This document shows positions 1-51,177 of a stretch of 51,177 nucleotides of DNA, piece by piece (the first letter of the stretch is position 1; every line of letters starts with the position of its first letter). The stretch lies in the IMG/VR virus record IMGVR_UViG_2579778634_000021. One strand, written 5' to 3'. The notes beneath the pieces were generated by a model. That model was not told the origin of the DNA and did no database searches. It worked only from the letters and a program-made list of their open reading frames with translations. The DNA is from a virus. Lineage: Duplodnaviria; Heunggongvirae; Uroviricota; Caudoviricetes. Made by a program: the position numbers and the translations under genes.

Positions 1-171
1 TCAATAAATCCCATCATTGCGATCAACCTCATCCTTAACCATTGATGCGAGCAGTTCTTCCAGTTTCTGCGCTGATAGCTTTACCTGGTGATCTTCAGCA
101 TCTTCCCGGGCTATTGTGGTTCGCGCAGTGGCTGATTTTGCTGACATCACCATAGGGGGCAGACGGACCAT
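1..171 (-). CDS. hypothetical protein, partial (runs off the left edge of the window)
   Basis: Open frame continuing past position 1 on the minus strand, with candidate starts at 171, 153 or 147. No recognisable family. Confidence 0.2.
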   Translation of the reverse strand: MVRLPPMVMSAKSATARTTIAREDAEDHQVKLSAQKLEELLASMVKDEVDRNDGIY

Positions 172-234
172 TGAACCATGGCCTCCGGAACAAATAAGGG
201 CAAAAATAACAACCACTATCGAAAGCTCACAAAC

Positions 235-450
235 TAACCGCAGCACGTTCCTGCATACGACGTGTCTGCGGCATAATCCCAATGATTACTCCCTGACAGG
301 ATTTGCAGGCCACTCAATATCAGGTGCAGTTGATGTATCAACACGATTCAACAATACCCGATATTTATTCCATGCCTCCAGCAACGATCTTTCTTCCTCC
401 GTTGCGATTTCCAGATCTACAGCATCCTGCAGTGGCGCAATATACTCACT
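235..450. repeat. direct repeat copy A (about 215 bp, tfa 3' end plus downstream hairpin)
   Basis: Roughly 88% identical by eye to 1286..1495. Includes the inverted repeat ccgcagcacg...cgtg.ctgcgg. Confidence 0.7.
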
Positions 451-555
451 GAATTCCTGGATGTAGAACTGTGTGGTGACGGTCTTCCAGCCATTCGGCT
501 CCTGCTGTATCGAAGCATACCAGGCTATTTCAATATCGCTATGCTGCGGCAGCAT
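286..555 (-). CDS. Tfa-like C-terminal domain protein (truncated paralog or remnant)
   Basis: 89-aa ORF whose C-terminal 55 residues ([27 protein letters not shown]) closely match the C-terminus of the full Tfa at 1335..1919. The N-terminal part is unrelated. Confidence 0.5.
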
Positions 556-611
556 TTAACCCCTTGTAATTCATCGCCATAATTGATTTAATTCACAAAT
601 AAAACTATAAC

Positions 612-1280
612 ATGGTGAAATCAATGAAAAAAAACACAGATGATGGGGCTAAAATTTACACACCACTTACCCTAAAGCTTTATGACTGGTGGGTTTTGGG
701 AGTATCAAATCGGCTTGCATGGGGATGTCCTACAAAGGAACACCTTCTTCCACACTTTCTGGAACATGTAGGTAACAACCATCTGGATATTGGTGTTGGA
801 ACTGGGTTTTACCTTACTCACGTACCTGAGAGTAGTCTGATATCTTTAATGGATTTGAACGAAGCTAGCCTGAACGCGGCATCTACAAGGGCTGGGGAAT
901 CAAAAATTAAACATAAAATTAGCCATGATGTTTTTGAACCTTATCCCGCGGCGTTACATGGTCAATTTGATTCCATTTCCATGTTTTACCTTCTTCACTG
1001 CCTGCCTGGAAATATATCTACAAAAAGCTGTGTAATACGCAATGCGGCGCAGGCCTTAACTGACGATGGAACTCTATACGGAGCCACAATTCTTGGCGAT
1101 GGAGTTGTGCACAATAGCTTCGGTCAAAAACTGATGCGCATTTACAATCAGAAAGGCATCTTTTCAAACACAAAAGATTCCGAAGAAGGCTTAACACATA
1201 TACTCTCAGAGCATTTCGAGAATGTTAAAACCAAGGTTCAAGGTACTGTAGTAATGTTTTCCGCTTCAGGGAAAAAATAG
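612..1280 (+). CDS. class I SAM-dependent methyltransferase (cargo gene)
   Basis: 222-aa ORF with the Rossmann motif I DIGVGTGFY and an acidic post-I motif LMDLNE. AT-rich compared with its flanks and the only plus-strand gene in a minus-strand tail operon. Confidence 0.65.
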   Translation: MVKSMKKNTDDGAKIYTPLTLKLYDWWVLGVSNRLAWGCPTKEHLLPHFLEHVGNNHLDIGVGTGFYLTHVPESSLISLMDLNEASLNAASTRAGESKIKHKISHDVFEPYPAALHGQFDSISMFYLLHCLPGNISTKSCVIRNAAQALTDDGTLYGATILGDGVVHNSFGQKLMRIYNQKGIFSNTKDSEEGLTHILSEHFENVKTKVQGTVVMFSASGKK

Positions 1281-1285
1281 CATCC

Positions 1286-1495
1286 AACCGCAGCACGTTC
1301 TTGCTTAAGACGTGCTGCGGCATAATCCCAATGATTACTCCCTGACAGGGTTCGTAGGCCACTCAATATCAGGTGCAGTTGATGTATCAACACGGTTCAG
1401 CAACACCCGATACTTTTTCCAGGCTTCCAGCAACGAGATTTCTTCCTCTGTTGCAATTTCCAGATCTGCAGCATCCTGAAGCGGCGCAATATGCT
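1286..1495. repeat. direct repeat copy B (tfa 3' end plus terminator hairpin)
   Basis: Partner of 235..450. Contains the 11-bp-stem hairpin ccgcagcacgt/acgtgctgcgg immediately after the tfa stop. Confidence 0.7.
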
Positions 1496-1919
1496 CGCTG
1501 GCTACCTGCATCAGGCTGTTTTTTGTTTCTTCCGCCTCCCGGATCCGGAACAGTTTTTCTGCTTCCGTATCCTTCACCCAGGCTGTGCCGTTCCACTTCT
1601 GAAACTCCCCTTCCGGCGATAACCAGGTAACATTTTCCGGTAACGGACCGAGTTCAGAAATAAATAACTCGTCCCCTGACGCTACGTCATAAACCGTTTT
1701 ACCCCGATGGTCTTCAACGAGATGCCACGATGCCTCATCACTGTTGAAAACAGCCACAAAGCCAGCAGGAATATCTGGTGGTGCAATATCGGTACTGTTT
1801 GCTGGCAGACCTGTATGAGGCGGAATATATGCGTCACCTTCACCAATAAATTCATTAGTTCCGGCCAGCAGATTATAAATTTTTATGGTCCGTGCTTGTT
1901 CACTCATTCTGAATGCCAT
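1335..1919 (-). CDS. tfa: tail fibre assembly protein Tfa
   Basis: 194-aa ORF directly downstream of the side tail fibre gene, with the start overlapping the stf stop. Conserved Tfa C-terminal domain. Confidence 0.85.
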
Positions 1920-4900
1920 TATGCAAGCCTCACAATATAGTTAAATGCGATGTTTTTGACGGTGTTTTCCGCGTTACCCGCAGCGTTAACGGTGATGGTG
2001 TGTCCATGTGAACCAATCGCAACGGAGTGCGTATGCGCACCAATACCTACAGTATGTGCATGTGCGCCAGAACTTGCTGCAGTACCAGACAGCGAGTGGG
2101 TATGAGCACCTGCTGACTGTGTCTGAATACGTTGATAATACGATCTATAGGAAGAAGTCTCCGGCCTTACTTGATACTGTGAATCCTGGACATAAGTGAA
2201 CCCACCGCCATCATAAAATGCTAACGCAGAACCGCCGCCTCCTGGCCAACGAATACCATTACCATGAGTATGATCACCGGCAGACCCCGTAGAGCCACTC
2301 AGACTGTGCGTATGCGCCCCGGTGTTATTCGTGGATTTAGTGCCGTAATCAAACGACGATGTGGTTTTCGTCCCCAAATCCGTACTGGATGCGCTGGCGC
2401 TGTGGGTGTGCGATTTAATGCCGTCCTGTTCCTGAGACAATACGGCTCGATCACTGGCGGGCTTGCCCTTAATCGTCCAGCCACGCATATCAGGAATAAC
2501 GCCTGACGGATAAGCCACTGCAAGTTTCGGGTAAGCAGATTTGTCAAAAGTCTGCCCCTGCATCAGGGCATAACCAGACGGAACGGTATCTGATGGCCAC
2601 GGGATTGGTGCACCGACTGGGTAGCTTTCTGGTGGAAGATTTTTCGAGGTATAAACTTCTGCCCAGTCTTCCTCAAAACCATAACCGTCTCTTGAAGAAC
2701 GGTAGAACAGACCACCATTTCTGTAATGCGCCTTCATCTGCAGGGTCCGGCAACTTCCGACTCCGGTATAGAAGTTAACCAGAATATAGCTGTCGCCAGA
2801 GCGGGTGACATTGTAAGCGCCTGATTCGGCATTCCAGGGAACGGCTCCATCCGAATCCGCATAAGCCCCCGTCGAACGTCGGGCAAATGCACCAATATTT
2901 TCCGGCGTGAGGTTAATATCCGCCGAGCCATCAAACTTAACACCGTTAATTTTTGGGTCTGCCGCAAGTTTCGTCGCGGTATCGGCGTTCCCCTTCAGTG
3001 CCCCGGTGATCCCATCAGTAACAGACAACGGACCTGAAATAGTCCCTCCAGTTGTTGACAGCGCTCCAATATCTGATGGTGTAGGTTTCTGATGTGAGCT
3101 ATACATCGTATAAACAACACCATCGGTAACGCTGGAAGGCTTACTCGCTGAATATGTTAGCGAGGTATAAATAGAAACTGACGCATTTGTAGTACAATCC
3201 CAATGGATATTTACACTCGTCGCATAATTGCCAATCTCAACGTAAATATCATATATATCGCCGGATGTGTTGATCCAGGCGAAATTCGTTAATCCGACGG
3301 CTGTACGCTTCCACAAAGCTCCGGTAATCCCTTTGGGGTTTCCATTGCCTGCTCGTAGAACCAGTTCAGATATACCTGCCTGTTGAGGTGCCCCCACGTT
3401 AAATCCAGCGCCACCAATCAATGCGATGTAAACGATGGAACTCGCTTGTGGCATGGTAACCGTTGCCAGTTTGAACCACCCTGCCCCGCCAGAGAAAGAG
3501 ATCGTTACTGAATTTAAAGTGCCAATATCTTTCGGTGTTAATGTTATATCCGCAGTCAGTGCTTTCCCGTTAACTTTTCGGTTAGATGGTACCCTGCCAT
3601 TCGCATTGTCATTCGCTGCTTTAACTGCCTTCGGTGTCGCGGCAAGCGTTTCAGATGTGCTGTTGGTTGCACTGCTGAGCTGTACTATCCCCTTTTTCGT
3701 CGTGCTCGCATCCTCAAGCGCCACGGCGGATGCAATATCCTCTGCCCGTTTTGCCGCTGTCTCGGCGCGCGTTGCCGCGGATTCCGCCGTACTTTTGCTC
3801 TGAGCTGCCGCCGTCGCACTGCCAGCTGCCTCTGTCGCCTTCGTGGATGCCGTCGTGGCGCTGCCCTTTGCTGCTGACGCCTGTCTGGTCGCCTCATCTT
3901 TTGAAGCAGACGCAGATGATGCCGATGACGCCGCTGAACTGGCTGACGATGCGGCTGCCGCCTTAGAGGAAGCAGCATTGTCTGCTGAAGTCTTTGCATT
4001 TGTTTCAGAGGTTTTTGCTGCAGAAGCAGACCTCGCTGCTGCAGTGGCTTGCTCAGTGGCTTTGCCAGCCTTCGTTGTGGCTGTTGAAGCGGATGATGCG
4101 GCGCTTTCTGCCGATTTTCCGGCGGCGGTGGCACTGGCTGAGGCCTGCCCGGCACTTGTTGACGCGGCACTGGCAGATAATGCAGCCGCTGTTTTTGAAC
4201 CTGCCGCAGTTGAGGCGCTCTGTCCCGCTGCTGTTTCAGAAGACTTAGCGTTCGTCTCGGACGTTTTTGCCGCCTTCGCGGAATTTCCTGCCGCCGTTGC
4301 CGAGGAAGCTGCACTACTGGCACTTGATGATGCATTCGTTTCTGAAGATTTCGCTGCCTCTTTTGAGGCCGCCGCACCCCGTGCCGAGGTGGCAGCTTCT
4401 GACGCCTTCGTGGTCGCTGTGGATGCAGAAGTGGCTGCCGATTTTTGTGATGCTGCGGCATTCGTTTCTGACGTTTTCGCGGCACTGGCGCTGGTAGCTG
4501 CCGCGCTTTTTGATGACTCTGCAGCAGCAGCACTTTTTGATGCCTCAGAGGCTTTTGCTGATGCCGTTCCTGCGCTGGAAAAAGCCTCCTGAGCCGACGT
4601 CGCGGCCTGTCCGGCTGACGTGCTGGCTGCACGTGCTGAGCCTGCAGCATCAGTCGCATGGGTTGCCGCCTCACGGGCTGATGTGCTGGCATCGCCGGCT
4701 GACTTCTTCGCGGCTGCCGTGTTCTGTGCCACTGCGGACGCGTTACGCGCCACCTCTTCCACCATCTGCTCAAAGCGGCGCAGTGCCTCCGGTCGGACAT
4801 CATCCTCCGTCATGGCACCGAGAAAATCATTCAGCGTACCTGGTCTGGAACCTTCATAGACGGTAATGGTCCCGGCATGTGAAGGCGGAAAACCTTCAAC

Positions 4901-5089
4901 CAGCAGGGTGACGCTGTACTGACCATGCTCAACATCCATGCTGTAACGTCCGGCTTCATCCGGATTTTCAGAGGCCACCGTGTTCACCACCACCGTGCTG
5001 CTGGTTCGTCTGGCCTTCAGCACAATGGTGCAGTTCTGTACTGGTTTTCCTGTGCCATCTTTAAGCACGCCAGAAATTTTTACTGTCAT
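1919..5089 (-). CDS. stf: side tail fibre protein Stf
   Basis: 1056-aa ORF with a lambda Stf-like N-terminus ([17 protein letters not shown]...), a long Ala/Ser/Thr-rich low-complexity shaft, and a C-terminal region with repeated GAHTHS/HxH motifs. Confidence 0.9.
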
Positions 5090-5102
5090 ACTTTTCCACC
5101 AA

Positions 5103-5134
5103 TAAAAAAAGCCCGCAGCAGTGACGCCACGGGC
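5103..5134 (-). terminator. rho-independent terminator after lom
   Basis: GC stem gcccg...cgggc followed by a 7-nt U tract on the minus strand. Confidence 0.45.
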
Positions 5135-5240
5135 TTCAGGACAGTGTAACTTTACGTTTCCTCAAACGCAGTTCACCCCATAAGGTGGATGAACCTGCGT
5201 ATCATAACAATATTTACAGAAGATAAATCGGCGTCTGTTG

Positions 5241-5840
5241 TCAGAAACGGTATCCGATACCAACAATAAATGCATCCGTTCGCCAGTCGCCACTACCGGA
5301 ACCTTCATAAGCAAGGTCAATGGTCACGGATTCGGTCGGGTTAAACTGCACGCCAGCCCCCCACGCCAGAGACGTGTTGCTGTGGCGACCGTCATCACTT
5401 CCGGTCAGCACATCGTGCGTTTTCCCCTTGTTGTCAGTTACGCGGAGATAATCCCCGGAGAAAGTCGACACACGGCTGTAAGCCACACCCGCCATCGCAT
5501 ACGCGCTGAACCATTCATTCACGCGTACAGACGGCCCCGCCATCACGCTGAACCAGCGGTTACGCACGGAATCTTCATGCCAGCGGGTATCGCTGTAGCG
5601 CGTTTTTTGCTCATCCTCAGCATTGGCATAACTGAAGGACGTAATCAGCCCCAGCGCGTCCGTAAACTCATAACGGTATTTCACGTTAATCCCGTTCAGA
5701 TCATCACTACCGGGAACGTTCGTCGAGGCATGGAGATACCCCGCGCTCAGCGTGGACTGATGTTCTGCTGCACTCGCTGGCGTAGCAGCGGCGACCTGCC
5801 AGACTACTGCGGACAAAATAACAGCACATAATTTACGCAT
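5241..5840 (-). CDS. lom: Lom/Ail family outer membrane protein
   Basis: 199-aa ORF with a signal peptide and a beta-barrel ending in the aromatic residues GIGYRF. Sits between J and stf as in lambda. Confidence 0.9.
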   Translation of the reverse strand: MRKLCAVILSAVVWQVAAATPASAAEHQSTLSAGYLHASTNVPGSDDLNGINVKYRYEFTDALGLITSFSYANAEDEQKTRYSDTRWHEDSVRNRWFSVMAGPSVRVNEWFSAYAMAGVAYSRVSTFSGDYLRVTDNKGKTHDVLTGSDDGRHSNTSLAWGAGVQFNPTESVTIDLAYEGSGSGDWRTDAFIVGIGYRF

Positions 5841-5864
5841 AATTACCTCTCGCTTTTCTGCAAT

Positions 5865-5888
5865 AAAAAAGGCGCCATTTCTGGCGCC
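5865..5888 (-). terminator. rho-independent terminator after J
   Basis: Hairpin ggcgcc-agaaat-ggcgcc followed by a U tract on the minus strand. Confidence 0.5.
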
Positions 5889-5907
5889 CGTATCTGGGTT
5901 ATAAAAT

Positions 5908-8900
5908 TCAGCTAATCGTGATGCCTGCAGTGGCTTTCTTCATCACCACAACCAGCAAATCGCTGATACTTGCTGTGGGATACCAGTTATTTACCAGCCA
6001 TGCTGACACCGAAAACTCCAGTGTCATGTGACCGTGACCGGCAGGCATATCAATAACACCACTGTAAATCAGCGTATTATCCAGCGCGGTACGGTTATAA
6101 ATTTCAGCACCGTTTTTCCGCACTATCAGACGGCATGAGGAGTAAATATCAGTATGCTCTTTCTCATGTTTAGCGCCGCTGAATGCCACCGCCGGAATAA
6201 CAATCTGCCGGTCAAACGGCTGATCGTCATAAACCCTGACGGTAATGGTTCCTGATGGCCACCGCTCCGGTGCACGGGAGTCCCGGGGGAAAGCTTTGCC
6301 CACTGTTTTAACGAGATCGCCTTCAATCTGGTTCGCGGACAATTTTCCCAGAACCCGACAGTTCTCGTTAATCGTGACGTTGTTGAGCGTCCCGGAGTTC
6401 GCATTCACGTTACCGCTGATATCGGCATTTTTCGCCGTCAGCCGCCCGTCCGGTGTCAGGGAAAATGCCGGAGGATTACCGCCGCTGGTAATGGTGGGAG
6501 CCGTCAGATATTTCAGGAACACTTCATTCATAAATATCTGATCGCCCTGACCAACAAACATCGGCTTTGTGTTGCCATTCGCAGGATTAATCATCGCAAT
6601 CCTGTCTGCCGCCAGCAGCACCTGACTCTGCATTCCTGCTGGCGTATTCTCAATACCGGCACCGATACCCGCAATATAAAGGCGTCCGTCCTGCATCTGC
6701 TGCAGTTTCACGGCCCACATGCTGTTCAGGTTATTATTTGTATCAACCTGAACTTTCTGTATCTGCTGGATTGCCGCACTCTGATTTTCCAGTTTTTTAT
6801 TGACGGTCTGCGTGATTTCATTGCTGACATTCGTAATGGACGTCCTGATTTCAGCCAGGTCCGGCGCAAGCTGACCGTTATCAATCTGCGTCCACAGCTC
6901 CTGGGCCAGATGTGTTTTCCCGATTTCTCCTTTGAAAAAATCCAGGTAACCTTCCGCATCATCGCTCGCCCGACCGACAGCCTCCACGAATGCCGATTTG
7001 CCAACAGTATTCACACTGCGGATATAAAAATAATAATCATGGCCCGGTTTGATATTGATACTGGCAGCTATCCAGTACAGCGCCGAGCCAAGATAGCGGG
7101 CTGCGGTTTCAACCTGCCTGATATCCGCAATCCGCTTTTCCGAGAACCAGAACTCAAACTGTACCGTCGGGTCATAAACGGCAAGATGTGGCGTTGCGGT
7201 TATCTGAAAATAGCCCGGCGTCAGCTCAATCCGCGACGGTGCTGCCGGTGCGGCAATCCGGAAGGTGGTGGTGGCAGGTTCACCCTGCTGGCCATAGCTG
7301 TTTATCGCCCGCACCGTCAGGGTGTATTCCCCGAGCGGCAGGCCGCTGAAACGGTGCTCCGTGTCTGCGGTGATGGCGGTGGTCACCAGTCTGGCATCCG
7401 TTCCCTTACCACTGGTCAGGCGCAGACTGAAGCGCACACCCTTCACCACCCGCGGCGTGTCCCATTTCGCCTGCGCCAGATACTGGCCGTCAGCTGCGCT
7501 CACCTCCACCGTCAGGTGCTGCACTGCCGGTGGGATGACGCTGTTCAGGGAACCTGACTGCGGCTCAAAGCGGGCACCGTTATCCACGATGGCTTCTTTT
7601 TCCGGTACGTGCTGCACCGCCGTGATGGCAAAGGTGCCGTCCGTGTTTTCCCGGATGGAGACACAGCGGAACAGGCGACGGCGCAGTGACGGCAGGGAGA
7701 GTCCCCACACCCCGTATGTCTCCACACCATCAGGCAGGGTACTGACCTGTATCCGGTCCGGCGCGGGGTGTGCGGTGATGTCCACACTCACCGGCTTACC
7801 GCTGCCGTTAATCAGGTTCACCGTCGATGCACCTGTCCCCGGAAGTGTCACTTCACGGTCCAGCGTCAGGGTGCGGGTGGCAGCATCAATGGACAGGACA
7901 CGTCCGCCGGTCAGGGTCCCGGCATAGTCGTTATCACAGATTTCAATGATGTCACCGGGTGTGTGCCGCAGCCCCTGAGACCCGAGTGTGAAATCCACCG
8001 TCTGCGTTTCCAGCAGTTCGGTCTTTATCACCCACAGTCCGGCACGGTGGGCCTGACCGCGGCTGGTACAGCCGAACGCGTCCATCTTCAGCAGGTTGCG
8101 TCCGTAGCGCAGTATGGCTTCCGGGTCTTCCACCAGTTCCGTGGAGGTCTGCCAGCCGTTCTGCGGGTCGGTGTAATTCACCTCCACCGCCGTGTGCCGG
8201 TCCTTCAGGGCACTGAAGCTGTAGCGGAACCCCACGCCGTTATCATCCACCACCACATCGCTGTTCGTGTACGGCCACACCACATCCGACGGGCGGTCCT
8301 GAACGAACGTCAGCGTCTGGCCGTTCCATACCGGCATACAGCGCATCGCCGAGCAGAAATCACTGAGAACGTCCCACGCCTTACGCTGTTGTGCCAGGTA
8401 CGCATTAAAGGTCATCCGCGGCTCGGTCCCCCCGAAACCATCCGGGACCGTCTGGTCGCAGTACTGCCCGATGGCATACAGCGCCCACTTGTCCACATCC
8501 GCCGCCCCCAGACGTTTTCCCATGCCGTAGCGCGGGTGAGTCAGCATGTCCCACAGGCACCAGGCCGGGTTGTTGCTGTATGCCGGTTTCAGACTGCCGT
8601 CCCAGATACCACTGTACGTGCGTTTTTCCGGGTCATAGTTTGACGGCACCTGGATGATGCGACCGCGGATATGGTAGTTCACCGTCATCTGCTGGCCGCC
8701 GAACTGCTCCGCATCCACCTGCAGCCCCACAATGGCCGTGTTCGGGTAGCACTGTTTCACATCGATGATTTCGGTGTATGACGACCACAGCGTCTTATTC
8801 TGCAGCTGGTCCGTGGTGCTGTCCGCCGTCTCCCTGACCATCCGGATGTTAAAGGGCCGGGGAGGCAGATTATCCAGAATCACCGAGGCCAGGAACTGTG

Positions 8901-9381
8901 AGGTGGTCTTGCCGTTAATGGTGACGTCCTTTTCCGTCACCCAGCGGCCATTACGCTGTAACTGAATCAGAATCCGGACAGAGGAAGGATTACGGTCGCC
9001 CTTTGACGTGGTCTGCACCAGTGACTGCACCCCGAAGGTAACCCGCAGGCGGTCAATGTTCGCGGACGTAATGGTACGCGTCACCGGTTTTGCCTTCGTC
9101 ACTTCCACGCCTGGTCCGGTTTCAGCTCCGGAGGACTCAAAGCCTTCCGGTGGTGTCTGCTCCTGCTCCCCGGCGCGCCAGACCGCCGTCACACCGTGTA
9201 TCACGGGATTGCCGTCCGTGTCCGTCAGTGGGGTTTTGTTCACCAGAATACTCTGCAGTCCCTTCACCGGACCTTCTATCGGTCCCTCACCAATCGCATC
9301 AATCACACTCATCATCTGCGTGGATTTGAGATTATCCTTCGCCTCACGAGGCGTGTGTGCCTTACCGCCACCTTTTCCCAT
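5908..9381 (-). CDS. J: host specificity / central tail fibre protein J
   Basis: 1157-aa ORF. N-terminus and overall length match lambda J. Confidence 0.95.
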
Positions 9382-9487
9382 ACAGCCTTCCCCTGAATAA
9401 ATTAACCGCCACTTGCCATTCCGTACAGAAGTCGGATATCCTTCGCCCGAAAAGCATGAAACACATTTCTGCCATGCTAAAGAGAAA

Positions 9488-9520
9488 CCCCGGTATCAGC
9501 AGATACCGGGGTTTTCTTTC
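9488..9520. terminator. intrinsic-terminator-like hairpin (possibly bidirectional) in the I-J gap
   Basis: 10-bp stem ccccggtatc/gataccgggg with a 4-nt loop, followed by ttttctttc on the plus strand and a U-rich run on the minus strand. Confidence 0.4.
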
Positions 9521-9586
9521 ATGCCCACCGATAATCCTGTTGGTTAAAACCGGTAATGGCATAAAAATTCTGAATATCTTCACATT

Positions 9587-9614
9587 TTCACACACTGACT
9601 GTGGCGCTTATAAT
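9587..9614 (+). promoter_or_regulatory. candidate sigma70 promoter (TTCACA, 16-nt spacer, TATAAT)
   Basis: Perfect -10 hexamer and a 4/6 -35 match with 16-nt spacing, on the plus strand, antisense to the tail operon. Confidence 0.3.
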
Positions 9615-9693
9615 TTCGCTGCGTTAGTGTTTTTTTGCCCGAGTAACAAAAACAACTCCTTAACATTGATCTTCATTTGTCTGTCCCCACAGC

Positions 9694-9719
9694 TCCGCGA
9701 TCACTGCGGGATTTTTTTA
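9694..9719 (+). terminator. weak intrinsic terminator (plus strand)
   Basis: Stem ccgcg/tgcgg followed by a T7 run. Confidence 0.35.
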
Positions 9720-9723
9720 TGTT

Positions 9724-10404
9724 TTATCCCTGTCGCCCGATAACCACGACCGTTCCGCCCCCGCCTTCATCACGGGTGCTGATGTCCTGGGATATACGGC
9801 GGGAGCCAACCAGCATTTCCCCGTAAGGCACCGGCATCGGGTTCCCCTGGGCAATCATGTTATCCAGCGAGGAAAAGTACGTGTTCTGTTTACCGTTATC
9901 CGTGCTTTTGTACTCCGGTGTTTTTGCCTTCGGGGCCAGCATCTGGGCCACACCGCCCAGTATCATGCTGGCCCCCAGTGAAAACAGCATCGTGGTGGCA
10001 GAAAAACCGCCGGCTGCCAGGGCTGTACCCCATAACGCCATCGAGCCTCCGGCAGTGAAGAAAGAGCCCACGATGGCTGCCGCCCCCAGCACAATCTGCA
10101 GTCCACCCTTTCCGGCCCCGGCCAGTCGCGGCACAATGTGGATGACCGTTCCCTCACCCAGCTGTTCGTGAAGACGGGCGTACACCGCCTCCGGTGCCGT
10201 GTCATCACCGGCAATACGTATCTGGTACCAGCCTTCGTTCATCTGACGGCGAAAGCCCGGCATCTGCATCGACAGGGCGCGGATGGCTTCCGCTGCCGTG
10301 TTCACATACAGGCTGAGGCGGCGGCCAAATCGTTGCAAATCCCCGTGAAGGCAGATGCGTGCCAGTGGCGGTGACGCCAGACAGAATGCGTTCGTCGTTG
10401 CCAT
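9724..10404 (-). CDS. I: tail assembly protein I
   Basis: 226-aa ORF with a lambda I-like N-terminus (MATTNAFCLASPPLARICLHGDLQRF). Located between K and J. Confidence 0.9.
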   Translation of the reverse strand: MATTNAFCLASPPLARICLHGDLQRFGRRLSLYVNTAAEAIRALSMQMPGFRRQMNEGWYQIRIAGDDTAPEAVYARLHEQLGEGTVIHIVPRLAGAGKGGLQIVLGAAAIVGSFFTAGGSMALWGTALAAGGFSATTMLFSLGASMILGGVAQMLAPKAKTPEYKSTDNGKQNTYFSSLDNMIAQGNPMPVPYGEMLVGSRRISQDISTRDEGGGGTVVVIGRQG

Positions 10405-11045
10405 TTTTCGGAATACCTCTCCCGTTTACTCAGTTGTTCAGGCAGATGGTGAAGCAGCTCACCGTTGCCGCAGTAAATGGCGGCATGGTTCGGTACCGAA
10501 GCACCAAAGCAGCACAGCAGAATATCGCCCGCCTGTGCAGAGGACAGGGGCACCCGGTAAAAGCCCGTTCCCTCCATATTGTCCAGGTACAGGTTCTGGC
10601 CGTTGCGCCACCAGTCATCCTCGCGATGAAAATCCGGCATTTCAGTCCCCGCCAGATGATAAGCATCCCGGAACAGCGTGTAACAGTCCGTCACCCCGTG
10701 CTCAAAGCGCCGTCCTGTCAGATGTGGCACACAGCGGAATTTGTGAATGTCACCCCGGCAGACCAGCCACCAGGGCAGTGCGCTTTTTATCTGCAGCCGC
10801 CGGTCAGCCTCGCTCAGCCAGGGCAGCCCACCGGGATGACTGTGGACCAGTGCCACAATCTCCCCCTGCATCTCTGCCCGCAGCCAGTCTTCCGGTGCGA
10901 TACGAAAATACGCCTCCGGCTCTGCGGAAATATTCACACAAGGGATATACCGCTCCTCCTCCGGCGTGCTTATCACGAAGCCGCACGACTCCGCAGGCGC
11001 ACACCGCCGGGCATGTGCCAGAATCGCTGATTCAGTCTGTGTCAT
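10302..11045 (-). CDS. K: tail assembly protein K (NlpC/P60-MPN type)
   Basis: Start taken at the internal Met (MTQTESAILAHARRCAPAESCGFV), which matches lambda K. Its 3' end overlaps the I start. Confidence 0.9.
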   Translation of the reverse strand: MTQTESAILAHARRCAPAESCGFVISTPEEERYIPCVNISAEPEAYFRIAPEDWLRAEMQGEIVALVHSHPGGLPWLSEADRRLQIKSALPWWLVCRGDIHKFRCVPHLTGRRFEHGVTDCYTLFRDAYHLAGTEMPDFHREDDWWRNGQNLYLDNMEGTGFYRVPLSSAQAGDILLCCFGASVPNHAAIYCGNGELLHHLPEQLSKRERYSEKWQRRTHSVWRHRHWHASAFTGICNDLAAASACM

Positions 11046-11055
11046 AAACCGGGAT

Positions 11056-11755
11056 TTACTGCGAAAGTTTATTAATGGAAAGGAAACCGCCAAAATTGCC
11101 GACATTCCTGCGCAGTTCACACCCGCGCATGCACTTGCTGCATCTGTCCTTACGGATATCCGTGGTGGGGTTGTCGAACTCATCCGCCACAGCCCCGACC
11201 GTTATACCCGCATTCATCTCCCCGGTAATCCCACATACAGGTGTTCGCCAGCATGATGCGACCGGGAAACAGCGCCCCGTCCGTCTCGGTCGGTGTGGCC
11301 AGCACAAACGAGGCCGTCATGGCTGTCAGCTGCGACATCTGCTCCACCACCCAGCGGTCACTCAGCTCCTGCTCCGGGTCCGCTTCCGGATTGCCCGCAA
11401 CGAAATTCACCGCATCCAGAAAACGGGCATACACCCGGCGGCGGACCACCGTGGCCCCCACCAGGCTCTGCAAATCCTCCGCCATTCCGGTGACAAGACC
11501 AAACAGATTGGACACCGTCAGCAACGGTCTGGCACTGCTGCCCTTTCCGTTCATCTCAAAGCCGCTGCCCTCAATCGGGTACGCCTGATATTGCCGCCCC
11601 TGCCAGGTGACCGGCTCCCCTTTTTCATTCAGCTCATTGCAGAAAAAATACCGCTCACCGCCCTGTACCGTCAGGTCGATTTCCCAGAGCACCACCCGCG
11701 GTGACTGCTCTGATTTAACCGACTCGTTCAGACTTTCTTCGTGAATATCCTGCAT
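11056..11755 (-). pseudogene. L: minor tail protein L, apparently frameshifted
   Basis: The first 191 codons (11180..11755) match lambda L up to DECGYNG. The lambda-like C-terminus (AVADEFDNPTTDIRKDRCSKC...FLSINKLSQ) continues in another frame to 11056. The shift falls in a G/C homopolymer near 11193..11200. Confidence 0.7.
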
Positions 11756-12084
11756 CAGTTCACCACCTGCTTAAACTCCGCGCTGAACTCAACGCGCAAC
11801 ATCCCGACCCGCGCAGACCACCCGGCACAGGTCACCTTTATCTGCCGGTATGCATAGGGTGGCTTCCACAAAAATGCCTTCCAGCCACCGTGCTCTGCCA
11901 GGAACGCTTCCAGATGACGGGCCTCCTCCCGGGTCACGGAAAGCATCACCCGGTATGTTTTCAGGTCAGCATTCAGCCCTGCCGCCATACGCTGTGAGTA
12001 CCCGTCACCAAAACGCACTTCACGCACCGATGGCTGCGAGTTCACCTCCATATCCGGCTTCACTTTCCAGCGAAATGTTTTCAT
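11755..12084 (-). CDS. M: minor tail protein M
   Basis: 109-aa ORF, the same length as lambda M and similar in sequence. Confidence 0.9.
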   Translation of the reverse strand: MKTFRWKVKPDMEVNSQPSVREVRFGDGYSQRMAAGLNADLKTYRVMLSVTREEARHLEAFLAEHGGWKAFLWKPPYAYRQIKVTCAGWSARVGMLRVEFSAEFKQVVN

Positions 12085-14654
12085 CGCCCGCTCCCTGATA
12101 ACATACCGCCATCACGCAACTGCAGCCGGAGTTCATCCTGTGCCCCCTTGCGGGCCATGTCATACACCGCCTTCATCAGCTGCGGCCCCGCCTGTCCGTT
12201 GATACCGTCGTTCTGAATCACCACGTGATTGTTCTGATTAAAATTAATACCTTCCGCCCGCCGCATCTGCGCCGGACTTCCGGCAGCACCCACATACCCC
12301 CCTTCCGCATAGCCCCGCATCAGGCGGTACAGGTTCCCGACACCAATCCGGCTGGTTGCCTCCTTCGTGAAGACAAACTCCCCGCGGTGAACTATCCCCG
12401 CTGGCTCATATTTGCCACCGGTTCCCGTAAATCCCCCGGTCGCGAAATGGAAGTTCGCCGCCGCAGCCTGAATGGCCGTCCCCGTGGAAGCGGATGCGCC
12501 ACCACCGAAAGCACCACCAATGGCGCTGCCGATACGCCCGACAATCCCCACCATCGCCTGCTTCAGAAAAATCTCTGTCAGCATGGAGAGCACGGAACGG
12601 GTGAAACCACGCCAGTTCTGTTCGCTGCCGGTCAGCATCGCTGCCATATTCTGTGCAATACCGTCAAAGGTCTGCGTGGCCGCGCTTTTAACCTGCGAAA
12701 AACTGTCCGTCGCACTTTCCGCCCACTCGCCCCAGCCGGACTTCAGACCCGCCATCCAGCTTCCACGAAGCTGCTCCTCCGCAGACCAGGTGTTCTTCAG
12801 TGCAGATGTGGTCTTCGCCAGCGCATCCGGATTATCACCGTACACGTCACGAAGGCGCTGCTCTTCCGACTCCCGCTGCGCCTGACGGTCGGTGAGGCCG
12901 CGGGCTTTTGCGCTGATGGCGGCCTGCTTCGCGCTCTGCTGCTGTTCAAACCGCGCCGCCTGCTGTGCCAGCTCATTCAGCCGTTTCTGGTGTTCAACCT
13001 TGTCGCCCAGGTCAGCCAGCTGGCGTTTGTACTCCAGCGTCTCTTTCTCATGGGCCAGCAGGGATTTTTCCTGCTCAGATAACTGCCGTTTCGTGGCGGC
13101 CTCTTTCAGGACCACATACTGATTTTCCGCTTTCCATAAATCCCGGCGCTGCTGGCTGATTTTCTCATTCGCACCGGCATGCTTTTCCAGCGTCAGGAGC
13201 TCGGTTTCAAGCGCCAGCATGGCTGCATGCGCCCGGTCTTCCTGGCGCTCACCGGCAGACACCTTCACACCGGACGGCTTTTTCTGCGTCGACTCATAAT
13301 CCTTTTTTGCCGACGCCATCAGCGTGTTGTAATCCGCCTGCAGGATTTTCCCGTCTTTCAGGGCCTTATTCAGCTCTTCCTGCCGGGCGGTATATTTCTC
13401 CAGTGGTGTCAGCAGGCGCTCATACGCCTTCTGCGCCTCTCCGGTATACTTCAGCTGTGACGACTCACGCTCAGCCCTGTCCCTTGCCGCCAGTTCACCG
13501 GCTTTTTCCATATCCGACTGCAGCGTTGCCGCTGCCAGACCCAGACGGGCATTTTCCCGGTCATCCCATGCGCCCTGAAGGTTGGCCCGGAAAGAGGAGG
13601 TTTTACCGCGGCGCTGGCTCCGGCTCTGGTACCACTGCCATTTTTTATCCGCCTCATCAAATGCCTTCTGCGCACTGGCGAGCATATCCGCTGAGGATTC
13701 CGGACGACCGATATCCAGAATGGCATCCCACATCGATTTGAATGCCTTCCCTGTTTTATCCGCCCAGGTCTCCAGTGTTCCCATGTTTTCTTTCAGGCGA
13801 CGGGTCTGCTCATCAAAGCCTTTCGTGGCGATATCGTTCGCCGCCTGTAAGGCCCCGGCCTCGTCTCCGGAACGCTGCAGTTGTGCAACATACGCAATCT
13901 GCTCTGCCGTCACGTTACGGAACTGGCGCGCCATCGCCATCAGTCCCGACGTCGGGTCGGTGGTCAGTTTTCCGAAAGCCTCTGCAACCTTGTCCACTTC
14001 AACACCGGAGGCAGACGCAAAACGTGCCACACTCTGGTTAATGGCATCAAACTGTTCACCACCACGCACACCGGCACTGACCAGGGCTGCCAGTGACTCT
14101 CCCGCCTGGTTAAACGTCAGCCCTGCTGCCTGCCCGGCTCTTGAGAGCGTCAGCATACGATCGGCAGTCAGTCCGGCCTGATTGCCGGAAAGGACCAGCG
14201 TTTTATTAAATTCTGAAAGCGTGGCGTCGCCCTGATACCAGGCGTACGCCAGCGCACCTGTCGCCACCGCCAGCGAGGTGACCCCGACCATCGGCAGGGT
14301 GATCGCACCGGCAAGCCCCCGGAACATGGGGAGCATCCCGCCGAAGGAGTCCTTCACCTGACCGCCCTGTTGCAGCAGGATGAGCCAGGGATTCTGACCA
14401 CCGGCAAGCTGCGTGGCGATATCCGTAAACTGTGCGGGCAGGGTTCGCATGGCCGCTTTATACTGCCCGACGGAAATCCCGGCTTTTTGTGCAGCCAGCG
14501 CCTGGCGGCTCAGGCCCTGTTCAACAGCACTGGCGGTTTTTCTGGCGTCGGTATCCAGACCTGAAAAATGACGCCTTACCCGGCTCATCTGCTCATCGAA
14601 ACGGACAGCATCCAGACTAAGGTCAATAACAAGATCACCAACCGGCTGGGACAT
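12081..14654 (-). CDS. H: tail tape measure protein H
   Basis: 857-aa ORF. Lambda H-like sequence and position downstream of G/T. Confidence 0.95.
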   Translation of the reverse strand: MSQPVGDLVIDLSLDAVRFDEQMSRVRRHFSGLDTDARKTASAVEQGLSRQALAAQKAGISVGQYKAAMRTLPAQFTDIATQLAGGQNPWLILLQQGGQVKDSFGGMLPMFRGLAGAITLPMVGVTSLAVATGALAYAWYQGDATLSEFNKTLVLSGNQAGLTADRMLTLSRAGQAAGLTFNQAGESLAALVSAGVRGGEQFDAINQSVARFASASGVEVDKVAEAFGKLTTDPTSGLMAMARQFRNVTAEQIAYVAQLQRSGDEAGALQAANDIATKGFDEQTRRLKENMGTLETWADKTGKAFKSMWDAILDIGRPESSADMLASAQKAFDEADKKWQWYQSRSQRRGKTSSFRANLQGAWDDRENARLGLAAATLQSDMEKAGELAARDRAERESSQLKYTGEAQKAYERLLTPLEKYTARQEELNKALKDGKILQADYNTLMASAKKDYESTQKKPSGVKVSAGERQEDRAHAAMLALETELLTLEKHAGANEKISQQRRDLWKAENQYVVLKEAATKRQLSEQEKSLLAHEKETLEYKRQLADLGDKVEHQKRLNELAQQAARFEQQQSAKQAAISAKARGLTDRQAQRESEEQRLRDVYGDNPDALAKTTSALKNTWSAEEQLRGSWMAGLKSGWGEWAESATDSFSQVKSAATQTFDGIAQNMAAMLTGSEQNWRGFTRSVLSMLTEIFLKQAMVGIVGRIGSAIGGAFGGGASASTGTAIQAAAANFHFATGGFTGTGGKYEPAGIVHRGEFVFTKEATSRIGVGNLYRLMRGYAEGGYVGAAGSPAQMRRAEGINFNQNNHVVIQNDGINGQAGPQLMKAVYDMARKGAQDELRLQLRDGGMLSGSGR

Positions 14655-15048
14655 ATCTCACACCTCCCGGAATCCCCGCTGAAGCCATCATTAATGCGGC
14701 ATCATCCACCATGACATCCGCCACATCCGCAGACGATAAAATATCGCGCCCTCCGTCCCCACCGAACCGGACGCCTCCGGCAAGTCCTGCCGCTTTCTGC
14801 ATCAGCATTTTGTCCTCATCCGGCCTCTCCACCTGCTCTTCCTCATGCCGGGGGACAAGCAGACTGAAATCCGAGGGATGCATATCCGGATCGCAAAAAA
14901 ACAGGCTGAGTACAGCGTACGTCAGCCCGGAAAAATGCATATCCAGCTGGGTATCCTGAAAATAATGCGTGCGGTAAAAACGGTGCCAGTCGGCATATTC
15001 GGTGGATGTCATCCCGGCAAGCATGGCGCGCCAGTCGGGTCTCCCCAT
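14635..15048 (-). CDS. T: tail assembly chaperone T segment (expressed as the G-T fusion by -1 frameshift)
   Basis: Open frame in the -1 frame relative to G, with no convincing independent start. It continues from the slippery site. Confidence 0.8.
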   Translation of the reverse strand: MGRPDWRAMLAGMTSTEYADWHRFYRTHYFQDTQLDMHFSGLTYAVLSLFFCDPDMHPSDFSLLVPRHEEEQVERPDEDKMLMQKAAGLAGGVRFGGDGGRDILSSADVADVMVDDAALMMASAGIPGGVRYVPAGW

Positions 15049-15074
15049 CTCACGCGCCAGTCTGAGGGCAAAGT

Positions 15075-15506
15075 TCAGCTCGCCGTCGAAGACTTTCCCG
15101 CAGAAAAATCATCATCAGTCAGCGTGTTATTTTTCGCCACTTCAGTAATATCAGTATCCGGACGAACAACTTCGATCATCCCGGACAGGCACAACACCAC
15201 GTCTTCCGCCCGGGCAATGGCATCGGCAGGCCAGGTGGTGAGCACTTCCTGCTCTATCTTCATCACGGCCTCATTCATTGACGGTGACCCCGTTTTCTGC
15301 GGATGGTTATGCCACAGGGACATCGCCACCAGAAACGCGCCGGTTCTGACGAGATCTTCCACGCTTACCTGCAGGTTGCCGCTGGATTCTGCCTGTTCTG
15401 CACGCCGTTTCAGGAGGGCAAGATGCTCGATACGCTGCAGCGCAGACAATTCGGAAAGCGTGACAGACACACCGTTATATTCAAATTGTTCTGTTTTCAG
15501 AAACAT
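15075..15506 (-). CDS. G: tail assembly chaperone G
   Basis: 143-aa ORF, lambda G-like, ending 6 codons after the slippery heptamer. Confidence 0.9.
   Translation of the reverse strand: MFLKTEQFEYNGVSVTLSELSALQRIEHLALLKRRAEQAESSGNLQVSVEDLVRTGAFLVAMSLWHNHPQKTGSPSMNEAVMKIEQEVLTTWPADAIARAEDVVLCLSGMIEVVRPDTDITEVAKNNTLTDDDFSAGKSSTAS
15093..15099 (-). promoter_or_regulatory. programmed -1 ribosomal frameshift site G GGA AAG
   Basis: The heptamer GGGAAAG lies in the G zero frame as G-GGA-AAG. The -1 frame reads into the T ORF. Confidence 0.85.
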
Positions 15507-15519
15507 GTATTACCTCCGT

Positions 15520-16272
15520 TTACCCTGCAGCGCCCGCTTCAGTAACGGTGACTTCAGCCACTGCGGCGAACTGACCATTTCCGCTCACCACAGGGATCTG
15601 CACCTTACCTGTCGCCACGCCGTTTACCGTAATTGTCATATCTTTCACACTAATGGTGGCTTTCGACGGATCGGCGGAAACCGCTCTGAACGTCTTGTCG
15701 GTTGCACTTTCCGGCTCAAAAGAAACCGTCAGGGTGGTTATTTTCCCTTTTGCCACCGTACCGGATGTAGGCGTCACCTTAATCGCACTGACCGGCGTAA
15801 TTTTGCTGCGTTCTTCCGCTACAGAAGGTTTACCCACGTTAGTGACTTTCACCGTGCGGGTGATCACTTCTTTCGCCGTCACGGCCTTACCGATACTGCT
15901 GACCCAGCCACGAAACACATCCACCGTGCCATTCGGAAAACGGATTTTATAGGCCCGGACATCCCCGCTTTCAAACCAGCCTATAAGCCCTTTCTGACCT
16001 TCTTCTCCCGGTTTCCAGGCCAGCGTAAAACTGGTATCTCCTGCAGACTTCTGCCCCTGCCCGGTCGCGCTCCAGTCCGCGTCTTCATCATCCAGGTAGT
16101 TATCATCGTAGGGTTCTGCCGTCATCTCGCCCGGCGTCAGATCCTTCACCTTAGCCAGTCGCTGCCAGTCATCGTCTGACAACGGGTTTGCATAGGCGTC
16201 ACCCTGACCGTTATAAACCCACAGGGTGGTACCGGCACCTTTTACCGGCTCAAGGGGATTTGGTGTTGACAT
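15520..16272 (-). CDS. V: major tail protein V
   Basis: 250-aa ORF, lambda V-like, with a C-terminal Ig-like region. Confidence 0.9.
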
Positions 16273-16279
16273 ATCGTCC

Positions 16280-16675
16280 TCACATCTCGTATGTAATGGA
16301 ATAAGTCAGATCCGCAGAACTCCATAACGCCATATCGTCATCACGACGATACTCATAGCCCTGCGTAACCATCGTGGTAATCAGTCCTGCCAGTGCAGGG
16401 ATCGCAGTCATCGCCGGATAAATCCGGCTTTCCATCCACTGATCGAGCTCCGAATCAGGTACCTGTGCCGGTAAAAACACCTCAATATGCAGTGTGGCCC
16501 GCCAGGTATCTGCATCCAGCTCTTCACCGGTATACTCTGCATCCGTCAGATAAACCGCGATCGCAGGAAAATCCTCTTCGTCAAAAACAACGGGGCGACC
16601 ATCAAACAGCGTCGCCCCGTGTTCATGCTGCTCGAGTGCATCCAGCACTGCGGCACGAATGTCAGTGTGTTTCAT
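16280..16675 (-). CDS. U: tail terminator protein U
   Basis: 131-aa ORF matching lambda U in length and sequence. Confidence 0.9.
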
Positions 16676-17247
16676 CGTTTTATCGCAATCCTCAGTTGTT
16701 GTTTCAGCGCGTATGCCAGTTCTTTAGGCAGGCGTTCACGCCGGATACGGTCAACATTCTCATCAAATGCCTGTTTCAGTGGGGCCGCCATCGGGATTTT
16801 CACCACCTGAATGGGAAGGCGATTACGCTTTTTCCTTCCCTTGTCGTCATTGCCCTCCTCATATCTGGCCTGGGGAAGACGTTGCATGACATGCCAGCGA
16901 CCATTTTTTAATCGCTGAATAAATGCCCGCTGATACCGATGCTGACCGGCTTTAAGTATGCTGTTCGGGCGACGCCCCAGCATCCTGATCCCCAGCTTAA
17001 TCACAGGGAGATCACCGCGGTTAACGATAATTCTGGCATTCGGATTTCTGACCGTCGCCCGTTTCAGTCTGGACCGTTCCTTAACCAGTTTCCGTCTCAC
17101 CCTGGTTTCCCGGGCAACCTGTGACGAAGACTGATTAATCGCCGTTGTGGCCACGCGGTTAATCGTCATTGCTGAAGCCGCCGGAATGGCGTTTTTACGA
17201 ACCCGGCTCAGATTATCAATCGCCTGATCAAGCCCTTTTATCGCCAT
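16672..17247 (-). CDS. Z: tail completion protein Z
   Basis: 191-aa ORF, lambda Z-like. Confidence 0.9.
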   Translation of the reverse strand: MAIKGLDQAIDNLSRVRKNAIPAASAMTINRVATTAINQSSSQVARETRVRRKLVKERSRLKRATVRNPNARIIVNRGDLPVIKLGIRMLGRRPNSILKAGQHRYQRAFIQRLKNGRWHVMQRLPQARYEEGNDDKGRKKRNRLPIQVVKIPMAAPLKQAFDENVDRIRRERLPKELAYALKQQLRIAIKR

Positions 17248-17262
17248 AATTTCACCCTGCGT

Positions 17263-17616
17263 TTATCGTCGCCGGTTAACAGCGGGTGGTTGCCCACGGT
17301 TGAGCCAGAGATAACAGCTTCCCCCGTCATCCGGAGAAACACGATCCACCCAGAACATCTCGCCGTTAATGGTCAGCGTGTCACCACGCCGCACGGCACG
17401 CACCGTATCCGTCCGCACAAATAATGACGGGCTGCTTCCTTCAATACGGACCCCGCCACCGGCAAAACCCAGCGACTCCGGATCGTCAAAAACCCCCTGA
17501 ACTTCGCCGCCACGTTGTGCTCCGGAGGTGAACTGCGCACGGATCCCCATCACTTCAACGATCGTACTGTCCACCCCGGCGAGGGCAGCATCAAAGGCAT
17601 TCTGAAAATCACGCAT
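17263..17616 (-). CDS. FII: head-tail connector protein FII
   Basis: 117-aa ORF, the same length as lambda FII and similar in sequence. Confidence 0.9.
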   Translation of the reverse strand: MRDFQNAFDAALAGVDSTIVEVMGIRAQFTSGAQRGGEVQGVFDDPESLGFAGGGVRIEGSSPSLFVRTDTVRAVRRGDTLTINGEMFWVDRVSPDDGGSCYLWLNRGQPPAVNRRR

Positions 17617-17992
17617 ATTCAGCCGTTCCGTGCTGTATCATGGCCGTTGCCAGTGATGATGGCACCAGAACACGCATACCCCGTAACGCCAGCTCAACGG
17701 GACGACCTGTCTCCGGGCAATACCCCATTACTTGCAGGCACTTCCGTACCCGGACGGCTTTAACATCATCCGGAGCATCCGTGTTGTTCAACTGCTCACC
17801 ATCGTCTGTGTGATTTTGATCAGCCCCGCTCTCATCAGAGTGCATAATGCCCTCCGGGGAAACAGCAAGCTCCTCTTCCCACTCAGACACACGTTGAGCA
17901 ATATCCGCAGCACTCCCCGACATATCCGCCTCGCGCCCCAGCAGGCCAGCCAGTTGACGAAGACGATTCAGATTTTCTTCTTTTGTTGCCAT
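17609..17992 (-). CDS. FI: DNA packaging / head assembly protein FI-like
   Basis: Start taken at MATKEENL, which follows an AGGAGG ribosome-binding site. Acidic central region. Position matches lambda FI but the sequence has diverged. Confidence 0.7.
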   Translation of the reverse strand: MATKEENLNRLRQLAGLLGREADMSGSAADIAQRVSEWEEELAVSPEGIMHSDESGADQNHTDDGEQLNNTDAPDDVKAVRVRKCLQVMGYCPETGRPVELALRGMRVLVPSSLATAMIQHGTAEYA

Positions 17993-18004
17993 CTCAGCCT
18001 CCTG

Positions 18005-18034
18005 TGAAAAAAGACACGGGGGCATTTCGCCCCC
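18005..18034 (-). terminator. intrinsic terminator or attenuator between E and FI
   Basis: Hairpin gggggc-gaaat-gccccc followed by gtgtctttttt on the minus strand. Confidence 0.5.
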
Positions 18035-18043
18035 GCTCACGGA

Positions 18044-19072
18044 TTATTTCACCTGTACCACCACAAACTCATCCGGATCCGGCAGCACCATCAGCGGAGC
18101 GGACTGCGTCATGGTGAATTCACGGGCCGGATCGCCCACGGTCATCCAGTGTTTCGGATAACGGGAAGAGGCCACCACACCTTCGGACAACGCCTGCGCA
18201 TCCTGAATGGCACCATAGCAACGAATGCCCTCTGCTGCCGTATTCCCCAGGACCAGCGTGCCCTCCGGCAGATAACGTTTTTCGGTACCGTCCTCTGCCA
18301 CATAAGACGTTTTCGCCACCACAATGGCCAGATCGCCGTAATACCCCTTGAAGGACACCACCGCCCCCAGGTCTTTCACTGCCGTTTCGAGTTGTGAATT
18401 TGAGCCGCGACGGGTATCCAGTTTTTCGCGGAACAGCTTAAAGCCATTCAGCAGACGCCAGACCGTACCGTCCATAATGGCGATATTCACAAGGCCGCTG
18501 GCCTGATCGCAGTAGAGGTCAATATCATGCGTCGGATCAAACGTATCACGGTCCTGCTCAGACCATTTTTTACCGTCAGCCTGCTCAATGTTATTTCCTT
18601 CAGAGCGCCCGAAATCCACCTCGACAGTATCAAACTGATCCCCTTCCATGGTGTATTTGCCATACAGCACGGCATTCACCGCCTGCATTTCTTCCACCTG
18701 GACAATGGCGTGCTCTTCCTGTTTGAGGTTATCGGTAATGATACGCAGACGACGGTAGGCCGGGTCGTTCAGCTGAGCCGGATCTTCACCAGGAAGGCGC
18801 TCAACCGCCTGCTGGTAATTAAATTCGTGTTTGGGCTTGACGTAGCCCGGACGTAACACGCGGGTTTCACCACCGCGATGGCGAAGCACTTTTCCTTCAA
18901 CGATCGGGGAGACATAGGCCGCCACCGGCGTTTTTCCGGTAATTTTGTCCAGCATCACCTCTTCGGTGTGGAAATTCACCGTACGGCGGAAAAACAGCTC
19001 CAGAAACAGCGCACGGAATTTCACTTTTTGTTCGGTATAACCGAGTAACTGGCGGGTCGTAAACAATCCCAT
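18044..19072 (-). CDS. E: major capsid protein E
   Basis: 342-aa ORF, lambda E-like throughout. Confidence 0.95.
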   Translation of the reverse strand: MGLFTTRQLLGYTEQKVKFRALFLELFFRRTVNFHTEEVMLDKITGKTPVAAYVSPIVEGKVLRHRGGETRVLRPGYVKPKHEFNYQQAVERLPGEDPAQLNDPAYRRLRIITDNLKQEEHAIVQVEEMQAVNAVLYGKYTMEGDQFDTVEVDFGRSEGNNIEQADGKKWSEQDRDTFDPTHDIDLYCDQASGLVNIAIMDGTVWRLLNGFKLFREKLDTRRGSNSQLETAVKDLGAVVSFKGYYGDLAIVVAKTSYVAEDGTEKRYLPEGTLVLGNTAAEGIRCYGAIQDAQALSEGVVASSRYPKHWMTVGDPAREFTMTQSAPLMVLPDPDEFVVVQVK

Positions 19073-19129
19073 AAATCAGTTCCTTTCATTCAGAAATCAG
19101 TCAGGCCACCATGGTGGCCTGATAACGTG

Positions 19130-19477
19130 TTACGGCAGCGCCGCGTGACTCAGGGCTGTGCCGACAAAGGCGTTGGCCTTTTTGTGTTCATCCACACTGT
19201 CAGGCCAGCGGATTGCCTCCGTCGCAAAGGTCCCCGACTTGTAATACGTCAGCACCGTCTCTGTGCCTTCAAGCGGCAGTACCAGTATGCCAGCCGCACT
19301 ACCGGCTTTCTGTCCATCCCAGACCACCAGTTTCCCGGTGGCTTCATCCAGCATCAGGGGCGTCAGAGCCGGTGTTGCAGAAGAAATCCCGCTGCTGCCT
19401 GTGGCGGTATGAGCCGGATCATTACCAGCAAAAATACGTACTTCCGCACGCTGTTCAGTGATGGTTTTCGTCACCAT
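19130..19477 (-). CDS. D: head decoration protein D
   Basis: 115-aa ORF, lambda D-like, upstream of E. Confidence 0.9.
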   Translation of the reverse strand: MVTKTITEQRAEVRIFAGNDPAHTATGSSGISSATPALTPLMLDEATGKLVVWDGQKAGSAAGILVLPLEGTETVLTYYKSGTFATEAIRWPDSVDEHKKANAFVGTALSHAALP

Positions 19478-19513
19478 TTTGTTAAAACCTCATATTGATG
19501 GTCAGCACTGACT

Positions 19514-21019
19514 TCATGGCATGGCCATGAGCATTTTCACGTCCGCATCACCGTCTGCTGACGTCTGTGACACGCCACCCCGCACCGCTGCCGGTGAATG
19601 ATTCGCCATGAAATGTTCAAACAGGGCGGTTGTGGATGCAGAGACCGGTTCGGCCTTACCTGATCCCGCAGCCAGCACAGCCCGGGCGTTCTCCACGGTC
19701 ATTCCCGGGCAGGCCGCCAGTTTTTCAGCCTGCGCCTCAGCCCCTTTTGCCTCATCCAGGGCCATGATCTGATCACGAAGTGAGGGCCCGGCATCCGCCA
19801 GTGGTGCAGCCGCCAGGATCGGGCGGGCTTTTTCCACCGTCATCTCCGGCATCGCCGCCAGCGTTGCCGCCAGTTGTTCACGACCGTTCGCTTCTTCACA
19901 CGCCATAATGCGATCGGCTTCACTCTGCGCGGATGCCACCGGCTGCTGCGGTGCCGCCGCGGCCAGAATCGCCCGGGCCTGTTCAACGCTCATGCCCTGT
20001 TGTCCTGCCAGCATCGTGGCAAGCTGTTCACGTCCCTTCGCTTCCTGACACGTCAGGATCCCCATCACTCGCTGGTTCTCCTGCGCGGCAGCTTCCGTTG
20101 CAGTTAATTGCGGCATAGTGCCTCCTGTATCATGAGTGTTCAGCGCCGCAGCCATCACACTGATGGCATCCGACGCATTGATTAATTCATCCGCCAGCCC
20201 GGCCTCAATGCCGGACTGACCTTCAAAAACGGCGGCCTCTGTTCCCGTGACTGCATCAACAGACAGACCGGTATACATCGCCACTTTTTCGGCAAACATC
20301 CGGCGCGCCGCATCAATCCGCTGCTGCATGTCCTGGCGAACCTCTTCCGGCAACGCTTCAAACTGATTGCCATCCACCTTGTGCGCCCCTGAGTAAATCA
20401 GCGTGATATCCACACCGGCCTGCGCCAGATGACCGGCATAGCTGACATGGCTCATCATCACGCCAATGGAGCCGATACGGGATGTCTGGGTAACCAGCTG
20501 TCGGGAGCAGGCCGACGCCAGCAGCATGGCTGCAGAACAGGCCGTGTGATTGCACAGTGCCCAGACCGGCTTCTGCTGACGGAGGCGGTAAATCATGTCA
20601 GCACAGTCAAACGCACCGGCGGCCTGCCCGCCCGGACTGTCAATGTCCAGCAGTACACCCCGCACCTGGCTATCCGCCATTGCCTGCTGAAGACAGGCGA
20701 CAATGCCGTCATAGCCTGTCATTCCGGAAAATGGCCGCATACCCCCCAGCCGGTGCACCAGCGTGCCTGTCACCGGCAGTACAGCAATACCGTTCACCAC
20801 CCGGTAAACACGGGCCGGTCGTTTACCTCCGGCCATGTACTCGTCCGTTTCAGCCAGCATTCCGGGTGCATCAAGCTGTACCTGCTGTTGTGGTACCGAA
20901 AGACTTGCTGCCCCCATCTCGCGCCCGAGCGCGCAAAAGAAAACCCGCGCATAGGCGGGCTCCAGAAGCAGCGGTTCATTGAATGCTGCTGCAATAATGT
21001 GTGAAAGATTACGTCTCAC
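19514..21019 (-). CDS. C: head maturation protease C (S49 family) with a C-terminal Nu3-type scaffold region
   Basis: 501-aa ORF. N-terminal S49/ClpP-like peptidase region, and a C-terminal part with three tandem repeats of about 45 aa. Confidence 0.85.
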   Translation of the reverse strand: MRRNLSHIIAAAFNEPLLLEPAYARVFFCALGREMGAASLSVPQQQVQLDAPGMLAETDEYMAGGKRPARVYRVVNGIAVLPVTGTLVHRLGGMRPFSGMTGYDGIVACLQQAMADSQVRGVLLDIDSPGGQAAGAFDCADMIYRLRQQKPVWALCNHTACSAAMLLASACSRQLVTQTSRIGSIGVMMSHVSYAGHLAQAGVDITLIYSGAHKVDGNQFEALPEEVRQDMQQRIDAARRMFAEKVAMYTGLSVDAVTGTEAAVFEGQSGIEAGLADELINASDAISVMAAALNTHDTGGTMPQLTATEAAAQENQRVMGILTCQEAKGREQLATMLAGQQGMSVEQARAILAAAAPQQPVASAQSEADRIMACEEANGREQLAATLAAMPEMTVEKARPILAAAPLADAGPSLRDQIMALDEAKGAEAQAEKLAACPGMTVENARAVLAAGSGKAEPVSASTTALFEHFMANHSPAAVRGGVSQTSADGDADVKMLMAMP

Positions 21020-22601
21020 GTGGTGTTGTCTCCTCTTCCGGCCTGCGACTCTCCGCTATCTGCTGCTGATACGCCTGCGCTATCCACACCGGACGTGAGA
21101 GTCCGGCTTTTTCCCGCTCTGCAGATTCCCTGACCTGCTGGCGGAAAATGTCCTGATAATCCTCGCCCATCAGCGCCAGCTCTTTCTCATACGTGCTCAG
21201 TCCGGCCTCAATGCGCATCACTGATTCCTGAACCTCCTTGAGCCCGTCAATGGCCATTCTTCCGGCTCCAATCCACTCAGCCCGTGACCAGGCTGATCGC
21301 GCCTGATAAAAATCAAAACGTGCCCGTGGCGGACGAATAATCCCCCGAAGAAGTGCCTCTTCCAGCCAGCAGGAAAACATCTGCGTGGCCAGCCGGGACG
21401 CAATAAATTTTCGCCGCCCCATAAAATAGCGCCACGACTCATTGGCGGATGCGCGGGCACTTGAATAACTGACCTTCGAGTAATCACGGGACAACTGTTC
21501 GTAGGAAACGCCAAGACCGGCGGCGATATACCGCAGCAGCGCCTGTTCAAGCGCCGAAAATCCATTGTCTGAATCCTGCGCGGTCTGAAGTTTCAGATCA
21601 TCACCGGGGAAAAGGTGCGGAATTTTGACACCGCCCAGCGTCACGCTATTCGTGTCATACCAGGTGGAGAACTTATCCAGAATATTAATAAGCGGATTAT
21701 CCTTCTGCCCCTGCGGCGCACCGGCGATATATTCAAAGGCCTTTTCGGTATCAAGTTCACTTTCAATCGTCGCTGCATACATGGCTTTAACAATGGCCGA
21801 CTGAAGCTGTGTTGCCTGCAGGGAATCGAGCATCTTCAGCCGTTCCATGACGCTGTAAAACTGATTGGCCCCACGGGTCTGCCCGTCCTCCACCGGCTCG
21901 AAAATATGCAGCATGGCCGGACGCCCGGTGGGAAGTTCACGCGGGATCCGTTCCCATCGTCCACTCCCGGAGCGAGGAAAATCATCCTCACAGATATGGT
22001 ACGCAACGGCACGGCCATATCGATCAACCTCCACACCGGCCCGCAGAAAACGGTTCCCGATACCGTGTCCTGGCGTGTCCACCCGTTTCGGACTCACGGC
22101 TTTAAAACGCGTACGAAACAGTTGCGTGCTCTCCGTATCCCAGACCGGCTGCACAAAGATTTCGCCGTTAAACGCATGAACGCCCACACCTTCACGGATA
22201 AATTCCGTAAACGTGCGTTTCCCTTCCACGTCGATCTCACCAAACATCCCTTCTGCGTATTCTGACCAGGCCGCCTCCACCTCATCGACAAAACTTTTTG
22301 CCGCGGTCTCCCGCATCCCCAGCCAGCGCCAGTTCGGACGGTAGCTAATCAGAAACATATGCCCGACAATGTGATCCTTATGCAGGGCCACCGCATTGGC
22401 CGCTATTCCGTTATTGCGCACCAGATCATCTGCACGGGCATTCCCCAGACGCAACGCGGGCAGCAGGGCCGCATCGGCACTCTGCGAGGGTGGCAACCAC
22501 TCTGCCATTTGCCCGCCAAATCCTGCGCCGCCCCCGTTGTAGCTTAGGCTCTCCCGAAGCGGAACGCCGTTCACATCAATCAGGACAGGCGTTCGTTTCA
22601 T
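21009..22601 (-). CDS. B: portal protein B
   Basis: 530-aa ORF, lambda B-like. Confidence 0.95.
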   Translation of the reverse strand: MKRTPVLIDVNGVPLRESLSYNGGGAGFGGQMAEWLPPSQSADAALLPALRLGNARADDLVRNNGIAANAVALHKDHIVGHMFLISYRPNWRWLGMRETAAKSFVDEVEAAWSEYAEGMFGEIDVEGKRTFTEFIREGVGVHAFNGEIFVQPVWDTESTQLFRTRFKAVSPKRVDTPGHGIGNRFLRAGVEVDRYGRAVAYHICEDDFPRSGSGRWERIPRELPTGRPAMLHIFEPVEDGQTRGANQFYSVMERLKMLDSLQATQLQSAIVKAMYAATIESELDTEKAFEYIAGAPQGQKDNPLINILDKFSTWYDTNSVTLGGVKIPHLFPGDDLKLQTAQDSDNGFSALEQALLRYIAAGLGVSYEQLSRDYSKVSYSSARASANESWRYFMGRRKFIASRLATQMFSCWLEEALLRGIIRPPRARFDFYQARSAWSRAEWIGAGRMAIDGLKEVQESVMRIEAGLSTYEKELALMGEDYQDIFRQQVRESAEREKAGLSRPVWIAQAYQQQIAESRRPEEETTPRET

Positions 22602-22804
22602 AACCTCACTCCCAGCGGACGACGGCGACGGCGGGTTGTCCCCAGTACCGACTCCGCATCATTGATCGCCCGGTTAAGCTCATCCAGAGAAGCTGCCGTA
22701 TATTCAATTCTGCGACCATCTTTCTGGACAGACACCACCCGTTTACCGGTTAATAAATCAAGGCGCGCCTGACGCAGCGCCTGCAGTTCAGCGACTGTAA
22801 CCAT
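22598..22804 (-). CDS. W: head-tail joining protein W
   Basis: 68-aa ORF, the same size as lambda W, between A and B. Confidence 0.85.
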   Translation of the reverse strand: MVTVAELQALRQARLDLLTGKRVVSVQKDGRRIEYTAASLDELNRAINDAESVLGTTRRRRRPLGVRL

Positions 22805-24716
22805 TCACTCCTCCGGACAGCTTCGCTGCCAGTTCTTTAAGGGTTGGCCGGGTCGTCTCTTCTTCCCGGGATTTTGCCAGTACAGCCAGATCAAGCTGCC
22901 AGCGTTGCACGGACACACGTAATGCCGCGTAGGCATACACCAGGCAGTCCAGCGCTTCGTTACGCCGCTTTTTGTTATCCCACAGCAGACGCATCTTTCC
23001 TTTTTCCCACTTCTCCACAAGCTCTTCCGCGACCAGTTGCTGCGCCTCTGTCTGCGAAAAAATCTCCGGATCATCAGGAAAACGGATGGCATACGACGTG
23101 GCTTCATCCGCAGGCGTGGGCTCGGCTTTCATACGGGCATAGAGAATTTCTTTTGCGGTGTCCGTCCCCACTTCACACAGATAAACGCCCCGCTGATTGC
23201 GGGTTTTTGGCATGGTGATCACCGGCTTGCCATAAACAGATGCACCTTTTACCGGCAGCACCCGGAAAACACCGTGTTTTTTTGACCTCTGATAGACAAT
23301 TTCGCCATCGATCCCCCCGGTGTCCCAGCAGACACGGGAAATGGTCATTTCGGTTCCGTCTGCATGGCGGTATTTTTTGTTGATCGCCACATCCACACGT
23401 AACAGCGTCTCTTCCTCATCGGGACGCCCCATAATGATGATTTTATCCACCAGAAAGGCTTCCTCTCCCGGAGCCCATCCCCAGACATACATCTCAAAAC
23501 GGTTTCGCTGCGAGTCAATGCCCGCCGTCAGATAAACCACCCGGGAAGGCACCGCAGCCGTGTAACGCACAACCTTATCCATCAGCACCTGGTGATCGAG
23601 TTTTTCACCCACGGCCTCTTCCCAGGTCTCGCCCAGCGTGGTGTTCACAAAGGTTTTCAGCCCGTTGGGATCTTTCAGTGCATCCAGCCAGTCATAGACA
23701 ATCTGTACCCAGGTGGTGAACGGACTGTACGCCGTCCAGATATGGAATGTGATGGAGCGCGGCGGCGGAATTTCATTATCCGCGGCGCTGAAAAACGTCA
23801 GGCCGTCACGGGTCCACATGCCCGTGTTTTCACAGATCCACCGCCCGTTGCTCTGGTCAAGCTCAGACTGATGGATCACGCAGCCATGATGTTCACAGAG
23901 GTAGAAAACGCTTTCGGGGCTGTCCTTCTCCCATTTAAGGCCAAAAGGCGTGGACTCATCGCCAAATTTCAGATACTGCGCCTCCCCACAGTGCGGGCAG
24001 GGCACATAAAAACGCATGAAATGCGCCGACTCGTTGGCCGCTTTTTCGATCTGGCAGGAGCCTTTTATTTTAGGCGTCGAGCCGCGAATGGATTTTGGCC
24101 ATACCGAGCCCTCAATACGCTTATCCCCCAGCAGGGTTGGCGAGCCCTCTTTTTCGACATCCGGCTCGAACGAGGAAAGTTCGTCATAGCAGACCACGTC
24201 CACGGATTTTTCACGGTAGTTTTTGGCGGCAGCGCCGCCCAGGCACCAGAAGCCCACACCCGATGAAAAGCGTTTCAGCGTGATGGTATTATCACGATGT
24301 TTACGTCCCAGCCAGGGAGAAAGTTTTTTCAGGCAGGGAACATCGCGAATCGTCGCCTCCACGTGAGACTTCATAAAATCTTCAGCGGCAGAATCCGTGG
24401 GCTGAAAAAGCAGACTGTTTCGGGATTTATGCTCAATAAAATACCCGGCGACTCCCAGCAACATCTTTGTATAGCCAACACGGGCAGATTTAATCAGATT
24501 AACAGTCCGGATCTGATCATTCCCCATGCTGTTCATGATGGCGATCTGGAACGGCAGCGTTTTCCATTCTCCCTCACCATATGAAGATTCTTTAGGCAGA
24601 TAATAATTTTGATCAGCCCATTCAACTGGCGTCACCGGCAATGCCCTTATCAGGGGCTGTAATGCTGTTGTGACAGCACTCATCATATTATTCAGTTGTT
24701 GCTCTGATATATTCAT
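22788..24716 (-). CDS. A: terminase large subunit A
   Basis: Start taken at MNISEQQ. Strong lambda gpA-like similarity along the whole length. Confidence 0.95.
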   Translation of the reverse strand: MNISEQQLNNMMSAVTTALQPLIRALPVTPVEWADQNYYLPKESSYGEGEWKTLPFQIAIMNSMGNDQIRTVNLIKSARVGYTKMLLGVAGYFIEHKSRNSLLFQPTDSAAEDFMKSHVEATIRDVPCLKKLSPWLGRKHRDNTITLKRFSSGVGFWCLGGAAAKNYREKSVDVVCYDELSSFEPDVEKEGSPTLLGDKRIEGSVWPKSIRGSTPKIKGSCQIEKAANESAHFMRFYVPCPHCGEAQYLKFGDESTPFGLKWEKDSPESVFYLCEHHGCVIHQSELDQSNGRWICENTGMWTRDGLTFFSAADNEIPPPRSITFHIWTAYSPFTTWVQIVYDWLDALKDPNGLKTFVNTTLGETWEEAVGEKLDHQVLMDKVVRYTAAVPSRVVYLTAGIDSQRNRFEMYVWGWAPGEEAFLVDKIIIMGRPDEEETLLRVDVAINKKYRHADGTEMTISRVCWDTGGIDGEIVYQRSKKHGVFRVLPVKGASVYGKPVITMPKTRNQRGVYLCEVGTDTAKEILYARMKAEPTPADEATSYAIRFPDDPEIFSQTEAQQLVAEELVEKWEKGKMRLLWDNKKRRNEALDCLVYAYAALRVSVQRWQLDLAVLAKSREEETTRPTLKELAAKLSGGVNGYSR

Positions 24717-25197
24717 CGAGTAAATCCGGTAATTTATCCCCCGCCCGCGCACACTGATTTGCCCCCTTCGCAATAAGGGTTTTCAGATGGTCAAGATGGC
24801 GCGGTGTTAAATCAGGAAACTGTCGCTGCATGGATAAAGGGATGGAATCAAGCGTACTGGATAACGCCATTGCCAGCTTGCTGAGGGCAAAAATACAGAA
24901 CCCGGTGTCAATAAGTTTTCCTTTTGACACCTCATTTTTTAACTGCTGTGTAACAGCCTGTTCTGCTGTCAGTTCCCATCTGGCAATAAGCAATTTCTCC
25001 TCATAGTCGTCTTCGCTATCGCCATCAGGCACATCGTTTTTACTTCTTCTCAGATACGATATGTAAAAATCGCGCCAGGCATCCAGATCCAGTTGCCCTC
25101 GCTTATTCGATATCGGGGCACCCGGCAATTTCTGCAATCTGCGAAGCTGGCGATCGGTCAGACTTAAATGCCTGGCAACTTCAGTCTGCGTAGCCAC
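24688..25197 (-). CDS. Nu1: terminase small subunit Nu1-like
   Basis: 169-aa ORF. The N-terminal region is compatible with a helix-turn-helix. The C-terminal half matches lambda Nu1. Overlaps the A start as in lambda. Confidence 0.85.
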   Translation of the reverse strand: MATQTEVARHLSLTDRQLRRLQKLPGAPISNKRGQLDLDAWRDFYISYLRRSKNDVPDGDSEDDYEEKLLIARWELTAEQAVTQQLKNEVSKGKLIDTGFCIFALSKLAMALSSTLDSIPLSMQRQFPDLTPRHLDHLKTLIAKGANQCARAGDKLPDLLDEYIRATTE

Positions 25198-25339
25198 TCC
25201 TCACCTCGCAAAAACTCTCACCTCACAATCACAACAAAACCGGTCATGTCCGGTTTTAGTGTCTATTTTTTGCGCATGTCCGGTTCATGGAAAGCATGTT
25301 TTTATATTTTTCATATGGTTAACTTGCAGAGAAACCGGA

Positions 25340-25392
25340 CATGGATCCCGGAAAATTTTCATAAATAGTGAAAATCCGCGAGGTCGCCGCCC
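25340..25392 (-). other. cos site (cosN cohesive end GGGCGGCGACCT at 25381..25392 on the minus strand)
   Basis: Plus strand reads cccggaaaattttcataaatagtgaaaatccgcgaggtcgccgccc, a near match to the reverse complement of the lambda left end. It lies 184 bp upstream of the Nu1 start. Confidence 0.9.
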
Positions 25393-25651
25393 CGTAACGG
25401 CCCGGATCGCCGGAAAGGACCCGGCAAAATGATAATGATTGTCAGTTGCAACAAAATCCAGTTTCTTCCACCATCGCACCGGACCAGCGACCATGAGGGG
25501 ACAACGCCGCGCTCCGTTAACGCGGTAAACCCCGGTGTGTATCGTTTTTGATTATCCCCGCACACTCTCGCAGAGGAGTCTCCCTGTCGGGCTGCGGTCT
25601 CTGTTAATGCAGGAATACGGCGACAATACCGCGCATGGATAATAAGGTCGC

Positions 25652-25876
25652 TCAACACACTGGCTGTAATGCAGCGGATACCATGCGGCATTTAGCGGCA
25701 TTCATCGTACACTCAACGGTTAGCTCTTCATTCGTGGCATTCACCTGAAAGGTCCGGGAGTGTAATTGCGTACATTTACCACTGAACGAACCTTCAACAA
25801 GAACACGACCACGCTGCAAAATACGGAACGGAATTGTTCCCTGAAAAGGCTTTACGGTTACCAGTAATTTCTTCAT
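25652..25876 (-). CDS. hypothetical small protein between Rz and cos
   Basis: 74-aa ORF with MKK start; no family recognised. Confidence 0.4.
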   Translation of the reverse strand: MKKLLVTVKPFQGTIPFRILQRGRVLVEGSFSGKCTQLHSRTFQVNATNEELTVECTMNAAKCRMVSAALQPVC

Positions 25877-25899
25877 ACATCCTCCGGATAATAAAAAGA

Positions 25900-26373
25900 C
25901 TACTTAATGCACTGAGTACGGATATATTCCTGCGCCCCTTCCAGTTGCTTCTGCATCGTCATCAGCCGCTCTCTGAGGGTGAAATAATCCCGTGTAACGG
26001 TGTCTGCCAGTCGGGGGCCGGTTGCATTATCCACGCGGGCGGTGCCGGTGGCTTCACGCACGGGACCTGGACAGGTGGCGTTGATACGCAGGCGCTTACG
26101 ACCAGCGGCAACGTCAGCGCGAAAAGTTTCATTTTCAGCTCTCGCATCAGCTAATTCCCTCGAGTATTTTGCATCGAGCGCAGCAACATCGCGCTGGCGC
26201 ACCTGCATATCAGTAATGGTTGCGTTCGCCAGCTTCAGTTCACTGGCTTTGTTATCGCGCTGCGCTTTGTAGGTAATCGCGTTATCACGGTAATGGTCTG
26301 TTGCCATCCACAGCGCTCCACAGGCCACCAGCAGAATAACGATAAACGCGGAAAGCATTCGGTTTATGTTCAC
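25900..26373 (-). CDS. Rz: i-spanin Rz
   Basis: 157 aa. N-terminal transmembrane segment and a coiled coil that matches lambda Rz ([14 protein letters not shown]...). Uses a GTG start overlapping the upstream stop. Confidence 0.9.
25962..26147 (-). CDS. Rz1: o-spanin Rz1 (embedded in Rz, +1 frame)
   Basis: 61-aa ORF with a lipobox (VVSAC) and the proline-rich motif [21 protein letters not shown], as in lambda Rz1. Confidence 0.85.
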
Positions 26374-26501
26374 CCCAGCAGCCCCGACGAAGACAACATC
26401 ATCCAGGCCATGGAAAGAAAAAGAGCAACCAGCATTAGTGAAAATGAAATGCCGACAATTACACAGAGGATCTTCGCCAGCGTTATGAGTTTGTCTGACA
26501 T
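26370..26501 (-). CDS. small single-pass membrane protein (lysis-cassette ORF)
   Basis: 43-aa ORF ([29 protein letters not shown]...) after a GGGAGG ribosome-binding site. Its TGA stop overlaps the Rz GTG start. Confidence 0.45.
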
Positions 26502-26515
26502 GCTTAATCCTCCCT

Positions 26516-26698
26516 TCACGATTTCAACGCAATGACCAGTTTTGCCAGCCCATACAGCATCGGGGACACAGCAACACCGACCGCCACCCACTTAATGGCA
26601 AAAGCCAGTGCTCTGCTGATGTCATCAGTTACAGGCGCTTTCAGTTCAAGGCCGTTTTTCATAGTCAACCTCAACAGAATTCGTTTATACTTTTCCAT
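26516..26698 (-). CDS. small membrane protein (lysis-cassette ORF)
   Basis: 60-aa ORF ([11 protein letters not shown]...) after an AAGGGAG ribosome-binding site, with a hydrophobic C-terminal helix. Confidence 0.45.
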
Positions 26699-26736
26699 GT
26701 TCTCCCTTGCCTTATCCAAGGTCAGAAACACAAAAC

Positions 26737-26766
26737 CCCGCTTGCAGCCAACAAACGGGGTTTTTA
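26737..26766. terminator. intrinsic terminator hairpin downstream of the endolysin gene
   Basis: Stem ccccg/cgggg flanked by U-rich runs on both strands. Confidence 0.5.
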
Positions 26767-26854
26767 CTTTTATTCACTTAGTTTTTGTCAGTTCGCAGGA
26801 TTTCGTGTTATCCGCCCGTGTGAGCAAACCGCATTTTTCAGCAAAATATTCTGC

Positions 26855-27388
26855 TTATCTGTCAATTCCCCAGCACGCCAGCGCACTCTCCTGGTCACGA
26901 CGGGATACCTGACCGTAACAGTTATTTGAGCGAATACGGCAGTCTCTGCCACCGTCCTTAATCCACCAGCGAATTTCAGCACATGCACCTTTCCGGTCTC
27001 CGGCGTTCAGTTTCCGGTAAAACGTTGAGGTGAAGCATTTCGAAGGCCCGATGTTGTACGGACAGAATGACGCGATGCCCGCTTTCTGCGGTTCAGTCAG
27101 TGGCAATTTGATGTTTTTCTCCACCCATGCCAGCGCCTTATCACGTTCAATGGCATTAACCTGAGCGCATTTTTCCTTCGACAACTTCATGCCCGGGACG
27201 ACAGGTTTGCCATCCACCATGATGGCACCACGGCAGATGGTCCAGATCCCCGCACCATCACGGTATGCCGTGGTGTGGTTACCTTCTTTTTCGTCAAGAA
27301 ACTGGTCGAGGATTTCAGGCGCAGAAGCACCTGTGGCAATCATCGCCAGAACGGCTACCGATAAACCATAGTGGAGTTTCCTGCTCAT
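26855..27388 (-). CDS. R: endolysin, lysozyme type with an N-terminal signal-anchor-release (SAR) domain
   Basis: 177 aa. Weakly hydrophobic N-terminal segment followed by a lysozyme-like catalytic region (EGNHTTAYRDGAGIWTICRG). Confidence 0.85.
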   Translation of the reverse strand: MSRKLHYGLSVAVLAMIATGASAPEILDQFLDEKEGNHTTAYRDGAGIWTICRGAIMVDGKPVVPGMKLSKEKCAQVNAIERDKALAWVEKNIKLPLTEPQKAGIASFCPYNIGPSKCFTSTFYRKLNAGDRKGACAEIRWWIKDGGRDCRIRSNNCYGQVSRRDQESALACWGIDR

Positions 27389-27392
27389 CAGC

Positions 27393-27608
27393 TTACTCTC
27401 CCCGCGCAGCTTTGCGCCGGTCTTCTTTAATCTTGAAATACAGATTCGTCAGGTATGTCAGGAACCCCAGACACAGGCTCCCCAAAACCCCGATAGCAGC
27501 CCACTGTGACGGAGTAACCTGATCCAACCACTGTAGAAACCAGTAACCCGCACTGCCCGCAGAAGTACCATAGGCTATGCCCGTTGATATTTTTTCCATC
27601 TGATACAT
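27393..27608 (-). CDS. S: class II pinholin (phage 21 S-like)
   Basis: 71 aa, near-identical by recall to S21, with the dual-start motif MYQMEK and two transmembrane helices. Confidence 0.9.
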
Positions 27609-27684
27609 ATCCCCGCCCCGACAGACCTGTGCTACCGGAAATAAAAAAGGCCATCAGTGTTTTACTGATGGCCCTGCCCCGCCG

Positions 27685-27975
27685 TTACAGCATTGTGCCC
27701 GGTTCGGGTTGTGTGTCTGTCATATCCGTCACCGGTGACTCCGGCTGAATATCACCATTTTCCGTGGTGACATCTTCCGCCTGTGGTTCCGGAAGCAGTT
27801 CCGGGGATGGTTCCGGCTGTGCACCAAGCAATTCATCCAGAATTGAATCCACTTCTGCATCAAGACGCTCTTCCAGATTCTGGCGGAGTTTTTGTTTCAG
27901 GACGCTTCTGACTTCTTCAGAGCGAATGACTTCCTTCACTGCCTCAGCAGTGACCAGTTGTTTTATATCTGTCAT
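27685..27975 (-). CDS. hypothetical acidic protein
   Basis: 96-aa ORF from MTDIKQLV, with a Glu/Pro-rich C-terminus. Confidence 0.4.
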   Translation of the reverse strand: MTDIKQLVTAEAVKEVIRSEEVRSVLKQKLRQNLEERLDAEVDSILDELLGAQPEPSPELLPEPQAEDVTTENGDIQPESPVTDMTDTQPEPGTML

Positions 27976-28000
27976 GAGATTTTCTCGTTGAAAGGGGTTA

Positions 28001-28195
28001 TTAAGAAGGTTGTTCCGGAATGAGTGGGGCTTCTGTTTTTGCTCCGGCTGACTGAGTGGCGCTGATTTTCTCAGCGGCCCTTTTGTCAATCTGTCTGCGC
28101 CAGAAGTCGCGTACTGCCCTGTATCCACCTGAAAGAAGATACAACACACAGACCACCGTACAGAAGTACAGCATTAACTGGTTGATGAATGTCAT
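28001..28195 (-). CDS. hypothetical small membrane protein
   Basis: 64-aa ORF with one N-terminal transmembrane helix. Confidence 0.4.
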   Translation of the reverse strand: MTFINQLMLYFCTVVCVLYLLSGGYRAVRDFWRRQIDKRAAEKISATQSAGAKTEAPLIPEQPS

Positions 28196-28336
28196 GGTTT
28201 ATTACCGTTACTGTTGACAATGAGAACTGTTTTCATTTAGAAATGATTGATGTCGAAAGCATCCTTTCGTTAGATTCTCCATTGGGATTACCTCCGCCAG
28301 TCTCCATTCCTGTTGCTGGCGGTTTTTTTTCGTCTG

Positions 28337-30310
28337 TTATGCTGCTACGGCATTCACACCAACAGTAAGACTTTCAATCAGCACAGGGTAAGTTGCCGCA
28401 TTTCCGGTAATATCCGTAATTGCCAGCGCGTTGGCCTCAAAGGCTGCATTCGTCCATCTGGTCAGCGTAAACGGTTTTCCTGCTGCATTATCAAGCACCG
28501 GCGTGACGTTCAGCGAGCCACCACCCGGGAAGCGGAAAGTCAGCGTGTGCCAGTCGTGATCGAACGGACCATAACTACCAAGCCGCTGTGATGTGGTGTT
28601 TGCATGATACATCACATTGATGTTTGTTTTATCAGTCTGCAGATAGAAGGCCGCAATATAACCCTCCTCTGATTCCGCTCCCGGCCATCCACTACCGCGC
28701 CAGTAAATACCCGCAGAATATTGATTTGCAGAAGCATTGAGAGATACATCATCGGGGATTTTAAAGCGCAGCGTGATTTCACCGCCGTTATCGAACAGCT
28801 CCTTCCCCTTACCGGCATCAATTGCGTGCGATACTTTCCAGGTCTTTTTCTGTGCAAGACCATTTTCTGGTTTTTCAAGACGAAGGGCTTTTTTACCTGA
28901 ACCACTGTCACTGACCAGCGTGTTTTTGACATCTGTCAGCGTCCAGCCCTGCGAAGCCAGAGCGGCATTTTCCGCATTCACATCATAAGCCAGCACTGAC
29001 TGTATCTTTGTCGGGACAACGGCTTCAGGCTGAGTATCGCCACTCTCCTGTGCTGGTTGCGATACGCCTCCGCCTGAAGAAACCGCGGCTTTTGTCACTT
29101 TCCCGGAAACAAAATCTGCCACTCTGCCCACATGCAGAAGAATGGCTGTTGCCAGACGGTCGGAAATAATTCCGCGACGCGCCCATGAACCAAAGTGGGT
29201 TTTACGATCGGATGTTGTCCAGCTCTTCGCATCCGTTCGTCCACCGGAACCATAATACCCGATAGCCGGAATATCCGGGTCTTCTGACGGTTCATTGGTC
29301 CCGACTTTCTGACCATTGTCATCCATCATAAACGGCACAAAGAAGATATTTTTACCGGCTTTGGTTTTGTATGCGCCATAGACGGCATCGTATTGCGCTG
29401 AATACGTCTCCTTCCAGTAGTACGTCGTGTCACCACAAATCCAGGGCACCAGAGAAGGAGAAGCACCAGCGCACTGACCGGATACTCCCGCCAGGTCAGA
29501 ACGGTATTTTTCCACCATGGCATCAAACATGGCGGGCTGACTGGCGTACGCTCCCTGTTTTAAATCAAACTCGCCCTGCATCCAGACAACACAAAGCAGT
29601 ATGTTTTTGGGGTTTGCCTTCAGCGCGGCCTGAGTGCGTGTCAGCAGGTCTTTATACAACGGCTTATCAACGCCCCATCGTTCAGATTTATCCGACGCTC
29701 CTGAACTTTCACTGAACGTTCCGTCAGCACCGGCTGTAAACGCAGAGCCACCACGACAGCACGGCACTAACAAAATACCCGCATTTTCCGGCATAAAGGG
29801 CAACAGCTTTTTGGCAATATGCAATCCCTGTCCGACACACCCATACTGCTCTGCGCTGGCTTTCGGATGAGAAAAACGGCTCAAATCCTGCACATCATGC
29901 AGGCAGTGGTCCGCCGGAATGATGTCGTTATATGCACAGGCCGCACCACCCGGTGTCACCGTACTGCGACGCGCCAGCTGTTTAATACGCGGGTCCGGAC
30001 GGTCATATGTCTCCGGCAGCGGCAGGCCTTCACCATACGCCATGCCGTTTGACTGTCCGGCCAGCGCAATGACAAAGTAATATTCTGGTTCAACAACAAC
30101 AGTCCGGGTACCATCTCCCCCCGGTGAAACTACCGGAGAGGTCATATCCCCTTCAGCGACTATAGCCTGGATAAATTCAGCACCATAACCCGCGTTTGAG
30201 ATAATCGGACTACCATAGGGTTGCCAGCCTTCCTTCAGTTTTTGCGTCAGTTTTCCTGCGAGGTCTGACGGCGATGATGCCCTGACCACGTCATAGTGTT
30301 TAAATGCCAT
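28337..30310 (-). CDS. nanS: prophage sialate O-acetylesterase-like protein (NanS-p type)
   Basis: About 657 aa from MAFKHYDVV. N-terminal domain typical of prophage NanS-p, a GQSN esterase motif, and the usual position between the Q region and the lysis cassette. Confidence 0.75.
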   Translation of the reverse strand: MAFKHYDVVRASSPSDLAGKLTQKLKEGWQPYGSPIISNAGYGAEFIQAIVAEGDMTSPVVSPGGDGTRTVVVEPEYYFVIALAGQSNGMAYGEGLPLPETYDRPDPRIKQLARRSTVTPGGAACAYNDIIPADHCLHDVQDLSRFSHPKASAEQYGCVGQGLHIAKKLLPFMPENAGILLVPCCRGGSAFTAGADGTFSESSGASDKSERWGVDKPLYKDLLTRTQAALKANPKNILLCVVWMQGEFDLKQGAYASQPAMFDAMVEKYRSDLAGVSGQCAGASPSLVPWICGDTTYYWKETYSAQYDAVYGAYKTKAGKNIFFVPFMMDDNGQKVGTNEPSEDPDIPAIGYYGSGGRTDAKSWTTSDRKTHFGSWARRGIISDRLATAILLHVGRVADFVSGKVTKAAVSSGGGVSQPAQESGDTQPEAVVPTKIQSVLAYDVNAENAALASQGWTLTDVKNTLVSDSGSGKKALRLEKPENGLAQKKTWKVSHAIDAGKGKELFDNGGEITLRFKIPDDVSLNASANQYSAGIYWRGSGWPGAESEEGYIAAFYLQTDKTNINVMYHANTTSQRLGSYGPFDHDWHTLTFRFPGGGSLNVTPVLDNAAGKPFTLTRWTNAAFEANALAITDITGNAATYPVLIESLTVGVNAVAA

Positions 30311-30513
30311 TATTCCTCCCGGCAGGGATAGTGTATGCAATCAAGATAAGGTGCGGGCTGACGTCAGTCATGGACAAGGGTTCAGAAACAGGAGGATGAC
30401 TACAGCCCGCAATACGAAAAAGACCATACAGTTGCGCAGAGTGATTACTGTCGGGTATTATTCGCCAGCTGAAAATTGATCACTTCACGTTTTGTTGTTT
30501 ATTCCTTGCCACC

Positions 30514-30570
30514 CGCGCTTCCCGGCGCGGGCTTTTTTTTATCCAACAAGAAAGCCCCTCCGGAGAGGGG
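30514..30570. terminator. two back-to-back terminator hairpins
   Basis: cccgcgc..gcgcggg followed by T8 (plus strand), then gcccctccggagaggggc with a U-rich run on the minus strand. Confidence 0.5.
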
Positions 30571-30800
30571 CTGGAGAGTAGCGCTATGTACCGTTCATGC
30601 ATGGTGCAGGGTGCCTCCCGGTGAGTTCAGTATCAGCACCTGAACCCGCACCAGAAAGGATAAGGGGTGTGACCAAACACCTGTCGCTGATATGCCCCTC
30701 CGCACAGGGGGATTCACCATGCCATATTTTTTTAACAAACTTCCCGCTGGCCAGACAATAATCGCCAGCCTGAATTGTGAGTAACGTGGCATTTTACGGG
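30545..30800 (-). repeat. repeat unit 1 (about 250 bp, begins with the hairpin aaagcccctccggagaggggct)
   Basis: Shares several long blocks with 31025..31285, for example catggtgc.gggtgcctcccggt and gggggattcacc...tttttaacaaa...gccagacaat. Confidence 0.6.
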
Positions 30801-31024
30801 AAAACTGTTTTCTGCAGTAAAAAGGCCCGCCGGAGCGAGCCTGGAAGGATAGCGGTCATGTGATGCCGGTTTCCCGGTAACTCAGCATCGGTATCTGAGT
30901 CAACGTTTTCTCTACTGGGTCATTTCCGATACGTTCCGCCTTCCGGCAGACTTTCATCACGTCAGAAAATATAGCACCCTGAGTAACAGGACAGTACTCA
31001 GAATTCAGGAAACTGTGACACATC

Positions 31025-31285
31025 CTGCACAGAAAAGCCCCTCCGGAGAGGGGCTGAAGTATAGCCTAATTTCTGTCTGTCGCATGGTGCCAGGTGCCTC
31101 CCGGTAAATTCAGCCTGGCTACTGAATTTGCATGTTCGCTGGATCATACACTTTGCCAGATGCCCCGCCGCTGAGGGGGATTCACCACGCGATGCAATTT
31201 TTAACAAATTCTCCGGCAGCCAGACAATCATCAAGCTGTGGAATTGTGAGGTATTTAAAAATTTCGCAGCCTCTTGCCACCCGCT
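31025..31285 (-). repeat. repeat unit 2
   Basis: Same block order as unit 1. A degenerate third copy lies between them at about 30821..30960. Confidence 0.6.
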
Positions 31286-31369
31286 TTTCACAAAAATCGT
31301 ATGTAGAAGGCCGCAGCGTAACTATCACTGATGAATTCAGGACACCCAGAGGCTACGGCTCAGTTTGGA

Positions 31370-31441
31370 TTGTGGCGGCCGGAATCGAACCAGCTCCCAT
31401 CGGTGCGCTGCCGATTACAATACGCGCGGCGATCCGCTACA
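31370..31441 (-). other. tRNA-like element (degenerate; possible tRNA remnant)
   Basis: Canonical T arm (GCUGG-UUCGAUU-CCGGC), a 5-bp anticodon stem and a 6/7-bp acceptor stem. There is no recognisable D arm, the anticodon loop is atypical (cagcgca), and no CCA is encoded. Confidence 0.3.
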
Positions 31442-31760
31442 TGACTAGTATTTTCACAGTCGCCTGTCTGCTAGCTCGCCATTGAGCTTCACCACAACGA
31501 TAAGAGCACTGCGCACACCTTTCACCAATTCCACGAGGTCTGCGGGTTCAATGCTCTTACCTGTTGTGCAAACAAAAAGCCCCGACATTTCTGCCGAGGC
31601 CTTTACCTAATCTAGCCAGTATGCCGATCCTAAATATTATCGACGACCGAGGTAAATCAGGATTTCTCTTTCGCTTCTCAGTGCGCTTTTGCTCCGAGCA
31701 TACACAAAACATACTACTTTCATTTCTCGAAAGCAACGCATTTACAAAAAATATTTTGCA

Positions 31761-32387
31761 TCATCTAGCAATCACTAGAAGTTCTTTCTCCAATTCTCGC
31801 TTCATTGCATAAAACATTTCTGAATCAAGGACCCTCTCGCACCACACGACCCGCCTCCGGCAATACTGAATATCAACTCCTGTTATCTGAGAAATCATCC
31901 TGGCGATATCTTGCGTGCTGTCGCGATTGCAATATCGCCTAATAGCTACATCACGGACAGGGCTTTCACGATGAAAGGTCTCAACCATCACACGTTCAAC
32001 GAAAGCAGCATCATCGGATTCTTTGGCGAGAGCAATGATATTACCTGCCGATGACTGAGGGATGACCAGTTCTCGGGCTTTCTGATGGAGTTCATCTCCA
32101 CGTAGTCCGTCTTCTTCATACAGACGCATGACAACAGACTCAATCTGCTTAGCTTTGTCATCGCTCCACTGACTGCGAATCATCAGTCGCCCAATAACGT
32201 TAATTGCACCACAAGGAGAATCATCACCAGCGTTAACATTTCCCCATACCTGTAGCATGTAGTGAACCCATGCTTTCTGACGAGAGTTAATGATTTTCTT
32301 CGGATGCCTCCATATGCGGCGGAAATGAGCATCATTAATAAAGTTAACCATGCCGAATACTGGGGTTAGCCGCATCACAGCCCCCAT
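31761..32387 (-). CDS. putative late-gene regulator in the Q position (Q-like by position only)
   Basis: 208-aa ORF immediately upstream of the terminator-rich region and the late genes. I could not match it to lambda Q. Confidence 0.4.
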   Translation of the reverse strand: MGAVMRLTPVFGMVNFINDAHFRRIWRHPKKIINSRQKAWVHYMLQVWGNVNAGDDSPCGAINVIGRLMIRSQWSDDKAKQIESVVMRLYEEDGLRGDELHQKARELVIPQSSAGNIIALAKESDDAAFVERVMVETFHRESPVRDVAIRRYCNRDSTQDIARMISQITGVDIQYCRRRVVWCERVLDSEMFYAMKRELEKELLVIAR

Positions 32388-32518
32388 CCTTTACAATGAC
32401 ACCACACTTCAAACATTCGTTTCACAACTTCACGGCAGTAGAAACCGTCAGCATCACATGTCAGGTCATAGCGATCTCCGTGCTTCAGTCTCATATAGCA
32501 TTCGAATAATCTGTTCAT
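32375..32518 (-). CDS. small Cys-containing protein (paralog of 49447..49584)
   Basis: 47-aa ORF MNRLFECYMRLKHGDRYDLTCDADGFYCREVVKRMFEVWCHCKGWGL, about 65% identical to the small ORF near xis. Confidence 0.45.
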   Translation of the reverse strand: MNRLFECYMRLKHGDRYDLTCDADGFYCREVVKRMFEVWCHCKGWGL

Positions 32519-32609
32519 ATACTCTTCGCCATGAACTCCGCTATTACGCTGCTCATGCGCTTTTCCAGACGACCTGAATAAAGCCATGCGTTCAGGCACC
32601 TGCTGAATA

Positions 32610-32810
32610 TCACGCATCAGTAGCTTTCCCCTTATCCCATCCACGATGAACCATAAGGACACCGTTGACGACGGCGTGCCGTTTGCCTTCTTTATCACCG
32701 ACATATTTTCTGACCGTAGCACGATTACAGTTCAGTTTTCGTGAAACTTCAGTCATATTGCCTCGTGCCTGGATAAGCAATTCCGGTATTGTTTGAATTG
32801 TGGCGTTCAT
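32610..32810 (-). CDS. ninH: NinH
   Basis: 66 aa, close to lambda NinH (TIPELLIQARGNMTEVSRKLNCNRATVRKYV). Confidence 0.85.
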   Translation of the reverse strand: MNATIQTIPELLIQARGNMTEVSRKLNCNRATVRKYVGDKEGKRHAVVNGVLMVHRGWDKGKATDA

Positions 32811-33169
32811 ATGTTCTCCAGTTCGGTGATTTTTATCCCCACTCTACCGCCAGGCACTTTCACGCCGCGAATTACGCGAATGTCATCGAATTGCTCGTCG
32901 TCTTCCGCAAATCCGGCGTGGATAAGAGAGTCGAGTAAACCTTTCAGGATGTTATCGAGGTCGCGACGGCGGGAATCTGGTGGTTCAGCAATAATTGTGA
33001 TGCGAAGTCGTGATTTAGTGAAAATGTCTAATCTGAGTTGCCGGATGATTTGCTGTACGTCTTTTCGGTATTTCTGGCCTTTATCGCTGATGTAGTACTG
33101 GCTTCCCCGTCTTCGCCAGTAGGTATTCACCGTCGGCGGCCAGGGAAGCACAAACTCATATTCATTCAT
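32807..33169 (-). CDS. rusA: Holliday junction resolvase RusA
   Basis: 120 aa with the RusA signature LPWPP...DxDN. Confidence 0.9.
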   Translation of the reverse strand: MNEYEFVLPWPPTVNTYWRRRGSQYYISDKGQKYRKDVQQIIRQLRLDIFTKSRLRITIIAEPPDSRRRDLDNILKGLLDSLIHAGFAEDDEQFDDIRVIRGVKVPGGRVGIKITELENI

Positions 33170-33459
33170 GACTTAATCTTCCCCTCCTTCAGCAATATCG
33201 CCAGCGTCCTGATCACGCCTTCCAGGTGGTAAAGTCTGGCGTCGTTGTTGTCGAGAATGCGAGTACGGCGATCGATTTCATTATGGCAGTCACTACAGGC
33301 CCATGCAGCCAACAGATCATCTGGCTTTGTTCCCGTTCCGCAAATTCCAGCCATTCGGTAATGCGCCAGAACTGTAGTTTCAGGGTTGCCATTGCATACG
33401 CCATAAATCCGTACCTGGCATTCTCTGCCGCGCGCTTCTTTGCGTAGGTTTGTCATCAT
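33166..33459 (-). CDS. YbcO-like phage protein (putative zinc-binding nuclease family)
   Basis: Matches my recollection of DLP12 YbcO (RKEARGRECQVRIYGVCNGNPETTVLAHYR...CSDCHNEIDRR). Start chosen at the internal Met. Confidence 0.7.
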   Translation of the reverse strand: MMTNLRKEARGRECQVRIYGVCNGNPETTVLAHYRMAGICGTGTKPDDLLAAWACSDCHNEIDRRTRILDNNDARLYHLEGVIRTLAILLKEGKIKS

Positions 33460-33479
33460 CTTATTCCTCATGCAGTAGG

Positions 33480-33671
33480 CTATCCGGAGTGACAATTAAA
33501 TCTTGCTCGACGCCTTAGCCACCGGATATCCCACAGGTGAGCCGTATAGTTGAAGGTTTTAACATCAGATTCTTTGGGGACTGGCCTGGGTTTATTTCGG
33601 GAGCGTTTGGTTGGAAGGTAATTGCAGTTTTCACAGACGATATCGGTGATGCTTCGTCGCTGTCGTCTCAT
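33480..33671 (-). CDS. ninE: NinE (copy 1)
   Basis: 63 aa, [30 protein letters not shown]..., near-identical to lambda NinE. Confidence 0.85.
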
Positions 33672-34078
33672 TCGTACCTCCTGTCGGTAAATCTGACACC
33701 CTGATCCACGGCCCAGGATGTTGTGTACTCAATCAGGCTTGCCATACGCTTCACGCTCATTTGCGCACTGCTTTCGCGGATATTGACGTATTCACCTTCA
33801 AGACCTGGCAAAACATCAGCTTCCTGTTTTGTCGCCACGGCATGACCGCTGATTAACAAAACTTTCCACTGTTCTGGTTTTAGCCACCTGCCGCACCACT
33901 TAACCTGGCGGGATATATCAGCGACCATCGCGTGAAATTTTGCATTTTGAGCGAGATTACGCTTGTAATCGGTGATACGGATCGTAACGGGTTTGTCTTT
34001 ATCGAGAGTTGTTGCAAGGATGGCGTTAATGGCGAATTGTTGCTGCTGCTTACTTCGGAGGAAGATAGTCTGGTTCAT
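33668..34078 (-). CDS. ninB: NinB recombination protein (copy 1)
   Basis: 136 aa, NinB/Orf family. Confidence 0.8.
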
Positions 34079-34132
34079 TATTCCCTCTCACTGGATTTTC
34101 CCAACAAAAAAGGAGCCGAAGCTCCTTTAGTT

Positions 34133-34834
34133 TCAGAATTCAAATTGTCTTGCCCGCAGGCTTTTCAGCATTGGCATGGCCCACTGGATAACGGAACTTG
34201 ACATGTCGAGACGTGTTACCTCCCTTAGTAGCGCGTCTCTGTTCTTCGTCACCATGTAGATAGTCTCAAACGCAATGTCATACAGCTTGTTCGTGTATGA
34301 GGAGTTCAGCTCTTTCATTATGGGGTACAGCTGCTTGCTAAGGTCCTGGGCTTTTTCCATCCAGAGTTGCATGTAGCAAAGGAGGATGATTTCCTCGGCT
34401 GTGAATTGTGGCTGAATCTGCGGCTGCTGTTCGGTTGGTGCTGTTTTTCCCTGGCTGAAATAGCAGTCTTCCAGTTTTTCGAACACTTCCCACGCCTGAT
34501 CGGTTTCGAGCATTTTTGCGTGACGGGCTGCGCCGCGTTCTGTCCAGAGGATGAGGGAGCGAACATTGCGGGCGATTTTCACAGAGTAACTTTCTGTTAC
34601 CTCGCGGCTAACAGACTCGCTTAAAGATAGTCTGTGCTTGAACTCACGTAGTTCATTCCCTTCCAACTTAAAGAAATGTTTTCCCTGTACAAATCGCGCA
34701 GAGTTACGGGAAAAATTCATTTTTATATTGACTGTTTCAGTGCCATACAATTGCGCCAATAATTCTGTAGTAATTACGGGGATCTGGTTGTAGGCAATTG
34801 GGGAAAGAGTTTCAACGGAAATTTGAGTCGCCAT
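34133..34834 (-). CDS. ORF6N-domain protein (antirepressor-like, putative DNA-binding)
   Basis: 233 aa. The N-terminal block VITTELLAQLYGTETVNIKMNFSRNSARFVQGKHFFKLEG fits the ORF6N pattern. Inserted between the two ninB-ninE copies. Confidence 0.6.
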   Translation of the reverse strand: MATQISVETLSPIAYNQIPVITTELLAQLYGTETVNIKMNFSRNSARFVQGKHFFKLEGNELREFKHRLSLSESVSREVTESYSVKIARNVRSLILWTERGAARHAKMLETDQAWEVFEKLEDCYFSQGKTAPTEQQPQIQPQFTAEEIILLCYMQLWMEKAQDLSKQLYPIMKELNSSYTNKLYDIAFETIYMVTKNRDALLREVTRLDMSSSVIQWAMPMLKSLRARQFEF

Positions 34835-35112
34835 GACAACGCCCTCTGGTTGATGAATTTAACTATCACCACCGTCAGGTGCAAATCTTTGGGTGGTGAG
34901 ACGTACAGGGTTTGCACTACCGGATCAACCAACCGGCGAGCCTTTCGGCTCCCCCATACGCCCCACCATAATTCAGATGTGCGTGTGCTTACGACAACAA
35001 AAAACACGCTCGCGGCGTGTGTCTGTCGCGGTTGAATATCCGGGGTGCAAATCCCGACGCCAGATTTTGCTGGCGCGTGAGGAATATAGCCCCGAATAAA
35101 TCATCACGTCAA

Positions 35113-35295
35113 TCACCTTGTTTTCCTCGCACGATGTCTTAGCCACCGGATATCCCACAGGTGAGCCGTGTAATTGAAGGTTTTAACGTCAGATTCTTTT
35201 GGGATTGGCCTGGGTTTATTTCTGGAGCGTTTCGTTGGAAGGTATTTGCAGTTTTCGCAGATGATGTCGGTGATACTTCGTCGCTGTCGCCTCAT
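35113..35295 (-). CDS. ninE: NinE (copy 2)
   Basis: 60 aa, [64 protein letters not shown] overlap with the upstream methylase stop. Confidence 0.85.
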
Positions 35296-35819
35296 GCCGC
35301 CCTCCTGACGCCCTGCCCGATCGCCATCAATGCCGCTTTGGATACGGTAGTAAACATCCGTCGAGGACTGATGAACGGTCGCCAAATCAGCAGCATGGAA
35401 CCTTTGCTGTTTCCCTTCTTCTCCAGCCCTGTCGATGGTTCGATAAAATTAATCCGTCCATCAGTGATGATGCGAACTTCGTCAACACTCTCCAGAGCCT
35501 TACTGAACCATCCGACAGACATATCCTCTGGCACAAGCATCACTACCGTCTGTCGTTGTTGTATGCACTGCTCAGCGGCTTTTTCCACCCACGGCCTGAT
35601 ATTGCTGTACGGTGGGTTATTCCAGATTGCACCGTGGCTTACCCACTCAGAATTGAGCGCGTCGTCGGCCTCAGTTAGCCAGTGAGCACACAGAGCATTT
35701 TTGTCGCTCGCTGCCGAATCCAGCCAGAATCCAAACTCAATATCCAGTGCATCAAAAAGCCAAAGCGGCGTTTGCCAGCAGTCCTTGTCGTGTGCTGGCG
35801 TATTTGATTTGATAGTCAT
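35292..35819 (-). CDS. phage DNA N6-adenine methyltransferase (Dam type)
   Basis: 175 aa with the NPPY catalytic motif (IWNNPPYSN) and an N-terminal CWQTP motif. ATGA-coupled to ninB copy 2. Confidence 0.8.
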
Positions 35820-36262
35820 GCAGCCTTCCCTTTTCGTTGTGACCATTCATACTCTCGCCAGGAGTCATCACTCCACCGCACGTTGCGCTCTGAGCCGAAC
35901 CAGAACATGATTTCGATAAGCTCAGTCATGTTGGCCTTTCGCATTTTGCTGGTACGCACACCAAGCATGACAACGCCACCGTCGATACCAGGCACACTTC
36001 GTTGCTCCAGTTTTTTGGTCTTAAGCCACAGGGCAGTGAACAGGTCTTTCCAGTCTTCCGGCGCCAGCCGTTGACCATGCCATAGCACCTGACGCGAAAC
36101 ATCGTTCAGCATCGGCCACATACGGTCATTCTGCGCTTTGCTGCGCTTGGGTTCTTTAACGTGGACTTCGTGGGGTGACTTGTCGTCGATGGGTAGTGAG
36201 AGAATGGCGTCTATGGCGTTATTTCTGATTGCTTCGTTGCGAAGCAGAAAGGTTTGCTTCAT
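35816..36262 (-). CDS. ninB: NinB recombination protein (copy 2)
   Basis: Start taken at MKQTFLLRNEAIRNNAIDAIL. Paralog of 33668..34078. Confidence 0.8.
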   Translation of the reverse strand: MKQTFLLRNEAIRNNAIDAILSLPIDDKSPHEVHVKEPKRSKAQNDRMWPMLNDVSRQVLWHGQRLAPEDWKDLFTALWLKTKKLEQRSVPGIDGGVVMLGVRTSKMRKANMTELIEIMFWFGSERNVRWSDDSWREYEWSQRKGKAA

Positions 36263-36461
36263 CTCCTGCTCTCCGGTTCCATTTTTCAGCCGCCGCAGCA
36301 ACTGATGGTGCCCATGCCCCCCTGGCTTCACAGAGGTCACATTCTGCATAGCCCCACACATCAATATTTATTCCGGCCTCAACCCACAGACGAGCATTAC
36401 CGCCGCAAAACGGACATTCTTTTAGCTTTGGCTGGGTTAATGATAGGTCGCTCATGCTCAC
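36219..36461 (-). CDS. Lar-family restriction alleviation protein (zinc ribbon)
   Basis: 80 aa with CPFCGG ... CDLC ... WNRRA, the pattern of the Lar family. Its 3' end overlaps the ninB copy 2 start. Confidence 0.55.
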   Translation of the reverse strand: MSMSDLSLTQPKLKECPFCGGNARLWVEAGINIDVWGYAECDLCEARGAWAPSVAAAAEKWNRRAGDEANLSASQRSNQK

Positions 36462-36465
36462 TCCT

Positions 36466-36681
36466 TCACTTTAAATCCAGACTCCGGATAATTCTGTTGC
36501 GCTGAAACTCATTGTTGAGTTTGAACAACCGTCGAAGAACACGGTCACGCGGATAGCGTCGTGCGGCAGGTGAATGCTCATACAACTCATCAAGCGGCAA
36601 ACTGGACGATGAACGATACCGATACCAACGCACCAACTCTTCACGAAAATTAGCCCTGACAAGCTCAGCTATCGTACTCAT
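36466..36681 (-). CDS. hypothetical protein
   Basis: 71-aa basic ORF between ren and the Lar-like gene. Confidence 0.4.
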   Translation of the reverse strand: MSTIAELVRANFREELVRWYRYRSSSSLPLDELYEHSPAARRYPRDRVLRRLFKLNNEFQRNRIIRSLDLK

Positions 36682-36766
36682 TTCTTAAAGCCTCCAATTA
36701 CTCTTCCCCAAATAAAAAGGCCTGCGATTACCAGCAGGCCTGTTACAAGCTCAGTGATGTAGATGG

Positions 36767-37057
36767 TCATCTTTTAACTCCATATACCGCCAATACCCGT
36801 TTCATCACTGCACTCTGGCGACACTCCTTAAAAATCAGGTTCGTGCTCACCTTTCCTTCCCGTTCTTCCCTGGTAGCAAACCGGTAATACACCGTTCGCC
36901 AGACCTTACCATCAATGACAAGGATTCCTGCCCGCGCCATTTTAGCCGCAGCCTGATTTATACTGGTTACGGTTGCGCCTGTTACCGCGGAAACGTCCTG
37001 TGCACAGAAGTTCTTATGCGCCCCGAGGTAATGAATAATTGCCTCTTTGCCCGTCAT
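36767..37057 (-). CDS. ren: Ren (Rex-exclusion escape protein)
   Basis: 96 aa, near-identical to lambda Ren (MTGKEAIIHYLG...VLAVYGVKR). Confidence 0.9.
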   Translation of the reverse strand: MTGKEAIIHYLGAHKNFCAQDVSAVTGATVTSINQAAAKMARAGILVIDGKVWRTVYYRFATREEREGKVSTNLIFKECRQSAVMKRVLAVYGVKR

Positions 37058-37755
37058 ATACTTGCTCCTTTCAGTCCGAACTTAGCTTTAATTTCTGCGA
37101 TCTTCGCCAGAGCCTGTGCTCGATTTAGAGGTCTGCCGCCCATGACAGGAAGTTGTTTTACTGGTTCAGGTATCGTCTCACCACGGTTAATTCTCGCAGT
37201 CATATGGACAAGCTCATCTGCGGCCTTACGGCGTAATTCCGCATCAGTAAGCGCATTGGCCCGCATGTTCTGATACAGGTTGGTAACCAGCCAGTAGTGC
37301 GCGTTTGATTTCCACGGATAAGACTCTGCATCCGGATACAGGCCTCGCTTCCGGCAATACTCGTAAACCATATCAACCAGCTCGCTGACGTTTGGCAGTC
37401 CGGCGATAACGGATGCTTCTTCCCGGCACCATGCAACAAACTGCCCGGGTGATGGAAGAAATGGTCGATTCTGCCGACGGGCTACGCGCATTCCTGCGTT
37501 AACCTGTTCCATCGAGGTGATCCCGTTTTCCCGGAAAGCCAGAACCCACTGGCGGCGGATTTCATTCAGTTCGTTCTGGTCCCGGTTAGCCAGACTCGCC
37601 GGGAAAGTTGCCAGTAACTGGCTGAACACACCGTTGATGATCTGCGCTACCTGTTGTACCTGCGGCTTTTCGTCGTACTGTTCCGGCATGTTGTTGGCGA
37701 TCCGACGCATCTGCTCACGGTCAAAGTTAACCATCTGTGCGGCGATGTTTTTCAT
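37054..37755 (-). CDS. P: replication protein P (DnaB helicase loader)
   Basis: 233 aa, near-identical to lambda P. Confidence 0.95.
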   Translation of the reverse strand: MKNIAAQMVNFDREQMRRIANNMPEQYDEKPQVQQVAQIINGVFSQLLATFPASLANRDQNELNEIRRQWVLAFRENGITSMEQVNAGMRVARRQNRPFLPSPGQFVAWCREEASVIAGLPNVSELVDMVYEYCRKRGLYPDAESYPWKSNAHYWLVTNLYQNMRANALTDAELRRKAADELVHMTARINRGETIPEPVKQLPVMGGRPLNRAQALAKIAEIKAKFGLKGASI

Positions 37756-38690
37756 AAATCCACCCCGTAAATCCAGTCAGTGTTTGTCAGGTCGAGTTTT
37801 GGTTTGCTGGCTGTCACGCCTGCCTGTTGCTTGTTACGGTTGATTTCGAGCTGGGTCCACTTGTCGCGGAGTTTGGCCGGACTTAGCACGTTACCGGACC
37901 AGAAGTTGTCCTGGCATGCCCAGCGGAACAGCACGCACATGTCGCGGTGGTTACGTCCGTCACGTTCACGCATCAGGCGGATATCGTTAGCCCACCCTGC
38001 AAAATTCGGTTTTCTGGCTGATGGTGCGATGGTCTTCACCATGTCAAACATCCACTCTGCGGCGGTCAGGTCTTCTGCTGTTCCCCACTTGCTGCCGCTC
38101 TGAATTGCAGCATCCGGTTTAACCACAGAAAGATCGTTTTCTGGCTGGTCAGAGGATTCGCCAGAATTCTCGGACGAATAATCTTTTCTTTTTTCTTTTG
38201 TAATAGTGTCTTTTGTGTCCCCCTGTTTTGAGGGATAGCAATCCCCTAATTTGAGGGATGTTTTATCCCTCGTTTTAGGGGGGGTTCCCTCGTTTTGAGG
38301 GATGTCCCTCATTTTAGGGGAACCTCCCTCGTTTTGAGGGATGCACCATTCTGAGATGTTTTTATTTGGTCCAAACATGCCGCCTTGCTGCTTGATAATA
38401 TTCATTCTGACGAGTTCTAACTTGGCTTCATTGCACCGTTTGACAGGTAACTTTGTAATCTCGCTAAGTTGAGAATCGGTGATTCTGTCCATTGGTTTAT
38501 TCCACCCATAGGTTTTACGCAGAATGGCAAGCAGCACTTTAAACTGTCGCTTGGTCAGATCTGCGCCTGAATAAGCCTCAATCAGCATATTTGATAGTCT
38601 GGCGTAACCATCATCGAGATCTGCCACATTACGCTCCTGTCCGGCAAAGTTACTTCTGCCGAAGTTGAGTATTTTTGCTGTATTTGTCAT
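37752..38690 (-). CDS. O: replication initiator O
   Basis: 312 aa with a lambda O-like N-terminus. The origin iterons lie inside the gene. Confidence 0.9.
   Translation of the reverse strand: MTNTAKILNFGRSNFAGQERNVADLDDGYARLSNMLIEAYSGADLTKRQFKVLLAILRKTYGWNKPMDRITDSQLSEITKLPVKRCNEAKLELVRMNIIKQQGGMFGPNKNISEWCIPQNEGGSPKMRDIPQNEGTPPKTRDKTSLKLGDCYPSKQGDTKDTITKEKRKDYSSENSGESSDQPENDLSVVKPDAAIQSGSKWGTAEDLTAAEWMFDMVKTIAPSARKPNFAGWANDIRLMRERDGRNHRDMCVLFRWACQDNFWSGNVLSPAKLRDKWTQLEINRNKQQAGVTASKPKLDLTNTDWIYGVDL
38160..38345. repeat. replication origin: five to six iterons (ccctcgttttgagggat-like) plus an adjacent AT-rich region
   Basis: Iterons at 38218..38340, followed by the AT-rich run ttttcttttttcttttgtaatag. 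Confidence 0.85.
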
Positions 38691-38722
38691 AATGACTCCT
38701 GTTGATAGATCCAGTAATGACC

Positions 38723-39022
38723 TCAGAATTCCATCTGGATTTGTTCAGAACGCTCGGTCTTGCACACCGGGCGTTTTTTATTGGTGAGTTCATCAAGCGC
38801 ATACTTAAAAGCCCTGCTAATCGGACTGATGTCTGATGCCATTCCGAAAGCACACAAGACCGAAGCAATAAATCTCCAGTCCGTTCTGCTTATCTTCGAT
38901 TCATGACAGCCAATCATCTTTGCCAGACCGCGCTGGGTAAGCGTTGACAGGTTGATAAGTAAATCTGTTTCTGCGCGATCAACGTCGCGCTGTGATAGTT
39001 TGCTGTAACTTGTTTGTTCCAT
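38723..39022 (-). CDS. cII: transcriptional activator cII
   Basis: 99 aa. The C-terminus TNKKRPVCKTERSEQIQMEF matches lambda cII. Confidence 0.85.
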   Translation of the reverse strand: MEQTSYSKLSQRDVDRAETDLLINLSTLTQRGLAKMIGCHESKISRTDWRFIASVLCAFGMASDISPISRAFKYALDELTNKKRPVCKTERSEQIQMEF

Positions 39023-39125
39023 TTCTTAAGATTTCCAATAGTGAATAGTTAGTTGAAAGGTATGCGTGGAAACGCATATGGCCTTAGTTGGTCAGATATC
39101 TTGGGACTCGCTTTTCAGCGACGTA

Positions 39126-39153
39126 GGACGAATGTCCGTTGTTACAAAGAGCG
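39126..39153 (-). promoter_or_regulatory. nutR-like site (boxA cgctctttgtaacaa plus a boxB-like hairpin)
   Basis: The minus strand reads CGCTCTTTGTAACAA followed by ggacattcgtcc, between cro and cII. Confidence 0.5.
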
Positions 39154-39161
39154 GGTACTGC

Positions 39162-39380
39162 TTAGGCGGCTTTGTTACTGGATGGAGGGAAAACATCATC
39201 CAAAGAACATTGGCACCCTAACTTCCTGAGGCCTTCTACGATCTTTCGGCAATCGTTAAGTCTAGGAGTACGGATATTCAGCTCATAGTTGGCGATGCGG
39301 GATTGCCCCCAACCAATTGCCGAAGCCAGTACAGCTTGCGAAACTCCGATTTTTTTTCGCTGCTGGGCAATTTTGTTCAT
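39162..39380 (-). CDS. cro: Cro-like repressor (XRE-type helix-turn-helix)
   Basis: 72 aa from MNKIAQQRKKIGVSQAVLASAIGWGQSRIANYE. Divergent from cI. Confidence 0.75.
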   Translation of the reverse strand: MNKIAQQRKKIGVSQAVLASAIGWGQSRIANYELNIRTPRLNDCRKIVEGLRKLGCQCSLDDVFPPSSNKAA

Positions 39381-39488
39381 TGCGGTCTCCCTAGTATTAA
39401 TCACACACCCATTACACACAATTTGTGATTAACAGTCAACCTCAATTCGTGTACAGAGTTCAATCACGTTGCGTGTTACATTTAAAGG
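39381..39488. promoter_or_regulatory. OR region with the divergent pR and pRM promoters
   Basis: Intergenic region with AATCACA / TGTGATT half-site-like repeats. Confidence 0.6.
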
Positions 39489-40136
39489 ATGAAAACGATG
39501 CATGAAATTATCGGGGAAAGGATCAAGTCCCTTAGAGAAGCTAAAGGACTTAGCCAGGCTCAATTGGCCAAGCTTTGCGGCTGGGCTGCGCCTTCACGCC
39601 TGGGGAACTACGAGTTAGGAACAAGAAAGGTTAGCGCGGATGACGCGCTGGTTCTTGGGGCGGCACTCGGCGTATCTCCGGCAAAAATAATGTTTGGCGA
39701 GGATTCAGACGCTGTATTTCGCCAATATGAGTACCCGTTATTTTCTTCAGTGCAGGCCGGGCCGTTTTCGGAGGTTGGAAGCTACACAGCAAGCGATGCA
39801 AAGGCATGGGTCCCAACGACCACAAAAGCCAGCGAAAAAGCTTTCTGGCTTGAGGTGAAAGGCCATTCTATGACTGCGCCACAGGGCGTAAGGCCGAGTT
39901 TTCCTGAGGGTATGCTGATACTCGTTGATCCGGCCGAGCCGGTAGAGTCTGGGGATTTCTGCGTGGCTTCTGCAAATGGTGATTCAGAGGCAACGTTCAA
40001 GAAGTATGAGAAGGATGCAGGGGTTAGTTACTTGGTTCCATTGAATCCGGCATACAGAACCCTGGACTGCGATCACACATGCCGCATCATAGGCAAGGTA
40101 GTTAAGGCTCAGTGGCCTGAAGAGACGTTTGGATGA
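39489..40136 (+). CDS. cI: CI repressor (helix-turn-helix plus S24 LexA-like autopeptidase domain)
   Basis: 215 aa. N-terminal helix-turn-helix and a C-terminal S24 region (GHSM ... K). Confidence 0.9.
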
Positions 40137-40186
40137 TGGATGGTCGCAGAGATGCTCGTAGAGCATACAGCGATGCAGGAGAATTT

Positions 40187-40621
40187 ATGGCACTTAATTT
40201 AGAAAGAATATCTTTTATAACCCCATTTGATAGCAGCGAAGAACCCAACCAACCGACGCTTAATTTTACATGCAATGAATTTCCTGCGCGGCTATCGATT
40301 GATTTCAGGGTTGGTATGATCGGGTTGAAACCAAATTCAAGATATAATTTGGGTATTATGGTAATCCCCGCGCACCTAATTATAAAAAAAGGTGAGGAAA
40401 TTCAATTCCCTGACGGCTCTTCGGAATCAGTTTCACTTTTCATCGATACGAAAGATAGCCATTTTGAAACAGGGGTTGGCGGACAGGTAATAGTAACATT
40501 GAAAGAAATTAGGGTCCCAGCTAAAGGGCTGTATAGTGTTATAGGGATATTGCAAGATAATGAAGACCCTAAAAATGAACTTCATAAAAATGAATCATTT
40601 TTCACCGTAGAGCTATTATGA
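40187..40621 (+). CDS. hypothetical protein A of the cI-linked cassette (rexA position)
   Basis: 144 aa from MALNLERISF, after an AGGAG ribosome-binding site. A frame-compatible ATGA start at 40133 is also possible. AT-rich; no recognisable domain. Confidence 0.5.
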   Translation: MALNLERISFITPFDSSEEPNQPTLNFTCNEFPARLSIDFRVGMIGLKPNSRYNLGIMVIPAHLIIKKGEEIQFPDGSSESVSLFIDTKDSHFETGVGGQVIVTLKEIRVPAKGLYSVIGILQDNEDPKNELHKNESFFTVELL

Positions 40622-41238
40622 GTGACGACAGTAATTTAAATAATCATGGAAAGCAAGACACCAACATATCTGAAAGCCGGAGGTTGAAGGTTGTTGGCGG
40701 TTCCGATTTTGAGGCTGAATTTGATAATTCTCCCACCAAGGTGCAAAATAATTACATAAAACCGCCACAAACGGAGGAAGAAGTGGGAACGATCAGCAGA
40801 GAGGAACTTGATGCTCGCTTAGCTGCTAATAAAGCAGAGATGGAGTCTATTGCTTCTTCCATTAGGACTGACATGGCTCTATCTCGTGAAAGCGTTAATG
40901 TCCAATTTGCATCACTTAATGCAGCCATAAGCTCTCTATCGTCCAAGATCGATGGAAAGATGGATAGCGCTGCTGGCGATATAAAAGCAATTAATGGGAG
41001 ATTCGAAGGAATTCAAGGACAAATAACAGGGGTTAATACCGCAATTAGTGGTGTTCAGTCGGGTATTTCTATACGATTAGCCATTTTTAGTGTCATTATC
41101 GCTGTAATAGTTGCGATTCCCGGGCTGGTATCAGCTTTAAAGTCAGACCACGCACCTTTGCAACAGCCTTCCACTTTGCAAGCGCCGCCACAAAATACCC
41201 AGCCAACAGACAACAAAAAAATCACTCCCCAGCATTAA
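40618..41238 (+). CDS. hypothetical coiled-coil membrane protein B of the cI-linked cassette (rexB position)
   Basis: 206 aa. ATGA-coupled to protein A. Ser/Ala-rich coiled-coil-like middle, one C-terminal transmembrane helix (LAIFSVIIAVIVAIPGLVSAL), and a Pro/Gln-rich tail. Confidence 0.5.
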   Translation: MSDDSNLNNHGKQDTNISESRRLKVVGGSDFEAEFDNSPTKVQNNYIKPPQTEEEVGTISREELDARLAANKAEMESIASSIRTDMALSRESVNVQFASLNAAISSLSSKIDGKMDSAAGDIKAINGRFEGIQGQITGVNTAISGVQSGISIRLAIFSVIIAVIVAIPGLVSALKSDHAPLQQPSTLQAPPQNTQPTDNKKITPQH

Positions 41239-41246
41239 CGCATTAA

Positions 41247-41272
41247 CCCGGCCTCAGCGCCGGGTTTTTTGT
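41247..41272 (+). terminator. intrinsic terminator closing the immunity operon (t-imm-like)
   Basis: cccggc-ctcagc-gccggg followed by TTTTTT. Confidence 0.7.
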
Positions 41273-41518
41273 TGCCTGCACATAACTATCAGGACAGCAC
41301 CTGCCAGCCAGCCCAAGCCTCTGATTAAATTACTATAATTCTTAATACAACTCCCATATCCCGCCATCTCGTCACCACCTACTTCGCTCGTTTTTCGAAC
41401 TTTTCAGCACACCATCCTGCTGTTTCCCCCGCCTTAAGTAAGCAAACCCATCGCGGGGAAAACTATTTACACAAAAAAATCATACACATAACGTGTCACA
41501 CCCTTATTTTACACATTT

Positions 41519-41552
41519 TGTGATTGACCATTAAATCACAATATGTGACTAT
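41519..41552 (+). promoter_or_regulatory. OL operator and pL promoter region
   Basis: Palindrome TGTGATT-N8-AATCACA overlapping TTGACC, 17 nt, GACTAT. Confidence 0.55.
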
Positions 41553-41597
41553 TATTTCCATCAGCAGGACGCTGGTAGCCAAACGGAAAAGATTGGC

Positions 41598-41626
41598 AGG
41601 CTCTTTAAACAACGTCGAACACTCGA
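41598..41626 (+). promoter_or_regulatory. nutL-like site (boxA ggctctttaaacaa plus boxB hairpin gtcgaacactcgac)
   Basis: BoxA consensus-like sequence followed by a short stem-loop, upstream of N. Confidence 0.55.
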
Positions 41627-41743
41627 CTACGTGGCTGAAAAGCCAGATCACCCAACCACATAAGCTGTGGGATGCAATGCCGAAGCAACCGTCTCAGGAG
41701 GAGCTTCGAGATTGCATCGCCAAAGTTTATTCGGGAGGAATCT

Positions 41744-42016
41744 ATGTCCAGAAAAACAGAATTTAAAGGCACCGCAGCTTCTCGCCGTAGAGCTCGTCGC
41801 GCAAACCTGCAAAGTCAGGAGTCGATTAGCTCCGACAAGCTACACAGGCCAACCCCTTCACGAGTGGTCTTGCAATGCAAGCGCAAACCAGCAATGAGAG
41901 CAGAAGTTATAACTCTGACAACGTTGACCAGAAAATATGAAGGTTCAACTTGTCTTCCAAACGTAGCCATTTACGCTGCAGGCTACCGTAAATCCAAACA
42001 ACTGACAGCAAGATGA
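41744..42016 (+). CDS. N: N-like antitermination protein
   Basis: 90 aa with an N-terminal arginine-rich motif (SRRRARRANLQ). GGAGG ribosome-binding site. First gene after pL and nutL. Confidence 0.7.
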   Translation: MSRKTEFKGTAASRRRARRANLQSQESISSDKLHRPTPSRVVLQCKRKPAMRAEVITLTTLTRKYEGSTCLPNVAIYAAGYRKSKQLTAR

Positions 42017-42077
42017 CTTGTGTTGGTCGCCAGAAAATGAAATTAGGCAGCAAACCACTTATTTGAGAGGAATTAAT

Positions 42078-42701
42078 ATGTCATCAATCCGCTTAACTAC
42101 GAGAATGAAAGAGGAAATCGCTCGTAACGCTTTAATTAAGTCCGGGGTGTTCACTGAACTTGAAGAAGTAACAAAGTTAAAGAACCAGCTTGCACTTGAC
42201 GCCAGAGTTATTGCGTTTGGCGGGAAAAAGAAAACCGAAGAAGTGGACCAGCTGGCATCAAAGTTAATGGCTGCAAGTGAGGAACTTCAAAAGCTGGGAT
42301 GTTCATTTTACTCATGCGATGTCAGTTCATGTTCGATTTATCTGACTGTATCTGGAAGAAGGGTTGGCTGGCATTCATACGGAAAAGACGGCAACGGTGA
42401 AGATATATTGCTCCCTACCCCCGACAAAGATAAATGCATGTTTGACGCAGAACACAAAATAACAAAAAGGTTTGATGAAATCTGCGCATTGCAACAAAAA
42501 CTTGAAGCCAGGAAAAAGGATATAGAATCAAACGTATGGGCTGCTTTGAACTCAGTCACAACAGTTAAGCGACTTATTGAAGTTTGGCCTGAAAGCAAAG
42601 AGTTGCTACCAAAAGAAGCAGATAAAGCAAGTGCAGCACTTCCTGCTTTACGGGTAGAAGATTTGAATAAGATGATTGGACTTCCTTCCGAGGCCGCATA
42701 A
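42078..42701 (+). CDS. hypothetical protein (early-left operon, ral/sieB slot)
   Basis: 207 aa from MSSIRLTT with a GAGAGG ribosome-binding site. AT-rich; no known domain recognised. Confidence 0.5.
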   Translation: MSSIRLTTRMKEEIARNALIKSGVFTELEEVTKLKNQLALDARVIAFGGKKKTEEVDQLASKLMAASEELQKLGCSFYSCDVSSCSIYLTVSGRRVGWHSYGKDGNGEDILLPTPDKDKCMFDAEHKITKRFDEICALQQKLEARKKDIESNVWAALNSVTTVKRLIEVWPESKELLPKEADKASAALPALRVEDLNKMIGLPSEAA

Positions 42702-42835
42702 TCGGCCTTTATTTTTGGCATAAACAACAGAATAAACACTGCACTGTGTATTCATTCCAACGAGTGAATACACGGAGCAATGTCGCTCGTAACTAAACAG
42801 GAGCCGACTTGTTCTGATTATTGGAAATCTTCTTT

Positions 42836-42861
42836 GCCCTCCAATGTGAGGGCTTTTTTAT
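42836..42861 (+). terminator. intrinsic terminator (tL-like)
   Basis: gccctc-caatgt-gagggc followed by TTTTTT. Confidence 0.65.
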
Positions 42862-42925
42862 ATGCATACCAATAACGCTTCACTAGAGGCGTTTTCGTTA
42901 TGTGTAAATAAATAAGGAGCACACC

Positions 42926-43066
42926 ATGCAATATGCCATTGCAGGGTGGCCTGTTGCTGGCTGCCCTTCCGAATCTTTACTTGAACGAATCACCCGTAAA
43001 TTACGTGACGGATGGAAACGCCTTATCGACATACTTAATCAGCCAGGAGTTCCCAAAAATGGATAA
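42926..43066 (+). CDS. cIII: cIII (FtsH inhibitor)
   Basis: 46-aa [49 protein letters not shown], which matches lambda cIII. Not in the supplied ORF track because it is under 60 aa. Confidence 0.85.
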   Translation: MQYAIAGWPVAGCPSESLLERITRKLRDGWKRLIDILNQPGVPKNG

Positions 43067-43202
43067 AACACTTATGGCTATCCAGACTAAATTCACTATC
43101 GCCACTTTTATTGGTGATGAAAAGATGTTTCGTGAAGCCGTCGACGCTTATAAAAAATGGATATTAATACTGAAACTGAGATCAAGCAAAAGCATTCACT
43201 AA
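43059..43202 (+). CDS. kil: Kil (host division inhibitor)
   Basis: 47-aa [50 protein letters not shown] overlapping the cIII 3' end, as in lambda. Confidence 0.8.
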
Positions 43203-43275
43203 CCCCTTTCCTGTTTTCCTAATCAGCCCGGCATTTCGCGGGCGATATTTTCACAGCTATTTCAGGAGTTCAGCC

Positions 43276-43572
43276 ATGAACGCTTATTACATTCAGGATC
43301 GTCTTGAGGCTCAGAGCTGGGCGCGTCACTACCAGCAGATCGCCCGTGAAGAGAAAGAGGCAGAACTGGCAGACGACATGGAAAAAGGCCTGCCCCAGCA
43401 CCTGTTTGAATCGCTATGCATCGATCATTTGCAACGCCACGGGGCCAGCAAAAAAGCCATTATCCGTGCGTTTGATGACGATGTTGAGTTTCAGGAGCGC
43501 ATGGCAGAACACATCCGGTACATGGTTGAAACCATTGCTCACCATCAGGTTGATATTGATTCAGAGGTATAA
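43276..43572 (+). CDS. gam: Gam (RecBCD inhibitor), short form
   Basis: 98 aa, near-identical to lambda GamS. Confidence 0.9.
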
Positions 43573-43577
43573 AACGG

Positions 43578-44363
43578 ATGAGTACAGCACTCGCAACGCT
43601 GGCAGGGAAGCTGGCTGAACGTGTCGGCATGGATTCTGTCGACCCACAGGAACTGATCACCACTCTTCGCCAGACGGCATTTAAAGGCGATGCCAGCGAT
43701 GCGCAGTTCATCGCATTGTTGATCGTCGCCAACCAGTACGGCCTTAATCCGTGGACGAAAGAAATTTACGCCTTCCCTGATAAGCAGAACGGCATCGTTC
43801 CGGTGGTGGGCGTTGATGGCTGGTCCCGCATCATCAATGAAAACCAGCAGTTTGATGGCATGGACTTTGAGCAGGACAATGAATCCTGTACATGCCGGAT
43901 TTACCGCAAGGACCGTAATCATCCGATCTGCGTTACCGAATGGATGGATGAATGCCGCCGCGAACCATTCAAAACCCGCGAAGGCAGAGAAATCACCGGA
44001 CCGTGGCAGTCGCATCCCAAACGGATGTTACGGCATAAAGCCATGATTCAGTGTGCCCGTCTGGCCTTCGGATTTGCTGGTATCTATGACAAGGATGAAG
44101 CCGAGCGCATTGTCGAAAATACTGCATACACTGCAGAACGTCAGCCAGAACGCGACATCACTCCGGTTAACGATGAAACCATGCAGGAGATTAACACTCT
44201 GCTGATCGCCCTGGATAAAACATGGGATGACGACTTATTGCCGCTCTGTTCCCAGATATTTCGCCGCGACATTCGCGCATCGTCAGAACTGACACAGGCC
44301 GAAGCAGTGAAAGCTCTTGGATTCCTGAAACAGAAAGCCACTGAGCAGAAGGTGGCAGCATGA
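43578..44363 (+). CDS. bet: Bet single-strand annealing protein
   Basis: 261 aa, near-identical to lambda Bet. Confidence 0.95.
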
Positions 44364-45040
44364 CACCGGACATTATCCTGCAGCGTACCGGGATCGACGT
44401 GAGAGCTGTCGAACAGGGGGATGATGCATGGCACAAATTACGGCTCGGCGTCATCACCGCTTCAGAAGTTCACAACGTGATAGCAAAGCCCCGCTCAGGA
44501 AAGAAGTGGCCTGACATGAAAATGTCCTACTTCCACACCCTGCTGGCTGAGGTTTGCACCGGTGTGGCTCCGGAAGTTAATGCTAAGGCGCTGGCCTGGG
44601 GAAAACAGTACGAGAACGACGCCAGAACCCTGTTTGAATTCACTTCCGGCGTGAATGTTACTGAATCCCCGATCATCTATCGCGACGAAAGTATGCGCAC
44701 AGCCTGCTCTCCCGATGGTTTATGCAGTGACGGCAATGGCCTTGAGCTGAAATGCCCGTTTACCTCCAGGGATTTCATGAAGTTCCGGCTCGGTGGTTTC
44801 GAGGCCATAAAGTCGGCTTACATGGCCCAGGTGCAGTACAGCATGTGGGTGACGCGAAAAGATGCCTGGTACTTTGCCAACTATGACCCGCGTATGAAGC
44901 GTGAAGGCCTGCATTATGTCGTGATTGAGCGGAATGAAAAGTACATGGCGAATTTTGACGAGATGGTGCCGGAGTTCATCGAAAAAATGGACGAGGCACT
45001 GGCTGAAATTGGTTTTGTATATGGGGAGCAATGGCAATGA
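44360..45040 (+). CDS. exo: lambda-type 5'-3' exonuclease Exo
   Basis: 226 aa, near-identical to lambda Exo. Confidence 0.95.
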
Positions 45041-45195
45041 AGCATCCTCACGATAATATCCGGGTAGGCGCGATCACTTTCGTCTACTCCGTTACAAAGC
45101 GAGGCTGGGTATTTCCCGGCCTTTCTGTTATCCGAAATCCGCTGAAAGCACAGCGGCTGGCTGAGGAGATAAATAATAAACGGGAGAGTGTATGA
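45037..45195 (+). CDS. small hypothetical protein, translationally coupled
   Basis: 52-aa ORF ([19 protein letters not shown]...) with ATGA overlaps at both ends. Confidence 0.35.
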
Positions 45196-45944
45196 TTCAT
45201 TTTCACGGTGGTCCAATAACTCCCGATACCTGTGCGTTGAAAGCCTGGAAAGGCAGACACGCATTCATCAGTTTTGCTAATCCAGCTCAGATTGATCTGG
45301 CTTCCGAAGTCACCCAATCATTTGCTCTTGATAATGGTGCATTCACATTCTGGACAAAAAACAAGGCCATAGACTGGAATGAATATTACAGATTTGTTGA
45401 ACGCTGGGGTAATCACCCTCGTTTCTCATTCGCGGTTATCCCGGATGTTATCGGCGGAACCAGTGAAGAGAATGACGCCCTGATTGCGGCATGGCCTCAC
45501 GGTAAATTTATTGGTGCTCCGGTGTGGCACATGAACGAACCAGATGAGCGATTTATTCGTCTGTGCCATGAGTTTCCCCGCGTCTGCATCGGCTCGATGG
45601 GGGAATACGATGCAAAACGACCGAGAGCGTGTCGGGCTAAACTACGCGATCTTATACGTCATGTTGTAGATCAGTACGGCTACCCAATCACCAAGATTCA
45701 TGGGTTACGGATGTTAAATAAAGACATTTTTACTCATGTACCGCTTTCGTCTGCAGACAGCACGAACGTCGCAAGAAATATAGGCATCGACAAATCCTGG
45801 GTAGGTTCGCCATATGCTCCCGCAAGTAAAGAAACCCGTACGCAAGTTCTTGTGGAACGCATTGAATCATTCAACAGTGCCAGTTCACTTAATTACAACG
45901 CTGAACGGGACGTCTTTACCCCTCAACTGGCATTCGAAGTGTGA
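45192..45944 (+). CDS. hypothetical protein; candidate TGT-fold (DpdA-like) DNA-modifying enzyme
   Basis: 250 aa. Motifs LDNGAFTFW (compare TGT DSGGFQ), VIPDVIGG and HGLRM...LSSADSTN (compare the TGT MGVG...FDCV region). Assignment is tentative. Confidence 0.35.
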   Translation: MIHFHGGPITPDTCALKAWKGRHAFISFANPAQIDLASEVTQSFALDNGAFTFWTKNKAIDWNEYYRFVERWGNHPRFSFAVIPDVIGGTSEENDALIAAWPHGKFIGAPVWHMNEPDERFIRLCHEFPRVCIGSMGEYDAKRPRACRAKLRDLIRHVVDQYGYPITKIHGLRMLNKDIFTHVPLSSADSTNVARNIGIDKSWVGSPYAPASKETRTQVLVERIESFNSASSLNYNAERDVFTPQLAFEV

Positions 45945-45951
45945 GGCCAAT

Positions 45952-46167
45952 ATGACAATAGAACATAATAACGCCCTTCGCAGCATTGCCCGTCAGGCTA
46001 ATTCTGAAATCAAAAAAGCCAGACAGCAGTTTCCGGATAAAAACGTCGATGACATTTGCCGTAGCGTACTGAAGAAGCACCGCGAAACGGTAACGCTGAT
46101 GGGATTCACACCGACTCACTTAAGTCTGGCAATCGGTATGTTAAACGGCGTCTTTAAGGAACGGTGA
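45952..46167 (+). CDS. hypothetical protein
   Basis: 71 aa from MTIEHNNALRS. Confidence 0.4.
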   Translation: MTIEHNNALRSIARQANSEIKKARQQFPDKNVDDICRSVLKKHRETVTLMGFTPTHLSLAIGMLNGVFKER

Positions 46168-46265
46168 ACATGAAAAGCAAAATCATCAGGGAGCTACAGG
46201 CTCCTTTTTTATTATTCGCATTCACCCTCAAGCGTATTAACCAACAATTCAGGGATTAATGGAAG

Positions 46266-46487
46266 ATGGCAGACCTCATTGATTCAGCATCAGAAATTGA
46301 AGAATTACAGCGCAACACAGCAATAAAAATGCGCCGCCTGAACCACCAGGCTATATCTGCCACTCATTGTTGTGAGTGTGGCGATCCCATAGATGAGCGA
46401 AGACGCCTGGCCGTTCAGGGTTGTCGGACTTGTGCAAGTTGCCAGGAGGATCTGGAGCTTATCAGTAAACAGAGAGGTTCGAAGTGA
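46266..46487 (+). CDS. TraR/DksA-family C4 zinc-finger protein (lambda Orf73-like)
   Basis: 73 aa with CCECG...(17)...CRTCASC, the pattern of TraR-type RNA polymerase-binding zinc fingers. Confidence 0.7.
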   Translation: MADLIDSASEIEELQRNTAIKMRRLNHQAISATHCCECGDPIDERRRLAVQGCRTCASCQEDLELISKQRGSK

Positions 46488-47098
46488 GCGAAATTAACTA
46501 TCAGGAACTGCGTGAAAAGGCAGAGAAAGCAACTAAAGGAAGCTACATCGTAGGGCATACATCTGTTAACCAGCACGGCAATTTAACAGGAGTTTTTGTT
46601 TGTCAAAAATGGAAAGGAGAACCCGGTGGCGTGATTGCCGAATGTCATGTTAACTGCCTGATTGAATCAGATGCTCAGGCTTATGCAAACGCTGAATTTA
46701 TAGCAGATGCTAACCCAGCTACCGTACTGGCGCTACTGGATGAACGGGAAAGAAACCAGCAATACATCAAACGCCGCGACCAGGAGAACGAGGATATTGC
46801 GCTTACGGTTGGGAAGCTGAGAGTTGAGCTTGAGGAGACAAAATCAAAACTCAACGAGCAGCGTGAGTATTACGAAGGTGTTATCTCGGATGGGAGTAAG
46901 CGCATAGCAGAGTTAGAAAGTGATTCTCAGGCACAAAAGTTAGTTGAAGCAATCATTGTTGCGATAGAAAACGAACAGGAACGTCTTTTTGATGAAGATT
47001 ACCTAATGGATTCGAAAGAATGCATTGACGTAATTCGTGAAGAAGTAAAGCGATGGAATGATTCCCGCGCCGCTGGCATTCGCATCAAAGGAGAGTGA
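46484..47098 (+). CDS. ea22: Ea22-like protein
   Basis: 204 aa. The central block [63 protein letters not shown] and the C-terminus GIRIKGE match lambda Ea22. Confidence 0.7.
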
Positions 47099-47099
47099 G

Positions 47100-47423
47100 A
47101 TGACCACATCGCATTCTGCAATTACCCAGAAAAAAGCCTTCCACATACTCGAACGATTAGAGGCGCTTGCTACGGAGGAGGAGATATCCCCGGAGAAACT
47201 GGTTGAGTTCAGCCGTGTGATATTGCGTCGCAAGAACGATATGGAGCGGCTGACATCTGGCGCTCCATCCTTATCAGTCAGGCGAACACTTTGTTGCAGC
47301 TTCTGCAACAAATCCCAGTACGCCGTCAAAAAGTTAATTGCTGGGGACGCCGTTTTCATCTGCGACGAGTGTGTGGATGTGTGCAACAGAATTATCCGGG
47401 GAGAGAAAGAGGGATCAGCATGA
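47100..47423 (+). CDS. ClpX N-terminal zinc-binding-domain-like protein
   Basis: 107 aa. The C-terminal half [35 protein letters not shown] closely resembles the ClpX C4 zinc-binding domain. Confidence 0.6.
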
Positions 47424-47941
47424 AATTTTCCAAATTTTCTGAGTTGGTGAATCGTATTTTGTCCAACAACCACAGCCATCGTCGCGATATGGATGTAACG
47501 ATCGTTGTTCATTCGCCTGGTCGCATCGGTTCAACACCATCAGTTGAGGTTCAGTCAATTAAGGCGGGTTTTGATTGGGATGCCGGGCAAGTGATGATTT
47601 TTCCAGCACAGCCACTGACCACGCTAACACCGGAGCAGGTTGCTGATATCACTGATAGTGTGCGCAAAGGTCAGTCTTGGCACGCGTATCAGGAATACAA
47701 GAAGCATAAAGAGCAGTTGGAAAAATTGTCGATGGAGTTGGAAGCCGCTAAACAGCGGGAAAAAGATCTGTTTATGGAAAATGTTCGACTTAAGTCAGGC
47801 ATAGCCGGTCTGATACACCTCGGTATTCGATATGCAGATGTTGAGGTCATGAAAATTGCTGGAGATGCCCAGCTTTCTACCCCATGCACTGACAGCATCA
47901 TAAACAGCATTGCAACAGGCATTCGCATCAAAGGAGAGTGA
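47420..47941 (+). CDS. hypothetical protein with an Ea22-type C-terminal tail
   Basis: 173 aa ending in TGIRIKGE like the Ea22-like protein, with a coiled-coil segment. Confidence 0.45.
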
Positions 47942-47942
47942 T

Positions 47943-48206
47943 ATGGCAACTTTAACAAAAAAAGAACGGGCATGGTTGAACGAATTACAGGACGTTCTTG
48001 ATCGCTGTCCATCACCGAAAAAAATTGGTTTTTACACCATTGGCGATAAAAGCATTTACCTTTATGACCTGCGCCGCATGGATGAAATCATGGAGGCTCT
48101 TGATAATCGTTCGTCGATGGATTGGTGTGTTGCTGTTCATGATATGAATGCAGGGTTTGATGAAAAGATTTTGTTCCCCTCGTCAGTTGAAAGCACAGCG
48201 GGTTAA
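47943..48206 (+). CDS. hypothetical protein
   Basis: 87 aa from MATLTKKERAWLNELQ. Confidence 0.4.
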   Translation: MATLTKKERAWLNELQDVLDRCPSPKKIGFYTIGDKSIYLYDLRRMDEIMEALDNRSSMDWCVAVHDMNAGFDEKILFPSSVESTAG

Positions 48207-48216
48207 GGAGTAACAC

Positions 48217-49119
48217 ATGACCACTATTACCAAAGAACGTATCGAATTATTCATTAAAAATCCGCTTGATAACGGGCTTACCCGTGGCGAACAAATGGAA
48301 GTGGCACGGATTGCGCTGGCATCGCTGGAAGCAGATCCAGTTAAACGAGTTAACTCAGATCAGATGCGCCGAGTCTGCTTAGAAGCTAATCGCCATTTAG
48401 ATAAATATGACGCGATGGCGAAAGAGGTAAATAAGTTGCTTGGACGCATCGCCCCGCCAGCACCGGTAGTGCCTGAAGAAGCAACTCCGGAAAACGTAGA
48501 AATGCTCTCTGGCTATGTTTCAACGTACAAATTAACCGATAGCGAGCGCGATATTGCTGCCGAAATATGGAACGCCTGCCGCGCCGCCATGCTTCAGTCC
48601 GGAAACTTTCGGGAAAACAAGAATTCGTCAACCAATAATTTTCGGGAAATCGCGGAAACGTCAACCAACTATCCGGCAATTCCTAGTGAGGTGTTGTCCG
48701 CAATCCTGAAGGTTGCCAGGATTCGTGCCGATTTCGATGATTTTGACGGTGACAGGCGAGGTATCGGTGATTGTCTGGATGAGGCTGAGCAAGAGCTTAT
48801 CGTTACCATTAACAAATATGCCAGTCAGTTGGCAGCAGAACCTATAGCGCCTAATGACGTTCGAGAGCAGACAGCCATTCCACAAGTTCCGGTAACTCCG
48901 GATGGTTGGATAAGCTGTAGTGAGCGAATGCCGAACGATAAACAGTATGTTTGGTGTTGGGGTAAGTCTTACGGCTGGACTGAGTGCGATACCTTCGAAG
49001 GGTATTACGATTGTTCGAGAAACAAATGGTGGGCAGTTACTGACAATGGGGAAGAACCGGCATCGAAAGTAACCCACTGGATGCCGCTACCGGAGCCGCC
49101 GCAGGAGGTGAATCAATGA
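48217..49119 (+). CDS. DUF551-domain phage protein
   Basis: 300 aa. The C-terminal motif WISCSERMPNDKQYVWCWG...THWMPLPEPP is typical of the DUF551 family. Confidence 0.55.
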   Translation: MTTITKERIELFIKNPLDNGLTRGEQMEVARIALASLEADPVKRVNSDQMRRVCLEANRHLDKYDAMAKEVNKLLGRIAPPAPVVPEEATPENVEMLSGYVSTYKLTDSERDIAAEIWNACRAAMLQSGNFRENKNSSTNNFREIAETSTNYPAIPSEVLSAILKVARIRADFDDFDGDRRGIGDCLDEAEQELIVTINKYASQLAAEPIAPNDVREQTAIPQVPVTPDGWISCSERMPNDKQYVWCWGKSYGWTECDTFEGYYDCSRNKWWAVTDNGEEPASKVTHWMPLPEPPQEVNQ

Positions 49120-49199
49120 GCTGGCCTGATGCAATCGTAACTCTGGGGATGGTATTCGCAGCAGCGTTTGTTGTGTACTCGATTTGTCGATGGGGATAA
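49116..49199 (+). CDS. small hydrophobic peptide (27 aa)
   Basis: MSWPDAIVTLGMVFAAAFVVYSICRWG. ATGA overlap with the upstream stop; one predicted transmembrane helix. Confidence 0.3.
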   Translation: MSWPDAIVTLGMVFAAAFVVYSICRWG

Positions 49200-49203
49200 C
49201 CAC

Positions 49204-49446
49204 ATGTTCGCTTTGATTCAACGCGGGCAGATATACACGGACAGAGCCGGATACCCCGTGGTGATTACTCGCATCACTGAGCACTCAGTGTTCTTTCGAC
49301 GGATGGACGGACGATCCGGGCGGGTACGCATCACTGAGTTCAACAGCCTGTTCGAACATATTGACCACCAGGAGTACCGCAAAATTCTCGCGGACACTGA
49401 GCAGGAAAAGCACCTGAAAAAATTACGAGCCATAAAAAGGAAGTAA
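49204..49446 (+). CDS. hypothetical protein
   Basis: 80 aa from MFALIQRGQIY. Confidence 0.4.
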   Translation: MFALIQRGQIYTDRAGYPVVITRITEHSVFFRRMDGRSGRVRITEFNSLFEHIDHQEYRKILADTEQEKHLKKLRAIKRK

Positions 49447-49584
49447 AGAATGAATAAAGCATTTGAACGATGGGTCCACCAGCGTTACGGCAATCGCTAT
49501 GACCTGACGCGAGATGTTGACGGCTTCTACTGTCGTGAAGTTGTGAAGCGAATGTTTGACGTGTGGTGCCACTGCCGTGGATGA
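49447..49584 (+). CDS. small Cys-containing protein (paralog of 32375..32518)
   Basis: 45 aa, MNKAFERWVHQRYGNRYDLTRDVDGFYCREVVKRMFDVWCHCRG. Confidence 0.45.
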   Translation, partial: RMNKAFERWVHQRYGNRYDLTRDVDGFYCREVVKRMFDVWCHCRG

Positions 49585-49602
49585 AAGTTTTATGAGGTTG
49601 GC

Positions 49603-49857
49603 ATGCAGACAATCATCTATCAGATAACCCCCAGCAAATGGTGTACGGAGAGAGTCCTTATTGCATCAACAGGGCTAAAGCCCGGCACCATCGAGCGGGC
49701 CAGAAGAAAGTCATGGATGCAGGGAAAAGAATACCGCCATTACGCTGTAGAAGGTGATCCTGGGCATTACAGTGAATGCCTGTACAACATCGAAGAAATT
49801 ATGCGATGGATCGAAAACCAGAAACAACCAGGTGCCAAAAATGCAAGTTCCGGTTAA
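49603..49857 (+). CDS. xis: putative excisionase
   Basis: 84-aa basic protein immediately upstream of int. Confidence 0.5.
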   Translation: MQTIIYQITPSKWCTERVLIASTGLKPGTIERARRKSWMQGKEYRHYAVEGDPGHYSECLYNIEEIMRWIENQKQPGAKNASSG

Positions 49858-49890
49858 CCTGTTAATGCTCCTGGACGTCTGGGAGGTTTA

Positions 49891-51177
49891 ATGAGTAACG
49901 TATCATACCCGACAGGCGTTGAAAACCATGGAGGATCACTCCGTATATGGTTTCACTATAATGGCAAACGTGTCAGAGAAAACCTCGGTGTTCCTGACAC
50001 CGCCAAAAACCGGAAGATCGCAGGTGAACTTCGCACTTCCGTTTGTTTTGCAATCAGAATGGGGAGTTTCGACTACGCTACACAGTTCCCTAATTCCCCT
50101 AACCTGAAACACTTTGGTCTGGGAAAAAGAGAGATAACCGTTAAGGCACTTTCGGAAAAATGGTTGGACCTTAAGAAAATTGAGATTTGTGCGAATGCAC
50201 TTAATCGTTACCAGTCAGTAATTAAAAACATGTTGCCTATGTTGGGTGAGAAAAAACTGGTTTCATCCATAACAAAAGAGGATTTACTTTTCGCAAGGAG
50301 AGATTTGTTGACCGGTTACCAAAAGCTTTCTAATGGAAAGATTTCTTCCATAAAAGGGCGCTCAGTGGTCACAGTAAACTACTATATGACAACCATAGCT
50401 GGAATGTTTCAATTTGCAACAGATAATGGTTATACCTCAGGAAACCCATTTAACGGTCTGGCCCCCTTAAAAAAGTCCAAGGTAAAACCAGATCCTCTCA
50501 CCCGTGACGAATTTATTCGTTTTATTGAGGCTTGCCGTCATCAACAAACAAAAAACCTGTGGATTCTCGCTGTATACACGGGTATTCGTCACGGGGAGCT
50601 GGTATCGCTGGCATGGGAAGATATAGATCTTAAAGCAAGGACTATAACCATCCGTAGGAATTATACAAAACTTGGCGAATTCACTCCACCAAAAACCGAT
50701 GCTGGCACCGGAAGGACAATTCATCTGGTTCAACCAGCTATTGATGCTCTTAAAAGTCAGGCGGAAATGACCATGCTTGGAAAGCAACATTCTGTAGAGG
50801 TAAAGCAGAGGGAATATGGGAGAAGTACTGTGCATAAATGCACTTTTGTTTTTAGTCCTCAGGTAATAAAACAGCGGCAGTTTTCCGGACCGCACTATAA
50901 GGTTGACTCCATCAGGGAGTCATGGACAAGTATCTTAAAACGCGCAGGTCTGAGACACAGAAAATCGTACCAATCCAGGCATACTTATGCATGCTGGTCA
51001 CTTGCCGCTGGAGCTAATCCTAGTTTTATCGCAAGCCAGATGGGCCACACAAACGCACAAATGGTATTCAATGTTTACGGAGCATGGATGAAAGACAACA
51101 ATCACGAACAGATAGAACTCCTTAACAAAAGACTATCTGAAAGTGTCCCATGTATGCCCCATAAGAAAGCTGGGTAA
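49891..51177 (+). CDS. int: tyrosine-type site-specific integrase
   Basis: 428 aa. The C-terminal catalytic region (RHTYACWSLAAGANPSFIASQMGHTNAQMVFNVYGAW) has the R..H.R..Y arrangement. Last gene of the prophage at the window edge. Confidence 0.9.
   Translation: MSNVSYPTGVENHGGSLRIWFHYNGKRVRENLGVPDTAKNRKIAGELRTSVCFAIRMGSFDYATQFPNSPNLKHFGLGKREITVKALSEKWLDLKKIEICANALNRYQSVIKNMLPMLGEKKLVSSITKEDLLFARRDLLTGYQKLSNGKISSIKGRSVVTVNYYMTTIAGMFQFATDNGYTSGNPFNGLAPLKKSKVKPDPLTRDEFIRFIEACRHQQTKNLWILAVYTGIRHGELVSLAWEDIDLKARTITIRRNYTKLGEFTPPKTDAGTGRTIHLVQPAIDALKSQAEMTMLGKQHSVEVKQREYGRSTVHKCTFVFSPQVIKQRQFSGPHYKVDSIRESWTSILKRAGLRHRKSYQSRHTYACWSLAAGANPSFIASQMGHTNAQMVFNVYGAWMKDNNHEQIELLNKRLSESVPCMPHKKAG

Follow-up and report, generated by a model that had tools for sequence, protein, structure and literature searches.

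Carriage of the ybcY methyltransferase gene between tfa-derived repeats, and its probable spread and loss by recombination, in lambda-like Escherichia coli prophages

Results

A methyltransferase cassette at the end of the tail-fibre operon

The viral DNA analysed here (IMG/VR record IMGVR_UViG_2579778634_000021; 51,177 nucleotides, referred to as the window) carries, beside its tail-fibre genes, a methyltransferase gene bracketed by two direct repeats of the 3′ end of tfa. The locus is the known ybcY moron cassette, which is already annotated and is not special to the prophage of the window. Our analysis makes it highly probable that the cassette is a moron carried by lambda-like E. coli prophages and that recombination in the conserved tfa 3′ end both spreads and removes it. 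Newly described are the limits of the cargo, the microhomology at its junctions, the make-up of a chimeric ORF, empty sites at ompW and chromosomal relatives of the methyltransferase. The prophage sits at ompW and has its whole tail module, tfa and methyltransferase genes intact. The relevant features are as follows.

1–282, minus strand: fossil of another gene of tail-fibre or tail-fibre-assembly type, at the very end of the prophage and adjoining a truncated ompW (matches to phrog_7703 and phrog_1141, tail fiber protein)
236–462: direct repeat copy A, the tfa 3′ end (59 codons and stop) plus the hairpin downstream (88–90% identical to 1286–1511)
238–271, minus strand: hairpin A, terminator-like on the tail-operon strand and followed by GTTAGTTTGT (fold energy and terminator-like site)
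286–555, minus strand: chimeric 89-aa ORF of tfaX type, phrog_2341 (Caudo_TAP and PHROG matches)
~463–1285: unique cargo between the repeats, comprising a phrog_3893-type 5′ stub, a divergent promoter spacer and the methyltransferase (Citrobacter match, junctions, empty sites)
556–623, plus strand: candidate promoter and 5′ UTR of the methyltransferase (hexamers, conservation with an Enterobacter orthologue)
624–1280, plus strand: YbcY-family class I SAM-dependent methyltransferase, 218 aa (Pfam, phrog_2132, AlphaFold2, fold matches)
1286–1511: direct repeat copy B, 3′-terminal part of the intact tfa with its hairpin (alignment with copy A)
1288–1320: hairpin B, between the converging tfa and methyltransferase genes (fold energy, both strands)
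1335–1919, minus strand: tfa, complete gene for the tail fibre assembly protein, 194 aa (Caudo_TAP, E=2e-44; nucleotides 94% identical to those of lambda tfa)
1919–5089, minus strand: stf, side tail fibre gene, 1056 aa (ORF list)
5241–5840, minus strand: lom (tail genes)
5908–9381, minus strand: J (tail genes)

The description of this gene in the first-pass annotation, as a plus-strand, AT-rich class I SAM methyltransferase within a minus-strand tail-fibre operon, was borne out by Pfam profiles and by base composition, its GC content of 41.1% being lower than that of the window (51.4%), of tfa (48%) and of stf (53.5%). At an identical locus, stf bears the RefSeq name "prophage tail fiber N-terminal domain-containing protein". 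The segment 1–282 is a DUF4376 pseudogene in RefSeq; in the TUM14664 locus, which is 100% identical, this pseudogene is followed by an ompW fragment. The 194-aa Tfa covers positions 1–130 of the 131 in the Caudo_TAP profile and is a full two-domain protein. In Tfa proteins, the N-terminal, fibre-binding domain is variable and the C-terminal domain conserved (PMC9608196).

The flanking repeats are diverged alleles of the tfa 3′ end

Positions 266–462 align with 1315–1511 at 88% identity and positions 236–264 with 1286–1314 at 90%, a 1-bp indel separating the two blocks. The direct repeats of a tfa 3′ end plus hairpin reported previously are therefore present, although their length is about 226 bp rather than 215: each copy consists of 59 tfa codons, the stop codon and some 49 bp of downstream sequence. 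A match so long lies well outside what chance would give. The repeat is also common to the 3′ end of lambda tfa, to which copy A is 85% identical. Because copies A and B differ by 10–12% (dS ~0.48), they are different alleles and no fresh duplication.

Hairpin A has a folding energy of −22.6 kcal/mol (z −2.8) on the tfa strand. Hairpin B is stable on both strands, at −27.2 kcal/mol (z −5.1) for the minus and −25.1 kcal/mol (z −4.9) for the plus strand. As predicted from its fold, hairpin B may stop transcription in both directions; its sequence contains no clean U-tract on the plus (methyltransferase) strand. The hairpin element is also found after lambda tfa and occurs again in lambda between ea47 and ea31.

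YbcY is a class I methyltransferase related in fold to small-molecule and lipid enzymes

The methyltransferase ORF had been annotated as a 222-aa frame at 612–1280 with an HLDIGVGTGF motif. The frame stands, and its start is likely to be displaced: since ATG 612 is not conserved in orthologues, translation likely begins at ATG 624 (M5 of the 222-aa form, invariant among orthologues), giving a protein of 218 aa. This protein exceeds the Pfam gathering scores for Methyltransf_12 (37.5 bits, cut-off 30), Methyltransf_23, Methyltransf_25 and Methyltransf_11, and matches phrog_2132, the YbcY family profile, over its full length (positions 1–218 of 218, E=4e-157). In motif I (LDIGVGTG, residues 58–65), D59, G61, G63 and G65 are invariant and V62 nearly so. 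Membership in class I is indicated by this glycine-rich motif, by the profiles above cut-off and by a seven-stranded beta-sheet fold with alternating helices. The AlphaFold2 model has a pLDDT of 90.5.

In fold and profile (Foldseek and HMM searches), the protein came closest to phosphatidylethanolamine N-methyltransferase, juvenile hormone acid methyltransferase, UbiG, Coq5 and natural-product methyltransferases. Of these, bacterial PmtA (8ys9), the juvenile hormone enzyme (7ec0), UbiG and Coq5 resemble YbcY in fold, size (~210 aa) and possession of an N-terminal helical cap, but are just 15–21% identical to it, with TM-scores of about 0.55–0.65. Matches in NCBIfam were all sub-threshold, the PmtA and RquA equivalog models scoring 16–17 bits against cut-offs of 175–390. 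Having neither an equivalog score above the cut-off nor a clear best fold match to PmtA, YbcY cannot be counted as a PmtA. Profile and structure searches thus assign the protein to the YbcY family, in the neighbourhood of small-molecule and lipid methyltransferases. Since the fold and profile matches point to this class of substrate and not to DNA, the methyl acceptor of YbcY in the lysogen would most likely be a metabolite or lipid, small and probably hydrophobic. The substrate itself is not readable from the sequence, as the first-pass annotation had said of the methylation target.

Two candidate promoters precede the gene, TTGATT(583–588)-17-TATAAC(606–611) and TTAACC(556–561)-16-CATAAT(578–583), and a GGTGA (614–618) lies ahead of ATG 624. 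Consensus-like promoters are no more numerous in the 556–611 interval than in shuffled sequence. The region is conserved with the sequence upstream of the Enterobacter chromosomal orthologue, and a published list gives TTGATT-17-TATAAC, which lies in the ybcY/tfaX spacer, as a constitutive RpoD promoter of ybcY and reports an H-NS mark there (PMC3946193). Transcription of the methyltransferase is probably separate from that of the tail operon and partly under H-NS silencing. Mentions of ybcY in the literature are incidental: a promoter list, a description of the ompT neighbourhood and one mutant resembling the wild type.

The cassette is widespread and has a degenerate counterpart in K-12

Of 5426 complete E. 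coli genomes, 3832 (~70%), K-12 included, contain the methyltransferase gene at a nucleotide identity of 95% or more, and 2736 contain the full tfa/methyltransferase/tfa-like layout. The same layout occurs in inducible phages and in several phage genera; in phage PhiR26_1 the methyltransferase is annotated as YbcY. The exact 222-aa protein belongs to a cluster of 6589 sequences, and single genomes harbour up to four copies of the gene, 98.8–99.8% identical. A conserved, syntenic position in related phages, which had been considered an argument against cargo insertion, is thus in part what we observed (many phages; 3832 of the 5426 genomes). The idea of a local or novel capture found no support: the tfa–methyltransferase–tfa′ unit is an old, fixed module, the one known in K-12 as tfaD-ybcY-tfaX.

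In the DLP12 prophage of K-12, as in the window, a tfa gene is followed by a converging methyltransferase and then by a divergent tfa-like ORF, in the same order and orientation. Window positions 309–1773 are 96.8% identical to the DLP12 locus at the nucleotide level, the two spacers share the TTGATT-17-TATAAC hexamers, and the gene is 99.4% identical to K-12 ybcY, in a matching flanking context. The DLP12 locus differs in that its methyltransferase is frameshifted, its tfaX has an internal stop and its tfaD is truncated, and in that DLP12 is located at argU while the prophage of the window is at ompW. The K-12 region was seen to read appY, tfa′ pseudogene, frameshifted methyltransferase and tfaD fragment. 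A well-conserved methyltransferase, present in most E. coli genomes and often in multiple copies, has escaped attention, in part because K-12 has it as a pseudogene.

The identification of the gene as accessory cargo was upheld: lambda lacks it, and so do related prophages integrated at that ompW site. Like the morons of lambdoid phages (extra genes with transcription signals of their own) and the cargo region past the tail-fibre genes, known from the lambda b region and the exchangeable effector loci of PPompW-type prophages, the cassette has an extra gene, missing from lambda between sequences that are neighbours there, with its own candidate promoter and a hairpin. Atypical base composition and a prophage end just past stf-tfa are further points in common with lambdoid morons and the PPompW cargo region. 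It differs in carrying a methyltransferase of metabolic type instead of a type III effector, a lom/bor outer-membrane protein or a toxin, and in the long homologous tfa ends that bracket the cargo, which are no general feature of morons. That the region past the tail-fibre genes is a hotspot for accessory genes, as the first-pass annotation had stated, is recognised for lambda-like prophages (PMC8112680).

Empty sites and homology breakpoints implicate the repeats in gain and loss

Prophages lacking the insert were sought with an artificial join of positions 1–235 to 1286–1700. This empty junction was matched in one piece, at 92–98% identity, by 20 E. coli genomes, and the three of these that were fetched all had it at the same ompW site. 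The cargo segment, ~463–1285, is absent from the empty-site prophages. Absence between the same neighbours in relatives and a deviant base composition are two marks of a moron that the gene bears. In lambda, the tfa hairpin runs directly into the b region and the methyltransferase is missing. MB98, considered as a further empty site, was rejected; it has the cassette, with the methyltransferase ORF deleted.

In one empty-site prophage, EFF60, the alleles are those of copy A as far as position 265 and those of copy B from 301 onwards; judging from this switch of alleles, it looks like the product of a crossover between the two repeats. Homology among loci breaks at 308/309, 331, 526, 1320, 1352 and 1448–1455, all within the repeats except 526. 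Across contexts, the methyltransferase gene is 98.8–99.8% identical, compared with 85–97% for the flanking repeats. Since the flanks of the empty-site prophages are just 94–97% identical, gain and loss of the cassette are equally possible for these sites.

These data partly show how the cassette may move: homologous recombination within the repeats would bring it into new prophages and also delete it. As the C-terminal domain of Tfa is conserved among otherwise unrelated tail-fibre modules, the ~226-bp repeats would act as portable homology arms. The conserved domain and its hairpin provide homology common to the ends of such modules, so that cargo lying between two copies could be passed among prophages, or lost, by homologous recombination. 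The locus matters chiefly as a worked example of recombination at tfa ends. The recombination between tail-fibre assembly genes proposed earlier thus fits the spread and loss of the cassette, with breakpoints in the repeats, and fails for its origin, which would have needed two illegitimate joins.

Other tail-fibre segments with two tfa-derived sequences beside one tail-fibre gene are the invertible segments of Mu (G), P1 (C) and the e14 and Rac prophages (Pin). Here, however, the copies are direct, invertase gene and crossover sites are lacking, and the second copy amounts to a stub of 59 codons joined to an unrelated gene. An invertible host-range switch was rejected on account of the direct repeats and of the lack of an invertase-sized ORF adjoining them.

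Make-up and proposed formation of the cargo

The 89-aa ORF, initially described as a tfa-like remnant, is one over its last 56 residues, which match Caudo_TAP (residues 31–86, profile positions 75–130; it is no two-domain Tfa). Its first 37 residues have another source: residues 3–37 match phrog_3893, and residues 1–37 are 76% identical to an intact 80-aa Citrobacter gene of that family. As a whole the ORF matches phrog_2341 over its full length. The ORF is a chimera of a small phage gene of the phrog_3893 family (residues 1–37) and the Tfa C-terminal domain (residues ~32–89).

The Citrobacter locus is 92% identical to window positions 469–1292 and has the intact phrog_3893 gene beside the methyltransferase, with no tfa; it is itself in a mobile-element context (UmuD-like, DinI). 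More distant relatives, at 50–68% identity, are stand-alone chromosomal genes across Gammaproteobacteria. The Enterobacter orthologue has 39% GC inside a locus of 50% GC. Neither tfa nor a conserved neighbour was found near the orthologues in Salmonella, Enterobacter, Yersinia and 70 other species, and clustering of the ORFs around 72 orthologues from 28 genera yielded no conserved partner gene. The second-largest neighbourhood cluster consisted of shadow ORFs antisense to the methyltransferase gene in high-GC genomes.

The cargo (~463–1285) comprises a low-GC methyltransferase, its own candidate promoter and the first 37 codons of a presumed former divergent neighbour, the phrog_3893 gene. 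We infer that two illegitimate joins of microhomology type placed it between two alleles of the tfa 3′ end and hairpin. The first would have joined the phrog_3893 stub in frame to the C-terminal domain of Tfa, giving rise to the 89-aa chimera of tfaX type; through the second, the stop codon of the methyltransferase would have come to lie 5 bp from the tfa hairpin, now between converging genes. Microhomology marks both junctions (left, a CCTG patch; right, ACCGCA); at 4–6 nt, these matches could be a coincidence.

Alternative interpretations of the cassette

The strongest competing explanation, unlikely but deserving weight, is that the methyltransferase is a neutral, decaying passenger made common by hitch-hiking on recombination-prone tfa ends. 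The gene is AT-rich and H-NS-marked, a K-12 ybcY mutant did not differ from the wild type in the one assay found (PMC2408971), and ybcY is dispensable, since K-12 and ERL05-1306 have frameshifts in it and MB98 has lost it by deletion. Against decay, most copies are intact, as the cluster of 6589 sequences around the exact 222-aa protein attests; in SSGw1 the gene survives whole in a prophage stub from which almost all else is gone; and up to four copies per genome occur, 98.8–99.8% identical. Across genera the family is under long-term purifying selection (omega ~0.12, 58 invariant columns), dN/dS being uninformative among E. coli phage copies, which have just 1–8 differences.

A more specific proposal, to which we give little credence in its full form, is that active YbcY methylates a lipid or hydrophobic metabolite of the lysogen, for instance a phospholipid head group, a quinone or an isoprenoid acid, and that prophages would have spread this trait to ~70% of E. 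coli. If true, it would amount to a trait modifying envelope or metabolism, hidden in K-12 by a frameshift, and an orphan family whose members are at least 50% identical across Gammaproteobacteria would gain a function. Natural isolates with intact copies are where the substrate question can be approached; otherwise, it is not newly tractable.

It is very improbable that the functional part is not the methyltransferase but the 89-aa chimera, as a truncated Tfa interfering with tail-fibre assembly of competing phages, or the repeat, as a small RNA of the IS009 kind. The chimera is in frame, has its own PHROG family of 88 aa and retains the conserved Tfa C-terminal domain, for which a role in trimerisation has been proposed. 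Rfam RF02111 (IS009, a putative E. coli sRNA) matches both copies, with 223 bits at 1378–1576 (gathering score 117) and 112.5 bits at 329–532. However, the tfaX-type ORF is interrupted by a stop codon in K-12, is broken up by indels in phage 2G7b and has its 3′ end swapped in other phages (breakpoints 308–331); on this evidence the chimera is probably non-functional. As to IS009, both matches lie within tfa-type coding sequence, on the coding strand, and one study set IS009 aside, listing it among RNAs on which ribosome footprints were to be expected, for instance because they are located inside genes (PMC5331693).

Slightly less credible still is a DNA (or RNA) methyltransferase serving phage anti-restriction or epigenetic control. 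The 218-aa protein has no motif IV of the (D/N/S)PP(Y/F/W) or PCQ type and no target-recognition domain; no DNA-methylase family appeared in Pfam, NCBIfam or the top fold matches, the best of which, in sequence and fold, are small-molecule and lipid enzymes. PADLOC gave no meaningful match and no membership in a defence system, and the chromosomal orthologues stand alone, without restriction partners.

Least probable of all is a recent capture in the prophage of the window alone, by a fresh recombination event duplicating the tfa 3′ end: it would suit the direct repeats and the empty-site relatives at ompW, but is countered by the identical layout in 2736 genomes, K-12 DLP12 and several phage genera and by the allelic divergence of the repeats, which are also far too long for a target-site duplication, so that a transposon was likewise rejected.

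Organization of the prophage end

At its left end the window holds the distal part of a lambda-like prophage, which reads on the minus strand. The features here are:

238-271: hairpin A, -22.6 kcal/mol, z-score -2.8
286-555, minus strand: 89-aa ORF, divergent from and upstream of the methyltransferase gene; Caudo_TAP match in the last 56 residues only
612-1280, plus strand: methyltransferase ORF, motif HLDIGVGTGF, converging on tfa
1288-1320: hairpin B, -27.2 kcal/mol, z-score -5.1
1335-1919, minus strand: tfa, 194 aa (Pfam Caudo_TAP, E=2e-44)
1919-5089, minus strand: stf, side tail fibre gene, 1056 aa
5241-5840, minus strand: lom ORF
5908-9381, minus strand: J ORF

The methyltransferase ORF scores above the Pfam gathering thresholds for four families of class I methyltransferases and has a GC content of 41.1%, versus 51.4% for the window. 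At the extreme prophage end, adjoining a truncated ompW, lies a DUF4376 pseudogene (RefSeq; 1-282, minus strand) that matches phrog_1141 and phrog_7703. This fossil is the third tail-fibre-related piece in the window and suggests that tail-fibre modules were replaced repeatedly, with stubs left over. The middle of stf (3700-4800) is a long, repetitive Ala/Ser/Thr-rich coding stretch of 58-66% GC; it contains several families of imperfect 17-33-nt repeats, and both strands carry long shadow ORFs.

ORF, Pfam, alignment and folding analyses confirmed the observation, made in the first-pass annotation, that direct repeats of the tfa 3' end with their hairpins flank the methyltransferase gene; the length of 215 bp given there was corrected to about 226 bp. 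Copy A (236-462) and copy B (1286-1511) are 90% identical between 236-264 and 1286-1314 and 88% between 266-462 and 1315-1511, with one 1-bp indel. Each comprises the final 59 codons of tfa with the stop codon, followed by some 49 bp in which the stable hairpin lies; the same tfa end and hairpin are found in lambda. The dS of about 0.48 between the copies indicates that two tfa alleles were brought together, as opposed to a fresh duplication.

A second, 90% identical copy (about 59 bp) of the post-tfa hairpin element (window 214-272) lies in lambda between ea47 and ea31 (24161-24219; 894-952 of the fetched locus L002), and a further copy is present in E. coli MB98. The element has the look of a hairpin dispersed among module boundaries. 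Over the 22 bp left of hairpin A, the window agrees with the ea47/ea31 copy and not with the tfa-adjacent one. Rfam family RF02111 ('IS009', a putative E. coli small RNA) matched at 1378-1576 (minus strand, 223 bits) and 329-532 (minus strand, 112.5 bits; gathering score 117). Since both matches fall within tfa-type coding sequence, on the coding strand, what this family describes appears to be the conserved 3' coding region of tfa and not a separate RNA.

The cassette is the ybcY/tfaX module of K-12

E. coli TUM14664 carries a 100% identical locus at one end of a prophage in ompW, beside yciE. The order tfa, methyltransferase, tfa-like ORF also occurs in inducible phages; in PhiR26_1, the methyltransferase gene is annotated as 'putative uncharacterized protein YbcY'. 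2G7b and ev243, whose tail-fibre module is a different one, have this order too. E. coli K-12 carries the three elements, named tfaD, ybcY and tfaX, in DLP12 between appY and nohD, at 96.8% nucleotide identity and all damaged. ybcY and tfaX have been listed as divergently arranged, with TTGATT-17-TATAAC as a constitutive RpoD promoter and with an H-NS mark (PMC3946193); this promoter is present exactly at window 583-611. Of 5426 complete E. coli genomes, 3832 have the methyltransferase gene at 95% identity or more, with as many as four copies in a genome. The complete layout (window 200-1560, at least 80% covered) is in 2736 genomes. In PHROGs, the methyltransferase belongs to phrog_2132 and the 88-aa ORF to phrog_2341, both listed as unknown function.

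Thus, the K-12 names, phage annotation, genome counts and PHROGs families identify a known, annotated and very common module: the cassette is the ybcY/tfaX module of K-12, present in most E. coli, and its novelty is low. The earlier view of cargo at a tail-fibre-end hotspot with tfa homology on both sides is upheld, but not as a particular or new event. New in this analysis are exact boundaries for the cargo, the findings that the 89-aa ORF is chimeric and that empty-site alleles exist, a likely start codon at 624, and the distribution of the enzyme family on chromosomes.

Recombination in the repeats and empty sites

Comparison with other loci placed homology breakpoints to the left of the methyltransferase gene at 308/309, 331 and 526 and to its right at 1320, 1352 and 1448-1455; only that at 526 falls outside the repeats. 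Across these contexts the methyltransferase gene is 98.8-99.8% identical and the repeats 85-97%. The repeated piece codes for the Tfa C-terminal domain, a half that stays conserved while the rest of the protein varies (PMC9608196, summarising Mu Tfa work); this explains the homology shared by tail modules that are otherwise unrelated. A cargo locus is recognised at the end of lambda-like PPompW prophages (PMC8112680).

In lambda, the tfa hairpin directly joins the b region, with no methyltransferase gene. A mock cassette-free junction (window 1-235 fused to 1286-1700) used as query was matched in one piece by 20 E. coli genomes, at 92-98% identity. Three of these, EFF60, PigCaeca_2 and Evo1, were fetched and found to have the same ompW site, tfa end and DUF4376 fossil without the methyltransferase; the J-lom-stf-tfa order is complete in EFF60, and the genes upstream of tfa differ in Evo1. 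These alleles show the cassette to be accessory. Judged by the positions that distinguish copy A from copy B, the one copy in EFF60 has copy-A bases to position 265 and copy-B bases from 301 on, as expected after a crossover between the two repeats; the single copies of PigCaeca_2 and Evo1 are more mosaic. The empty-site flanks are only 94-97% identical to the window, so the cassette may equally have been gained or lost. A cassette derivative from E. coli MB98 (L006 3888-4842) has lost window 583-1244, and with it almost all of the methyltransferase ORF, but keeps the promoter spacer and the final 36 bp of the gene.

Origin of the cargo and of the 89-aa ORF

The locus of a Citrobacter relative (90% protein identity) matches window 469-1292 at 92% nucleotide identity and contains no tfa sequence. 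Its divergent neighbour is an intact 80-aa gene of family phrog_3893, whose residues 1-37 are 76% identical to those of the 89-aa ORF. The supposed tfa remnant is therefore a chimera, in which the 5' stub of this small gene continues in frame into the C-terminal domain of tfa. Several temperate phages, lambdoid and other, have phrog_3893 genes of full length (HK225, mEp390, HK140, Klebsiella and Erwinia phages), at about 20-26 kb in phages with standard coordinates. At the right end of the cargo (the unique segment, about 463-1285), ACCGCA is common to the Citrobacter-type and hairpin sequences; at the left end, a short CCTG patch is common to both parents. Both joins, their matches being short, would fit illegitimate joining of the microhomology type.

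The closest methyltransferase copy without tfa flanks, in Citrobacter freundii (L102 3307-4996), is bordered on one side by a UmuD-like gene and an intact phrog_3893 gene, on the other by a DinI gene. The locus resembles the accessory end of a different prophage and is a candidate ancestral context for the cargo.

The methyltransferase

The 60 bp upstream of the gene, including candidate -35/-10 hexamers and a GGTGA before ATG 624, are conserved with a chromosomal Enterobacter orthologue; ATG 612 is not conserved in this comparison and M5 is invariant across the family alignment. Together, these features suggest that translation probably starts at 624, yielding a protein of 218 aa.

One genome per species was scanned and 527 relatives were found; identity is 50% or more for each of the best 80, which belong to Enterobacterales, Pseudomonas, Xanthomonadales, Pasteurellaceae and Oxalobacteraceae. 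In Salmonella, Enterobacter and Yersinia, relatives at 56-68% identity are single genes in ordinary chromosomal neighbourhoods. tfa adjoins only copies at least 99% identical, in Escherichia and Shigella loci and in two short MAG contigs that bear the labels Bacillus and Planococcaceae and probably derive from E. coli. Clustering of neighbouring ORFs at 72 loci from 28 genera revealed no conserved partner gene.

The family is under purifying selection, with an omega of about 0.12 against Enterobacter (dS saturated), and its alignment has 58 invariant columns. A search for defence systems gave no meaningful match. A DNA methyltransferase was considered and rejected, as no motif, domain or match of that kind was found. 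The most that can be said, at the level of substrate class, is that the enzyme would be a small-molecule, possibly lipid-type, methyltransferase.

Frameshifts in K-12 and ERL05-1306 and the deletion in MB98 show the gene to be dispensable; most copies are intact. At the DLP12 (argU) site of E. coli SSGw1 (L017 4100-4756), a prophage remnant consists of ompT, an intact 218-aa methyltransferase gene and fragments of a tfa and an integrase gene; the methyltransferase has outlasted almost every other phage gene of that prophage.

Follow-up and report, generated by a model that had tools for sequence, protein, structure and literature searches.

The stretch of DNA analyzed here (the window) comprises 51,177 nucleotides of Caudoviricetes sequence from IMG/VR record IMGVR_UViG_2579778634_000021. 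Its tail operon, including genes I and J, lies on the minus strand as judged from the ORF list and Pfam, and the two genes are separated by an intergenic spacer (Table 1). A first-pass annotation of the sequence had described this gap as approximately 340 bp long and lacking a convincing ORF. The ORFs of J and I set it at 342 bp. Two ORFs span the spacer, one on each strand, and the absence of a convincing ORF is borne out since neither has a family match in Pfam or PHROG and their lengths vary among near-identical copies. Across 54 such copies of the long left module described below the plus-strand ORF is 47, 58, 61, 63, 94, 96, 128 or more than 140 amino acids long, and most of the few sequence changes seen in the minus-strand ORF displace or shorten its frame. 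A protein-coding reading of the gap was rejected on these two grounds. The window also has an IS009 match at 1378..1576.

The spacer consists of two independent modules, a division that the first-pass annotation had not recognized: a left module adjacent to J and a right module (approximately 9559..9718) adjacent to I. The boundary between them was drawn from two alignments, one with the corresponding locus of Escherichia coli E2348/69 (A1) and one of 16 I–J spacers (A2), together with partial BLAST matches that extend over query positions 177–342 only. A third alignment (A3) contains 25 distinct variants of the small RNA discussed below.

Table 1. Features of the I–J spacer and its flanking genes, in window coordinates
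Feature	Position	Strand	Description
Gene J	5908..9381	-	1157 aa; six GpJ-specific domain families and Phage-tail_3 (Pfam)
Spanning ORF	9357..9743	+	128 aa
Spanning ORF	9362..9595	-	77 aa
I–J intergenic spacer	9382..9723		342 bp; ORF list and Pfam
Left module	9382..~9556		Non-coding; alignments A1 and A2
J ribosome-binding site	9386..9393 (approximate)	-	GGGGAAGG; J-proximal end of left module; read from sequence
Strong hairpin	9485..9520		Core 9488..9497 with 9502..9511; loop AGCA; both strands U-rich 3' of the stem
Upstream block	9559..9589	+	GCATAAAAATTCTGAATATCTTCACATTTTC; overlaps the -35; A/T-rich; 29 of 31 positions invariant (A2, 16 I–J spacers)
pasB sigma-70-type promoter	9587..9614	+	-35 TTCACA 9587..9592; 16-nt spacer; -10 TATAAT 9609..9614
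PasB sRNA	9636..9718	+	83 nt; transferred by alignment from E2348/69; 81 of 83 identical
ARN stretch	9645..9656	+	AAC AAA AAC AAC; four A-R-N triplets; candidate Hfq distal-face motif
Second conserved pyrimidine motif	9654..9661	+	AACUCCUU
Conserved core	9669..9676	+	AUCUUCAU; single-stranded; just upstream of terminator
Rho-independent terminator	9686..9718	+	Family stem CCCGCAG/CUGCGGG, 9686..9692 with 9704..9710; U7 9712..9718
Gene I	9724..10404	-	Lambda_tail_I, 1.8e-16 (Pfam)

The pasB gene in the right module

The right module carries a promoter and terminator pair on the plus strand, for which the first-pass annotation had proposed a small RNA of about 100 nt. This promoter-terminator unit is the pasB gene, which has already been published, a fact that the first-pass annotation did not recognize. 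PasB was described as an Hfq-dependent 'pathogenicity associated' sRNA of the EPEC O127:H6 strain E2348/69 using RIL-seq and Northern blotting (Pearl Mizrahi 2021, Sci Adv, PMC8550237). Table S6 of that study places it on the minus strand of prophage PP6 (NC_011601.1, 1466343..1466261, 83 nt) and lists the Northern probe AATCCCGCAGTGATCGCGGAGCT. When reverse-complemented, the probe matches the window at 23 of 23 positions (9691..9713), where no chance matches are expected. The alignment with the E2348/69 locus shows near-identity from approximately 9560 to beyond 9760. In the annotation of PP6, PasB is found upstream of gpJ, 5 nt beyond the end of a tail assembly gene, and is antisense to both. 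The identification of the window unit as pasB follows from the probe match, the locus alignment, and this shared antisense placement between I and J.

The copy of pasB in E2348/69 (E2348CN_0006) has its promoter, its antisense I–J position, the 5-nt gap to I and the U7 tract in common with the window. However, the E2348/69 spacer is 240 bp long rather than 342 bp, and its J-proximal module is a different and shorter one. Within the sRNA itself there are two differences, A9662 and A9689 (sRNA positions 27 and 54). The first is the base carried by PasB-2, and position 27 is the one that distinguishes PasB from PasB-2 in a recent preprint (Zhu, Shabalina and Storz, bioRxiv 2026). The second falls in the terminator stem, where E2348/69 has a G. 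No Rfam 15 family matches within the spacer at gathering thresholds; at E-values up to 10 the only hits are weak ones to sRNA families unrelated to it, far below the gathering scores and mostly on the two hairpins.

The right half of the spacer is very probably a self-contained non-coding 'moron' that consists of the pasB gene. Like the morons of lambdoid phages (Juhala et al. 2000, as cited in PMC4104026), it is an additional unit, placed between two conserved phage genes, which has a promoter and terminator of its own and which the prophage expresses. In contrast to pasB, which is non-coding and antisense, the classical morons are protein-coding and many are co-oriented with the flanking operon.

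The near-consensus promoter that had been noted on the plus strand was recovered by a consensus scan, which matched it at 11 of 12 positions, and alignment shows it to be identical to that of E2348/69. The same scan found three promoter-like sites in 1.6 kb compared with 0.8 expected. The -10 element in relatives is TATAAT, AATAAT, GATAAT or TATCAT (xATxAT), and a GCGTTA just downstream of it is nearly invariant. The A/T-rich block that overlaps the -35 element is near-invariant although the sRNA bodies in the same 16 spacers are only 73–81% identical, and a search with this block as the query recovered 120 or more viral contigs. It may be an UP element or the binding site of a regulator.

Transcription is predicted to start near G9621, approximately 7 nt past the TATAAT, and a primary transcript from this promoter would span 9621..9718 (98 nt). 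The published 5' end of PasB, transferred to the window, is 9636, and the only good promoter predicts a start 15 nt upstream of it. No other -10 hexamer suited to 9636 was found in the sequence. The offset reflects either processing of the RNA after the U-run or an imprecise end derived from sequencing coverage; the length of 83 nt was itself taken from RNA-seq coverage and was reported to be 'in agreement with approximate' Northern size (PMC8550237).

The body of the sRNA contains two sets of conserved nucleotides. Six columns of the core (A49, T50, C51, T52, T53 and T56) are invariant or nearly so among the 25 distinct variants, and the AUCUUC of the core lies at 9669..9674. This AUCUUCAU core is most likely the seed of PasB, as judged from its conservation, and Zhu et al. 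have independently placed the PasB seed directly upstream of the terminator. In addition, the A residues at sRNA positions 29, 32 and 35 (9649, 9652 and 9655 in the window) are invariant in the same alignment, and the sequence around them differs between variant types. A periodicity of three nucleotides is the pattern expected from an (ARN)n motif bound by the Hfq distal face, a concept that we apply here following Tree et al. (Mol Cell 2014, PMC4104026). The AAC AAA AAC AAC stretch is thus a candidate Hfq distal-face binding motif. Both this stretch and the AUCUUC core are unpaired in the RNAalifold consensus fold, which consists of the 7-bp terminator stem only; one variant has a compensatory change from a G-C to an A-U pair in this stem. 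Folding of the whole sRNA is no better than that of shuffled sequence (z-scores of -0.3 and -0.1). A 5' hairpin between a U-run and an A-run is predicted for the 98-nt form, and its pairs are not conserved.

The terminator proposed in the first-pass annotation was found again by a terminator scan, with a stem at 9694..9710 followed by the T7 run. One terminator-like site was found in the region compared with 1.5 expected, which is not above chance by itself. The pasB terminator is kept in every related locus. In the window copy the 3' arm of the family stem and the U7 tract are intact, and the 5' arm is altered by A9689, which creates an A·C mismatch at the fourth pair of the stem (9689–9707). 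This A occurs in none of the other 141 loci, and the window is the only row with AC in the RNAalifold alignment. A spacer 100% identical to that of the window occurs in just 4 of the 5426 complete E. coli genomes. The 7-bp stem with G has a calculated folding energy of -12.6 kcal/mol, compared with -8.7 kcal/mol for the alternative with A9689, a value that includes a small upstream hairpin. The alternative stem has six pairs (9694..9699 with 9705..9710), two of which are G·U. These calculations suggest that the terminator may be weaker in the window copy, and A9689 could impair termination, formation of the 3' end, or Hfq binding.

Distribution of the family and its relation to EcOnc22, EcOnc23 and EcOnc24

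Whether related prophages have the insert had been raised from the first reading of the sequence. Of 5426 complete E. coli genomes searched, 1612 contain the 342-bp spacer. It is unannotated in all of the listed RefSeq records. Among phage records the whole spacer is rare; its right half (query positions 177–342) is present in 147 records at 73–81% identity, mostly Stx-converting phages. Phage ASU11, which was induced with mitomycin C, carries the spacer element.

In total we collected 142 loci representing 39 distinct variants of the sRNA. All 39 keep the promoter block, the GCGTTA, the A residues spaced by three nucleotides, the AUCUUC, the 7-bp stem, and the U-tail. Between them the sequence falls into at least three variant types with indels that are not multiples of three. 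Conserved elements amid diverging sequence fit a non-coding RNA that has an unpaired seed and contacts Hfq. The antisense placement between I and J recurs in all 16 aligned loci.

A scan of one genome per species identified the element in E. albertii, with further hits in assemblies labeled as Streptomyces and Asaia and in various MAGs. The Streptomyces-labeled contig contains the long module with a PasB variant and looks like E. coli contamination. Two other non-Escherichia hits are unrelated chance matches. In these searches the PasB family is restricted to Escherichia, which agrees with its published confinement to Escherichia and Shigella (Zhu et al.).

EcOnc22, EcOnc23 and EcOnc24 are RNAs of the E. 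coli O157:H7 Sakai prophages Sp15, Sp14 and Sp11, respectively (Table S2 of Tree et al., PMC4104026). They were described as plus-strand RNAs of approximately 85 nt on Northern blots that are destabilized in a Δhfq strain (PMC4104026). The I–J spacers of Sp15, Sp14 and Sp11 are identical, 240 bp long, and each contains a PasB homologue. A 23-nt core of the EcOnc22/23/24 probe matches the Sakai homologue exactly; the other 10 nt differ by small indels, the text of the probe having been taken from a machine-read PDF. The published coordinates of the EcOnc22 CRAC peak refer to an older version of the genome record. With the 60-nt AgvB1 RNA as anchor, at 1.94 Mb, the two versions are offset by +135 to +142; the EcOnc04 and EcOnc42 anchors were too loose for this purpose. 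The shifted peak (approximately 2902850..2902915) falls inside the homologue at 2902836..2902927.

These RNAs share with PasB the I–J spacer, the strand relative to the tail genes, the AUCUUC, the CCCGCAG/CUGCGGG stem and the U7 tract. They differ in the -35 region (TTCTGAAACTCTTCACATTTCC) and the 5' half (GCAUUACUUUUUUGAUGCCUGAAAAAUAACUCCAUAACG), and are diverged alleles that are paired with a short left module. By probe, position, and sequence, EcOnc22, EcOnc23 and EcOnc24 are homologues of PasB and form one I–J-spacer family with it. The papers that name PasB (PMC8550237; Zhu et al.) do not make this link.

Left module, proposed function and alternatives

The left module is a separate, near-clonal and non-coding element; that it is non-coding follows from the lack of Pfam and PHROG matches and from the unstable ORF lengths. 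Of the 5426 complete E. coli genomes, 1446 carry it. Identity is at least 99% in 1442 of the 1451 matching records, and no diverged relatives were found among these 1451 records. E2348/69 and Sakai Sp11, Sp14 and Sp15 lack it and have an unrelated module of approximately 70 bp at the same position. The long left module occurs in combination with different PasB alleles. Phage ASU11 carries the long module, which indicates that the module is compatible with lytic growth. The pasB gene gives no account of the left module.

The G+C-rich hairpin with U-rich flanks on both strands that had been noted in this region is a 10-bp stem extended by A/U pairs. Its calculated folding energy is -27.2 kcal/mol on the plus strand (z-score -6.6) and -27.1 kcal/mol on the minus strand (z-score -5.6). 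It is terminator-like in both directions and, in the minus-strand sense, separates the pasB region from the start of J. The short module has a different hairpin at the same place, with a C-G to U-A compensatory change in its stem. The U-rich run that follows on the minus strand is UUUCUCUUU in the window and UGUUUUUG in the short module. The hairpin is cleanly lost between TTTCT repeats at one locus (L102), and no minus-strand promoter-like site that could use it was found nearby at the scan threshold. The occurrence of the same feature at the same place in two unrelated sequences suggests that it has a function. Most likely it would act, in the direction of tail operon transcription, as a terminator or insulator that only Q-modified polymerase passes. 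A weak plus-strand promoter-like site (9 of 12 positions) is found at 9413..9442.

The properties of PasB reported for the E2348/69 copy are those of a trans-acting RNA of the Hfq-dependent type (all from PMC8550237). Its abundance falls strongly in a Δhfq strain (log2 fold change of -6.8 under one condition and -2.4 under the other). RIL-seq identified 37 distinct partners, 30 of which are coding sequences or 5' UTRs and none of which is an sRNA. PasB is the second RNA in approximately 99% of its chimeras, a hallmark of an Hfq-dependent sRNA. Nearly all of the partners are core-genome RNAs, with an accessory fraction of 0.5–2%. Its expression is higher under the non-activating condition for virulence (1820 chimeric fragments, compared with 258 under the virulence-activating condition). 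Neither the literature naming PasB nor a full-text search yielded a validated target, and no PasB target motif has been reported there.

Based on these properties and the features of the window, we propose the following working of the gene. Host sigma-70 RNA polymerase in a lysogen would initiate plus-strand transcription at the TTCACA-16-TATAAT promoter, opposite the silent late tail operon, and would stop at the hairpin and U7 tract, five bases short of the gene I stop codon. The resulting RNA of 83–98 nt would bind Hfq, probably through its 3' U-tail and the (ARN)4 stretch. The pyrimidine core AUCUUC, possibly together with ACUCCUU, would then pair in trans with the coding regions or 5' UTRs of many mRNAs, most of them from the core genome. 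The position of the 5' end, the seed, the contacts with Hfq and the direction of regulation are inferred in this scheme, and the window copy, with its weakened terminator stem, may no longer yield PasB efficiently.

Several other readings of the spacer were weighed against a trans-acting pasB gene. It is unlikely that the spacer acts mainly in cis, with its hairpins stopping non-Q polymerase before J and PasB pairing with the I–J junction of the late mRNA to alter its processing or the translation of J, although such a role could coexist with the trans-acting one. From its position PasB is fully complementary to the late transcript, and the strong hairpin and U-rich run ahead of the J start in both left modules, as well as the compensatory change in the short one, would be consistent with a role in cis. 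However, the scan found no nearby minus-strand promoter-like sites, a locus without the hairpin exists, and the end of PasB is 255 nt from the J start codon, so that it cannot directly mask the J ribosome-binding site. The small accessory fraction among the RIL-seq partners also argues against it. For an attenuator within the tail operon, the alternative offered in the first-pass annotation, the observations speak neither for nor against. That the spacer is a two-part regulatory cassette, in which the minus-strand hairpin makes J strictly Q-dependent and PasB is titrated by the late mRNA or guides its cleavage, we consider distinctly unlikely; if true, it would link the regulation of the host by PasB to the lysis-lysogeny state. 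In a lesser variant of the cassette the long module could encode a second plus-strand RNA of approximately 75 nt, extending from the 9413..9442 site to the hairpin at 9488..9520.

The C/A-rich sequence AACAAAAACAAC resembles the consensus of GcvB R1 target sites, and PasB might by this resemblance be an anti-sRNA (sponge) of the AgvB type that titrates GcvB. AgvB and AsxR are anti-sRNAs encoded in prophages downstream of PR' (PMC4104026; Rfam RF02702 and RF02703). Like PasB they are short, prophage-borne, Hfq-binding, and expressed in lysogens from their own promoter and terminator, and AgvB also has ARN motifs. However, they are 51–60 nt long, share a different conserved 3' domain of 42 nt, and occupy the PR' moron site rather than the tail operon. 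Moreover, they sequester another sRNA, whereas no sRNA is among the 37 partners of PasB, and the C/A sequence is not conserved between variant types apart from the periodicity of its A residues. A sponge function is therefore very unlikely. Identity with AgvB or AsxR was rejected given the PR' location of those genes and the lack of RF02702 or RF02703 matches in the spacer at E-values up to 10. That the spacer encodes a small protein is highly improbable. Both a 66-amino acid ORF (minus strand, 9362..9562), annotated in phage ASU11 as the hypothetical protein gp9c, and the 128-amino acid ORF on the plus strand are open in the window. However, both cross the hairpin, the plus-strand ORF also crosses the promoter and the sRNA, and neither has a recognizable ribosome-binding site as read from the sequence, in addition to the lack of family matches and the unstable lengths described above. 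It is scarcely credible that the spacer is the remnant of a decayed gene or neutral filler, with its promoter and terminator there by chance. The chance-level score of the terminator-like site and the unremarkable folding of the whole sRNA would be expected from such a remnant, but the probe of an experimentally detected RNA matches the unit exactly, no protein similarity was found in Pfam or PHROG, and identity drops to 73% outside the promoter block, seed and terminator, which are conserved. This reading is also contradicted by the Northern blots and RIL-seq published for the E2348/69 and Sakai copies.

The pasB element is not new: it is known as PasB and was known earlier as EcOnc22, EcOnc23 and EcOnc24. 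What is new here is its coordinates in the window, the link between the two published names, the conservation map of the family, the rare natural mutant of the terminator stem, and the modularity of the spacer with its hairpin-bearing left module. Reading of the raw sequence alone recovered a real prophage sRNA gene. The analysis also annotates precisely an element that 1612 of the 5426 complete genomes carry, that is unannotated in the listed RefSeq records and that is without an Rfam 15 model. PasB of EPEC (2021) and EcOnc22/23/24 of EHEC (2014) are united in one family that occupies the I–J spacer of lambdoid and Stx phages. The conservation map of this family, with its promoter-upstream block, A residues at every third position, AUCUUC and 7-bp stem, can guide the validation of its targets.

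RNA families elsewhere in the window

Matches to C4 antisense RNA and the Hfq-binding RNA isrK lie on the same strand and are separated by 25 nt. We take this pair (34889..35076) to resemble a P1/P7-type immunity RNA region within a lambdoid prophage. A lambda cIII thermoregulator element is also matched and serves as a marker for the immunity and early-left region of a lambda-like prophage. The STnc100 sRNA family is represented by two matches in tandem on the minus strand; STnc100 and PasD are structurally related (Zhu et al., bioRxiv 2026). IS009 lies about 8 kb from pasB, the PasB sRNA gene in the spacer between tail genes I and J, and is among the commonest Rfam matches near PasB (Zhu et al. 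preprint).

RNA elements of the window and features of related loci
Feature	Sequence	Coordinates	Strand	Match or locus
C4 antisense RNA	window	34889..34973	-	well above gathering score
isrK Hfq-binding RNA	window	34999..35076	-	well above gathering score
Lambda cIII thermoregulator element	window	42913..42971	+	full-length, 88.5 bits
STnc100 sRNA family, copy 1	window	30542..30751	-	129.9 bits vs gathering score 47
STnc100 sRNA family, copy 2	window	31027..31220	-	138.7 bits vs gathering score 47
IS009	window	1378..1576	-	Rfam, full-length, 223 bits
I-J spacer	L142	992..1231		Sakai Sp15
I-J spacer	L143	623..862		Sakai Sp14
I-J spacer	L144	673..912		Sakai Sp11
Short left module hairpin	L001	4925..4955		E2348/69 (example; also L004-L015)

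Hairpins of the left modules

Two unrelated left modules, long and short, occur beside pasB in the collected loci. The L102 copy of the long module lacks the hairpin corresponding to 9488..9511, a clean loss between two TTTCT repeats, and is a natural hairpin deletion mutant of this module. The hairpin of the short module has the form ACAGGCAYCC-loop-GGRTGCCTGT followed by TGTTTTTG on the sense strand of the tail operon. Its stem carries a compensatory C-G to T-A change in some loci and a C.A mismatch in others. Lying approximately 35-45 nt ahead of the start of J, this hairpin looks like an intrinsic terminator.

Natural variants and distribution of the pasB unit

Two viral loci carry an insertion sequence within the pasB promoter spacer, directly after the -35 region, that splits the promoter from the sRNA. 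The right-hand parts of both loci start TTCTGAATATCTTCACATTTTCACAAACTGAACCGCCCCGGGAATCCTGG, and the end of the inserted element resembles that of the IS629/IS3 family. In L056, an additional PasB-like terminator (GCAGCTCCGCTAACTCTGCGGGATTTTTTT) precedes the pasB promoter block by about 100 nt, which suggests that this locus holds two tandem PasB-like units.

The promoter block also matches small contigs from non-enterobacterial assemblies, labelled Asaia platycodi (L017, 546 bp) and Streptomyces flavalbus (L021, NZ_JBHTEB010000006.1, 3408 bp). The latter contains both the long left module and a PasB variant, so contamination with an E. coli prophage is its most likely origin.

The I-J spacers of the Sakai prophages Sp15, Sp14 and Sp11 are each 240 bp long and are identical. 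In Sp15 and Sp14 the adjoining gene, annotated 'host specificity protein', measures only 1176 bp, so that J appears to be truncated in these two prophages although the sRNA gene is intact.

Follow-up and report, generated by a model that had tools for sequence, protein, structure and literature searches.

The closest described counterpart of the gene considered here is lambda gpL (PDB entries 8iyk, 8iyl, 8k35, 8xcg, and 9e7m; Pfam family PF05100). Residues 154–232 of lambda gpL form an iron-binding domain, in which a [4Fe-4S] cluster is held by Cys173, Cys182, Cys205, and Cys212 (PMC10721106). The window, that is, the whole 51,177-nt stretch of DNA analyzed, shares with lambda the gene order H-M-L-K-I-J, and the equivalents of all four Fe-S cysteines (173, 182, 205, and 212) are encoded. 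However, in contrast to lambda, the window gene spans 700 nt, its cysteines are divided two and two between two reading frames, and the frame-0 product ends at residue 191.

The window lies within contig JJLL01000134.1 (684,733 bp) of Escherichia coli 1-250-04_S4_C2. The isolate comes from a study of Tanzanian children and was sequenced by Illumina HiSeq 2000 with 100-bp reads, which were assembled with MaSuRCA 2.3.2 (PMC6222053). S4_C2 was typed as ST746, O61:H21, and phylogroup A; S4_C1, a second colony from the same stool, shares its sequence type and serotype (PMC6222053, supplement).

The split reading frame of gene L

According to gene calls and Pfam families, the tail-tip cluster H-M-L-K-I-J occupies 9.7–14.7 kb of the window on the minus strand, with L located between M and K. 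The cluster comprises H (14654..12081), an intact M (11755..12084) whose stop overlaps the L start codon, L itself, an intact K of the JAB/NlpC-P60 type (10302..11045) with one private SNP at 10957 (G30E), I (10305..9724), and J (9381..5908). The J protein (5908–9381) is a singleton cluster at 90% identity. The morphogenesis genes Nu1, A, W, B, C, D, E, FI, FII, Z, U, V, G, T, H, M, K, I, J, lom, stf, and tfa are all intact and of normal length, and regulatory, replication, lysis, and integration genes were all found in the prophage. Every head and tail gene other than L is thus intact, and an earlier sequence-only reading of this DNA had already noted that the other structural genes appear so.

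Gene L starts with an ATG at 11755 on the minus strand, which opens a lambda-L-like frame. The N-terminal frame (11180..11755, minus strand) matches PF05100 (Phage_tail_L) and consists of 186 native codons, followed by RGCGG and a premature TGA (11180..11182, minus strand); frame 0 thus reads ...MWDYRGDECGYNG, then RGCGG, then stop. The 191-aa product corresponds exactly to EZJ37245.1. The conserved C-terminus (AVADEFDNPTTDIRKDRCSKC...FLSINKLSQ*) sits outside frame 0: its 45 codons (AVADEF...FLSINKLSQ*; 11056..11193, minus strand) are read in the +1 frame relative to the start, and this part includes the equivalents of lambda gpL Cys205 and Cys212. The frame-0 product retains the first two Fe-S cysteines but lacks the other two and 46 C-terminal residues, and the window L nowhere offers an uninterrupted frame of about 232 codons with all four [4Fe-4S] cysteines.

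The L span in the window (11056..11755) is 700 nt, whereas in all aligned or surveyed relatives L is 699 nt long or in frame across the junction. Among the best 40 of 157 phage records, and likewise among the best 40 of 1,966 E. coli records, the matches to the L region are one base shorter than the query. After repair of the junction, the L protein aligns with lambda gpL (PDB 8iyk chain L) over residues 1–232 of 232 (425.9 bits, E = 3.4e-127), and because the match extends over 232/232 residues, the split is not a chance pattern. As deposited, L is a pseudogene of the Phage_tail_L family. The geometry given by the sequence-only reading was fully borne out, including the loss of the L frame after DECGYNG, the intact C-terminus read in a different frame, the 700-nt span one nucleotide off an intact 232-codon gene, and the run ccccgacc at 11193..11200.

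Many of the database proteins annotated as L are partial, 187–205 aa long, and located at contig ends; evidently, short-read assemblies very often break inside this gene.

Allele classes and the six-base island

Over columns 1–525, the window L agrees at every base with the L of strain S19-651; it then enters a patch of about 34 nt that belongs to a different allele class. This B-type patch (WDYRGDECGYNG; 11197..11230, minus strand; L columns 526–559) sets the window apart from the A-type alleles of S19-651, NCTC9112, and the sibling isolate S4_C1. The A-type L reads TGG ACC TAC CGC TCT GAT GAG TGT GGT TAC ACG GGC GGG GCT GTG (WTYRSDECGYTGGAV), and the B-type L reads TGG GAT TAC CGG GGA GAT GAA TGC GGG TAT AAC GGT CCT GCG GTG (WDYRGDECGYNGPAV). 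The same stretch encodes GYNGPAV in one class and GYTGGAV in the other, and, judging from the aligned codons (TAT AAC GGT CCT GCG GTG vs TAC ACG GGC GGG GCT GTG), the two classes are locally out of register in their DNA. Since the alleles are out of register at the junction, a switch from one class to the other adds one base.

An intact natural haplotype for the window L was found in the complete genome of E. coli JKHS016. From L column 373 into K, the window and JKHS016 are identical base for base except at a six-base island and at the K SNP, the successive blocks being 187 identical nt up to 11197, the island, 233 identical nt, the SNP at 10957, and a further 357 identical nt. The island (11191..11196, minus strand) reads GGGGCT on the coding strand, where the otherwise identical intact haplotype has CTGCG. 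On this alignment, the replacement of a 5-nt by a 6-nt block accounts for the net gain of one nucleotide, and comparison with the in-frame alleles L009–L018 gave the same net +1 nt in the window.

The island belongs to a 24-nt stretch of A type, hereafter Y (CGGGGCTGTGGCGGATGAGTTCGA; 11174..11197, minus strand), which matches the L allele of the sibling exactly and is flanked on both sides by positions that follow the other haplotype, X. The flanks (187 and 233 nt) are thus those of JKHS016, while the 24-nt core is that of an A-type allele. The hybrid 24-mer of the window is GTATAACGGTCGGGGCTGTGGCGG, with GTATAACGGTCCTGCGGTGGCGG as its intact X counterpart and GGTTACACGGGCGGGGCTGTGGCGG as its Y counterpart; across the junction, the intact X haplotype reads GGTCCTGCGGTGG and the Y haplotype GGGCGGGGCTGTGG. 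The window follows X at about 40 columns that discriminate the two haplotypes and follows Y only at the four discriminating columns of the island (560, 561, 562, and 565). Intact A-type alleles have the same CGGGGCTGTGG and share CGGGGCT with the window, so the GGGG run is of normal length.

When the junction is repaired with CTGCG (CCT GCG), the resulting protein is P0017, which exists in intact form on 11 independent contigs, from isolates as well as from gut metagenomes. The P0017 allele (EHK7600427.1, HAI4170370.1) encodes a protein identical to the repaired window L, and its DNA is separated from that of the window by 3–5 SNPs and the island. Unlike the window, it carries GGTCCTGCGGTGG at the junction, is 699 nt long, and is in frame.

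The hybrid junction is private to the window. It gave 0 matches in the GTDB species representatives, 0 in 5,426 complete E. coli genomes, 0 in IMG/VR, and 0 in the JGI metagenomes, and the record with at least 99% identity at partial coverage in a 76-nt search of the complete E. coli genomes does not contain it. The 191-aa truncated L was found on one contig among approximately 15 billion proteins. Among 94 L copies in the fetched loci, all of them in frame, the junction segment is 49 nt long; it is 50 nt long only in the window.

The A/B patch adjoins the Fe-S cysteines and is a fine-scale mosaic hot spot. In-frame recombinants with breakpoints inside this 40-nt patch of L, for example WTYRSDECGYNGPAV and WDYRSDECGYTGGAV, were observed in IMG/VR and NCBI sequences (loci L134/L135, L166, L137/L033, and L133). 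Such in-register recombinants make up 8/94 of the surveyed L copies, with three forms seen twice and two forms seen once.

Several other readings of the alleles and of the island were considered and rejected. A gapped alignment of the A and B classes suggests a clean compensated frameshift with a +1/−1 pair 7 nt apart, but the bases after the second gap match poorly. A quasi-palindromic template switch is also unsatisfactory, as the nearby complement ACAACCCC templates GGGGTTGT and not GGGGCTGT, whereas the paralogue matches at 24/24 positions. Illumina miscalls in a GGC context would produce changes to G, while the island reproduces the other allele exactly.

Origin of the junction

The assembly of the sibling isolate S4_C1 is informative about the surroundings of the junction. 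Its contig JJLO01000023.1 (16,123 bp) does not differ from the window contig over 14,019 nt upstream, from Nu1 into H and through most of that gene. Two SNPs follow near the 3′ end of H, after which the identity resumes and holds to L column 497. Past this column, the sibling contig carries the A-type version of L, whose 232-aa frame is intact, and then a K unlike that of the window, within which the contig ends. The sibling L occupies the same locus, resembles the alleles of UPEC-245U and NCTC9112, and holds the exact 24-mer that forms the island of the window, but it differs from the window L in having an A-type patch (WTYRSDECGYTGG) and an intact frame. The X (S4_C2) and Y (S4_C1) haplotypes are therefore both found at the same locus in one clone, with about 1 kb of identical sequence upstream of the divergence. 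The simplest reading of the two sibling assemblies is that the clone would carry two or more lambdoid tail modules, which cannot be phased with short reads.

A third source is the Logan contig SRR1186797_52, a de Bruijn assembly of the reads (13,781 bp; two samples), which matches the window throughout and stops 14 nt into L. The 35-aa L fragment expected from it was not found by protein look-up. It is possible that the contig ends at a fork in the graph, with more than one L-like sequence in the reads. The tail tube protein V of this prophage was found only in the S4_C2 assembly, the sibling assembly, and Logan.

The two SNPs of the sibling lie at 14020 and 14024 of its locus (L091; approximately 12253 and 12249 of the window) and are private changes to G just after GGCGGGCGG, converting GGCGGGCGGAAGGTATT to GGCGGGCGGGAGGGATT. 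This form of H has no 100% match in the 5,426 complete E. coli genomes and occurs in 0 IMG/VR contigs, compared with 73 for the window form; the variants are also absent from the Logan contig. They resemble GGC-context Illumina errors and may have been fixed into the assembly as such. Their absence from these sources suggests that the MaSuRCA assemblies may contain unsupported bases near the repeat.

The private change in K of the window (10957, minus strand) is a G-to-A substitution that converts GAGGGGGAG to GAGGAGGAG (G30E) and lies one base from a cluster of haplotype differences. It was not seen in about 80 K genes of the fetched loci, and the K protein is a singleton among 15 billion proteins. 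Either a genuine private mutation or a further error of the consensus may lie behind it.

With these observations in mind, the reading that we consider somewhat more probable than all others combined is that the island is a consensus chimera between co-resident lambdoid tail modules. The two modules would share approximately 1 kb of identical upstream sequence, which covers the 3′ end of H, the M gene, and the 5′ part of L, and would diverge only from L column 498; the consensus step may have placed the sequence of one repeat copy into the other, making a junction that exists in no read. A gap in the coverage of X bridged by a Y fragment is a possible route to the same artefact. The real prophage would then have an intact 232-codon L of the P0017 type and would not be tail-defective. 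MaSuRCA hands its super-reads to a Celera overlap-layout-consensus stage, which is able to mix repeat copies, and such mixing is a common class of error in the overlap-layout-consensus assembly of multi-copy prophage DNA. Since the error correction and super-read steps emit only k-mers present in the reads, only consensus or gap filling could invent a junction; on the chimera reading, it would have arisen in the consensus step. The number of L homologues in E. coli genomes that have any is two at the median and reaches a maximum of twelve.

The assembly chimera is given more weight for three reasons. Only one assembly has the lesion, and the sibling has an intact L; a tract of at most 29 nt with a divergent left end is very unusual for homologous exchange, while the mixing of repeat copies is common; and the sibling MaSuRCA contig also has two variants seen in no other source. 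A simple random mixture of the two copies column by column fails because Y is followed only at the four columns of the island, which are contiguous among the discriminating columns, against X at about 40, and there is no rule of base order behind the choice.

The chimera and a genuine micro gene conversion predict exactly the same anatomy. In the latter case, micro gene conversion or template switching would have copied no more than 29 nt of a co-resident A-type L into the L of this prophage, replacing CTGCG with GGGGCT, an explanation that we regard as a serious one, though with a probability well short of even. The out-of-register alleles would yield the +1 product, a 191-aa L without its last 46 residues and two of the four [4Fe-4S] ligands, and the prophage could complete a tail tip only with gpL provided by another prophage. 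Much of what speaks for a real exchange speaks against the chimera. The block switch is clean, in-register recombinants inside the patch occur naturally, and the prophage encodes a recombinase pair, RecT and a YqaJ-type exonuclease. Most steps of MaSuRCA are unable to generate k-mers that no read contains, which leaves only the consensus or gap-filling stage as a source of the artefact. Through the sibling assemblies, a donor-like and a recipient-like sequence are on record for one and the same clone. Rapid purging would be expected for a defective recombinant and agrees with a private junction, and the lost Cys205, Cys212, and C-terminal domain are documented as structurally important in lambda gpL. 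However, the tract is extremely short, its left end falls within 13 mismatches and an indel in 34 nt, and the identity there is far below that normally needed for homologous exchange. Frameshifts of this type are rare among real mutations, whereas the mixing of paralogues is common among errors in multi-copy prophage assemblies. Furthermore, no second independent assembly contains the junction, given that the sibling L is intact and the Logan contig stops before the site.

A more far-reaching version of the same idea would be that a conversion tract of at most 29 nt between two co-resident lambdoid prophages has been caught in the act, that it inactivated L because any recombinant made at this out-of-register spot is a frameshift, that hybrid incompatibility at the nucleotide level limits the mosaicism of tail genes, and that polylysogeny speeds prophage decay. 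We consider this proposal rather unlikely on the present sequences.

The insertion of a single G into the G run, by slippage or sequencing error, is very improbable. Deletion of one G does restore the 232-codon frame, and the site lies within the GGGG run. The parent required by this model would be a natural L allele with AACGGTCGGGCTGTGG on the X haplotype background (...AAC GGT CGG GCT GTG..., NGRAV), but exact look-up found neither NGRAV nor NGGAV proteins among approximately 15 billion proteins. The parent was likewise missing from the 5,426 complete E. coli genomes (identity bands of the 76-nt search), from IMG/VR (pattern scan), and from all of the 94 surveyed L genes, and all 50 matches of the pattern in the JGI metagenomes belong to an unrelated conserved gene. 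The haplotype that matches both flanks has CTGCG and not GGGCT, and the Illumina HiSeq 2000 platform with 100-bp reads is not prone to errors at 4-nt runs. The homopolymer indel was accordingly rejected, since the run length is not one off that of intact relatives, the A-type alleles share the GGGG run, and a one-G-shorter allele was not found. The sequence-only reading had located the cause in this homopolymer run and had proposed a comparison with close relatives; that comparison upheld its net +1 nt against the 699-nt L but showed no lengthening of GGGG relative to A-type alleles, and the run itself must be given up as the cause.

A programmed +1 ribosomal frameshift or transcriptional slippage making full-length gpL is suggested by the overlap of the two frames (about 125 nt) and by a G-rich stretch before the frame-0 stop, but it can be considered excluded on sequence grounds, as conservation would be expected of a programmed event, yet every other examined L is in frame and the junction occurs in one assembly. 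GGA UGA G is not known as a +1 shifty stop context, inspection of the L split found neither an X XXY YYZ heptamer nor a prfB-like CUU UGA context, and four G are too few for the polymerase to slip productively. The programmed frameshift known for this module is present where expected, at the G-T junction. There, the heptamer GGGAAAG (15093–15099, minus strand), the only canonical one of the cluster, lies near the end of G (15506..15075) and upstream of T (15048..14635), and the −1 frameshift of the tail chaperones appears to be intact. The G-T frameshift of lambda, which belongs to the same tail cluster, is conserved and has a slippery heptamer, while the L split has neither, in agreement with the earlier expectation that a programmed event would be surprising at this site.

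Prophage context and comparison with known systems

The late region of the prophage is Stx-phage-like and carries no stx or tRNA genes. A NanS-p-like esterase (DUF1737 + SASA + DUF6645) is encoded at 28337–30340 on the minus strand, with two tandem copies of the STnc100 sRNA upstream (30542–30751 and 31027–31220). A gene for a protein with nucleotide-modification-associated domain 5 (Nmad5; 42018–42701, plus strand) is located directly downstream of the N antiterminator and is followed by a lambda cIII thermoregulator RNA (42913–42971). Rfam matches to the isrK Hfq-binding RNA and to C4 antisense RNA (34889–35076, minus strand) adjoin an ORF6N/P22 Ant-like antirepressor (34133–34834), and the arrangement resembles a P1/P7-type immunity-I-like module, here within a lambdoid prophage. 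An Rfam match to IS009 (223 bits; 1378–1576, minus strand) lies inside tfa (1335–1919) and probably reflects an Rfam family that was defined on prophage tfa sequence.

If the change in L is real, it is inactivating, since the last 46 residues are lost and two of the four Fe-S ligand cysteines are among them. The truncated L would not be expected to build a tail tip, and the prophage would depend on the gpL of another prophage for infectious particles. The proposal of an inactivating mutation in the sequence-only reading thus holds for its effect, a net +1 split that removes these residues, and fails for its cause, which is not the homopolymer. The general choice that it posed, between a genuine mutation and an error in the data, still holds. 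The further suggestion that the prophage is cryptic was an overstatement. The same clone evidently has another L allele that is intact, and intact gpL from a co-resident module could act in trans, so that crypticity does not follow automatically.

For other apparent pseudogenes among conserved tail genes in short-read assemblies of E. coli with several lambdoid prophages, the lesson is one of method: they should be checked against natural haplotypes and sibling assemblies ahead of any verdict that the prophage is defective. At this locus, the haplotype check turned a supposed homopolymer frameshift into a six-base paralogous island.

A frameshift in one tail gene of a draft lambdoid prophage is in itself ordinary and known, either as decay or as assembly error. 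Frameshift-decayed lambdoid prophages of E. coli, such as the defective Sp prophages of O157:H7 Sakai, offer a parallel for decay. They differ from the window in that its lesion may exist only in the assembly. As in those prophages, one small lesion affects a morphogenesis gene while the lambdoid prophage is otherwise complete, and the host carries several related prophages that are able to recombine with and complement one another.

Follow-up and report, generated by a model that had tools for sequence, protein, structure and literature searches.

Two small predicted membrane-protein genes and a terminator hairpin lie between the endolysin and spanin genes of a lambdoid phage late operon

The window analyzed here is the whole 51,177-nucleotide stretch of a Caudoviricetes virus record (IMGVR_UViG_2579778634_000021), an E. 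coli prophage. Its lysis genes are found on the minus strand in the order S21-type holin, endolysin R, hairpin, ORF1, ORF2 and Rz/Rz1 (Table 1). A Q-like late antiterminator gene is encoded upstream of them on the same strand, with O, P, NinB and RusA located further upstream again, and the Q-like gene defines the late operon to which the lysis cassette belongs. In lambda and phage 21 the lysis genes are contiguous. Among 295 phage records possessing the endolysin type of the window, none has R and Rz directly adjacent with an empty junction. The N-terminus of endolysin R, MSRKLHYGLSVAVLAMIATGASAP, is basic and then continues into a weakly hydrophobic SAR-like segment, and endolysins related to R are predicted SAR endolysins (PMC8136144).

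Table 1. Features of the lysis cassette and its late-operon setting in the window
Feature	Position	Strand	Detail
Q-like late antiterminator gene	31761..32387	-	phrog_753 'anti-termination protein Q-like', E 3.5e-68
Holin, class II (phage 21 S-type), 71 aa	27393..27608	-	PF04971, E 5.3e-35
Endolysin R (lysozyme family)	26855..27388	-	PF00959, E 2e-24
Conserved noncoding spacer, R stop codon to hairpin, ~90 nt	26765..26854	-	
Intrinsic-terminator hairpin with flanking tracts	26720..26775; stem-loop 26764..26732		14-bp stem
ORF1, 60 aa	26516..26698	-	SD AAGGGAG at 26708-26702
ORF2, 43 aa, single-pass membrane peptide	26370..26501	-	SD GGAGG at 26513-26509, 7 nt before ATG
Rz (i-spanin)	25900..26373 (GTG start) or from ATG 26358	-	PF03245, E 1.8e-49
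Rz1 (o-spanin lipoprotein), embedded in Rz	25962..26147	-	PF06085, E 4.4e-20

The sequence-only reading of this DNA had placed a stable terminator hairpin behind the endolysin gene, and such a hairpin is present: it has 14 pairs in the hairpin scan, a folding energy of -21.6 kcal/mol and a z score of -5.5 against shuffled sequences. It is preceded by an A-tract and followed by UUUUGUGUUUCU, and because the A-tract is on one side and the T-tract on the other, the hairpin is terminator-like on both strands. The spacer that separates it from the R stop codon aligns with Salmonella loci carrying other endolysins and is kept behind R in the Stx phages. Equivalent stable hairpins with other stem sequences are found 30-60 nt upstream of 11 members of the ORF1 family, in at least six contexts.

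ORF1 is a real gene under strong purifying selection. Its dN/dS is 0.087, 14 of the 18 variable sites are third codon positions, and in the other two frames 16-17 of the 18 changes would be protein-altering. The plus-strand ORFs at 26293-26535 and 26532-26912 were rejected as genes, since only the ORF1 frame on the minus strand agrees with the pattern of substitutions. PGAP calls ORF1 as WP_021566721.1, annotated "hypothetical protein", phrog_1115 matches it over residues 1-60 (E 1.4e-42), and it is encoded in 1560 of 5426 complete E. coli genomes. From its N-terminus, the encoded protein runs through a basic helix, the conserved loop MKNGLExDAP and an acidic juxtamembrane patch to a C-terminal helix with approximately three residues beyond it; the AlphaFold model has a helix at residues 2-14, a loop and a long helix at residues 23-59 with pLDDT of about 90. 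The best 19-residue stretch is weakly hydrophobic (mean Kyte-Doolittle 1.88; the holin has 1.63), and ORF1 is predicted to be tail-anchored and single-pass, with a cytoplasmic head of about 28 residues and one weakly hydrophobic helix.

A candidate internal start of ORF1 is M13 (26662-26660), with GAGG at 26672-26669, 6 nt before it. M13 is nearly invariant, its GAGG is kept even where the encoded peptide differs (LRLT versus VEAN), and many gene callers begin ORF1 homologues at M13; the M1-M13 spacing of 12 codons is unlike that of known dual starts. Around this site, codons 3-18 do not differ at any of 48 nucleotides between the E. coli and Salmonella alleles, compared with approximately 30 differences in the remaining 126 (p ~1e-5). 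Synonymous changes do occur in these codons in more distant family members, and the block is therefore better read as a recombination joint; the same changes speak against a functional RNA element there. The recombination-joint reading does not account for the GAGG that precedes M13, nor for the rare codons CGA and AGG.

ORF2 is called by PGAP as WP_001280932.1, also annotated "hypothetical protein", is matched by phrog_4906 over residues 1-43 (E 2.1e-23) and is found in 1659 of the 5426 complete E. coli genomes. Its residues 11-29, with a mean Kyte-Doolittle value of 2.89, form one strongly hydrophobic helix. Each of the two small ORFs had been credited from the letters with a ribosome-binding site and one predicted transmembrane helix; both sites are in place, and the topology check agrees for the helices, that of ORF1 being weak. 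A search for the pair in other cassettes had been suggested as well, and both ORFs proved to be conserved.

ORF2 is always the gene directly before Rz, also in the Stx phages, where it is about 80% identical. In the plaque-forming relative PhiR12_1 (PV340549) the 521-nt ORF1-ORF2 segment is 99.8% identical, and positions 26300-26900 of the window correspond to 4681800-4682800 of EDL933 (CP124740). The ORF2 TGA (26372-26370) had been described as fused to the GTG start of Rz. The overlap with that GTG (26373-26371), which is in frame with Rz, was confirmed; Rz may start either at this GTG or at the ATG at 26358, 12 nt past the ORF2 stop, which is where PGAP starts it. Related Rz genes usually start with "MNR", but the window has ATA at the position of that start codon, and neither candidate Rz start is preceded by a good SD. 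At every junction type, the stop of the last small ORF is 0-15 nt from the Rz start.

An arrangement of this kind would also be expected if ORF2, as distinct from ORF1, were functionless as a peptide and served as a leader frame that delivers ribosomes to Rz after an insertion had parted Rz from R. ORF2 is less constrained than ORF1, with a dN/dS of 0.46 and a small codon-position periodicity (15/8/15), and its C-terminus is frameshifted in 8 of 80 loci, the frameshifted variant still ending on the Rz ATG as ATGA; both observations suit a leader, as does the absence of a good SD before Rz. This reading is nevertheless quite improbable, and features of the peptide itself count against it: its length is constant at 43 codons, there is almost no variation in the N-terminal two thirds, all alleles keep the hydrophobicity, the variants P0196 and P0199 recover the downstream frame, and the level of identity before Rz in the Stx phages also counts against it.

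No promoter-like site on the sense strand was detected within 4 kb. Likewise, 12 of 14 family members have no sense promoter within 140 nt upstream, the other two having threshold-level matches (8/12). Since a sense promoter was not found, a Q-like antiterminator is encoded upstream and a terminator precedes the two genes, ORF1 and ORF2 are most likely expressed only late, by readthrough of the hairpin.

The sole promoter-like site in the 4 kb, TAGTCA-18-TATACT, is directed at the ORF1 start and the hairpin, and this suggests a type I toxin-antitoxin-like arrangement. ORF1 would be a membrane toxin with its ribosome-binding site masked by an antisense RNA of about 75 nt, the antisense promoter lying in ORF1 codons 3-12 (plus strand, 26662-26691) and the hairpin acting as its terminator; late transcription would swamp the antisense RNA. 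In 13 of 14 family members a similar site occupies the homologous position, with the terminator suitably placed, an antisense-side T-tract of the hairpin is present in all contexts, and the nucleotide identity of codons 3-18 between E. coli and Salmonella would fit. That a type I system of a prophage can aid lysis is known from hokW-sokW of the Sakai prophage Sp5, a small hydrophobic inner-membrane peptide that is made on induction and raises phage release (PMC8621323). However, in 8 of 9 cases 17-68% of the synonymous recodings scored equally well or better as an antisense promoter (the lowest value, 5%, was for the gene at locus L101), and so the motif is not evidence beyond coding constraint and the type I arrangement is a minor rival, the least probable of the readings considered here. 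It is further weakened by the synonymous changes among distant members in the supposedly invariant block and by the failure to find a promoter for the toxin mRNA in the 4 kb or in the 140 nt upstream of family members. No Rfam family reached threshold (the best, the rimP leader, scored 27.5 bits, its gathering score being 47), and ORF1 and ORF2 are unlike Hok, Ldr, Ibs or similar families. ORF1 and ORF2 resemble hokW in being small membrane peptides encoded in a lambdoid prophage; hokW, in contrast, is transcribed as an mRNA of its own, is paired with a demonstrated antisense RNA and is located outside the lysis cassette.

The ORF1-type genes belong to PHROGs 1115, 4493 and 3246, ORF2 to 4906 and the W[KR]F[LI]L...RWW peptides to 6632; membership adds no mechanism, because all five are listed as "unknown function". 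The E. coli ORF1 family is found between endolysin and Rz in 80 of 80 IMG/VR loci, and in Salmonella the family occupies the same junction with three different holin/endolysin types. Elsewhere, the family member at L101 has an HP1-type holin and lysozyme on one side and Rz on the other, that at L104 is flanked by a GH19/PG-binding endolysin and a lipoprotein gene, and that of a distant Pseudomonas/Ralstonia-like phage (L098) belongs to an array of small TM genes immediately upstream of the endolysin. Altogether at least seven different cassette backgrounds have the family beside an endolysin or spanin gene, and 9 of 11 neighboring endolysins have a SAR-like N-terminus; at locus L090 the endolysin is a soluble GH19 enzyme. 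The recurrence beside endolysin and spanin genes in unrelated cassettes counts for a role in lysis. Other members are away from the lysis genes: they follow tail-fibre or assembly genes at L084-86 and L097, separate the tail tube gene from that of its chaperone at L102, or lie at a prophage end (L086), and these count against such a role.

ORF1 is 97-100% identical between loci in which the flanking R and Rz are 86-98% and 58-100% identical, respectively, and it does not covary with R or Rz. The R-Rz gap of related phages contains, among other cargo, an antirepressor, a DNA methylase or other small ORFs, and tandem paralogues and truncated copies of ORF1-type genes exist. The hairpin together with an ORF1-type gene is a mobile unit, located mostly near endolysin/spanin genes in several phage backgrounds. 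Classic morons have their own promoter upstream and a terminator downstream and are expressed in the lysogen; those of lambda (bor, lom) and HK97 are extra genes between conserved late genes, flanked by a terminator and variable among similar phages. ORF1 and ORF2 are likewise extra genes among late genes, inserted between genes that are adjacent in relatives, with variable gap content and use of other junctions.

The mobile unit could be late-operon cargo unrelated to lysis, a selfish or moron-like combination of hairpin and small membrane gene that settles in permissive junctions, the one between endolysin and Rz being the most tolerant, and that acts in superinfection exclusion, in a block to DNA entry or in manipulation of host membrane proteins. 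The tail and prophage-end locations, the near identity of ORF1 amid varying neighbors, the very different genes that fill the R-Rz gap and the tandem and truncated copies are all in keeping with cargo. The layout is not that of a classic moron, however: the terminator is upstream and no promoter was detected, and expression of such cargo in the lysogen is consequently unlikely. In addition, none of ORF1, ORF2 and the Salmonella paralogue matched a PADLOC defence profile at E<=1, and the association with endolysin or spanin genes is repeated in cassettes of unrelated type and again in a distant phage. We regard cargo as unlikely, although it is the chief rival of an accessory role in lysis.

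Neither protein matches a recognized lysis family. ORF1 has no Pfam match at E<=1, and so is not a member of DUF2730, PF04971 or any other holin family, and the only Pfam hit of ORF2 is a subthreshold one to DUF3930 (13.2 bits, cutoff 25). There was no match to NCBIfam for either protein, nor in profile searches of PDB sequences at E<=1. The charged C-terminal tail of holins is missing, ORF1 ending in ...VIALKS and ORF2 in ...SSSGLLG. Spanin features are also absent: only about three (ORF1) or eight (ORF2) residues follow the helix, there is no lipobox in either, and no periplasmic domain is present that could reach the periplasmic part of the spanin. An exhaustive profile search of 1.8 billion representatives recovered only 20 relatives, all of them small hypothetical proteins, and a scan of GTDB species-representative genomes recovered none.

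A close parallel is the Mu releasin gp25, a small inner-membrane protein tethered by a single helix, essentially without a periplasmic part. Its gene follows that of a SAR endolysin at a distance of a few genes, and gp25 acts from the cytoplasmic face, with an acidic cytoplasmic region opposite the endolysin's basic N-terminus (PMC9239132). The predicted plan of ORF1 is broadly similar, with a membrane-tethered cytoplasmic head (residues 1-28), and ORF1 is the first gene after a SAR-like endolysin starting MSRK.... ORF1 has no sequence relationship to gp25 (DUF2730). Mu gp25 is a 99-residue protein with an N-terminal anchor (N-out, C-in) and a 73-residue cytoplasmic domain, whereas ORF1 has 60 residues, a C-terminal anchor and a far smaller head. 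Mu is without a holin, in contrast to the cassette of ORF1, and relatives of ORF1 are also found with a soluble endolysin and away from lysis genes.

Extra membrane proteins in lysis cassettes have precedents. In P2, LysA is such a protein, lysA lying between the endolysin gene and the Rz-like lysB, and ORF1 and ORF2 occupy the same endolysin-to-Rz slot. The LydD, LydC and LydB proteins of P1 are small membrane proteins beyond the main holin, encoded beside the endolysin, nonessential and lysis-modulating (PMC9025707). ORF1 and ORF2 differ from the P1 and P2 proteins in showing no sequence similarity to them, in having one helix each and in lacking the charged C-terminal tail.

Our preferred reading, to which we would give nearly an even chance, is that ORF1 and ORF2 are nonessential accessory membrane proteins of the lysis cassette and that ORF2 hands ribosomes to Rz. 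A three-part insert, consisting of the terminator hairpin and the two tiny inner-membrane-protein genes, would have entered the endolysin-spanin junction of a lambdoid late operon. In the lysogen the hairpin would silence ORF1, ORF2 and Rz/Rz1; upon induction, Q-modified RNA polymerase would read through it, and ORF1 and ORF2 would be made together with the holin, endolysin and spanins. ORF1 would be inserted N-in, C-out, and its head at the cytoplasmic face may tune a membrane step of lysis, most plausibly the point at which the SAR-type endolysin is released or the pinholin is triggered, in a manner akin to the Mu releasin or an antiholin. The overlapping R and Rz genes of lambda supply a ribosome hand-over. 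Translation of ORF2, ending at the Rz start, would restore it in the window, and the ORF2 helix may also touch the membrane anchor of Rz. The pair would be nonessential, and the unit of hairpin plus ORF1-type gene would spread among phages by recombination.

Several observations limit the accessory-protein reading. The occurrence of ORF1 with unrelated holin and endolysin types, together with its lack of covariation with R and Rz, argues against a specific protein partner. The weak constraint on ORF2 and its frameshifted C-termini count against a lysis role, and the small size of the predicted ORF1 head would count against a lysis regulator. A more specific proposal, which we consider rather doubtful, is that ORF1 represents a new class of tail-anchored "mini-releasin/antiholin", possibly with M1 and M13 forms, whose cytoplasmic head would govern SAR-endolysin release or pinholin triggering; its gene would travel in a terminator-gated cassette that only antiterminated late transcription can express, and ORF2 and the RWW peptides of PHROG 6632 would be further single-helix peptides that tune the endolysin and spanin steps. 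The sequence-only reading had left a choice between accessory lysis regulators, for example antiholin-like peptides, and membrane-peptide cargo under late control. This reading is partly supported, in that the genes are genuine membrane-protein genes without a detected promoter of their own, located behind a Q-like gene and a terminator, and with cargo-like mobility; the more specific antiholin-like and spanin-modulating labels are disfavored by the lack of a match to a holin or antiholin family, of a holin-like charged C-terminus and of a periplasmic domain.

The timing of lysis sets the burst size of a phage, and in Shiga-toxin phages also the moment of toxin release. Lambda-type lysis is regarded as solved, with holin, endolysin and spanin as its components. 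Approximately 30% of complete E. coli genomes, including those of the O157:H7 strains EDL933 and Sakai, have, within the cassette, one or two conserved genes for membrane peptides beyond these components. If the peptides act on the release of SAR endolysins, on the triggering of pinholins or on spanin expression, they would represent a new layer of control, a second and unrelated case of the releasin idea, and a simple genetic handle on the timing of lysis and toxin release in EHEC prophages. If they are cargo, the combination of a terminator and a tiny membrane gene would be a tidy example of promoterless genes riding antiterminated late transcription.

The peptide sequences of ORF1 and ORF2 appear in no paper in the literature searched, a survey of Stx-phage lysis cassettes does not mention the small ORFs, and the supplements of Sakai small-gene ribosome profiling have no entry at ECs1214/1215. 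The ORF2 homologue of the Sakai prophage Sp5 is ECs_5707, and a study of EDL933 lists the ORF2 homologue solely among its annotated control proteins, with a predicted inner-membrane location.

The stretch between the endolysin gene (R) and the i-spanin gene Rz, the R-Rz gap, is a slot whose content varies among related phages. Among the 97 loci surveyed that carry both R and Rz, 71 have the arrangement of the window, in which ORF1 is followed by ORF2; ORF1 stands alone in 10 and is accompanied by a short RWW-type relative in 8, and the rest show other combinations, among them ORF1-ORF2 with a truncated ORF1 and an RWW-type ORF after them. In Stx phages the gap holds an antirepressor gene, a peptide of the WKFLL... 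type (PHROG 6632) and ORF2, and in CP-1639 a hairpin and then a PHROG 6632 peptide whose stop codon abuts Rz. Between loci ORF1 is 97-100% identical, R 86-98% and Rz 58-100%; ORF1 is near-constant while R and Rz vary, and it therefore recombines independently of its neighbours.

Coordinates of the features of the window and of homologous loci (L numbers)
Feature	Sequence	Coordinates	Strand	Detail
Holin (S), class II, phage 21 S-type	window	27608..27393	minus	PF04971
Endolysin (R), lysozyme family	window	27388..26855	minus	PF00959
Spacer, ~90 nt, endolysin stop codon to hairpin	window	26765-26854	minus	
Hairpin, 14-bp, GC-rich, A-tract and T-tract on flanks	window	26764..26732		-21.6 kcal/mol, z -5.5
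ORF1, 60 aa	window	26698..26516	minus	Shine-Dalgarno AAGGGAG
ORF2, 43 aa	window	26501..26370	minus	Shine-Dalgarno GGAGG 7 nt 5' of ATG
Rz	window	26373..25900	minus	PF03245
Rz1 (o-spanin), inside Rz	window	26147..25962	minus	PF06085
74-aa ORF 3' of Rz	window	25652-25876	minus	
Genes upstream of the holin	window	27685-30340	minus	DUF826; SASA/DUF6645
rimP leader (gammaproteobacterial) Rfam match	window	26700-26788	plus	27.5 bits (gathering score 47), E 0.21
PHROG 6632-type peptide ORF	L003	2705-2803		
PHROG 6632-type peptide ORF	L002	2418-2507		
PHROG 6632-type peptide ORF	L088	2925-2999		
PHROG 6632-type peptide ORF	L098	3305-3403		
Truncated ORF1 (residues 23-60)	L074	2426-2548		
Truncated ORF1 (residues 23-60)	L081			
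Truncated ORF1 (residues 23-60)	L088	3151-3273		
Small hydrophobic ORF	L101	2688-2804		VYMAAMICFVAAFMLACDGRSGWGWFLLVGLIVM
Small hydrophobic ORF	L103	2672-2776		VYMAAMICFVAAFMLACDGRSGWGWFLLVGLIVM
Five small membrane ORFs	L098	2430-3405		51, 52, 59, 51 and 32 aa

The PHROG 6632 peptides form a second tiny-peptide family, with the motif W-[KR]-F-[LI]-L-x-W-L and frequently an RWW end, and are found directly 5' of Rz, ORF2 or the endolysin gene in enteric and non-enteric phages. The truncated ORF1 lies directly 3' of ORF2 and starts at a GTG overlapping the ORF2 TGA, the same GTGA joint as that between ORF2 and Rz in the window. Gene callers have merged the truncated ORF1 with the out-of-frame ORF2 into 'proteins' of 83-90 aa (P0094 and P0098; PHROG 3246).

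In the window, about 4 kb upstream of the cassette, the same strand encodes a Q-like antiterminator (phrog_753, E 3.5e-68); O, P, NinB and RusA are found past it, further upstream, and the terminase genes Nu1 and A are downstream, which identifies the region as a lambdoid prophage's late operon. The endolysin N-terminus, MSRKLHYGLSVAVLAMIATGASAP, resembles a signal-anchor-release (SAR) domain. The spacer 3' of the endolysin gene is conserved in Salmonella loci despite different endolysins, where it contains the inverted repeat GGCGGAT...ATCCGCC, and is also retained in Stx phages without the hairpin and ORF1. Upstream of the holin gene are encoded a DUF826 protein and a 667-aa NanS-p-like sialate O-acetylesterase, and two ORF1-family genes directly follow a gene for this type of esterase in Salmonella locus L086. 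The 74-aa ORF 3' of Rz, labelled a hypothetical protein by PGAP, aligns only with positions 100-172 of the 291-position phrog_2571 profile and is probably the remnant of a longer gene.

A stable hairpin is present 30-60 nt 5' of the ORF1-type gene in every context. These hairpins are terminator-like, with a 5' A-tract and a 3' T-tract, and in 11 examples (-19 to -30 kcal/mol, z -3.6 to -6.2) the stems differ in sequence while the structure is conserved. Locus L098, from a phage in JGI metagenome 3300007140 with head genes like those of Pseudomonas, Ralstonia and cyanophage phages, has five small membrane ORFs after the major capsid gene: two of the ORF1 type, two other small transmembrane genes and a PHROG 6632-type peptide. 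Three of the five are preceded by a near-identical GC hairpin (AAACGCCCCGGCAG...CTGCCGGGGCGTT). The hairpin is thus kept in every context and repeated in L098, and the mobile unit is the hairpin together with a small membrane gene. This modularity of terminator and tiny membrane gene was previously unremarked.

The L098 array stops 3 nt short of a lysozyme gene, in the usual position of the holin, and 9 of 11 endolysins adjoining ORF1-type genes have SAR-like N-termini. Salmonella homologues of ORF1 (77-83% identity) are also between the endolysin gene and Rz, in backgrounds with HP1-type or S21-type holins and lysozymes or with a lambda-S-type holin and a GH19 endolysin. An ORF1-type gene is flanked in L101 by a lysozyme gene on one side and a DNA methylase gene, then Rz, on the other, and in L104 by the gene of a GH19/PG-binding endolysin and that of a 59-aa lipoprotein. 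In L101 and L103 a small hydrophobic ORF just 5' of the ORF1-type gene overlaps the 3' end of the SAR endolysin gene. Other family members follow tail-fibre or assembly genes (L084-86, L097), lie between the tail tube and its chaperone (L102), or stand at a prophage end. Such non-lysis locations, together with the lack of co-variation of ORF1 with its neighbours, favor the main rival explanation, that the small genes are unrelated cargo of the late operon, which we regard as possible but rather unlikely.

Our favored reading, still a tentative one, is that ORF1 and ORF2 are accessory membrane proteins of the lysis cassette that are expressed late and are not essential. The N-terminal helix predicted for ORF1 (residues 2-14) is basic. 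The protein also has a conserved loop, M13-K-N-G-L-E-x-x-A-P, and an acidic patch, T-D-D/E-I-S, and three residues lie beyond its long predicted helix (residues 23-59, pLDDT ~90). Its membrane segment is weakly hydrophobic and contains two lysines; its 19-residue Kyte-Doolittle mean, 1.88, compares with values of 1.63 (pinholin) and 2.46 (Rz anchor). The positive-inside rule predicts a tail-anchored ORF1 whose cytoplasmic head is about 28 aa long; from the cytoplasmic side it would act on a step at the membrane, release of the SAR endolysin or triggering of the pinholin. In ORF2 a single, strongly hydrophobic helix (2.89) is preceded by 10 residues and followed by eight; ORF2 would chiefly couple Rz translation and may touch the Rz anchor.

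P2 LysA is an extra small membrane protein that modulates lysis. Further precedents are Mu gp25 (PMC9239132), P1 LydD, LydC and LydB (PMC9025707) and the prophage toxin HokW (PMC8621323); ORF1 and ORF2 fall outside each of these families, P2 LysA included, in sequence and architecture. ORF1 as we favor it would work like the Mu releasin or an antiholin but belongs to neither family, and the two can at most be called accessory membrane proteins of the lysis cassette. The evidence does not call for any unexpected mechanism. Pfam and NCBIfam searches with both proteins gave no significant match, only a sub-threshold one of ORF2 to DUF3930, and PADLOC and PDB-sequence searches gave none. A profile searched exhaustively against 1.8 billion representative proteins returned only 20 relatives of ORF1, of which the divergent ones keep its overall plan and several have an RWW C-terminal end. 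The sequences themselves are already known, catalogued by PGAP as hypothetical proteins (WP_021566721.1 for ORF1, WP_001280932.1 for ORF2) and as PHROGs 1115 (ORF1) and 4906 (ORF2), both annotated as of unknown function; a literature search found no functional study of either. The ORF2 homologue of Sakai prophage Sp5 is ECs_5707, and that of the EDL933 933W region is EDL933_1392, a predicted inner membrane protein (PMC4765031 supplement). Among 5426 complete E. coli genomes, ORF1 is present in 1560 and ORF2 in 1659; both are very common in the species, EHEC Stx prophages included, and are cheap to test.

ORF1 is a real gene. The 15 distinct E. coli alleles vary at 18 sites, 14 of them third codon positions, and dN/dS is 0.087; read in either of the two alternative frames, 16-17 of these 18 changes would affect the amino-acid sequence. 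The case for ORF2 is less clear than that for ORF1: dN/dS is 0.46 and codon periodicity is absent (15/8/15). The N-terminal two thirds of ORF2 is near-invariant, and the C-terminal third varies but is hydrophobic in all alleles. A frameshift scrambles its last 16 residues in 8 of 80 viral-contig loci (L024, L025, L028, L030, L031, L034, L037 and L038), which still have 43 codons, the length found throughout alleles down to ~72% identity. ORF2 is kept 5' of Rz in Stx phages.

Both small ORFs do have good ribosome-binding sites (AAGGGAG and GGAGG), and, as the sequence-only reading described, the ORF2 TGA overlaps an in-frame GTG of Rz. The PGAP start of Rz is an ATG 12 nt past the ORF2 stop codon. 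At 26359-26373 the window has ATA where related Rz genes have their ATG start ('MNR...'), and Rz therefore starts either at the overlapping GTG or at a downstream ATG, three codons 3' of the ATA and five 3' of the GTG. The stop codon of the last small ORF is 0-15 nt from the Rz start in every junction type: a GTGA overlap, TGAnATG after RWW peptides, or a gap of 7-12 nt elsewhere; in the frameshifted ORF2 allele, the TGA overlaps the Rz ATG as ATGA. Because of this proximity, and because no good Shine-Dalgarno sequence is found 5' of the Rz start in the window, a translational hand-over from ORF2 to Rz is plausible. It would mirror the arrangement in lambda, where R and Rz overlap. That ORF2 is a leader frame only, an explanation compatible with either the accessory-lysis or the cargo reading, has a low probability.

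A consensus scan found no sense-strand sigma-70-like promoter at 25000-29000, and a separate promoter scan found none within 140 nt upstream in 12 of 14 family members, the other two having threshold-level 8/12 matches only. Because a terminator stands in front, a Q-type antiterminator is encoded upstream and no sense promoter was found, the simplest reading is that ORF1, ORF2 and Rz/Rz1 would be transcribed only by Q-modified polymerase; without it the hairpin would silence them.

There is only one promoter-like site in 4 kb, which lies within ORF1 codons 3-12 on the opposite strand and faces the ORF1 start and the hairpin; a comparable site is found in 13 of 14 family members. Between E. coli and Salmonella alleles, codons 3-18 do not differ at a single nucleotide, against 23-29% of sites in the remainder of ORF1 (p ~1e-5). 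Both features would suit a type I toxin-antitoxin system with an antisense RNA, but in eight of nine cases 17-68% of synonymous recodings had an antisense promoter at least as good (the lowest value, 5%, was for L101), and more distant members vary synonymously in this block. The promoter-like motif is therefore no evidence beyond the K-Y-K-R...T-M-K peptide, and such a system is quite improbable. A mosaic joint is the best reading of the invariant block. An Rfam search found no family at threshold; the rimP-leader match covers the hairpin in antisense and most likely reflects terminator similarity only.

The near-invariant M13 of ORF1 has GAGG 6 nt upstream even where the peptide differs (LRLT versus VEAN), and many homologues are annotated as starting there; a dual start giving putative products of 60 and 48 aa is possible. 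Salmonella alleles (L089-L096, L103) have a 25-nt insertion about 25 nt upstream of the ORF1 homologue, creating an 8-codon mini-ORF (MCREVCSL) whose TGA overlaps the GTG start of the homologue, which is a further sign of coupled translation in the module. A second Shine-Dalgarno sequence (AGGGAGG) lies within a small hairpin in this region. The rare arginine codons CGA (R6, 26683-26681) and AGG (R10, 26671-26669) are conserved in some divergent members, those sharing the 10-residue-type N-terminal extension, while neighbouring synonymous sites vary; AGG is part of the GAGG 5' of M13, an explanation that does not apply to CGA.

Follow-up and report, generated by a model that had tools for sequence, protein, structure and literature searches.

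In the window (the whole 51,177-nt stretch of viral DNA that was analyzed), a nanS-p gene is located on the minus strand between a regulatory leader and a lysis cassette. Read 5' to 3' on that strand, the order is ninH, a Q-like gene, a leader of 1.45 kb, nanS-p, DUF1378, DUF826, holin, lysozyme, and Rz, after which comes the lambda Nu1/gpA terminase (Table 1). The nanS-p ORF spans 28337..30340 and, in the list of open reading frames, its first possible start is a TTG at 30340. We rejected this codon since it is the ATG at 30310 that is preceded by a ribosome-binding site (GGAGG, five bases upstream), and since all the homologues that we aligned share the N terminus MAFKHYD. The same 1974-nt CDS is annotated by RefSeq in strain SCU-104, the corresponding protein (WP_000874521.1) being 100% identical to ours. 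An intact NanS-p gene is thus confirmed where the original prediction had placed a protein of roughly 657 aa.

The second element of that prediction, which placed the gene after a "terminator-rich late leader" and before the lysis cassette, is also correct, with the Q-like gene and terminators on one side and holin, lysozyme, and Rz on the other. Four strong minus-strand hairpins followed by U-tracts were folded in the leader, and the first of these, which is tR'-like, folds at -19.8 kcal/mol (z -3.3). All three tandem STnc100-type units close with a GC-rich hairpin and a U-tract. Since 22 terminator-like sites were counted, versus 5.5 +/- 2.5 when the 5.7-kb region was shuffled, "terminator-rich" is a fair description. 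The STnc100 units probably have promoters of their own, and low read-through could occur in lysogens. A simple scan of the minus strand between 27300 and 33000 detected no sigma-70-like site, but it missed pR' too and is therefore weak evidence.

As for the other features of the leader, neither the protein in the Q position nor the small leader ORFs matched a Pfam family, and a comparison of the Q-like protein with the PDB returned only noise. The tRNA-like stretch is considered only a relic because it scores below the Rfam gathering score and displays no blastn similarity to the ileZ-argN-argO genes of 933W; ARAGORN predicted no tRNA.

Table 1. Coordinates of the features discussed in the text, in order of position in the window
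Feature	Position	Strand	Basis
Lambda E-type major capsid protein	18044..19072	-	Pfam PF03864
Lambda gpD-type head decoration protein	19130..19477	-	Pfam PF02924
Rz spanin	25900..26373	-	Pfam
Rz1-like ORF embedded in Rz	25962-26147		ORF list
Endolysin (phage lysozyme)	26855..27388	-	Pfam
P21-type class II holin S	27393..27608	-	Pfam
DUF826 protein	27685..27975	-	Pfam
DUF1378 small protein, usual nanS-p neighbor	28001..28195	-	Pfam
nanS-p homologue, 657 aa + stop	28337..30310	-	ORF, RBS, Pfam, PDB, RefSeq identity
Lectin-like C-terminal domain, aa 438-657, DUF6645	28340..28999	-	6yp6 match, per-domain identities
NanS-like SASA/SGNH esterase domain, aa 71-391	29138..30100	-	3pt5 alignment
His372 codon	29195-29197	-	
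QGE 245-247 codons	29570-29578	-	
Catalytic Ser87 codon	30050-30052	-	
DUF1737 N-terminal domain, aa 1-54, variant A, loop AGYGAEF	30149..30310	-	Pfam, alignment
STnc100-type sRNA unit 3, terminator 30572-30553 at end	30542..30751	-	Rfam 129.9 bits
Degenerate STnc100-like unit 2, terminator 30842-30823 at end	30816..30991	-	Rfam 30 bits, E 2.8e-4
55-aa ORF overlapping STnc100-like unit 2	30856-31023		phrog_23557
STnc100-type sRNA unit 1, terminator 31055-31036 at end	31027..31220	-	Rfam 138.7 bits
tRNA-like relic with internal insertion	31370..31496	-	Rfam tRNA 26.5 bits vs gathering score 29
First intrinsic terminator, tR'-like, 13-bp stem then U-tract	31566..31604 (hairpin 31604-31575)	-	Fold
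Q-position late regulator, 204 aa	31761..32375	-	PHROG 753 "anti-termination protein Q-like", E 3e-68; directly downstream of ninH

Domain architecture and catalytic residues

The 657-aa protein consists of three domains, all scoring over the curated Pfam cutoffs: DUF1737 (aa 3-53, E 5.9e-17), SASA (PF03629, aa 83-274, E 1.4e-9, 38.3 bits versus a cutoff of 24.8), and DUF6645 (aa 508-618, E 5.7e-27). The central portion (aa 71-391) matches the chromosomal E. coli NanS/YjhS, whose structure is known (PDB 3pt5, E 3.3e-118, 399 bits over 321 aa), and the C-terminal portion (aa 438-653) matches the crystal structure of a NanS-p C-terminal domain (PDB 6yp6, E 3.3e-43). Moreover, PHROG 143 covers the full length of the product (E 9e-299); an NCBIfam search of the same protein returned no family. 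The profile search that had been proposed as a check of the domain assignment hence identifies a NanS-like SASA esterase, DUF1737 is the N-terminal domain that had been described as typical of prophage NanS-p, and the GQSN esterase motif is present at aa 85-88.

The SASA branch of the SGNH hydrolases is defined by three blocks: GQSN (Block I), which supplies the nucleophilic Ser together with the oxyanion Gln; (H)QGE (Block III), which positions that Gln and builds an inverted oxyanion hole; and a His in Block V. NanS itself has no Block V Asp (PMC9487903). The window protein exhibits all three blocks. Block I (G85-Q86-S87-N88) aligns with the GQSN of 3pt5, Block III, found in W-M-Q245-G246-E247-F-D, likewise aligns with its counterpart in 3pt5, and both are invariant across five homologues. 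The Block V residue is His372; its stretch, THFGSWARRG, pairs with SHFSSAARRG in 3pt5, His opposite His, and this residue is invariant as well. In the numbering of NanS, the catalytic pair is Ser19/His301. The two catalytic domains, which are ~70% identical, align end to end, with the same Ser and His and a shared lack of the Block V Asp. However, NanS belongs to the nan regulon and is exported as a single-domain protein, whereas the protein studied here is encoded among phage late genes and adds DUF1737 and a lectin-like domain. We found in it no signal peptide, hydrophobic N terminus, or membrane segment, the N terminus being polar and the highest Kyte-Doolittle(19) value 1.24. With no hydrophobic N terminus or membrane segment, NanS-p should stay in the cytoplasm until lysis.

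The slot that carries stx in other phages

No toxin gene could be detected, as had been predicted. When the A and B subunits of Stx1c and Stx2a (933W) were used as tblastn queries against the whole window, only noise was obtained (best E 0.55). At the DNA level, nothing in the window resembles the stx operon, and the ORFs between the Q-like gene and nanS-p do not exceed 97 aa. The stxA and stxB genes that Stx-converting phages carry between Q and nanS-p are thus missing. It had also been proposed that nanS-p occupies here the slot where Stx phages carry stx followed by nanS-p, and the suggested comparison with Stx and non-Stx prophages reveals a homologous slot in both kinds. 933W, phi24B, and the Stx1c phage all show the succession Q, terminators, tRNAs, stxAB, nanS-p, DUF826, S, and R, and their DNA between stxB and nanS-p corresponds to an STnc100-like element (see also PMC12370729), which is multicopy in the window. 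The order from Q to lysis in the window matches that in these three phages and in strains 55989 and SCU-104. The slot has variable contents: a PP2C phosphatase, a Ser/Thr kinase, and tRNAs in 55989, TerB and DUF3927 in a second SCU-104 prophage, and a type I restriction-modification HsdM/HsdS pair in G1/2.

The occurrence of nanS-p in non-Stx prophages has already been published (PMC10462455; bioRxiv 10.64898/2026.05.13.724894). For example, alleles from EDL933, O104:H4 C227-11, E2348/69, and many commensals reside in the same late slot with no toxin (PMC10462455; PMC8065619). The succession of pasD/STnc100, esterase, holin, and lysozyme has been called common, and <3% of such chromosomal loci are reported to adjoin stx (2026 preprint). 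For a lambda-like E. coli prophage with no Shiga toxin, the arrangement is therefore known and ordinary, and the window offers one more copy of a well-documented class, the identical protein being already in RefSeq.

Composition of the allele and of the prophage

Relatives of the nanS-p and leader DNA are present in 3,030 of 5,426 complete E. coli genomes (~56%), in up to 11 places per genome. Copies with at least 99% identity were found in 19 genomes and in phage PhiR5_2. Among its nearest known counterparts are NanS-p of 933W (z1466 / L0105 / 933Wp42) and gp84 of phi24B (vb_24B_21), which exhibit the same DUF1737-SASA-lectin-like order, the same DUF1737 variant with Tyr42, the same slot between Q and DUF1378/DUF826/holin, and an STnc100-type element immediately upstream. 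However, the window protein is only 61% identical to phi24B gp84 and 58% to 933W L0105 (55% to the 55989 homologue), its linkers are unrelated to theirs, and it is preceded by neither stx nor intact tRNA genes.

Taken domain by domain, the allele is a mosaic. Its DUF1737 (aa 1-54) is 81% identical to that of phi24B and 70% to a short-loop variant; its SASA domain is 72% identical to that of phi24B, but 86% to alleles from phages with lambda heads; its C-terminal domain is 45% identical to that of phi24B and at most 49% to that of any allele sampled. Within the sensitivity of megablast, this C-terminal variant occurs in 20 of the 5,426 complete genomes, in 27 places, all with at least 99% identity. 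The combination of an A-type DUF1737, a SASA domain close to lambda-head alleles, and a rare C-terminal variant sets this protein apart from other non-Stx alleles. As the C-terminal domain shares no more than 49% identity with the characterized one, substrate targeting could differ.

The prophage is likewise a mosaic, with three sources. Positions 1-24634, encoding tails, heads, and terminase, share 97% identity with a lambda-type prophage from strain 55989. Positions 25909-34561, which extend from Rz through the nin genes, share 99.1% identity with PhiR5_2 and 98.5% with an SCU-104 prophage. The right arm as far as the integrase (49891-51177) shares 98.5% identity with another SCU-104 prophage, inserted beside mlrA, whose integrase resembles the one at the end of the present prophage. 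As one piece, positions 20000-31800 occur in no complete genome, the best match reaching 84% coverage at 94% identity.

The capsid is of the lambda E/D type, unlike the T=9 podovirus capsid of 933W and phi24B. The phi24B capsid protein belongs to PF13252 (N4-gp56-like), and the window encodes no cognate PF13252 major capsid protein: a BLASTP comparison of the two major capsid proteins gave E 0.048 over 43 aa, that is, no detectable similarity. The same nanS-p allele lies beside 933W-type heads in SCU-104 (whose capsid protein is 94% identical to that of phi24B), G1/2, PhiR5_2, and IMG/VR locus L015, and this holds for all other copies of the allele with a known head type. Our reading is that the Q-to-lysis block with nanS-p was moved by recombination next to a foreign head module.

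Proposed function and alternatives

Taken together, these features suggest, with a probability that we put at about 0.8, that the product is a functional sialate 9-O-acetylesterase of the NanS-p type, and that its gene is an accessory one among the late genes of a lambdoid prophage lacking stx. This interpretation is supported by what is known of the characterized NanS-p enzymes, which are active esterases whose published function is the use of O-acetylated sialic acids, the host benefit named in the original prediction, z1466 being induced with the late genes (PMC8065619); multiple alleles support growth on Neu5,9Ac2 (PMC8065619; PMC10462455). In the mechanism that we propose, the late promoter would be the only source of nanS-p transcript, when the Q-like antiterminator permits read-through of the leader terminators. 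NanS-p would build up in the cytoplasm of induced cells and be freed by phage lysis. Once outside the cell, it could strip Neu5,9Ac2, whether free or bound to mucin, of its 9-O-acetyl group, aided by its lectin-like domain, and surviving sibling lysogens would then import and catabolize the Neu5Ac. NanS-p in this phage thus probably acts as a free, soluble protein released by lysis.

The role of DUF1737 has to be considered in light of a recent cryo-EM and proteomics study of phi24B (10.64898/2026.04.10.717836, a 2026 preprint), in which hexamers of the gp84 DUF1737 act as plugs in the central hexons of the T=9 capsid, binding being limited to the flat central hexons of this lattice. Tyr42 serves as the anchor, and cleavage after about residue 54-57 removes the remainder of the protein, with SSP motifs in the linkers proposed, as yet only proposed, to be self-processing sites (10.64898/2026.04.10.717836). 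Both Tyr42 and Gly54 are kept in the window protein, at the same positions as in gp84. SSP motifs are absent from both of its linkers: the first contains TSP (57) and VSP (61), the second neither. We classified the 26 IMG/VR loci with enough downstream sequence by DUF1737 variant and by head/terminase module. Variant A, with its AGYGAEF loop, occurs with six modules of the 933W type, one HK97-like, and one other; variant B, with a short ITPYTLMQ loop, with 10 of the lambda type and four HK97-like; variant C, with a YTDDGAAL loop, with four of a third type. That DUF1737 variants track the head module is only suggestive, in samples that are not independent (related prophages are repeated) and with variant B found on two head types. 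A scan of genome contigs gave only 16 loci, mostly chromosomal nanS, leaving the sample at this size. The window is an exception, with an A-type anchor beside lambda-type heads.

Could NanS-p then be primarily a component of the virion in this phage, with DUF1737 hexamers on lambda-type hexons displaying the esterase and lectin domains? Such a display would help the particle to bind or cross mucus, or to deacetylate surface glycans, with the benefit to the lysogen secondary. The docking seen for phi24B gp84 (10.64898/2026.04.10.717836), the high identity of the two DUF1737 domains with the retention of Tyr42 and Gly54, and the tracking of head modules by DUF1737 variants all argue for it. We nevertheless find it unlikely, because the E-type capsid protein (PF03864), accompanied by gpD, is unrelated in sequence to the PF13252 protein of phi24B, binding in phi24B is confined to one class of hexons in a T=9 lattice, the other copies of the allele reside on 933W-type heads wherever the head is known, and the SSP processing motifs are missing. 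A DUF1737 of the phi24B/933W type beside lambda E/D-type heads makes a free protein, released by lysis, the most likely form. Docking onto lambda-type hexons may still occur, as variant B is found with two head types. A more general possibility, which we regard as equally doubtful, is that DUF1737 is a generic plug for HK97-fold hexons that travels with the Q-lysis block, so that NanS-p would mount on lambda E/D-type heads as a portable mucus-targeting decoration. If so, the window would provide a test of this provided by nature, pairing a phi24B-type anchor with an unrelated capsid protein. The label "cargo" given to the gene in the original prediction may be incomplete, given that the DUF1737 of the phi24B homologue docks onto the capsid, although this capsid is of a type absent here. 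The value of the window is modest and is that of a natural recombinant, which brings together a capsid-docking type of domain, a lambda-type head, and a rare variant of the C-terminal carbohydrate-binding domain. It is a convenient construct to separate two roles of NanS-p, that of a public good released by lysis for lysogens and that of an enzyme displayed on virions.

Two other explanations appear less probable than those above. The esterase might act on bacterial glycans, either O-antigen or an O-acetylated polysialic acid capsule, and thereby aid adsorption of the progeny or alter the surface of the lysogen, a possibility that has been raised as open for NanS-p (PMC8065619) and with which the divergent, rare C-terminal carbohydrate-binding domain is compatible. 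However, the catalytic domain is close to that of NanS, whose best substrate is 9-O-acetyl Neu5Ac (PMC9487903), all the NanS-p tested deacetylate Neu5,9Ac2 and mucin glycans (PMC8065619), and a protein with no signal peptide would not reach the surface of an intact lysogen. It is equally hard to believe that nanS-p is a silent relic with no current function, kept by linkage alone in a decaying, non-inducible prophage. Some decay can indeed be seen: the upstream tRNA is degenerate, one STnc100 unit has decayed, and the same allele is frameshifted in PhiR5_2 (by 1 nt, after about residue 65) and in E. coli G1/2, and annotated as truncated in two further genomes. The frameshifted copies, in which a sequencing error is possible, fit an accessory gene. 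Against a relic, the ORF in the window is intact with all its catalytic residues, and the head, tail, lysis, Q, replication, immunity, and integrase modules look complete. Moreover, the allele is intact in seven of its eight IMG/VR copies and in most of those in genomes, with 99.7-100% identity.

Leader ahead of nanS-p

Close inspection of the minus-strand leader between the Q-position gene and nanS-p reveals an array of STnc100-type sRNA units, two of the three being strong and the third degenerate, the latter overlapping a conserved 55-aa ORF (phrog_23557). In contrast to Stx phages, which have only one STnc100 unit, located between stxB and nanS-p, the window carries three in tandem. Directly 3' of unit 3 lies a GC-rich hairpin whose stem has A8 ahead of it on the minus strand, equivalent to a trailing T8 on the plus strand. 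It would act as a terminator of plus-strand transcription heading towards the STnc100 units. Farther upstream in the leader, a tRNA-like sequence occupies the position of ileZ-argN-argO in Stx phages. Its T-arm and acceptor end look intact, but the sequence carries an internal insertion of approximately 55 nt; ARAGORN called no tRNA there, and blastn against the Stx-phage ileZ-argN-argO sequences detected no similarity.

Features in the window and in other loci
Feature	Location	Strand	Remark
IS009 sRNA match	window 1378-1576	-	inside tail-fibre-assembly region
GC-rich hairpin	window 30511-30532
Three tandem STnc100-type sRNA units	window 30542-31220	-	directly upstream of nanS-p
tRNA-like sequence	window 31370-31496	-	Rfam score below threshold
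Q-position protein gene	window 31761-32375	-	sole match PHROG 753 'Q-like'
ORF just upstream of Q-position gene	window 32375-32722		N-terminal resemblance to 933W Q
233-aa ORF	window 34133-34834
C4 antisense RNA and isrK, adjacent matches	window 34889-35076	-	Rfam
Lambda cIII thermoregulator element	window 42913-42971	+	in early left operon
HsdM/HsdS pair, type I restriction-modification	L089 15581-18696 (E. coli G1/2)		Q-to-nanS-p slot
PP2C phosphatase and Ser/Thr kinase	L004 44983-46487 (E. coli 55989)		Q-to-nanS-p slot
Split nanS-p	L001 7037-9011 (phage PhiR5_2)
Match to window NanS-p	L101 10001-11143 (Leptothrix discophora)

Q position and upstream region

The Q-position protein belongs to no Pfam family and has no relative among solved structures. 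Its gene is preceded by an ORF whose first ~30 aa resemble the N terminus of Q from 933W (E 1e-4); this ORF may be the remnant of a displaced Q gene. The C4/isrK pair sits just ahead of the 233-aa ORF, and together they resemble an antisense-controlled antirepressor module of the P1/P7 type.

Variable cargo and relatives of nanS-p

The Q-to-nanS-p slot behaves as a cargo hotspot; its content varies among the prophages of G1/2, 55989 and SCU-104, the last of which carries TerB. In PhiR5_2, nanS-p itself is split by a 1-nt insertion, which would produce a stand-alone DUF1737 peptide (about 65 aa plus 8 aa), apart from the esterase. Either a sequencing error or a natural separation of anchor and enzyme could account for this insertion. 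The L. discophora match, which spans residues 25-390 of the window NanS-p protein with 36% identity, suggests that a DUF1737-SASA fusion occurs far outside Enterobacteriaceae.

Follow-up and report, generated by a model that had tools for sequence, protein, structure and literature searches.

A probable head-to-tail array of three small-RNA genes of the STnc100/EcOnc27/PasD family in the late-leader region of a lambdoid prophage

Introduction

The closest described relatives of the locus reported here are the prophage small RNAs (sRNAs) STnc100 and PasD. STnc100 (RF02076) is the RNA named EcOnc27 in O157 Sakai and sRNA103 in EDL933. EcOnc27/sRNA103 binds and crosslinks to Hfq and is visible on Northern blots (PMC4104026, PMC7873438), and its overexpression raises the fimZ and espA transcripts (PMC7873438, PMC12711010). 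STnc100_4 was confirmed by Northern blotting, and the 11 copies of EDL933, dispersed and single per prophage, are expressed in uninduced cells at RPKM values of about 100-1900 (PMC5331693). In Stx2 phages, the STnc100-type slot lies just after stx2B (PMC4104026, PMC12711010). The literature reports no validated direct target or established function for STnc100/EcOnc27 (PMC7873438, PMC12370729).

PasD1 and PasD2 of EPEC E2348/69, homologues of EcOnc13, are abundant, Hfq-stabilised RNAs of 172-173 nt with RIL-seq targets (PMC8550237), and PasD and STnc100 share ancestry (bioRxiv 10.64898/2026.05.13.724894, a 2026 preprint). Northern blots have been published for PasD1/2. The 172-nt PasD2 was detected experimentally, with its 5' end, estimated by RNA-seq as GCAUGGUGAAUCC, at NC_011601 741157 (table S6, PMC8550237). 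In the papers that were searched, multiple copies of these RNAs are described as dispersed, and PasA and PasD as explicitly not tandem. At least eight Sakai prophages are reported to carry a convergent sRNA dyad (PMC4104026, PMC7873438). In the AsxR/AgvB anti-sRNA dyads of EHEC lambdoid prophages, AsxR converges on EcOnc27.

Lambda 6S RNA and StxS are also small, terminated RNAs of the late leader of lambdoid phages, starting at pR' and ending at tR'. Paralogous sRNA genes also lie side by side in OmrA/OmrB, PrrF1/PrrF2 and Qrr1-5, where every gene has a promoter and a terminator to itself and combines conserved with variable segments. These belong to core genomes and their regulators and targets are known (general background and the discussion of the bioRxiv preprint), whereas the array analysed here is phage-borne.

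Results

Genomic setting

The window is the whole stretch of viral DNA that was analysed (IMGVR_UViG_2579778634_000021, 51,177 nucleotides). The genes around the array, NinB, RusA, NinH, Q-like, nanS-like, P21-type holin and lysozyme, all lie on the minus strand, so late transcription runs right to left. The features of the region are the following.

31761..32387, minus strand: Q-like late antiterminator gene (phrog_753 'anti-termination protein Q-like', E 3.5e-68), following NinH, RusA and NinB
31736..31731 and 31713..31708, minus strand: candidate late promoter pR', read from the sequence (TTGCTT, 17 nt, TATGTT)
31602..31579, minus strand: hairpin of the candidate terminator tR', from the fold, with a U-run to 31571
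31370..31441, minus strand: degenerate tRNA-like remnant, tRNA-Arg(gcg) by ARAGORN at a relaxed threshold only, with an intact-looking T-arm GGTTCGATTCC
31027..31227, minus strand: STnc100 copy A (RF02076 match, terminator, promoter geometry, fold), predicted RNA of ~160 nt
30816..31026, minus strand: divergent middle copy B (RF02076 match below the gathering score, helices kept), predicted RNA of ~145 nt
30542..30758, minus strand: STnc100 copy C (RF02076 match, terminator, promoter, fold), predicted RNA of ~175 nt
30432..30541, plus strand: short convergent sRNA candidate, dyad partner of copy C (terminator and homology)
28337..30310, minus strand: nanS-like sialate O-acetylesterase gene (DUF1737 + SASA + DUF6645), the first late gene past the array

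The array is located between Q/pR' and the esterase and lysis genes on the late-gene strand, and the sequence-only reading had rightly placed the repeats in this late-leader or 'moron' slot. The product of the Q-like gene has no Pfam or NCBIfam match. The nanS-like gene is preceded by a GGAGG ribosome-binding site and starts with the ATG at 30310. The leader RNA from the candidate pR' to the candidate tR' would be ~130 nt long; it folds at -44.5 kcal/mol (z -3.6) with a terminal hairpin of 13 bp, and the annotated Tr' of phage HK75 is positionally equivalent to the candidate tR'. From these features we infer that 31736-31571 is a pR'-tR' unit apart from and upstream of the array. This candidate is the window's equivalent of lambda 6S RNA and StxS, which resemble the array RNAs in size, termination and location.

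At default settings ARAGORN found no tRNA in the window. The slot at 31370-31441 is 92.7% identical to the post-tR' region of HK75, and related prophages carry an intact ileZ-argN-argO cluster or a tRNA-Met there.

Several further Rfam matches were found outside the array. Adjoining matches to C4 antisense RNA (74.4 bits) and isrK (76.3 bits) at 34889-35076 on the minus strand lie directly upstream of an ORF6N/P22_AR_C antirepressor gene (34834..34133), and this region resembles a C4-Ant immunity module of the P1/P7 type and also the Gifsy isrK locus. An Esr41-like match at 28254-28330 on the plus strand scores 19 bits, far below the gathering score, and has a strong terminator, GCCAGU...GCUGGCGG followed by U8; this element faces the nanS-like gene from the opposite strand, converging at its stop codon, and could be another plus-strand sRNA. 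Matches to IS009 (1378-1576, minus strand, 223 bits) and to the lambda CIII thermoregulator element (42913-42971, plus strand, 88.5 bits) are consistent with a lambda-like prophage.

Three diverged repeat units matching STnc100

A repeat search of the window found the hairpin block three times, at 30546-30582, 30816-30852 and 31029-31065, at intervals of 270 and 213 nt, and the remaining blocks shared by the outer copies A and C at spacings of 468-483 nt. Together with alignment and the covariance model, this confirmed three related units of roughly 210-270 bp each, essentially where the sequence-only reading had seen them. The middle copy exists as that reading had claimed, but it is full-length (~30816-31026) and not a degenerate fragment confined to 30821-30960. 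Identities over aligned positions are 74% for A/C, 73% for A/B and 72% for B/C. Tandem Repeats Finder reported no array in the region, as copies A, B and C are too diverged at these identities.

A covariance-model scan, proposed as a check when the repeats were first noted, gave three RF02076 matches on the minus strand, one of them below the gathering score, so that the suggested resemblance of the units to small-RNA genes took the specific form of a match to STnc100. In the Rfam scan of the window, copy A matches at 31220..31027 with 138.7 bits and copy C at 30751..30542 with 129.9 bits, both over model positions 1-206 and at about three times the curated gathering score of 47 bits. The outer copies thus match the STnc100 model from end to end. 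Copy B (30991..30816) scores 30 bits (E 8.4e-4 in 4.7 kb, permissive thresholds), a full-length but weak match, and its alleles reach E 0.005 in 27.5 kb; being below the gathering score, it is by Rfam's criterion not a member. The E-values of the three copies in the 4.7-kb search (1.3e-31, 2.3e-29 and 8.4e-4) are far from chance. The covariance-model search matched no Rfam family besides STnc100 in the array region. The same strong-weak-strong triplet, with a middle score again of 30 bits, was found in five other loci from diverged prophages. By its sequence, copy B is a homologous but divergent subfamily.

A common fold with variable linkers

Single-sequence folds of A, B, C and PasD2 showed one layout, in which a closing helix surrounds hairpins and is followed by a linker and the terminator. 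The closing helix is a long-range helix of 8 bp (GCAUGGUG/CACCAUGC) that encloses three or four hairpins. An RNAalifold consensus of 12 family members, B and PasD2 among them, contains the closing helix, P2, P4, P5 and the terminator, with double compensatory changes in 12 of the 31 pairs; B and PasD2 retain all major helices. The copies thus share the complete set of closing helix, hairpins, linker and terminator hairpin in both the single folds and the RNAalifold consensus. Relative to A and C, the closing helix of copy B has three double compensatory changes. Between the two alleles of B, all stem substitutions keep pairing (U-A to C-G, U-G to U-A, C-G to U-G), and a 4-nt indel in the terminator leaves a stem of 7-8 bp. 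Judged by sequence and modelled structure, copy B is not a decayed copy.

The linker is single-stranded, CU-rich and 17-26 nt long, and differs between the copies as follows.

linker of copy A: GACAGACAGAAAUUAGGCUAUACUUC
linker of copy B: AUGACCGCUAUCCUUCC
linker of copy C: AUGAACGGUACAUAGCGCUACUCUCC

Across subtypes, variability is highest in an internal hairpin and in the linker that immediately precedes the terminator, while the scaffold is conserved. No linker showed complementarity of at least 9 nt to either strand of the window beyond chance-level matches.

PasD resembles the array in the GCAUGGUG closing helix, the hairpins, the linker and the terminator, in the position of the promoter with its TTAAAA -10 element, and in its location between Q and a sialate esterase gene (PMC8550237). 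It differs from the array in that it has no P5 hairpin, a different linker or seed (CCUUGUGAG) and a U8 tail, and in that its copies are distal rather than tandem. Orthology to PasD or PasA at the sequence level was considered and rejected, as BLAST of E2348/69 PasD2 and PasA against the window produced no match longer than 29 nt (17-29 nt for PasD2); the same BLAST comparison showed nothing resembling PasA in the interval from the esterase gene to the holin gene. EcOnc27-type loci share with the array the prophage slot downstream of Q/pR', a convergent partner sRNA and the terminator sequence; the STnc100 copies found in published reports are single per prophage, whereas the window holds three in tandem.

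The structured 5' domain could itself be the active part, binding a protein, serving as a decoy or otherwise acting without base-pairing, in which case the array would provide dosage or variant scaffolds. This domain of ~115-130 nt, which contains a multi-helix junction, is conserved more strongly than any other part of A, B, C and PasD2, and covariation maintains it; it is far larger than typical Hfq sRNAs need and atypical for a simple sRNA of seed plus terminator, and the literature on STnc100/EcOnc27 offers no validated direct target (PMC7873438, PMC12370729). However, the RIL-seq targets of PasD share a motif complementary to the PasD linker (PMC8550237), EcOnc27 crosslinks to Hfq (PMC4104026), no protein partner is known, and STnc100 is the only Rfam family that matches the region. 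A function residing in the 5' domain is unlikely, and base-pairing through the linker remains the preferred reading.

Promoters and terminators of the units

The hairpin aaagcccctccggagaggggct reads AGCCCCUCUCCGGAGGGGCUUUU on the minus strand, where it is an intrinsic terminator closing each unit. The sequence-only reading, on which this hairpin led each unit, had taken the wrong strand. A search for terminator-like sites found 11 (1.5 expected), which include the three minus-strand sites of the array and the plus-strand site of the convergent sRNA candidate. The minus-strand terminators are the following.

31055..31036, minus strand: terminator stem of copy A, then UUUUCUGUG
30842..30823, minus strand: terminator stem of copy B, then UUUUU
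30572..30553, minus strand: terminator stem of copy C, then UUCUUGUU

The hairpins are strong, with 8 bp of which 6 are GC. The U-tails (UUUUC in A, UUUUU in B, UUUCUU in C) are shorter than the U8 of PasD2. The 3' U-tail of a rho-independent terminator is the site for the proximal face of Hfq, and the short, interrupted U-tracts of A and C are suboptimal for both termination and Hfq binding.

The long blocks that the sequence-only reading had quoted are indeed common to the units, but, read on the minus strand, they are the putative promoter and the structured RNA core. The plus-strand blocks gccagacaat and tttttaacaaa, when reverse-complemented, give a -35/-10 pair (TTGTCT, 17 nt, TTAAAA), and the putative promoters of the units are the following.

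31227..31222 and 31204..31199, minus strand: putative promoter of copy A, -35 TTGTCT, 17-nt spacer, -10 TTAAAA, inferred +1 at G31190
30976..30968, minus strand: putative promoter of copy B, extended -10 TGcTATATT, inferred +1 at about A30962
30758..30753 and 30735..30730, minus strand: putative promoter of copy C, -35 TTGTCT, 17-nt spacer, -10 TTAAAA, inferred +1 at G30722

The extended -10 of copy B is near-consensus. In A/C-type copies across loci, TTGTCT or TTGCCT and TTTGTTAAAA are invariant across subtypes; the spacer is constant in length at 17 nt but variable in sequence in all A/C-type copies examined, and GCAUGG lies 7-8 nt beyond TTTGTTAAAA. PasD2 of EPEC has TTGACT, 17 nt and TTAAAA at the homologous place, and its 5' end, as estimated by RNA-seq, is the homologue of GCAUGG and corresponds to about position 30 of the RF02076 model. 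By analogy with this 5' end, the first ~29 positions of the Rfam model appear to be promoter rather than RNA. From the sequence and this analogy we infer that each unit consists of a promoter, an RNA of ~145-175 nt and a terminator.

A strict promoter scan flagged no minus-strand promoter at the array; its calls fell instead on these blocks in their plus-strand orientation (TTAACA, 16 nt, GACAAT). These plus-strand promoter-like sites, at 30732-30759 in copy C and 31201-31228 in copy A, would drive antisense transcription toward Q. The PasD2 5' end, by analogy, favours the minus-strand promoter reading over the plus-strand one. Inspection by eye for a sigma-54 promoter found no GG-N10-GC spacing, and CRP-like half-sites in the conserved TCACAATTCA block were judged unconvincing by eye.

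Three minus-strand intrinsic terminators in series between tR' and nanS, within a late leader, could also act in cis as a read-through barrier that makes nanS and the lysis genes strictly Q-dependent, with the RNAs as by-products; the sequence-only reading had proposed such a tunable barrier. No specific support for it was found. A separate strong tR' candidate already lies upstream of the array, the U-tracts of copies A and C are weak for termination, and homologues of STnc100 and PasD are abundant in uninduced cells (PMC5331693, PMC8550237). A pure barrier would need neither a covarying structured domain of 130 nt nor a conserved promoter with a 17-nt spacer in each unit, nor would it account for single copies elsewhere. 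A barrier function is thus very unlikely, and the units are better read as sRNA genes.

Coding potential

The short ORFs overlapping the units, set aside as repeat-derived when the repeats were first noted, look spurious. None of them has a Pfam or NCBIfam match. Those in A (97 aa) and C (65 aa) have no convincing family match (none for C; a marginal match to phrog_35554, E 0.004, for A), are broken by indels between subtypes, and have equivalents that PGAP marks as pseudo or partial. The chief candidate for a small protein, possibly from a dual-function RNA, is a 55-aa ORF in copy B (31023..30856), which matches phrog_23557 (E 2e-45), appears in phage records as a hypothetical protein and has an open frame in the UM146 allele; on this reading, coding constraint would explain the high conservation of B. 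In addition, ribosome footprints are reported on some EDL933 STnc100 copies, where ribosomal coverage values reach 3.2 (PMC5331693). However, the ATG of the B ORF is replaced by ATA in the UM146 allele, whose frame extends back through the terminator of copy A to a GTG, the ORF has no Shine-Dalgarno sequence at a usable distance, and the inferred +1 of copy B lies downstream of the ATG. Comparison of the B alleles, counted by eye on the alignment of the conserved part, showed about 4 synonymous and 5 non-synonymous changes, and the stem changes are all pairing-neutral. The phrog_23557 match was judged an annotation artefact, and the idea that one or more units encode a small protein is scarcely credible.

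A convergent sRNA on the plus strand

The short plus-strand candidate faces copy C. It has a promoter-like element (TTGCGC, 18 nt, TATTAT, 30432..30461, plus strand), and its RNA would extend from ~30468 to 30540, with a terminator stem at 30512-30531 followed by T8. This terminator lies ~12 nt from the end of the terminator tail of copy C, so that the two genes are arranged as a convergent dyad. The element is homologous to the EPEC RIL-seq sRNA E2348C_1409.E2348C_1408.IGR (sequence in Fig. S5, PMC8550237), and homologous elements occur in Sakai Sp4 and UM146. AsxR converges on EcOnc27 as the plus-strand sRNA converges on the last STnc100 copy; the window's sRNA is unlike AsxR and AgvB in being homologous to the EPEC sRNA instead. 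Identity with AsxR or AgvB was rejected, the models for both giving no match at an E of 5 or better. In one other locus (L006), AsxR (RF02703, 63 bits) occupies the slot of the plus-strand element, with an unchanged sequence upstream of it.

Positions 31273-31289 and 30505-30521 share a direct repeat of 17 nt, CTTGCCACCCGC.... The copy at 31273-31289, upstream of copy A, is a remnant of the seed and the 5' half of the terminator of the plus-strand sRNA, and the repeat suggests that the ancestral duplicated unit was the whole dyad.

Two other loci carry the iraM anti-adapter gene on the opposite strand between the array and the esterase/DUF1737 gene (L003, 2630-2965, and L005, 1130-1465, plus strand). 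The window holds the short plus-strand sRNA candidate where some array-bearing prophages have iraM.

Distribution and divergence of the array

The 1.4-kb intergenic region is present in exact form in phage PhiR5_2 and in 17 of 5,426 complete E. coli genomes. The three-unit A-B-C array, counted where at least 80% of the 679-nt query was matched, is present in 669 of the 5426 genomes (about 12%), and unit B in 673, so that B is essentially confined to arrays. The proposed objection that the elements might be absent from related prophages does not apply, the array being widespread. Nearly all of the 124 loci with the B core motif that have sufficient flanks are A-B-C; a few break off after B or are missing one exact motif, and none of the 124 has more than three copies. 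Outside E. coli, among 185,579 species-representative genomes, the B core 26-mer was found only in an Escherichia albertii genome, in the same array. Only two main B alleles occur in 117 IMG/VR contigs.

The neighbours of the array vary, with different Q types, presence or absence of the ileZ-argN-argO tRNAs, an intact or truncated esterase gene and different downstream genes, and the array thus behaves as a module. Subtypes are shuffled between positions: copy C of phage 640R1 is the position-A subtype of UM146 and the single copy of Sakai Sp4. Comparison of two array lineages showed that B is 92% identical and A and C about 78%. The higher identity of B could reflect stronger constraint on B. 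It could also arise from exchange of A and C alleles with the pool of single-copy STnc100 genes, B having no partner outside arrays.

Discussion

The region is likely to comprise three head-to-tail paralogous sRNA genes of the STnc100/EcOnc27/PasD family in the moron slot of a lambdoid prophage, acting as self-contained Hfq-associated regulators; this reading draws on the sequence and on analogy with the described relatives. Each unit would be transcribed in the lysogen from its own sigma-70 promoter and would end at its own GC-rich intrinsic terminator, independently of its neighbours. The RNA would consist of a conserved structured 5' domain, followed by a variable CU-rich linker and the terminator hairpin. 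PasD has its predicted seed in this linker, and EcOnc27 crosslinks to Hfq; on the analogy of both, the three RNAs would most probably regulate host and prophage mRNAs in trans, by base-pairing and in association with Hfq. The copies would present different seeds, located in the linker, on one scaffold, and copy C, the last in the array, would form the convergent dyad with the short plus-strand sRNA.

The RNA family, its location and the dyad are already published. The fixed A-B-C array and the B subfamily look new, as no description of them was found in the part of the literature that was searched. The finding is real but largely ordinary, save for the fixed three-gene arrangement. Tentatively, and with more doubt than confidence, A-B-C may be regarded as a fixed, horizontally mobile module of three sRNA genes, in which B is a third subfamily beside STnc100 and PasD, invisible to Rfam, confined to arrays and under selection, and in which a common scaffold carries interchangeable linker seeds. 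If this is true, one prophage would deliver three regulatory specificities at once.

The mechanism proposed is not of a new kind. GenBank and RefSeq records leave the locus empty or give it spurious hypothetical proteins, and the array would draw attention to this gap or mislabelling in current annotation. In pathogenic E. coli, host regulation is known to be rewired by sRNAs that prophages carry in the moron slot of the late leader, AsxR and AgvB among them, and EcOnc27 variants have reportedly been linked statistically to HUS outcome in recent work. A conserved triple array with a hidden, better-conserved middle paralogue, if it is present in ~12% of complete E. coli genomes, would add to the known regulators carried by the accessory genome.
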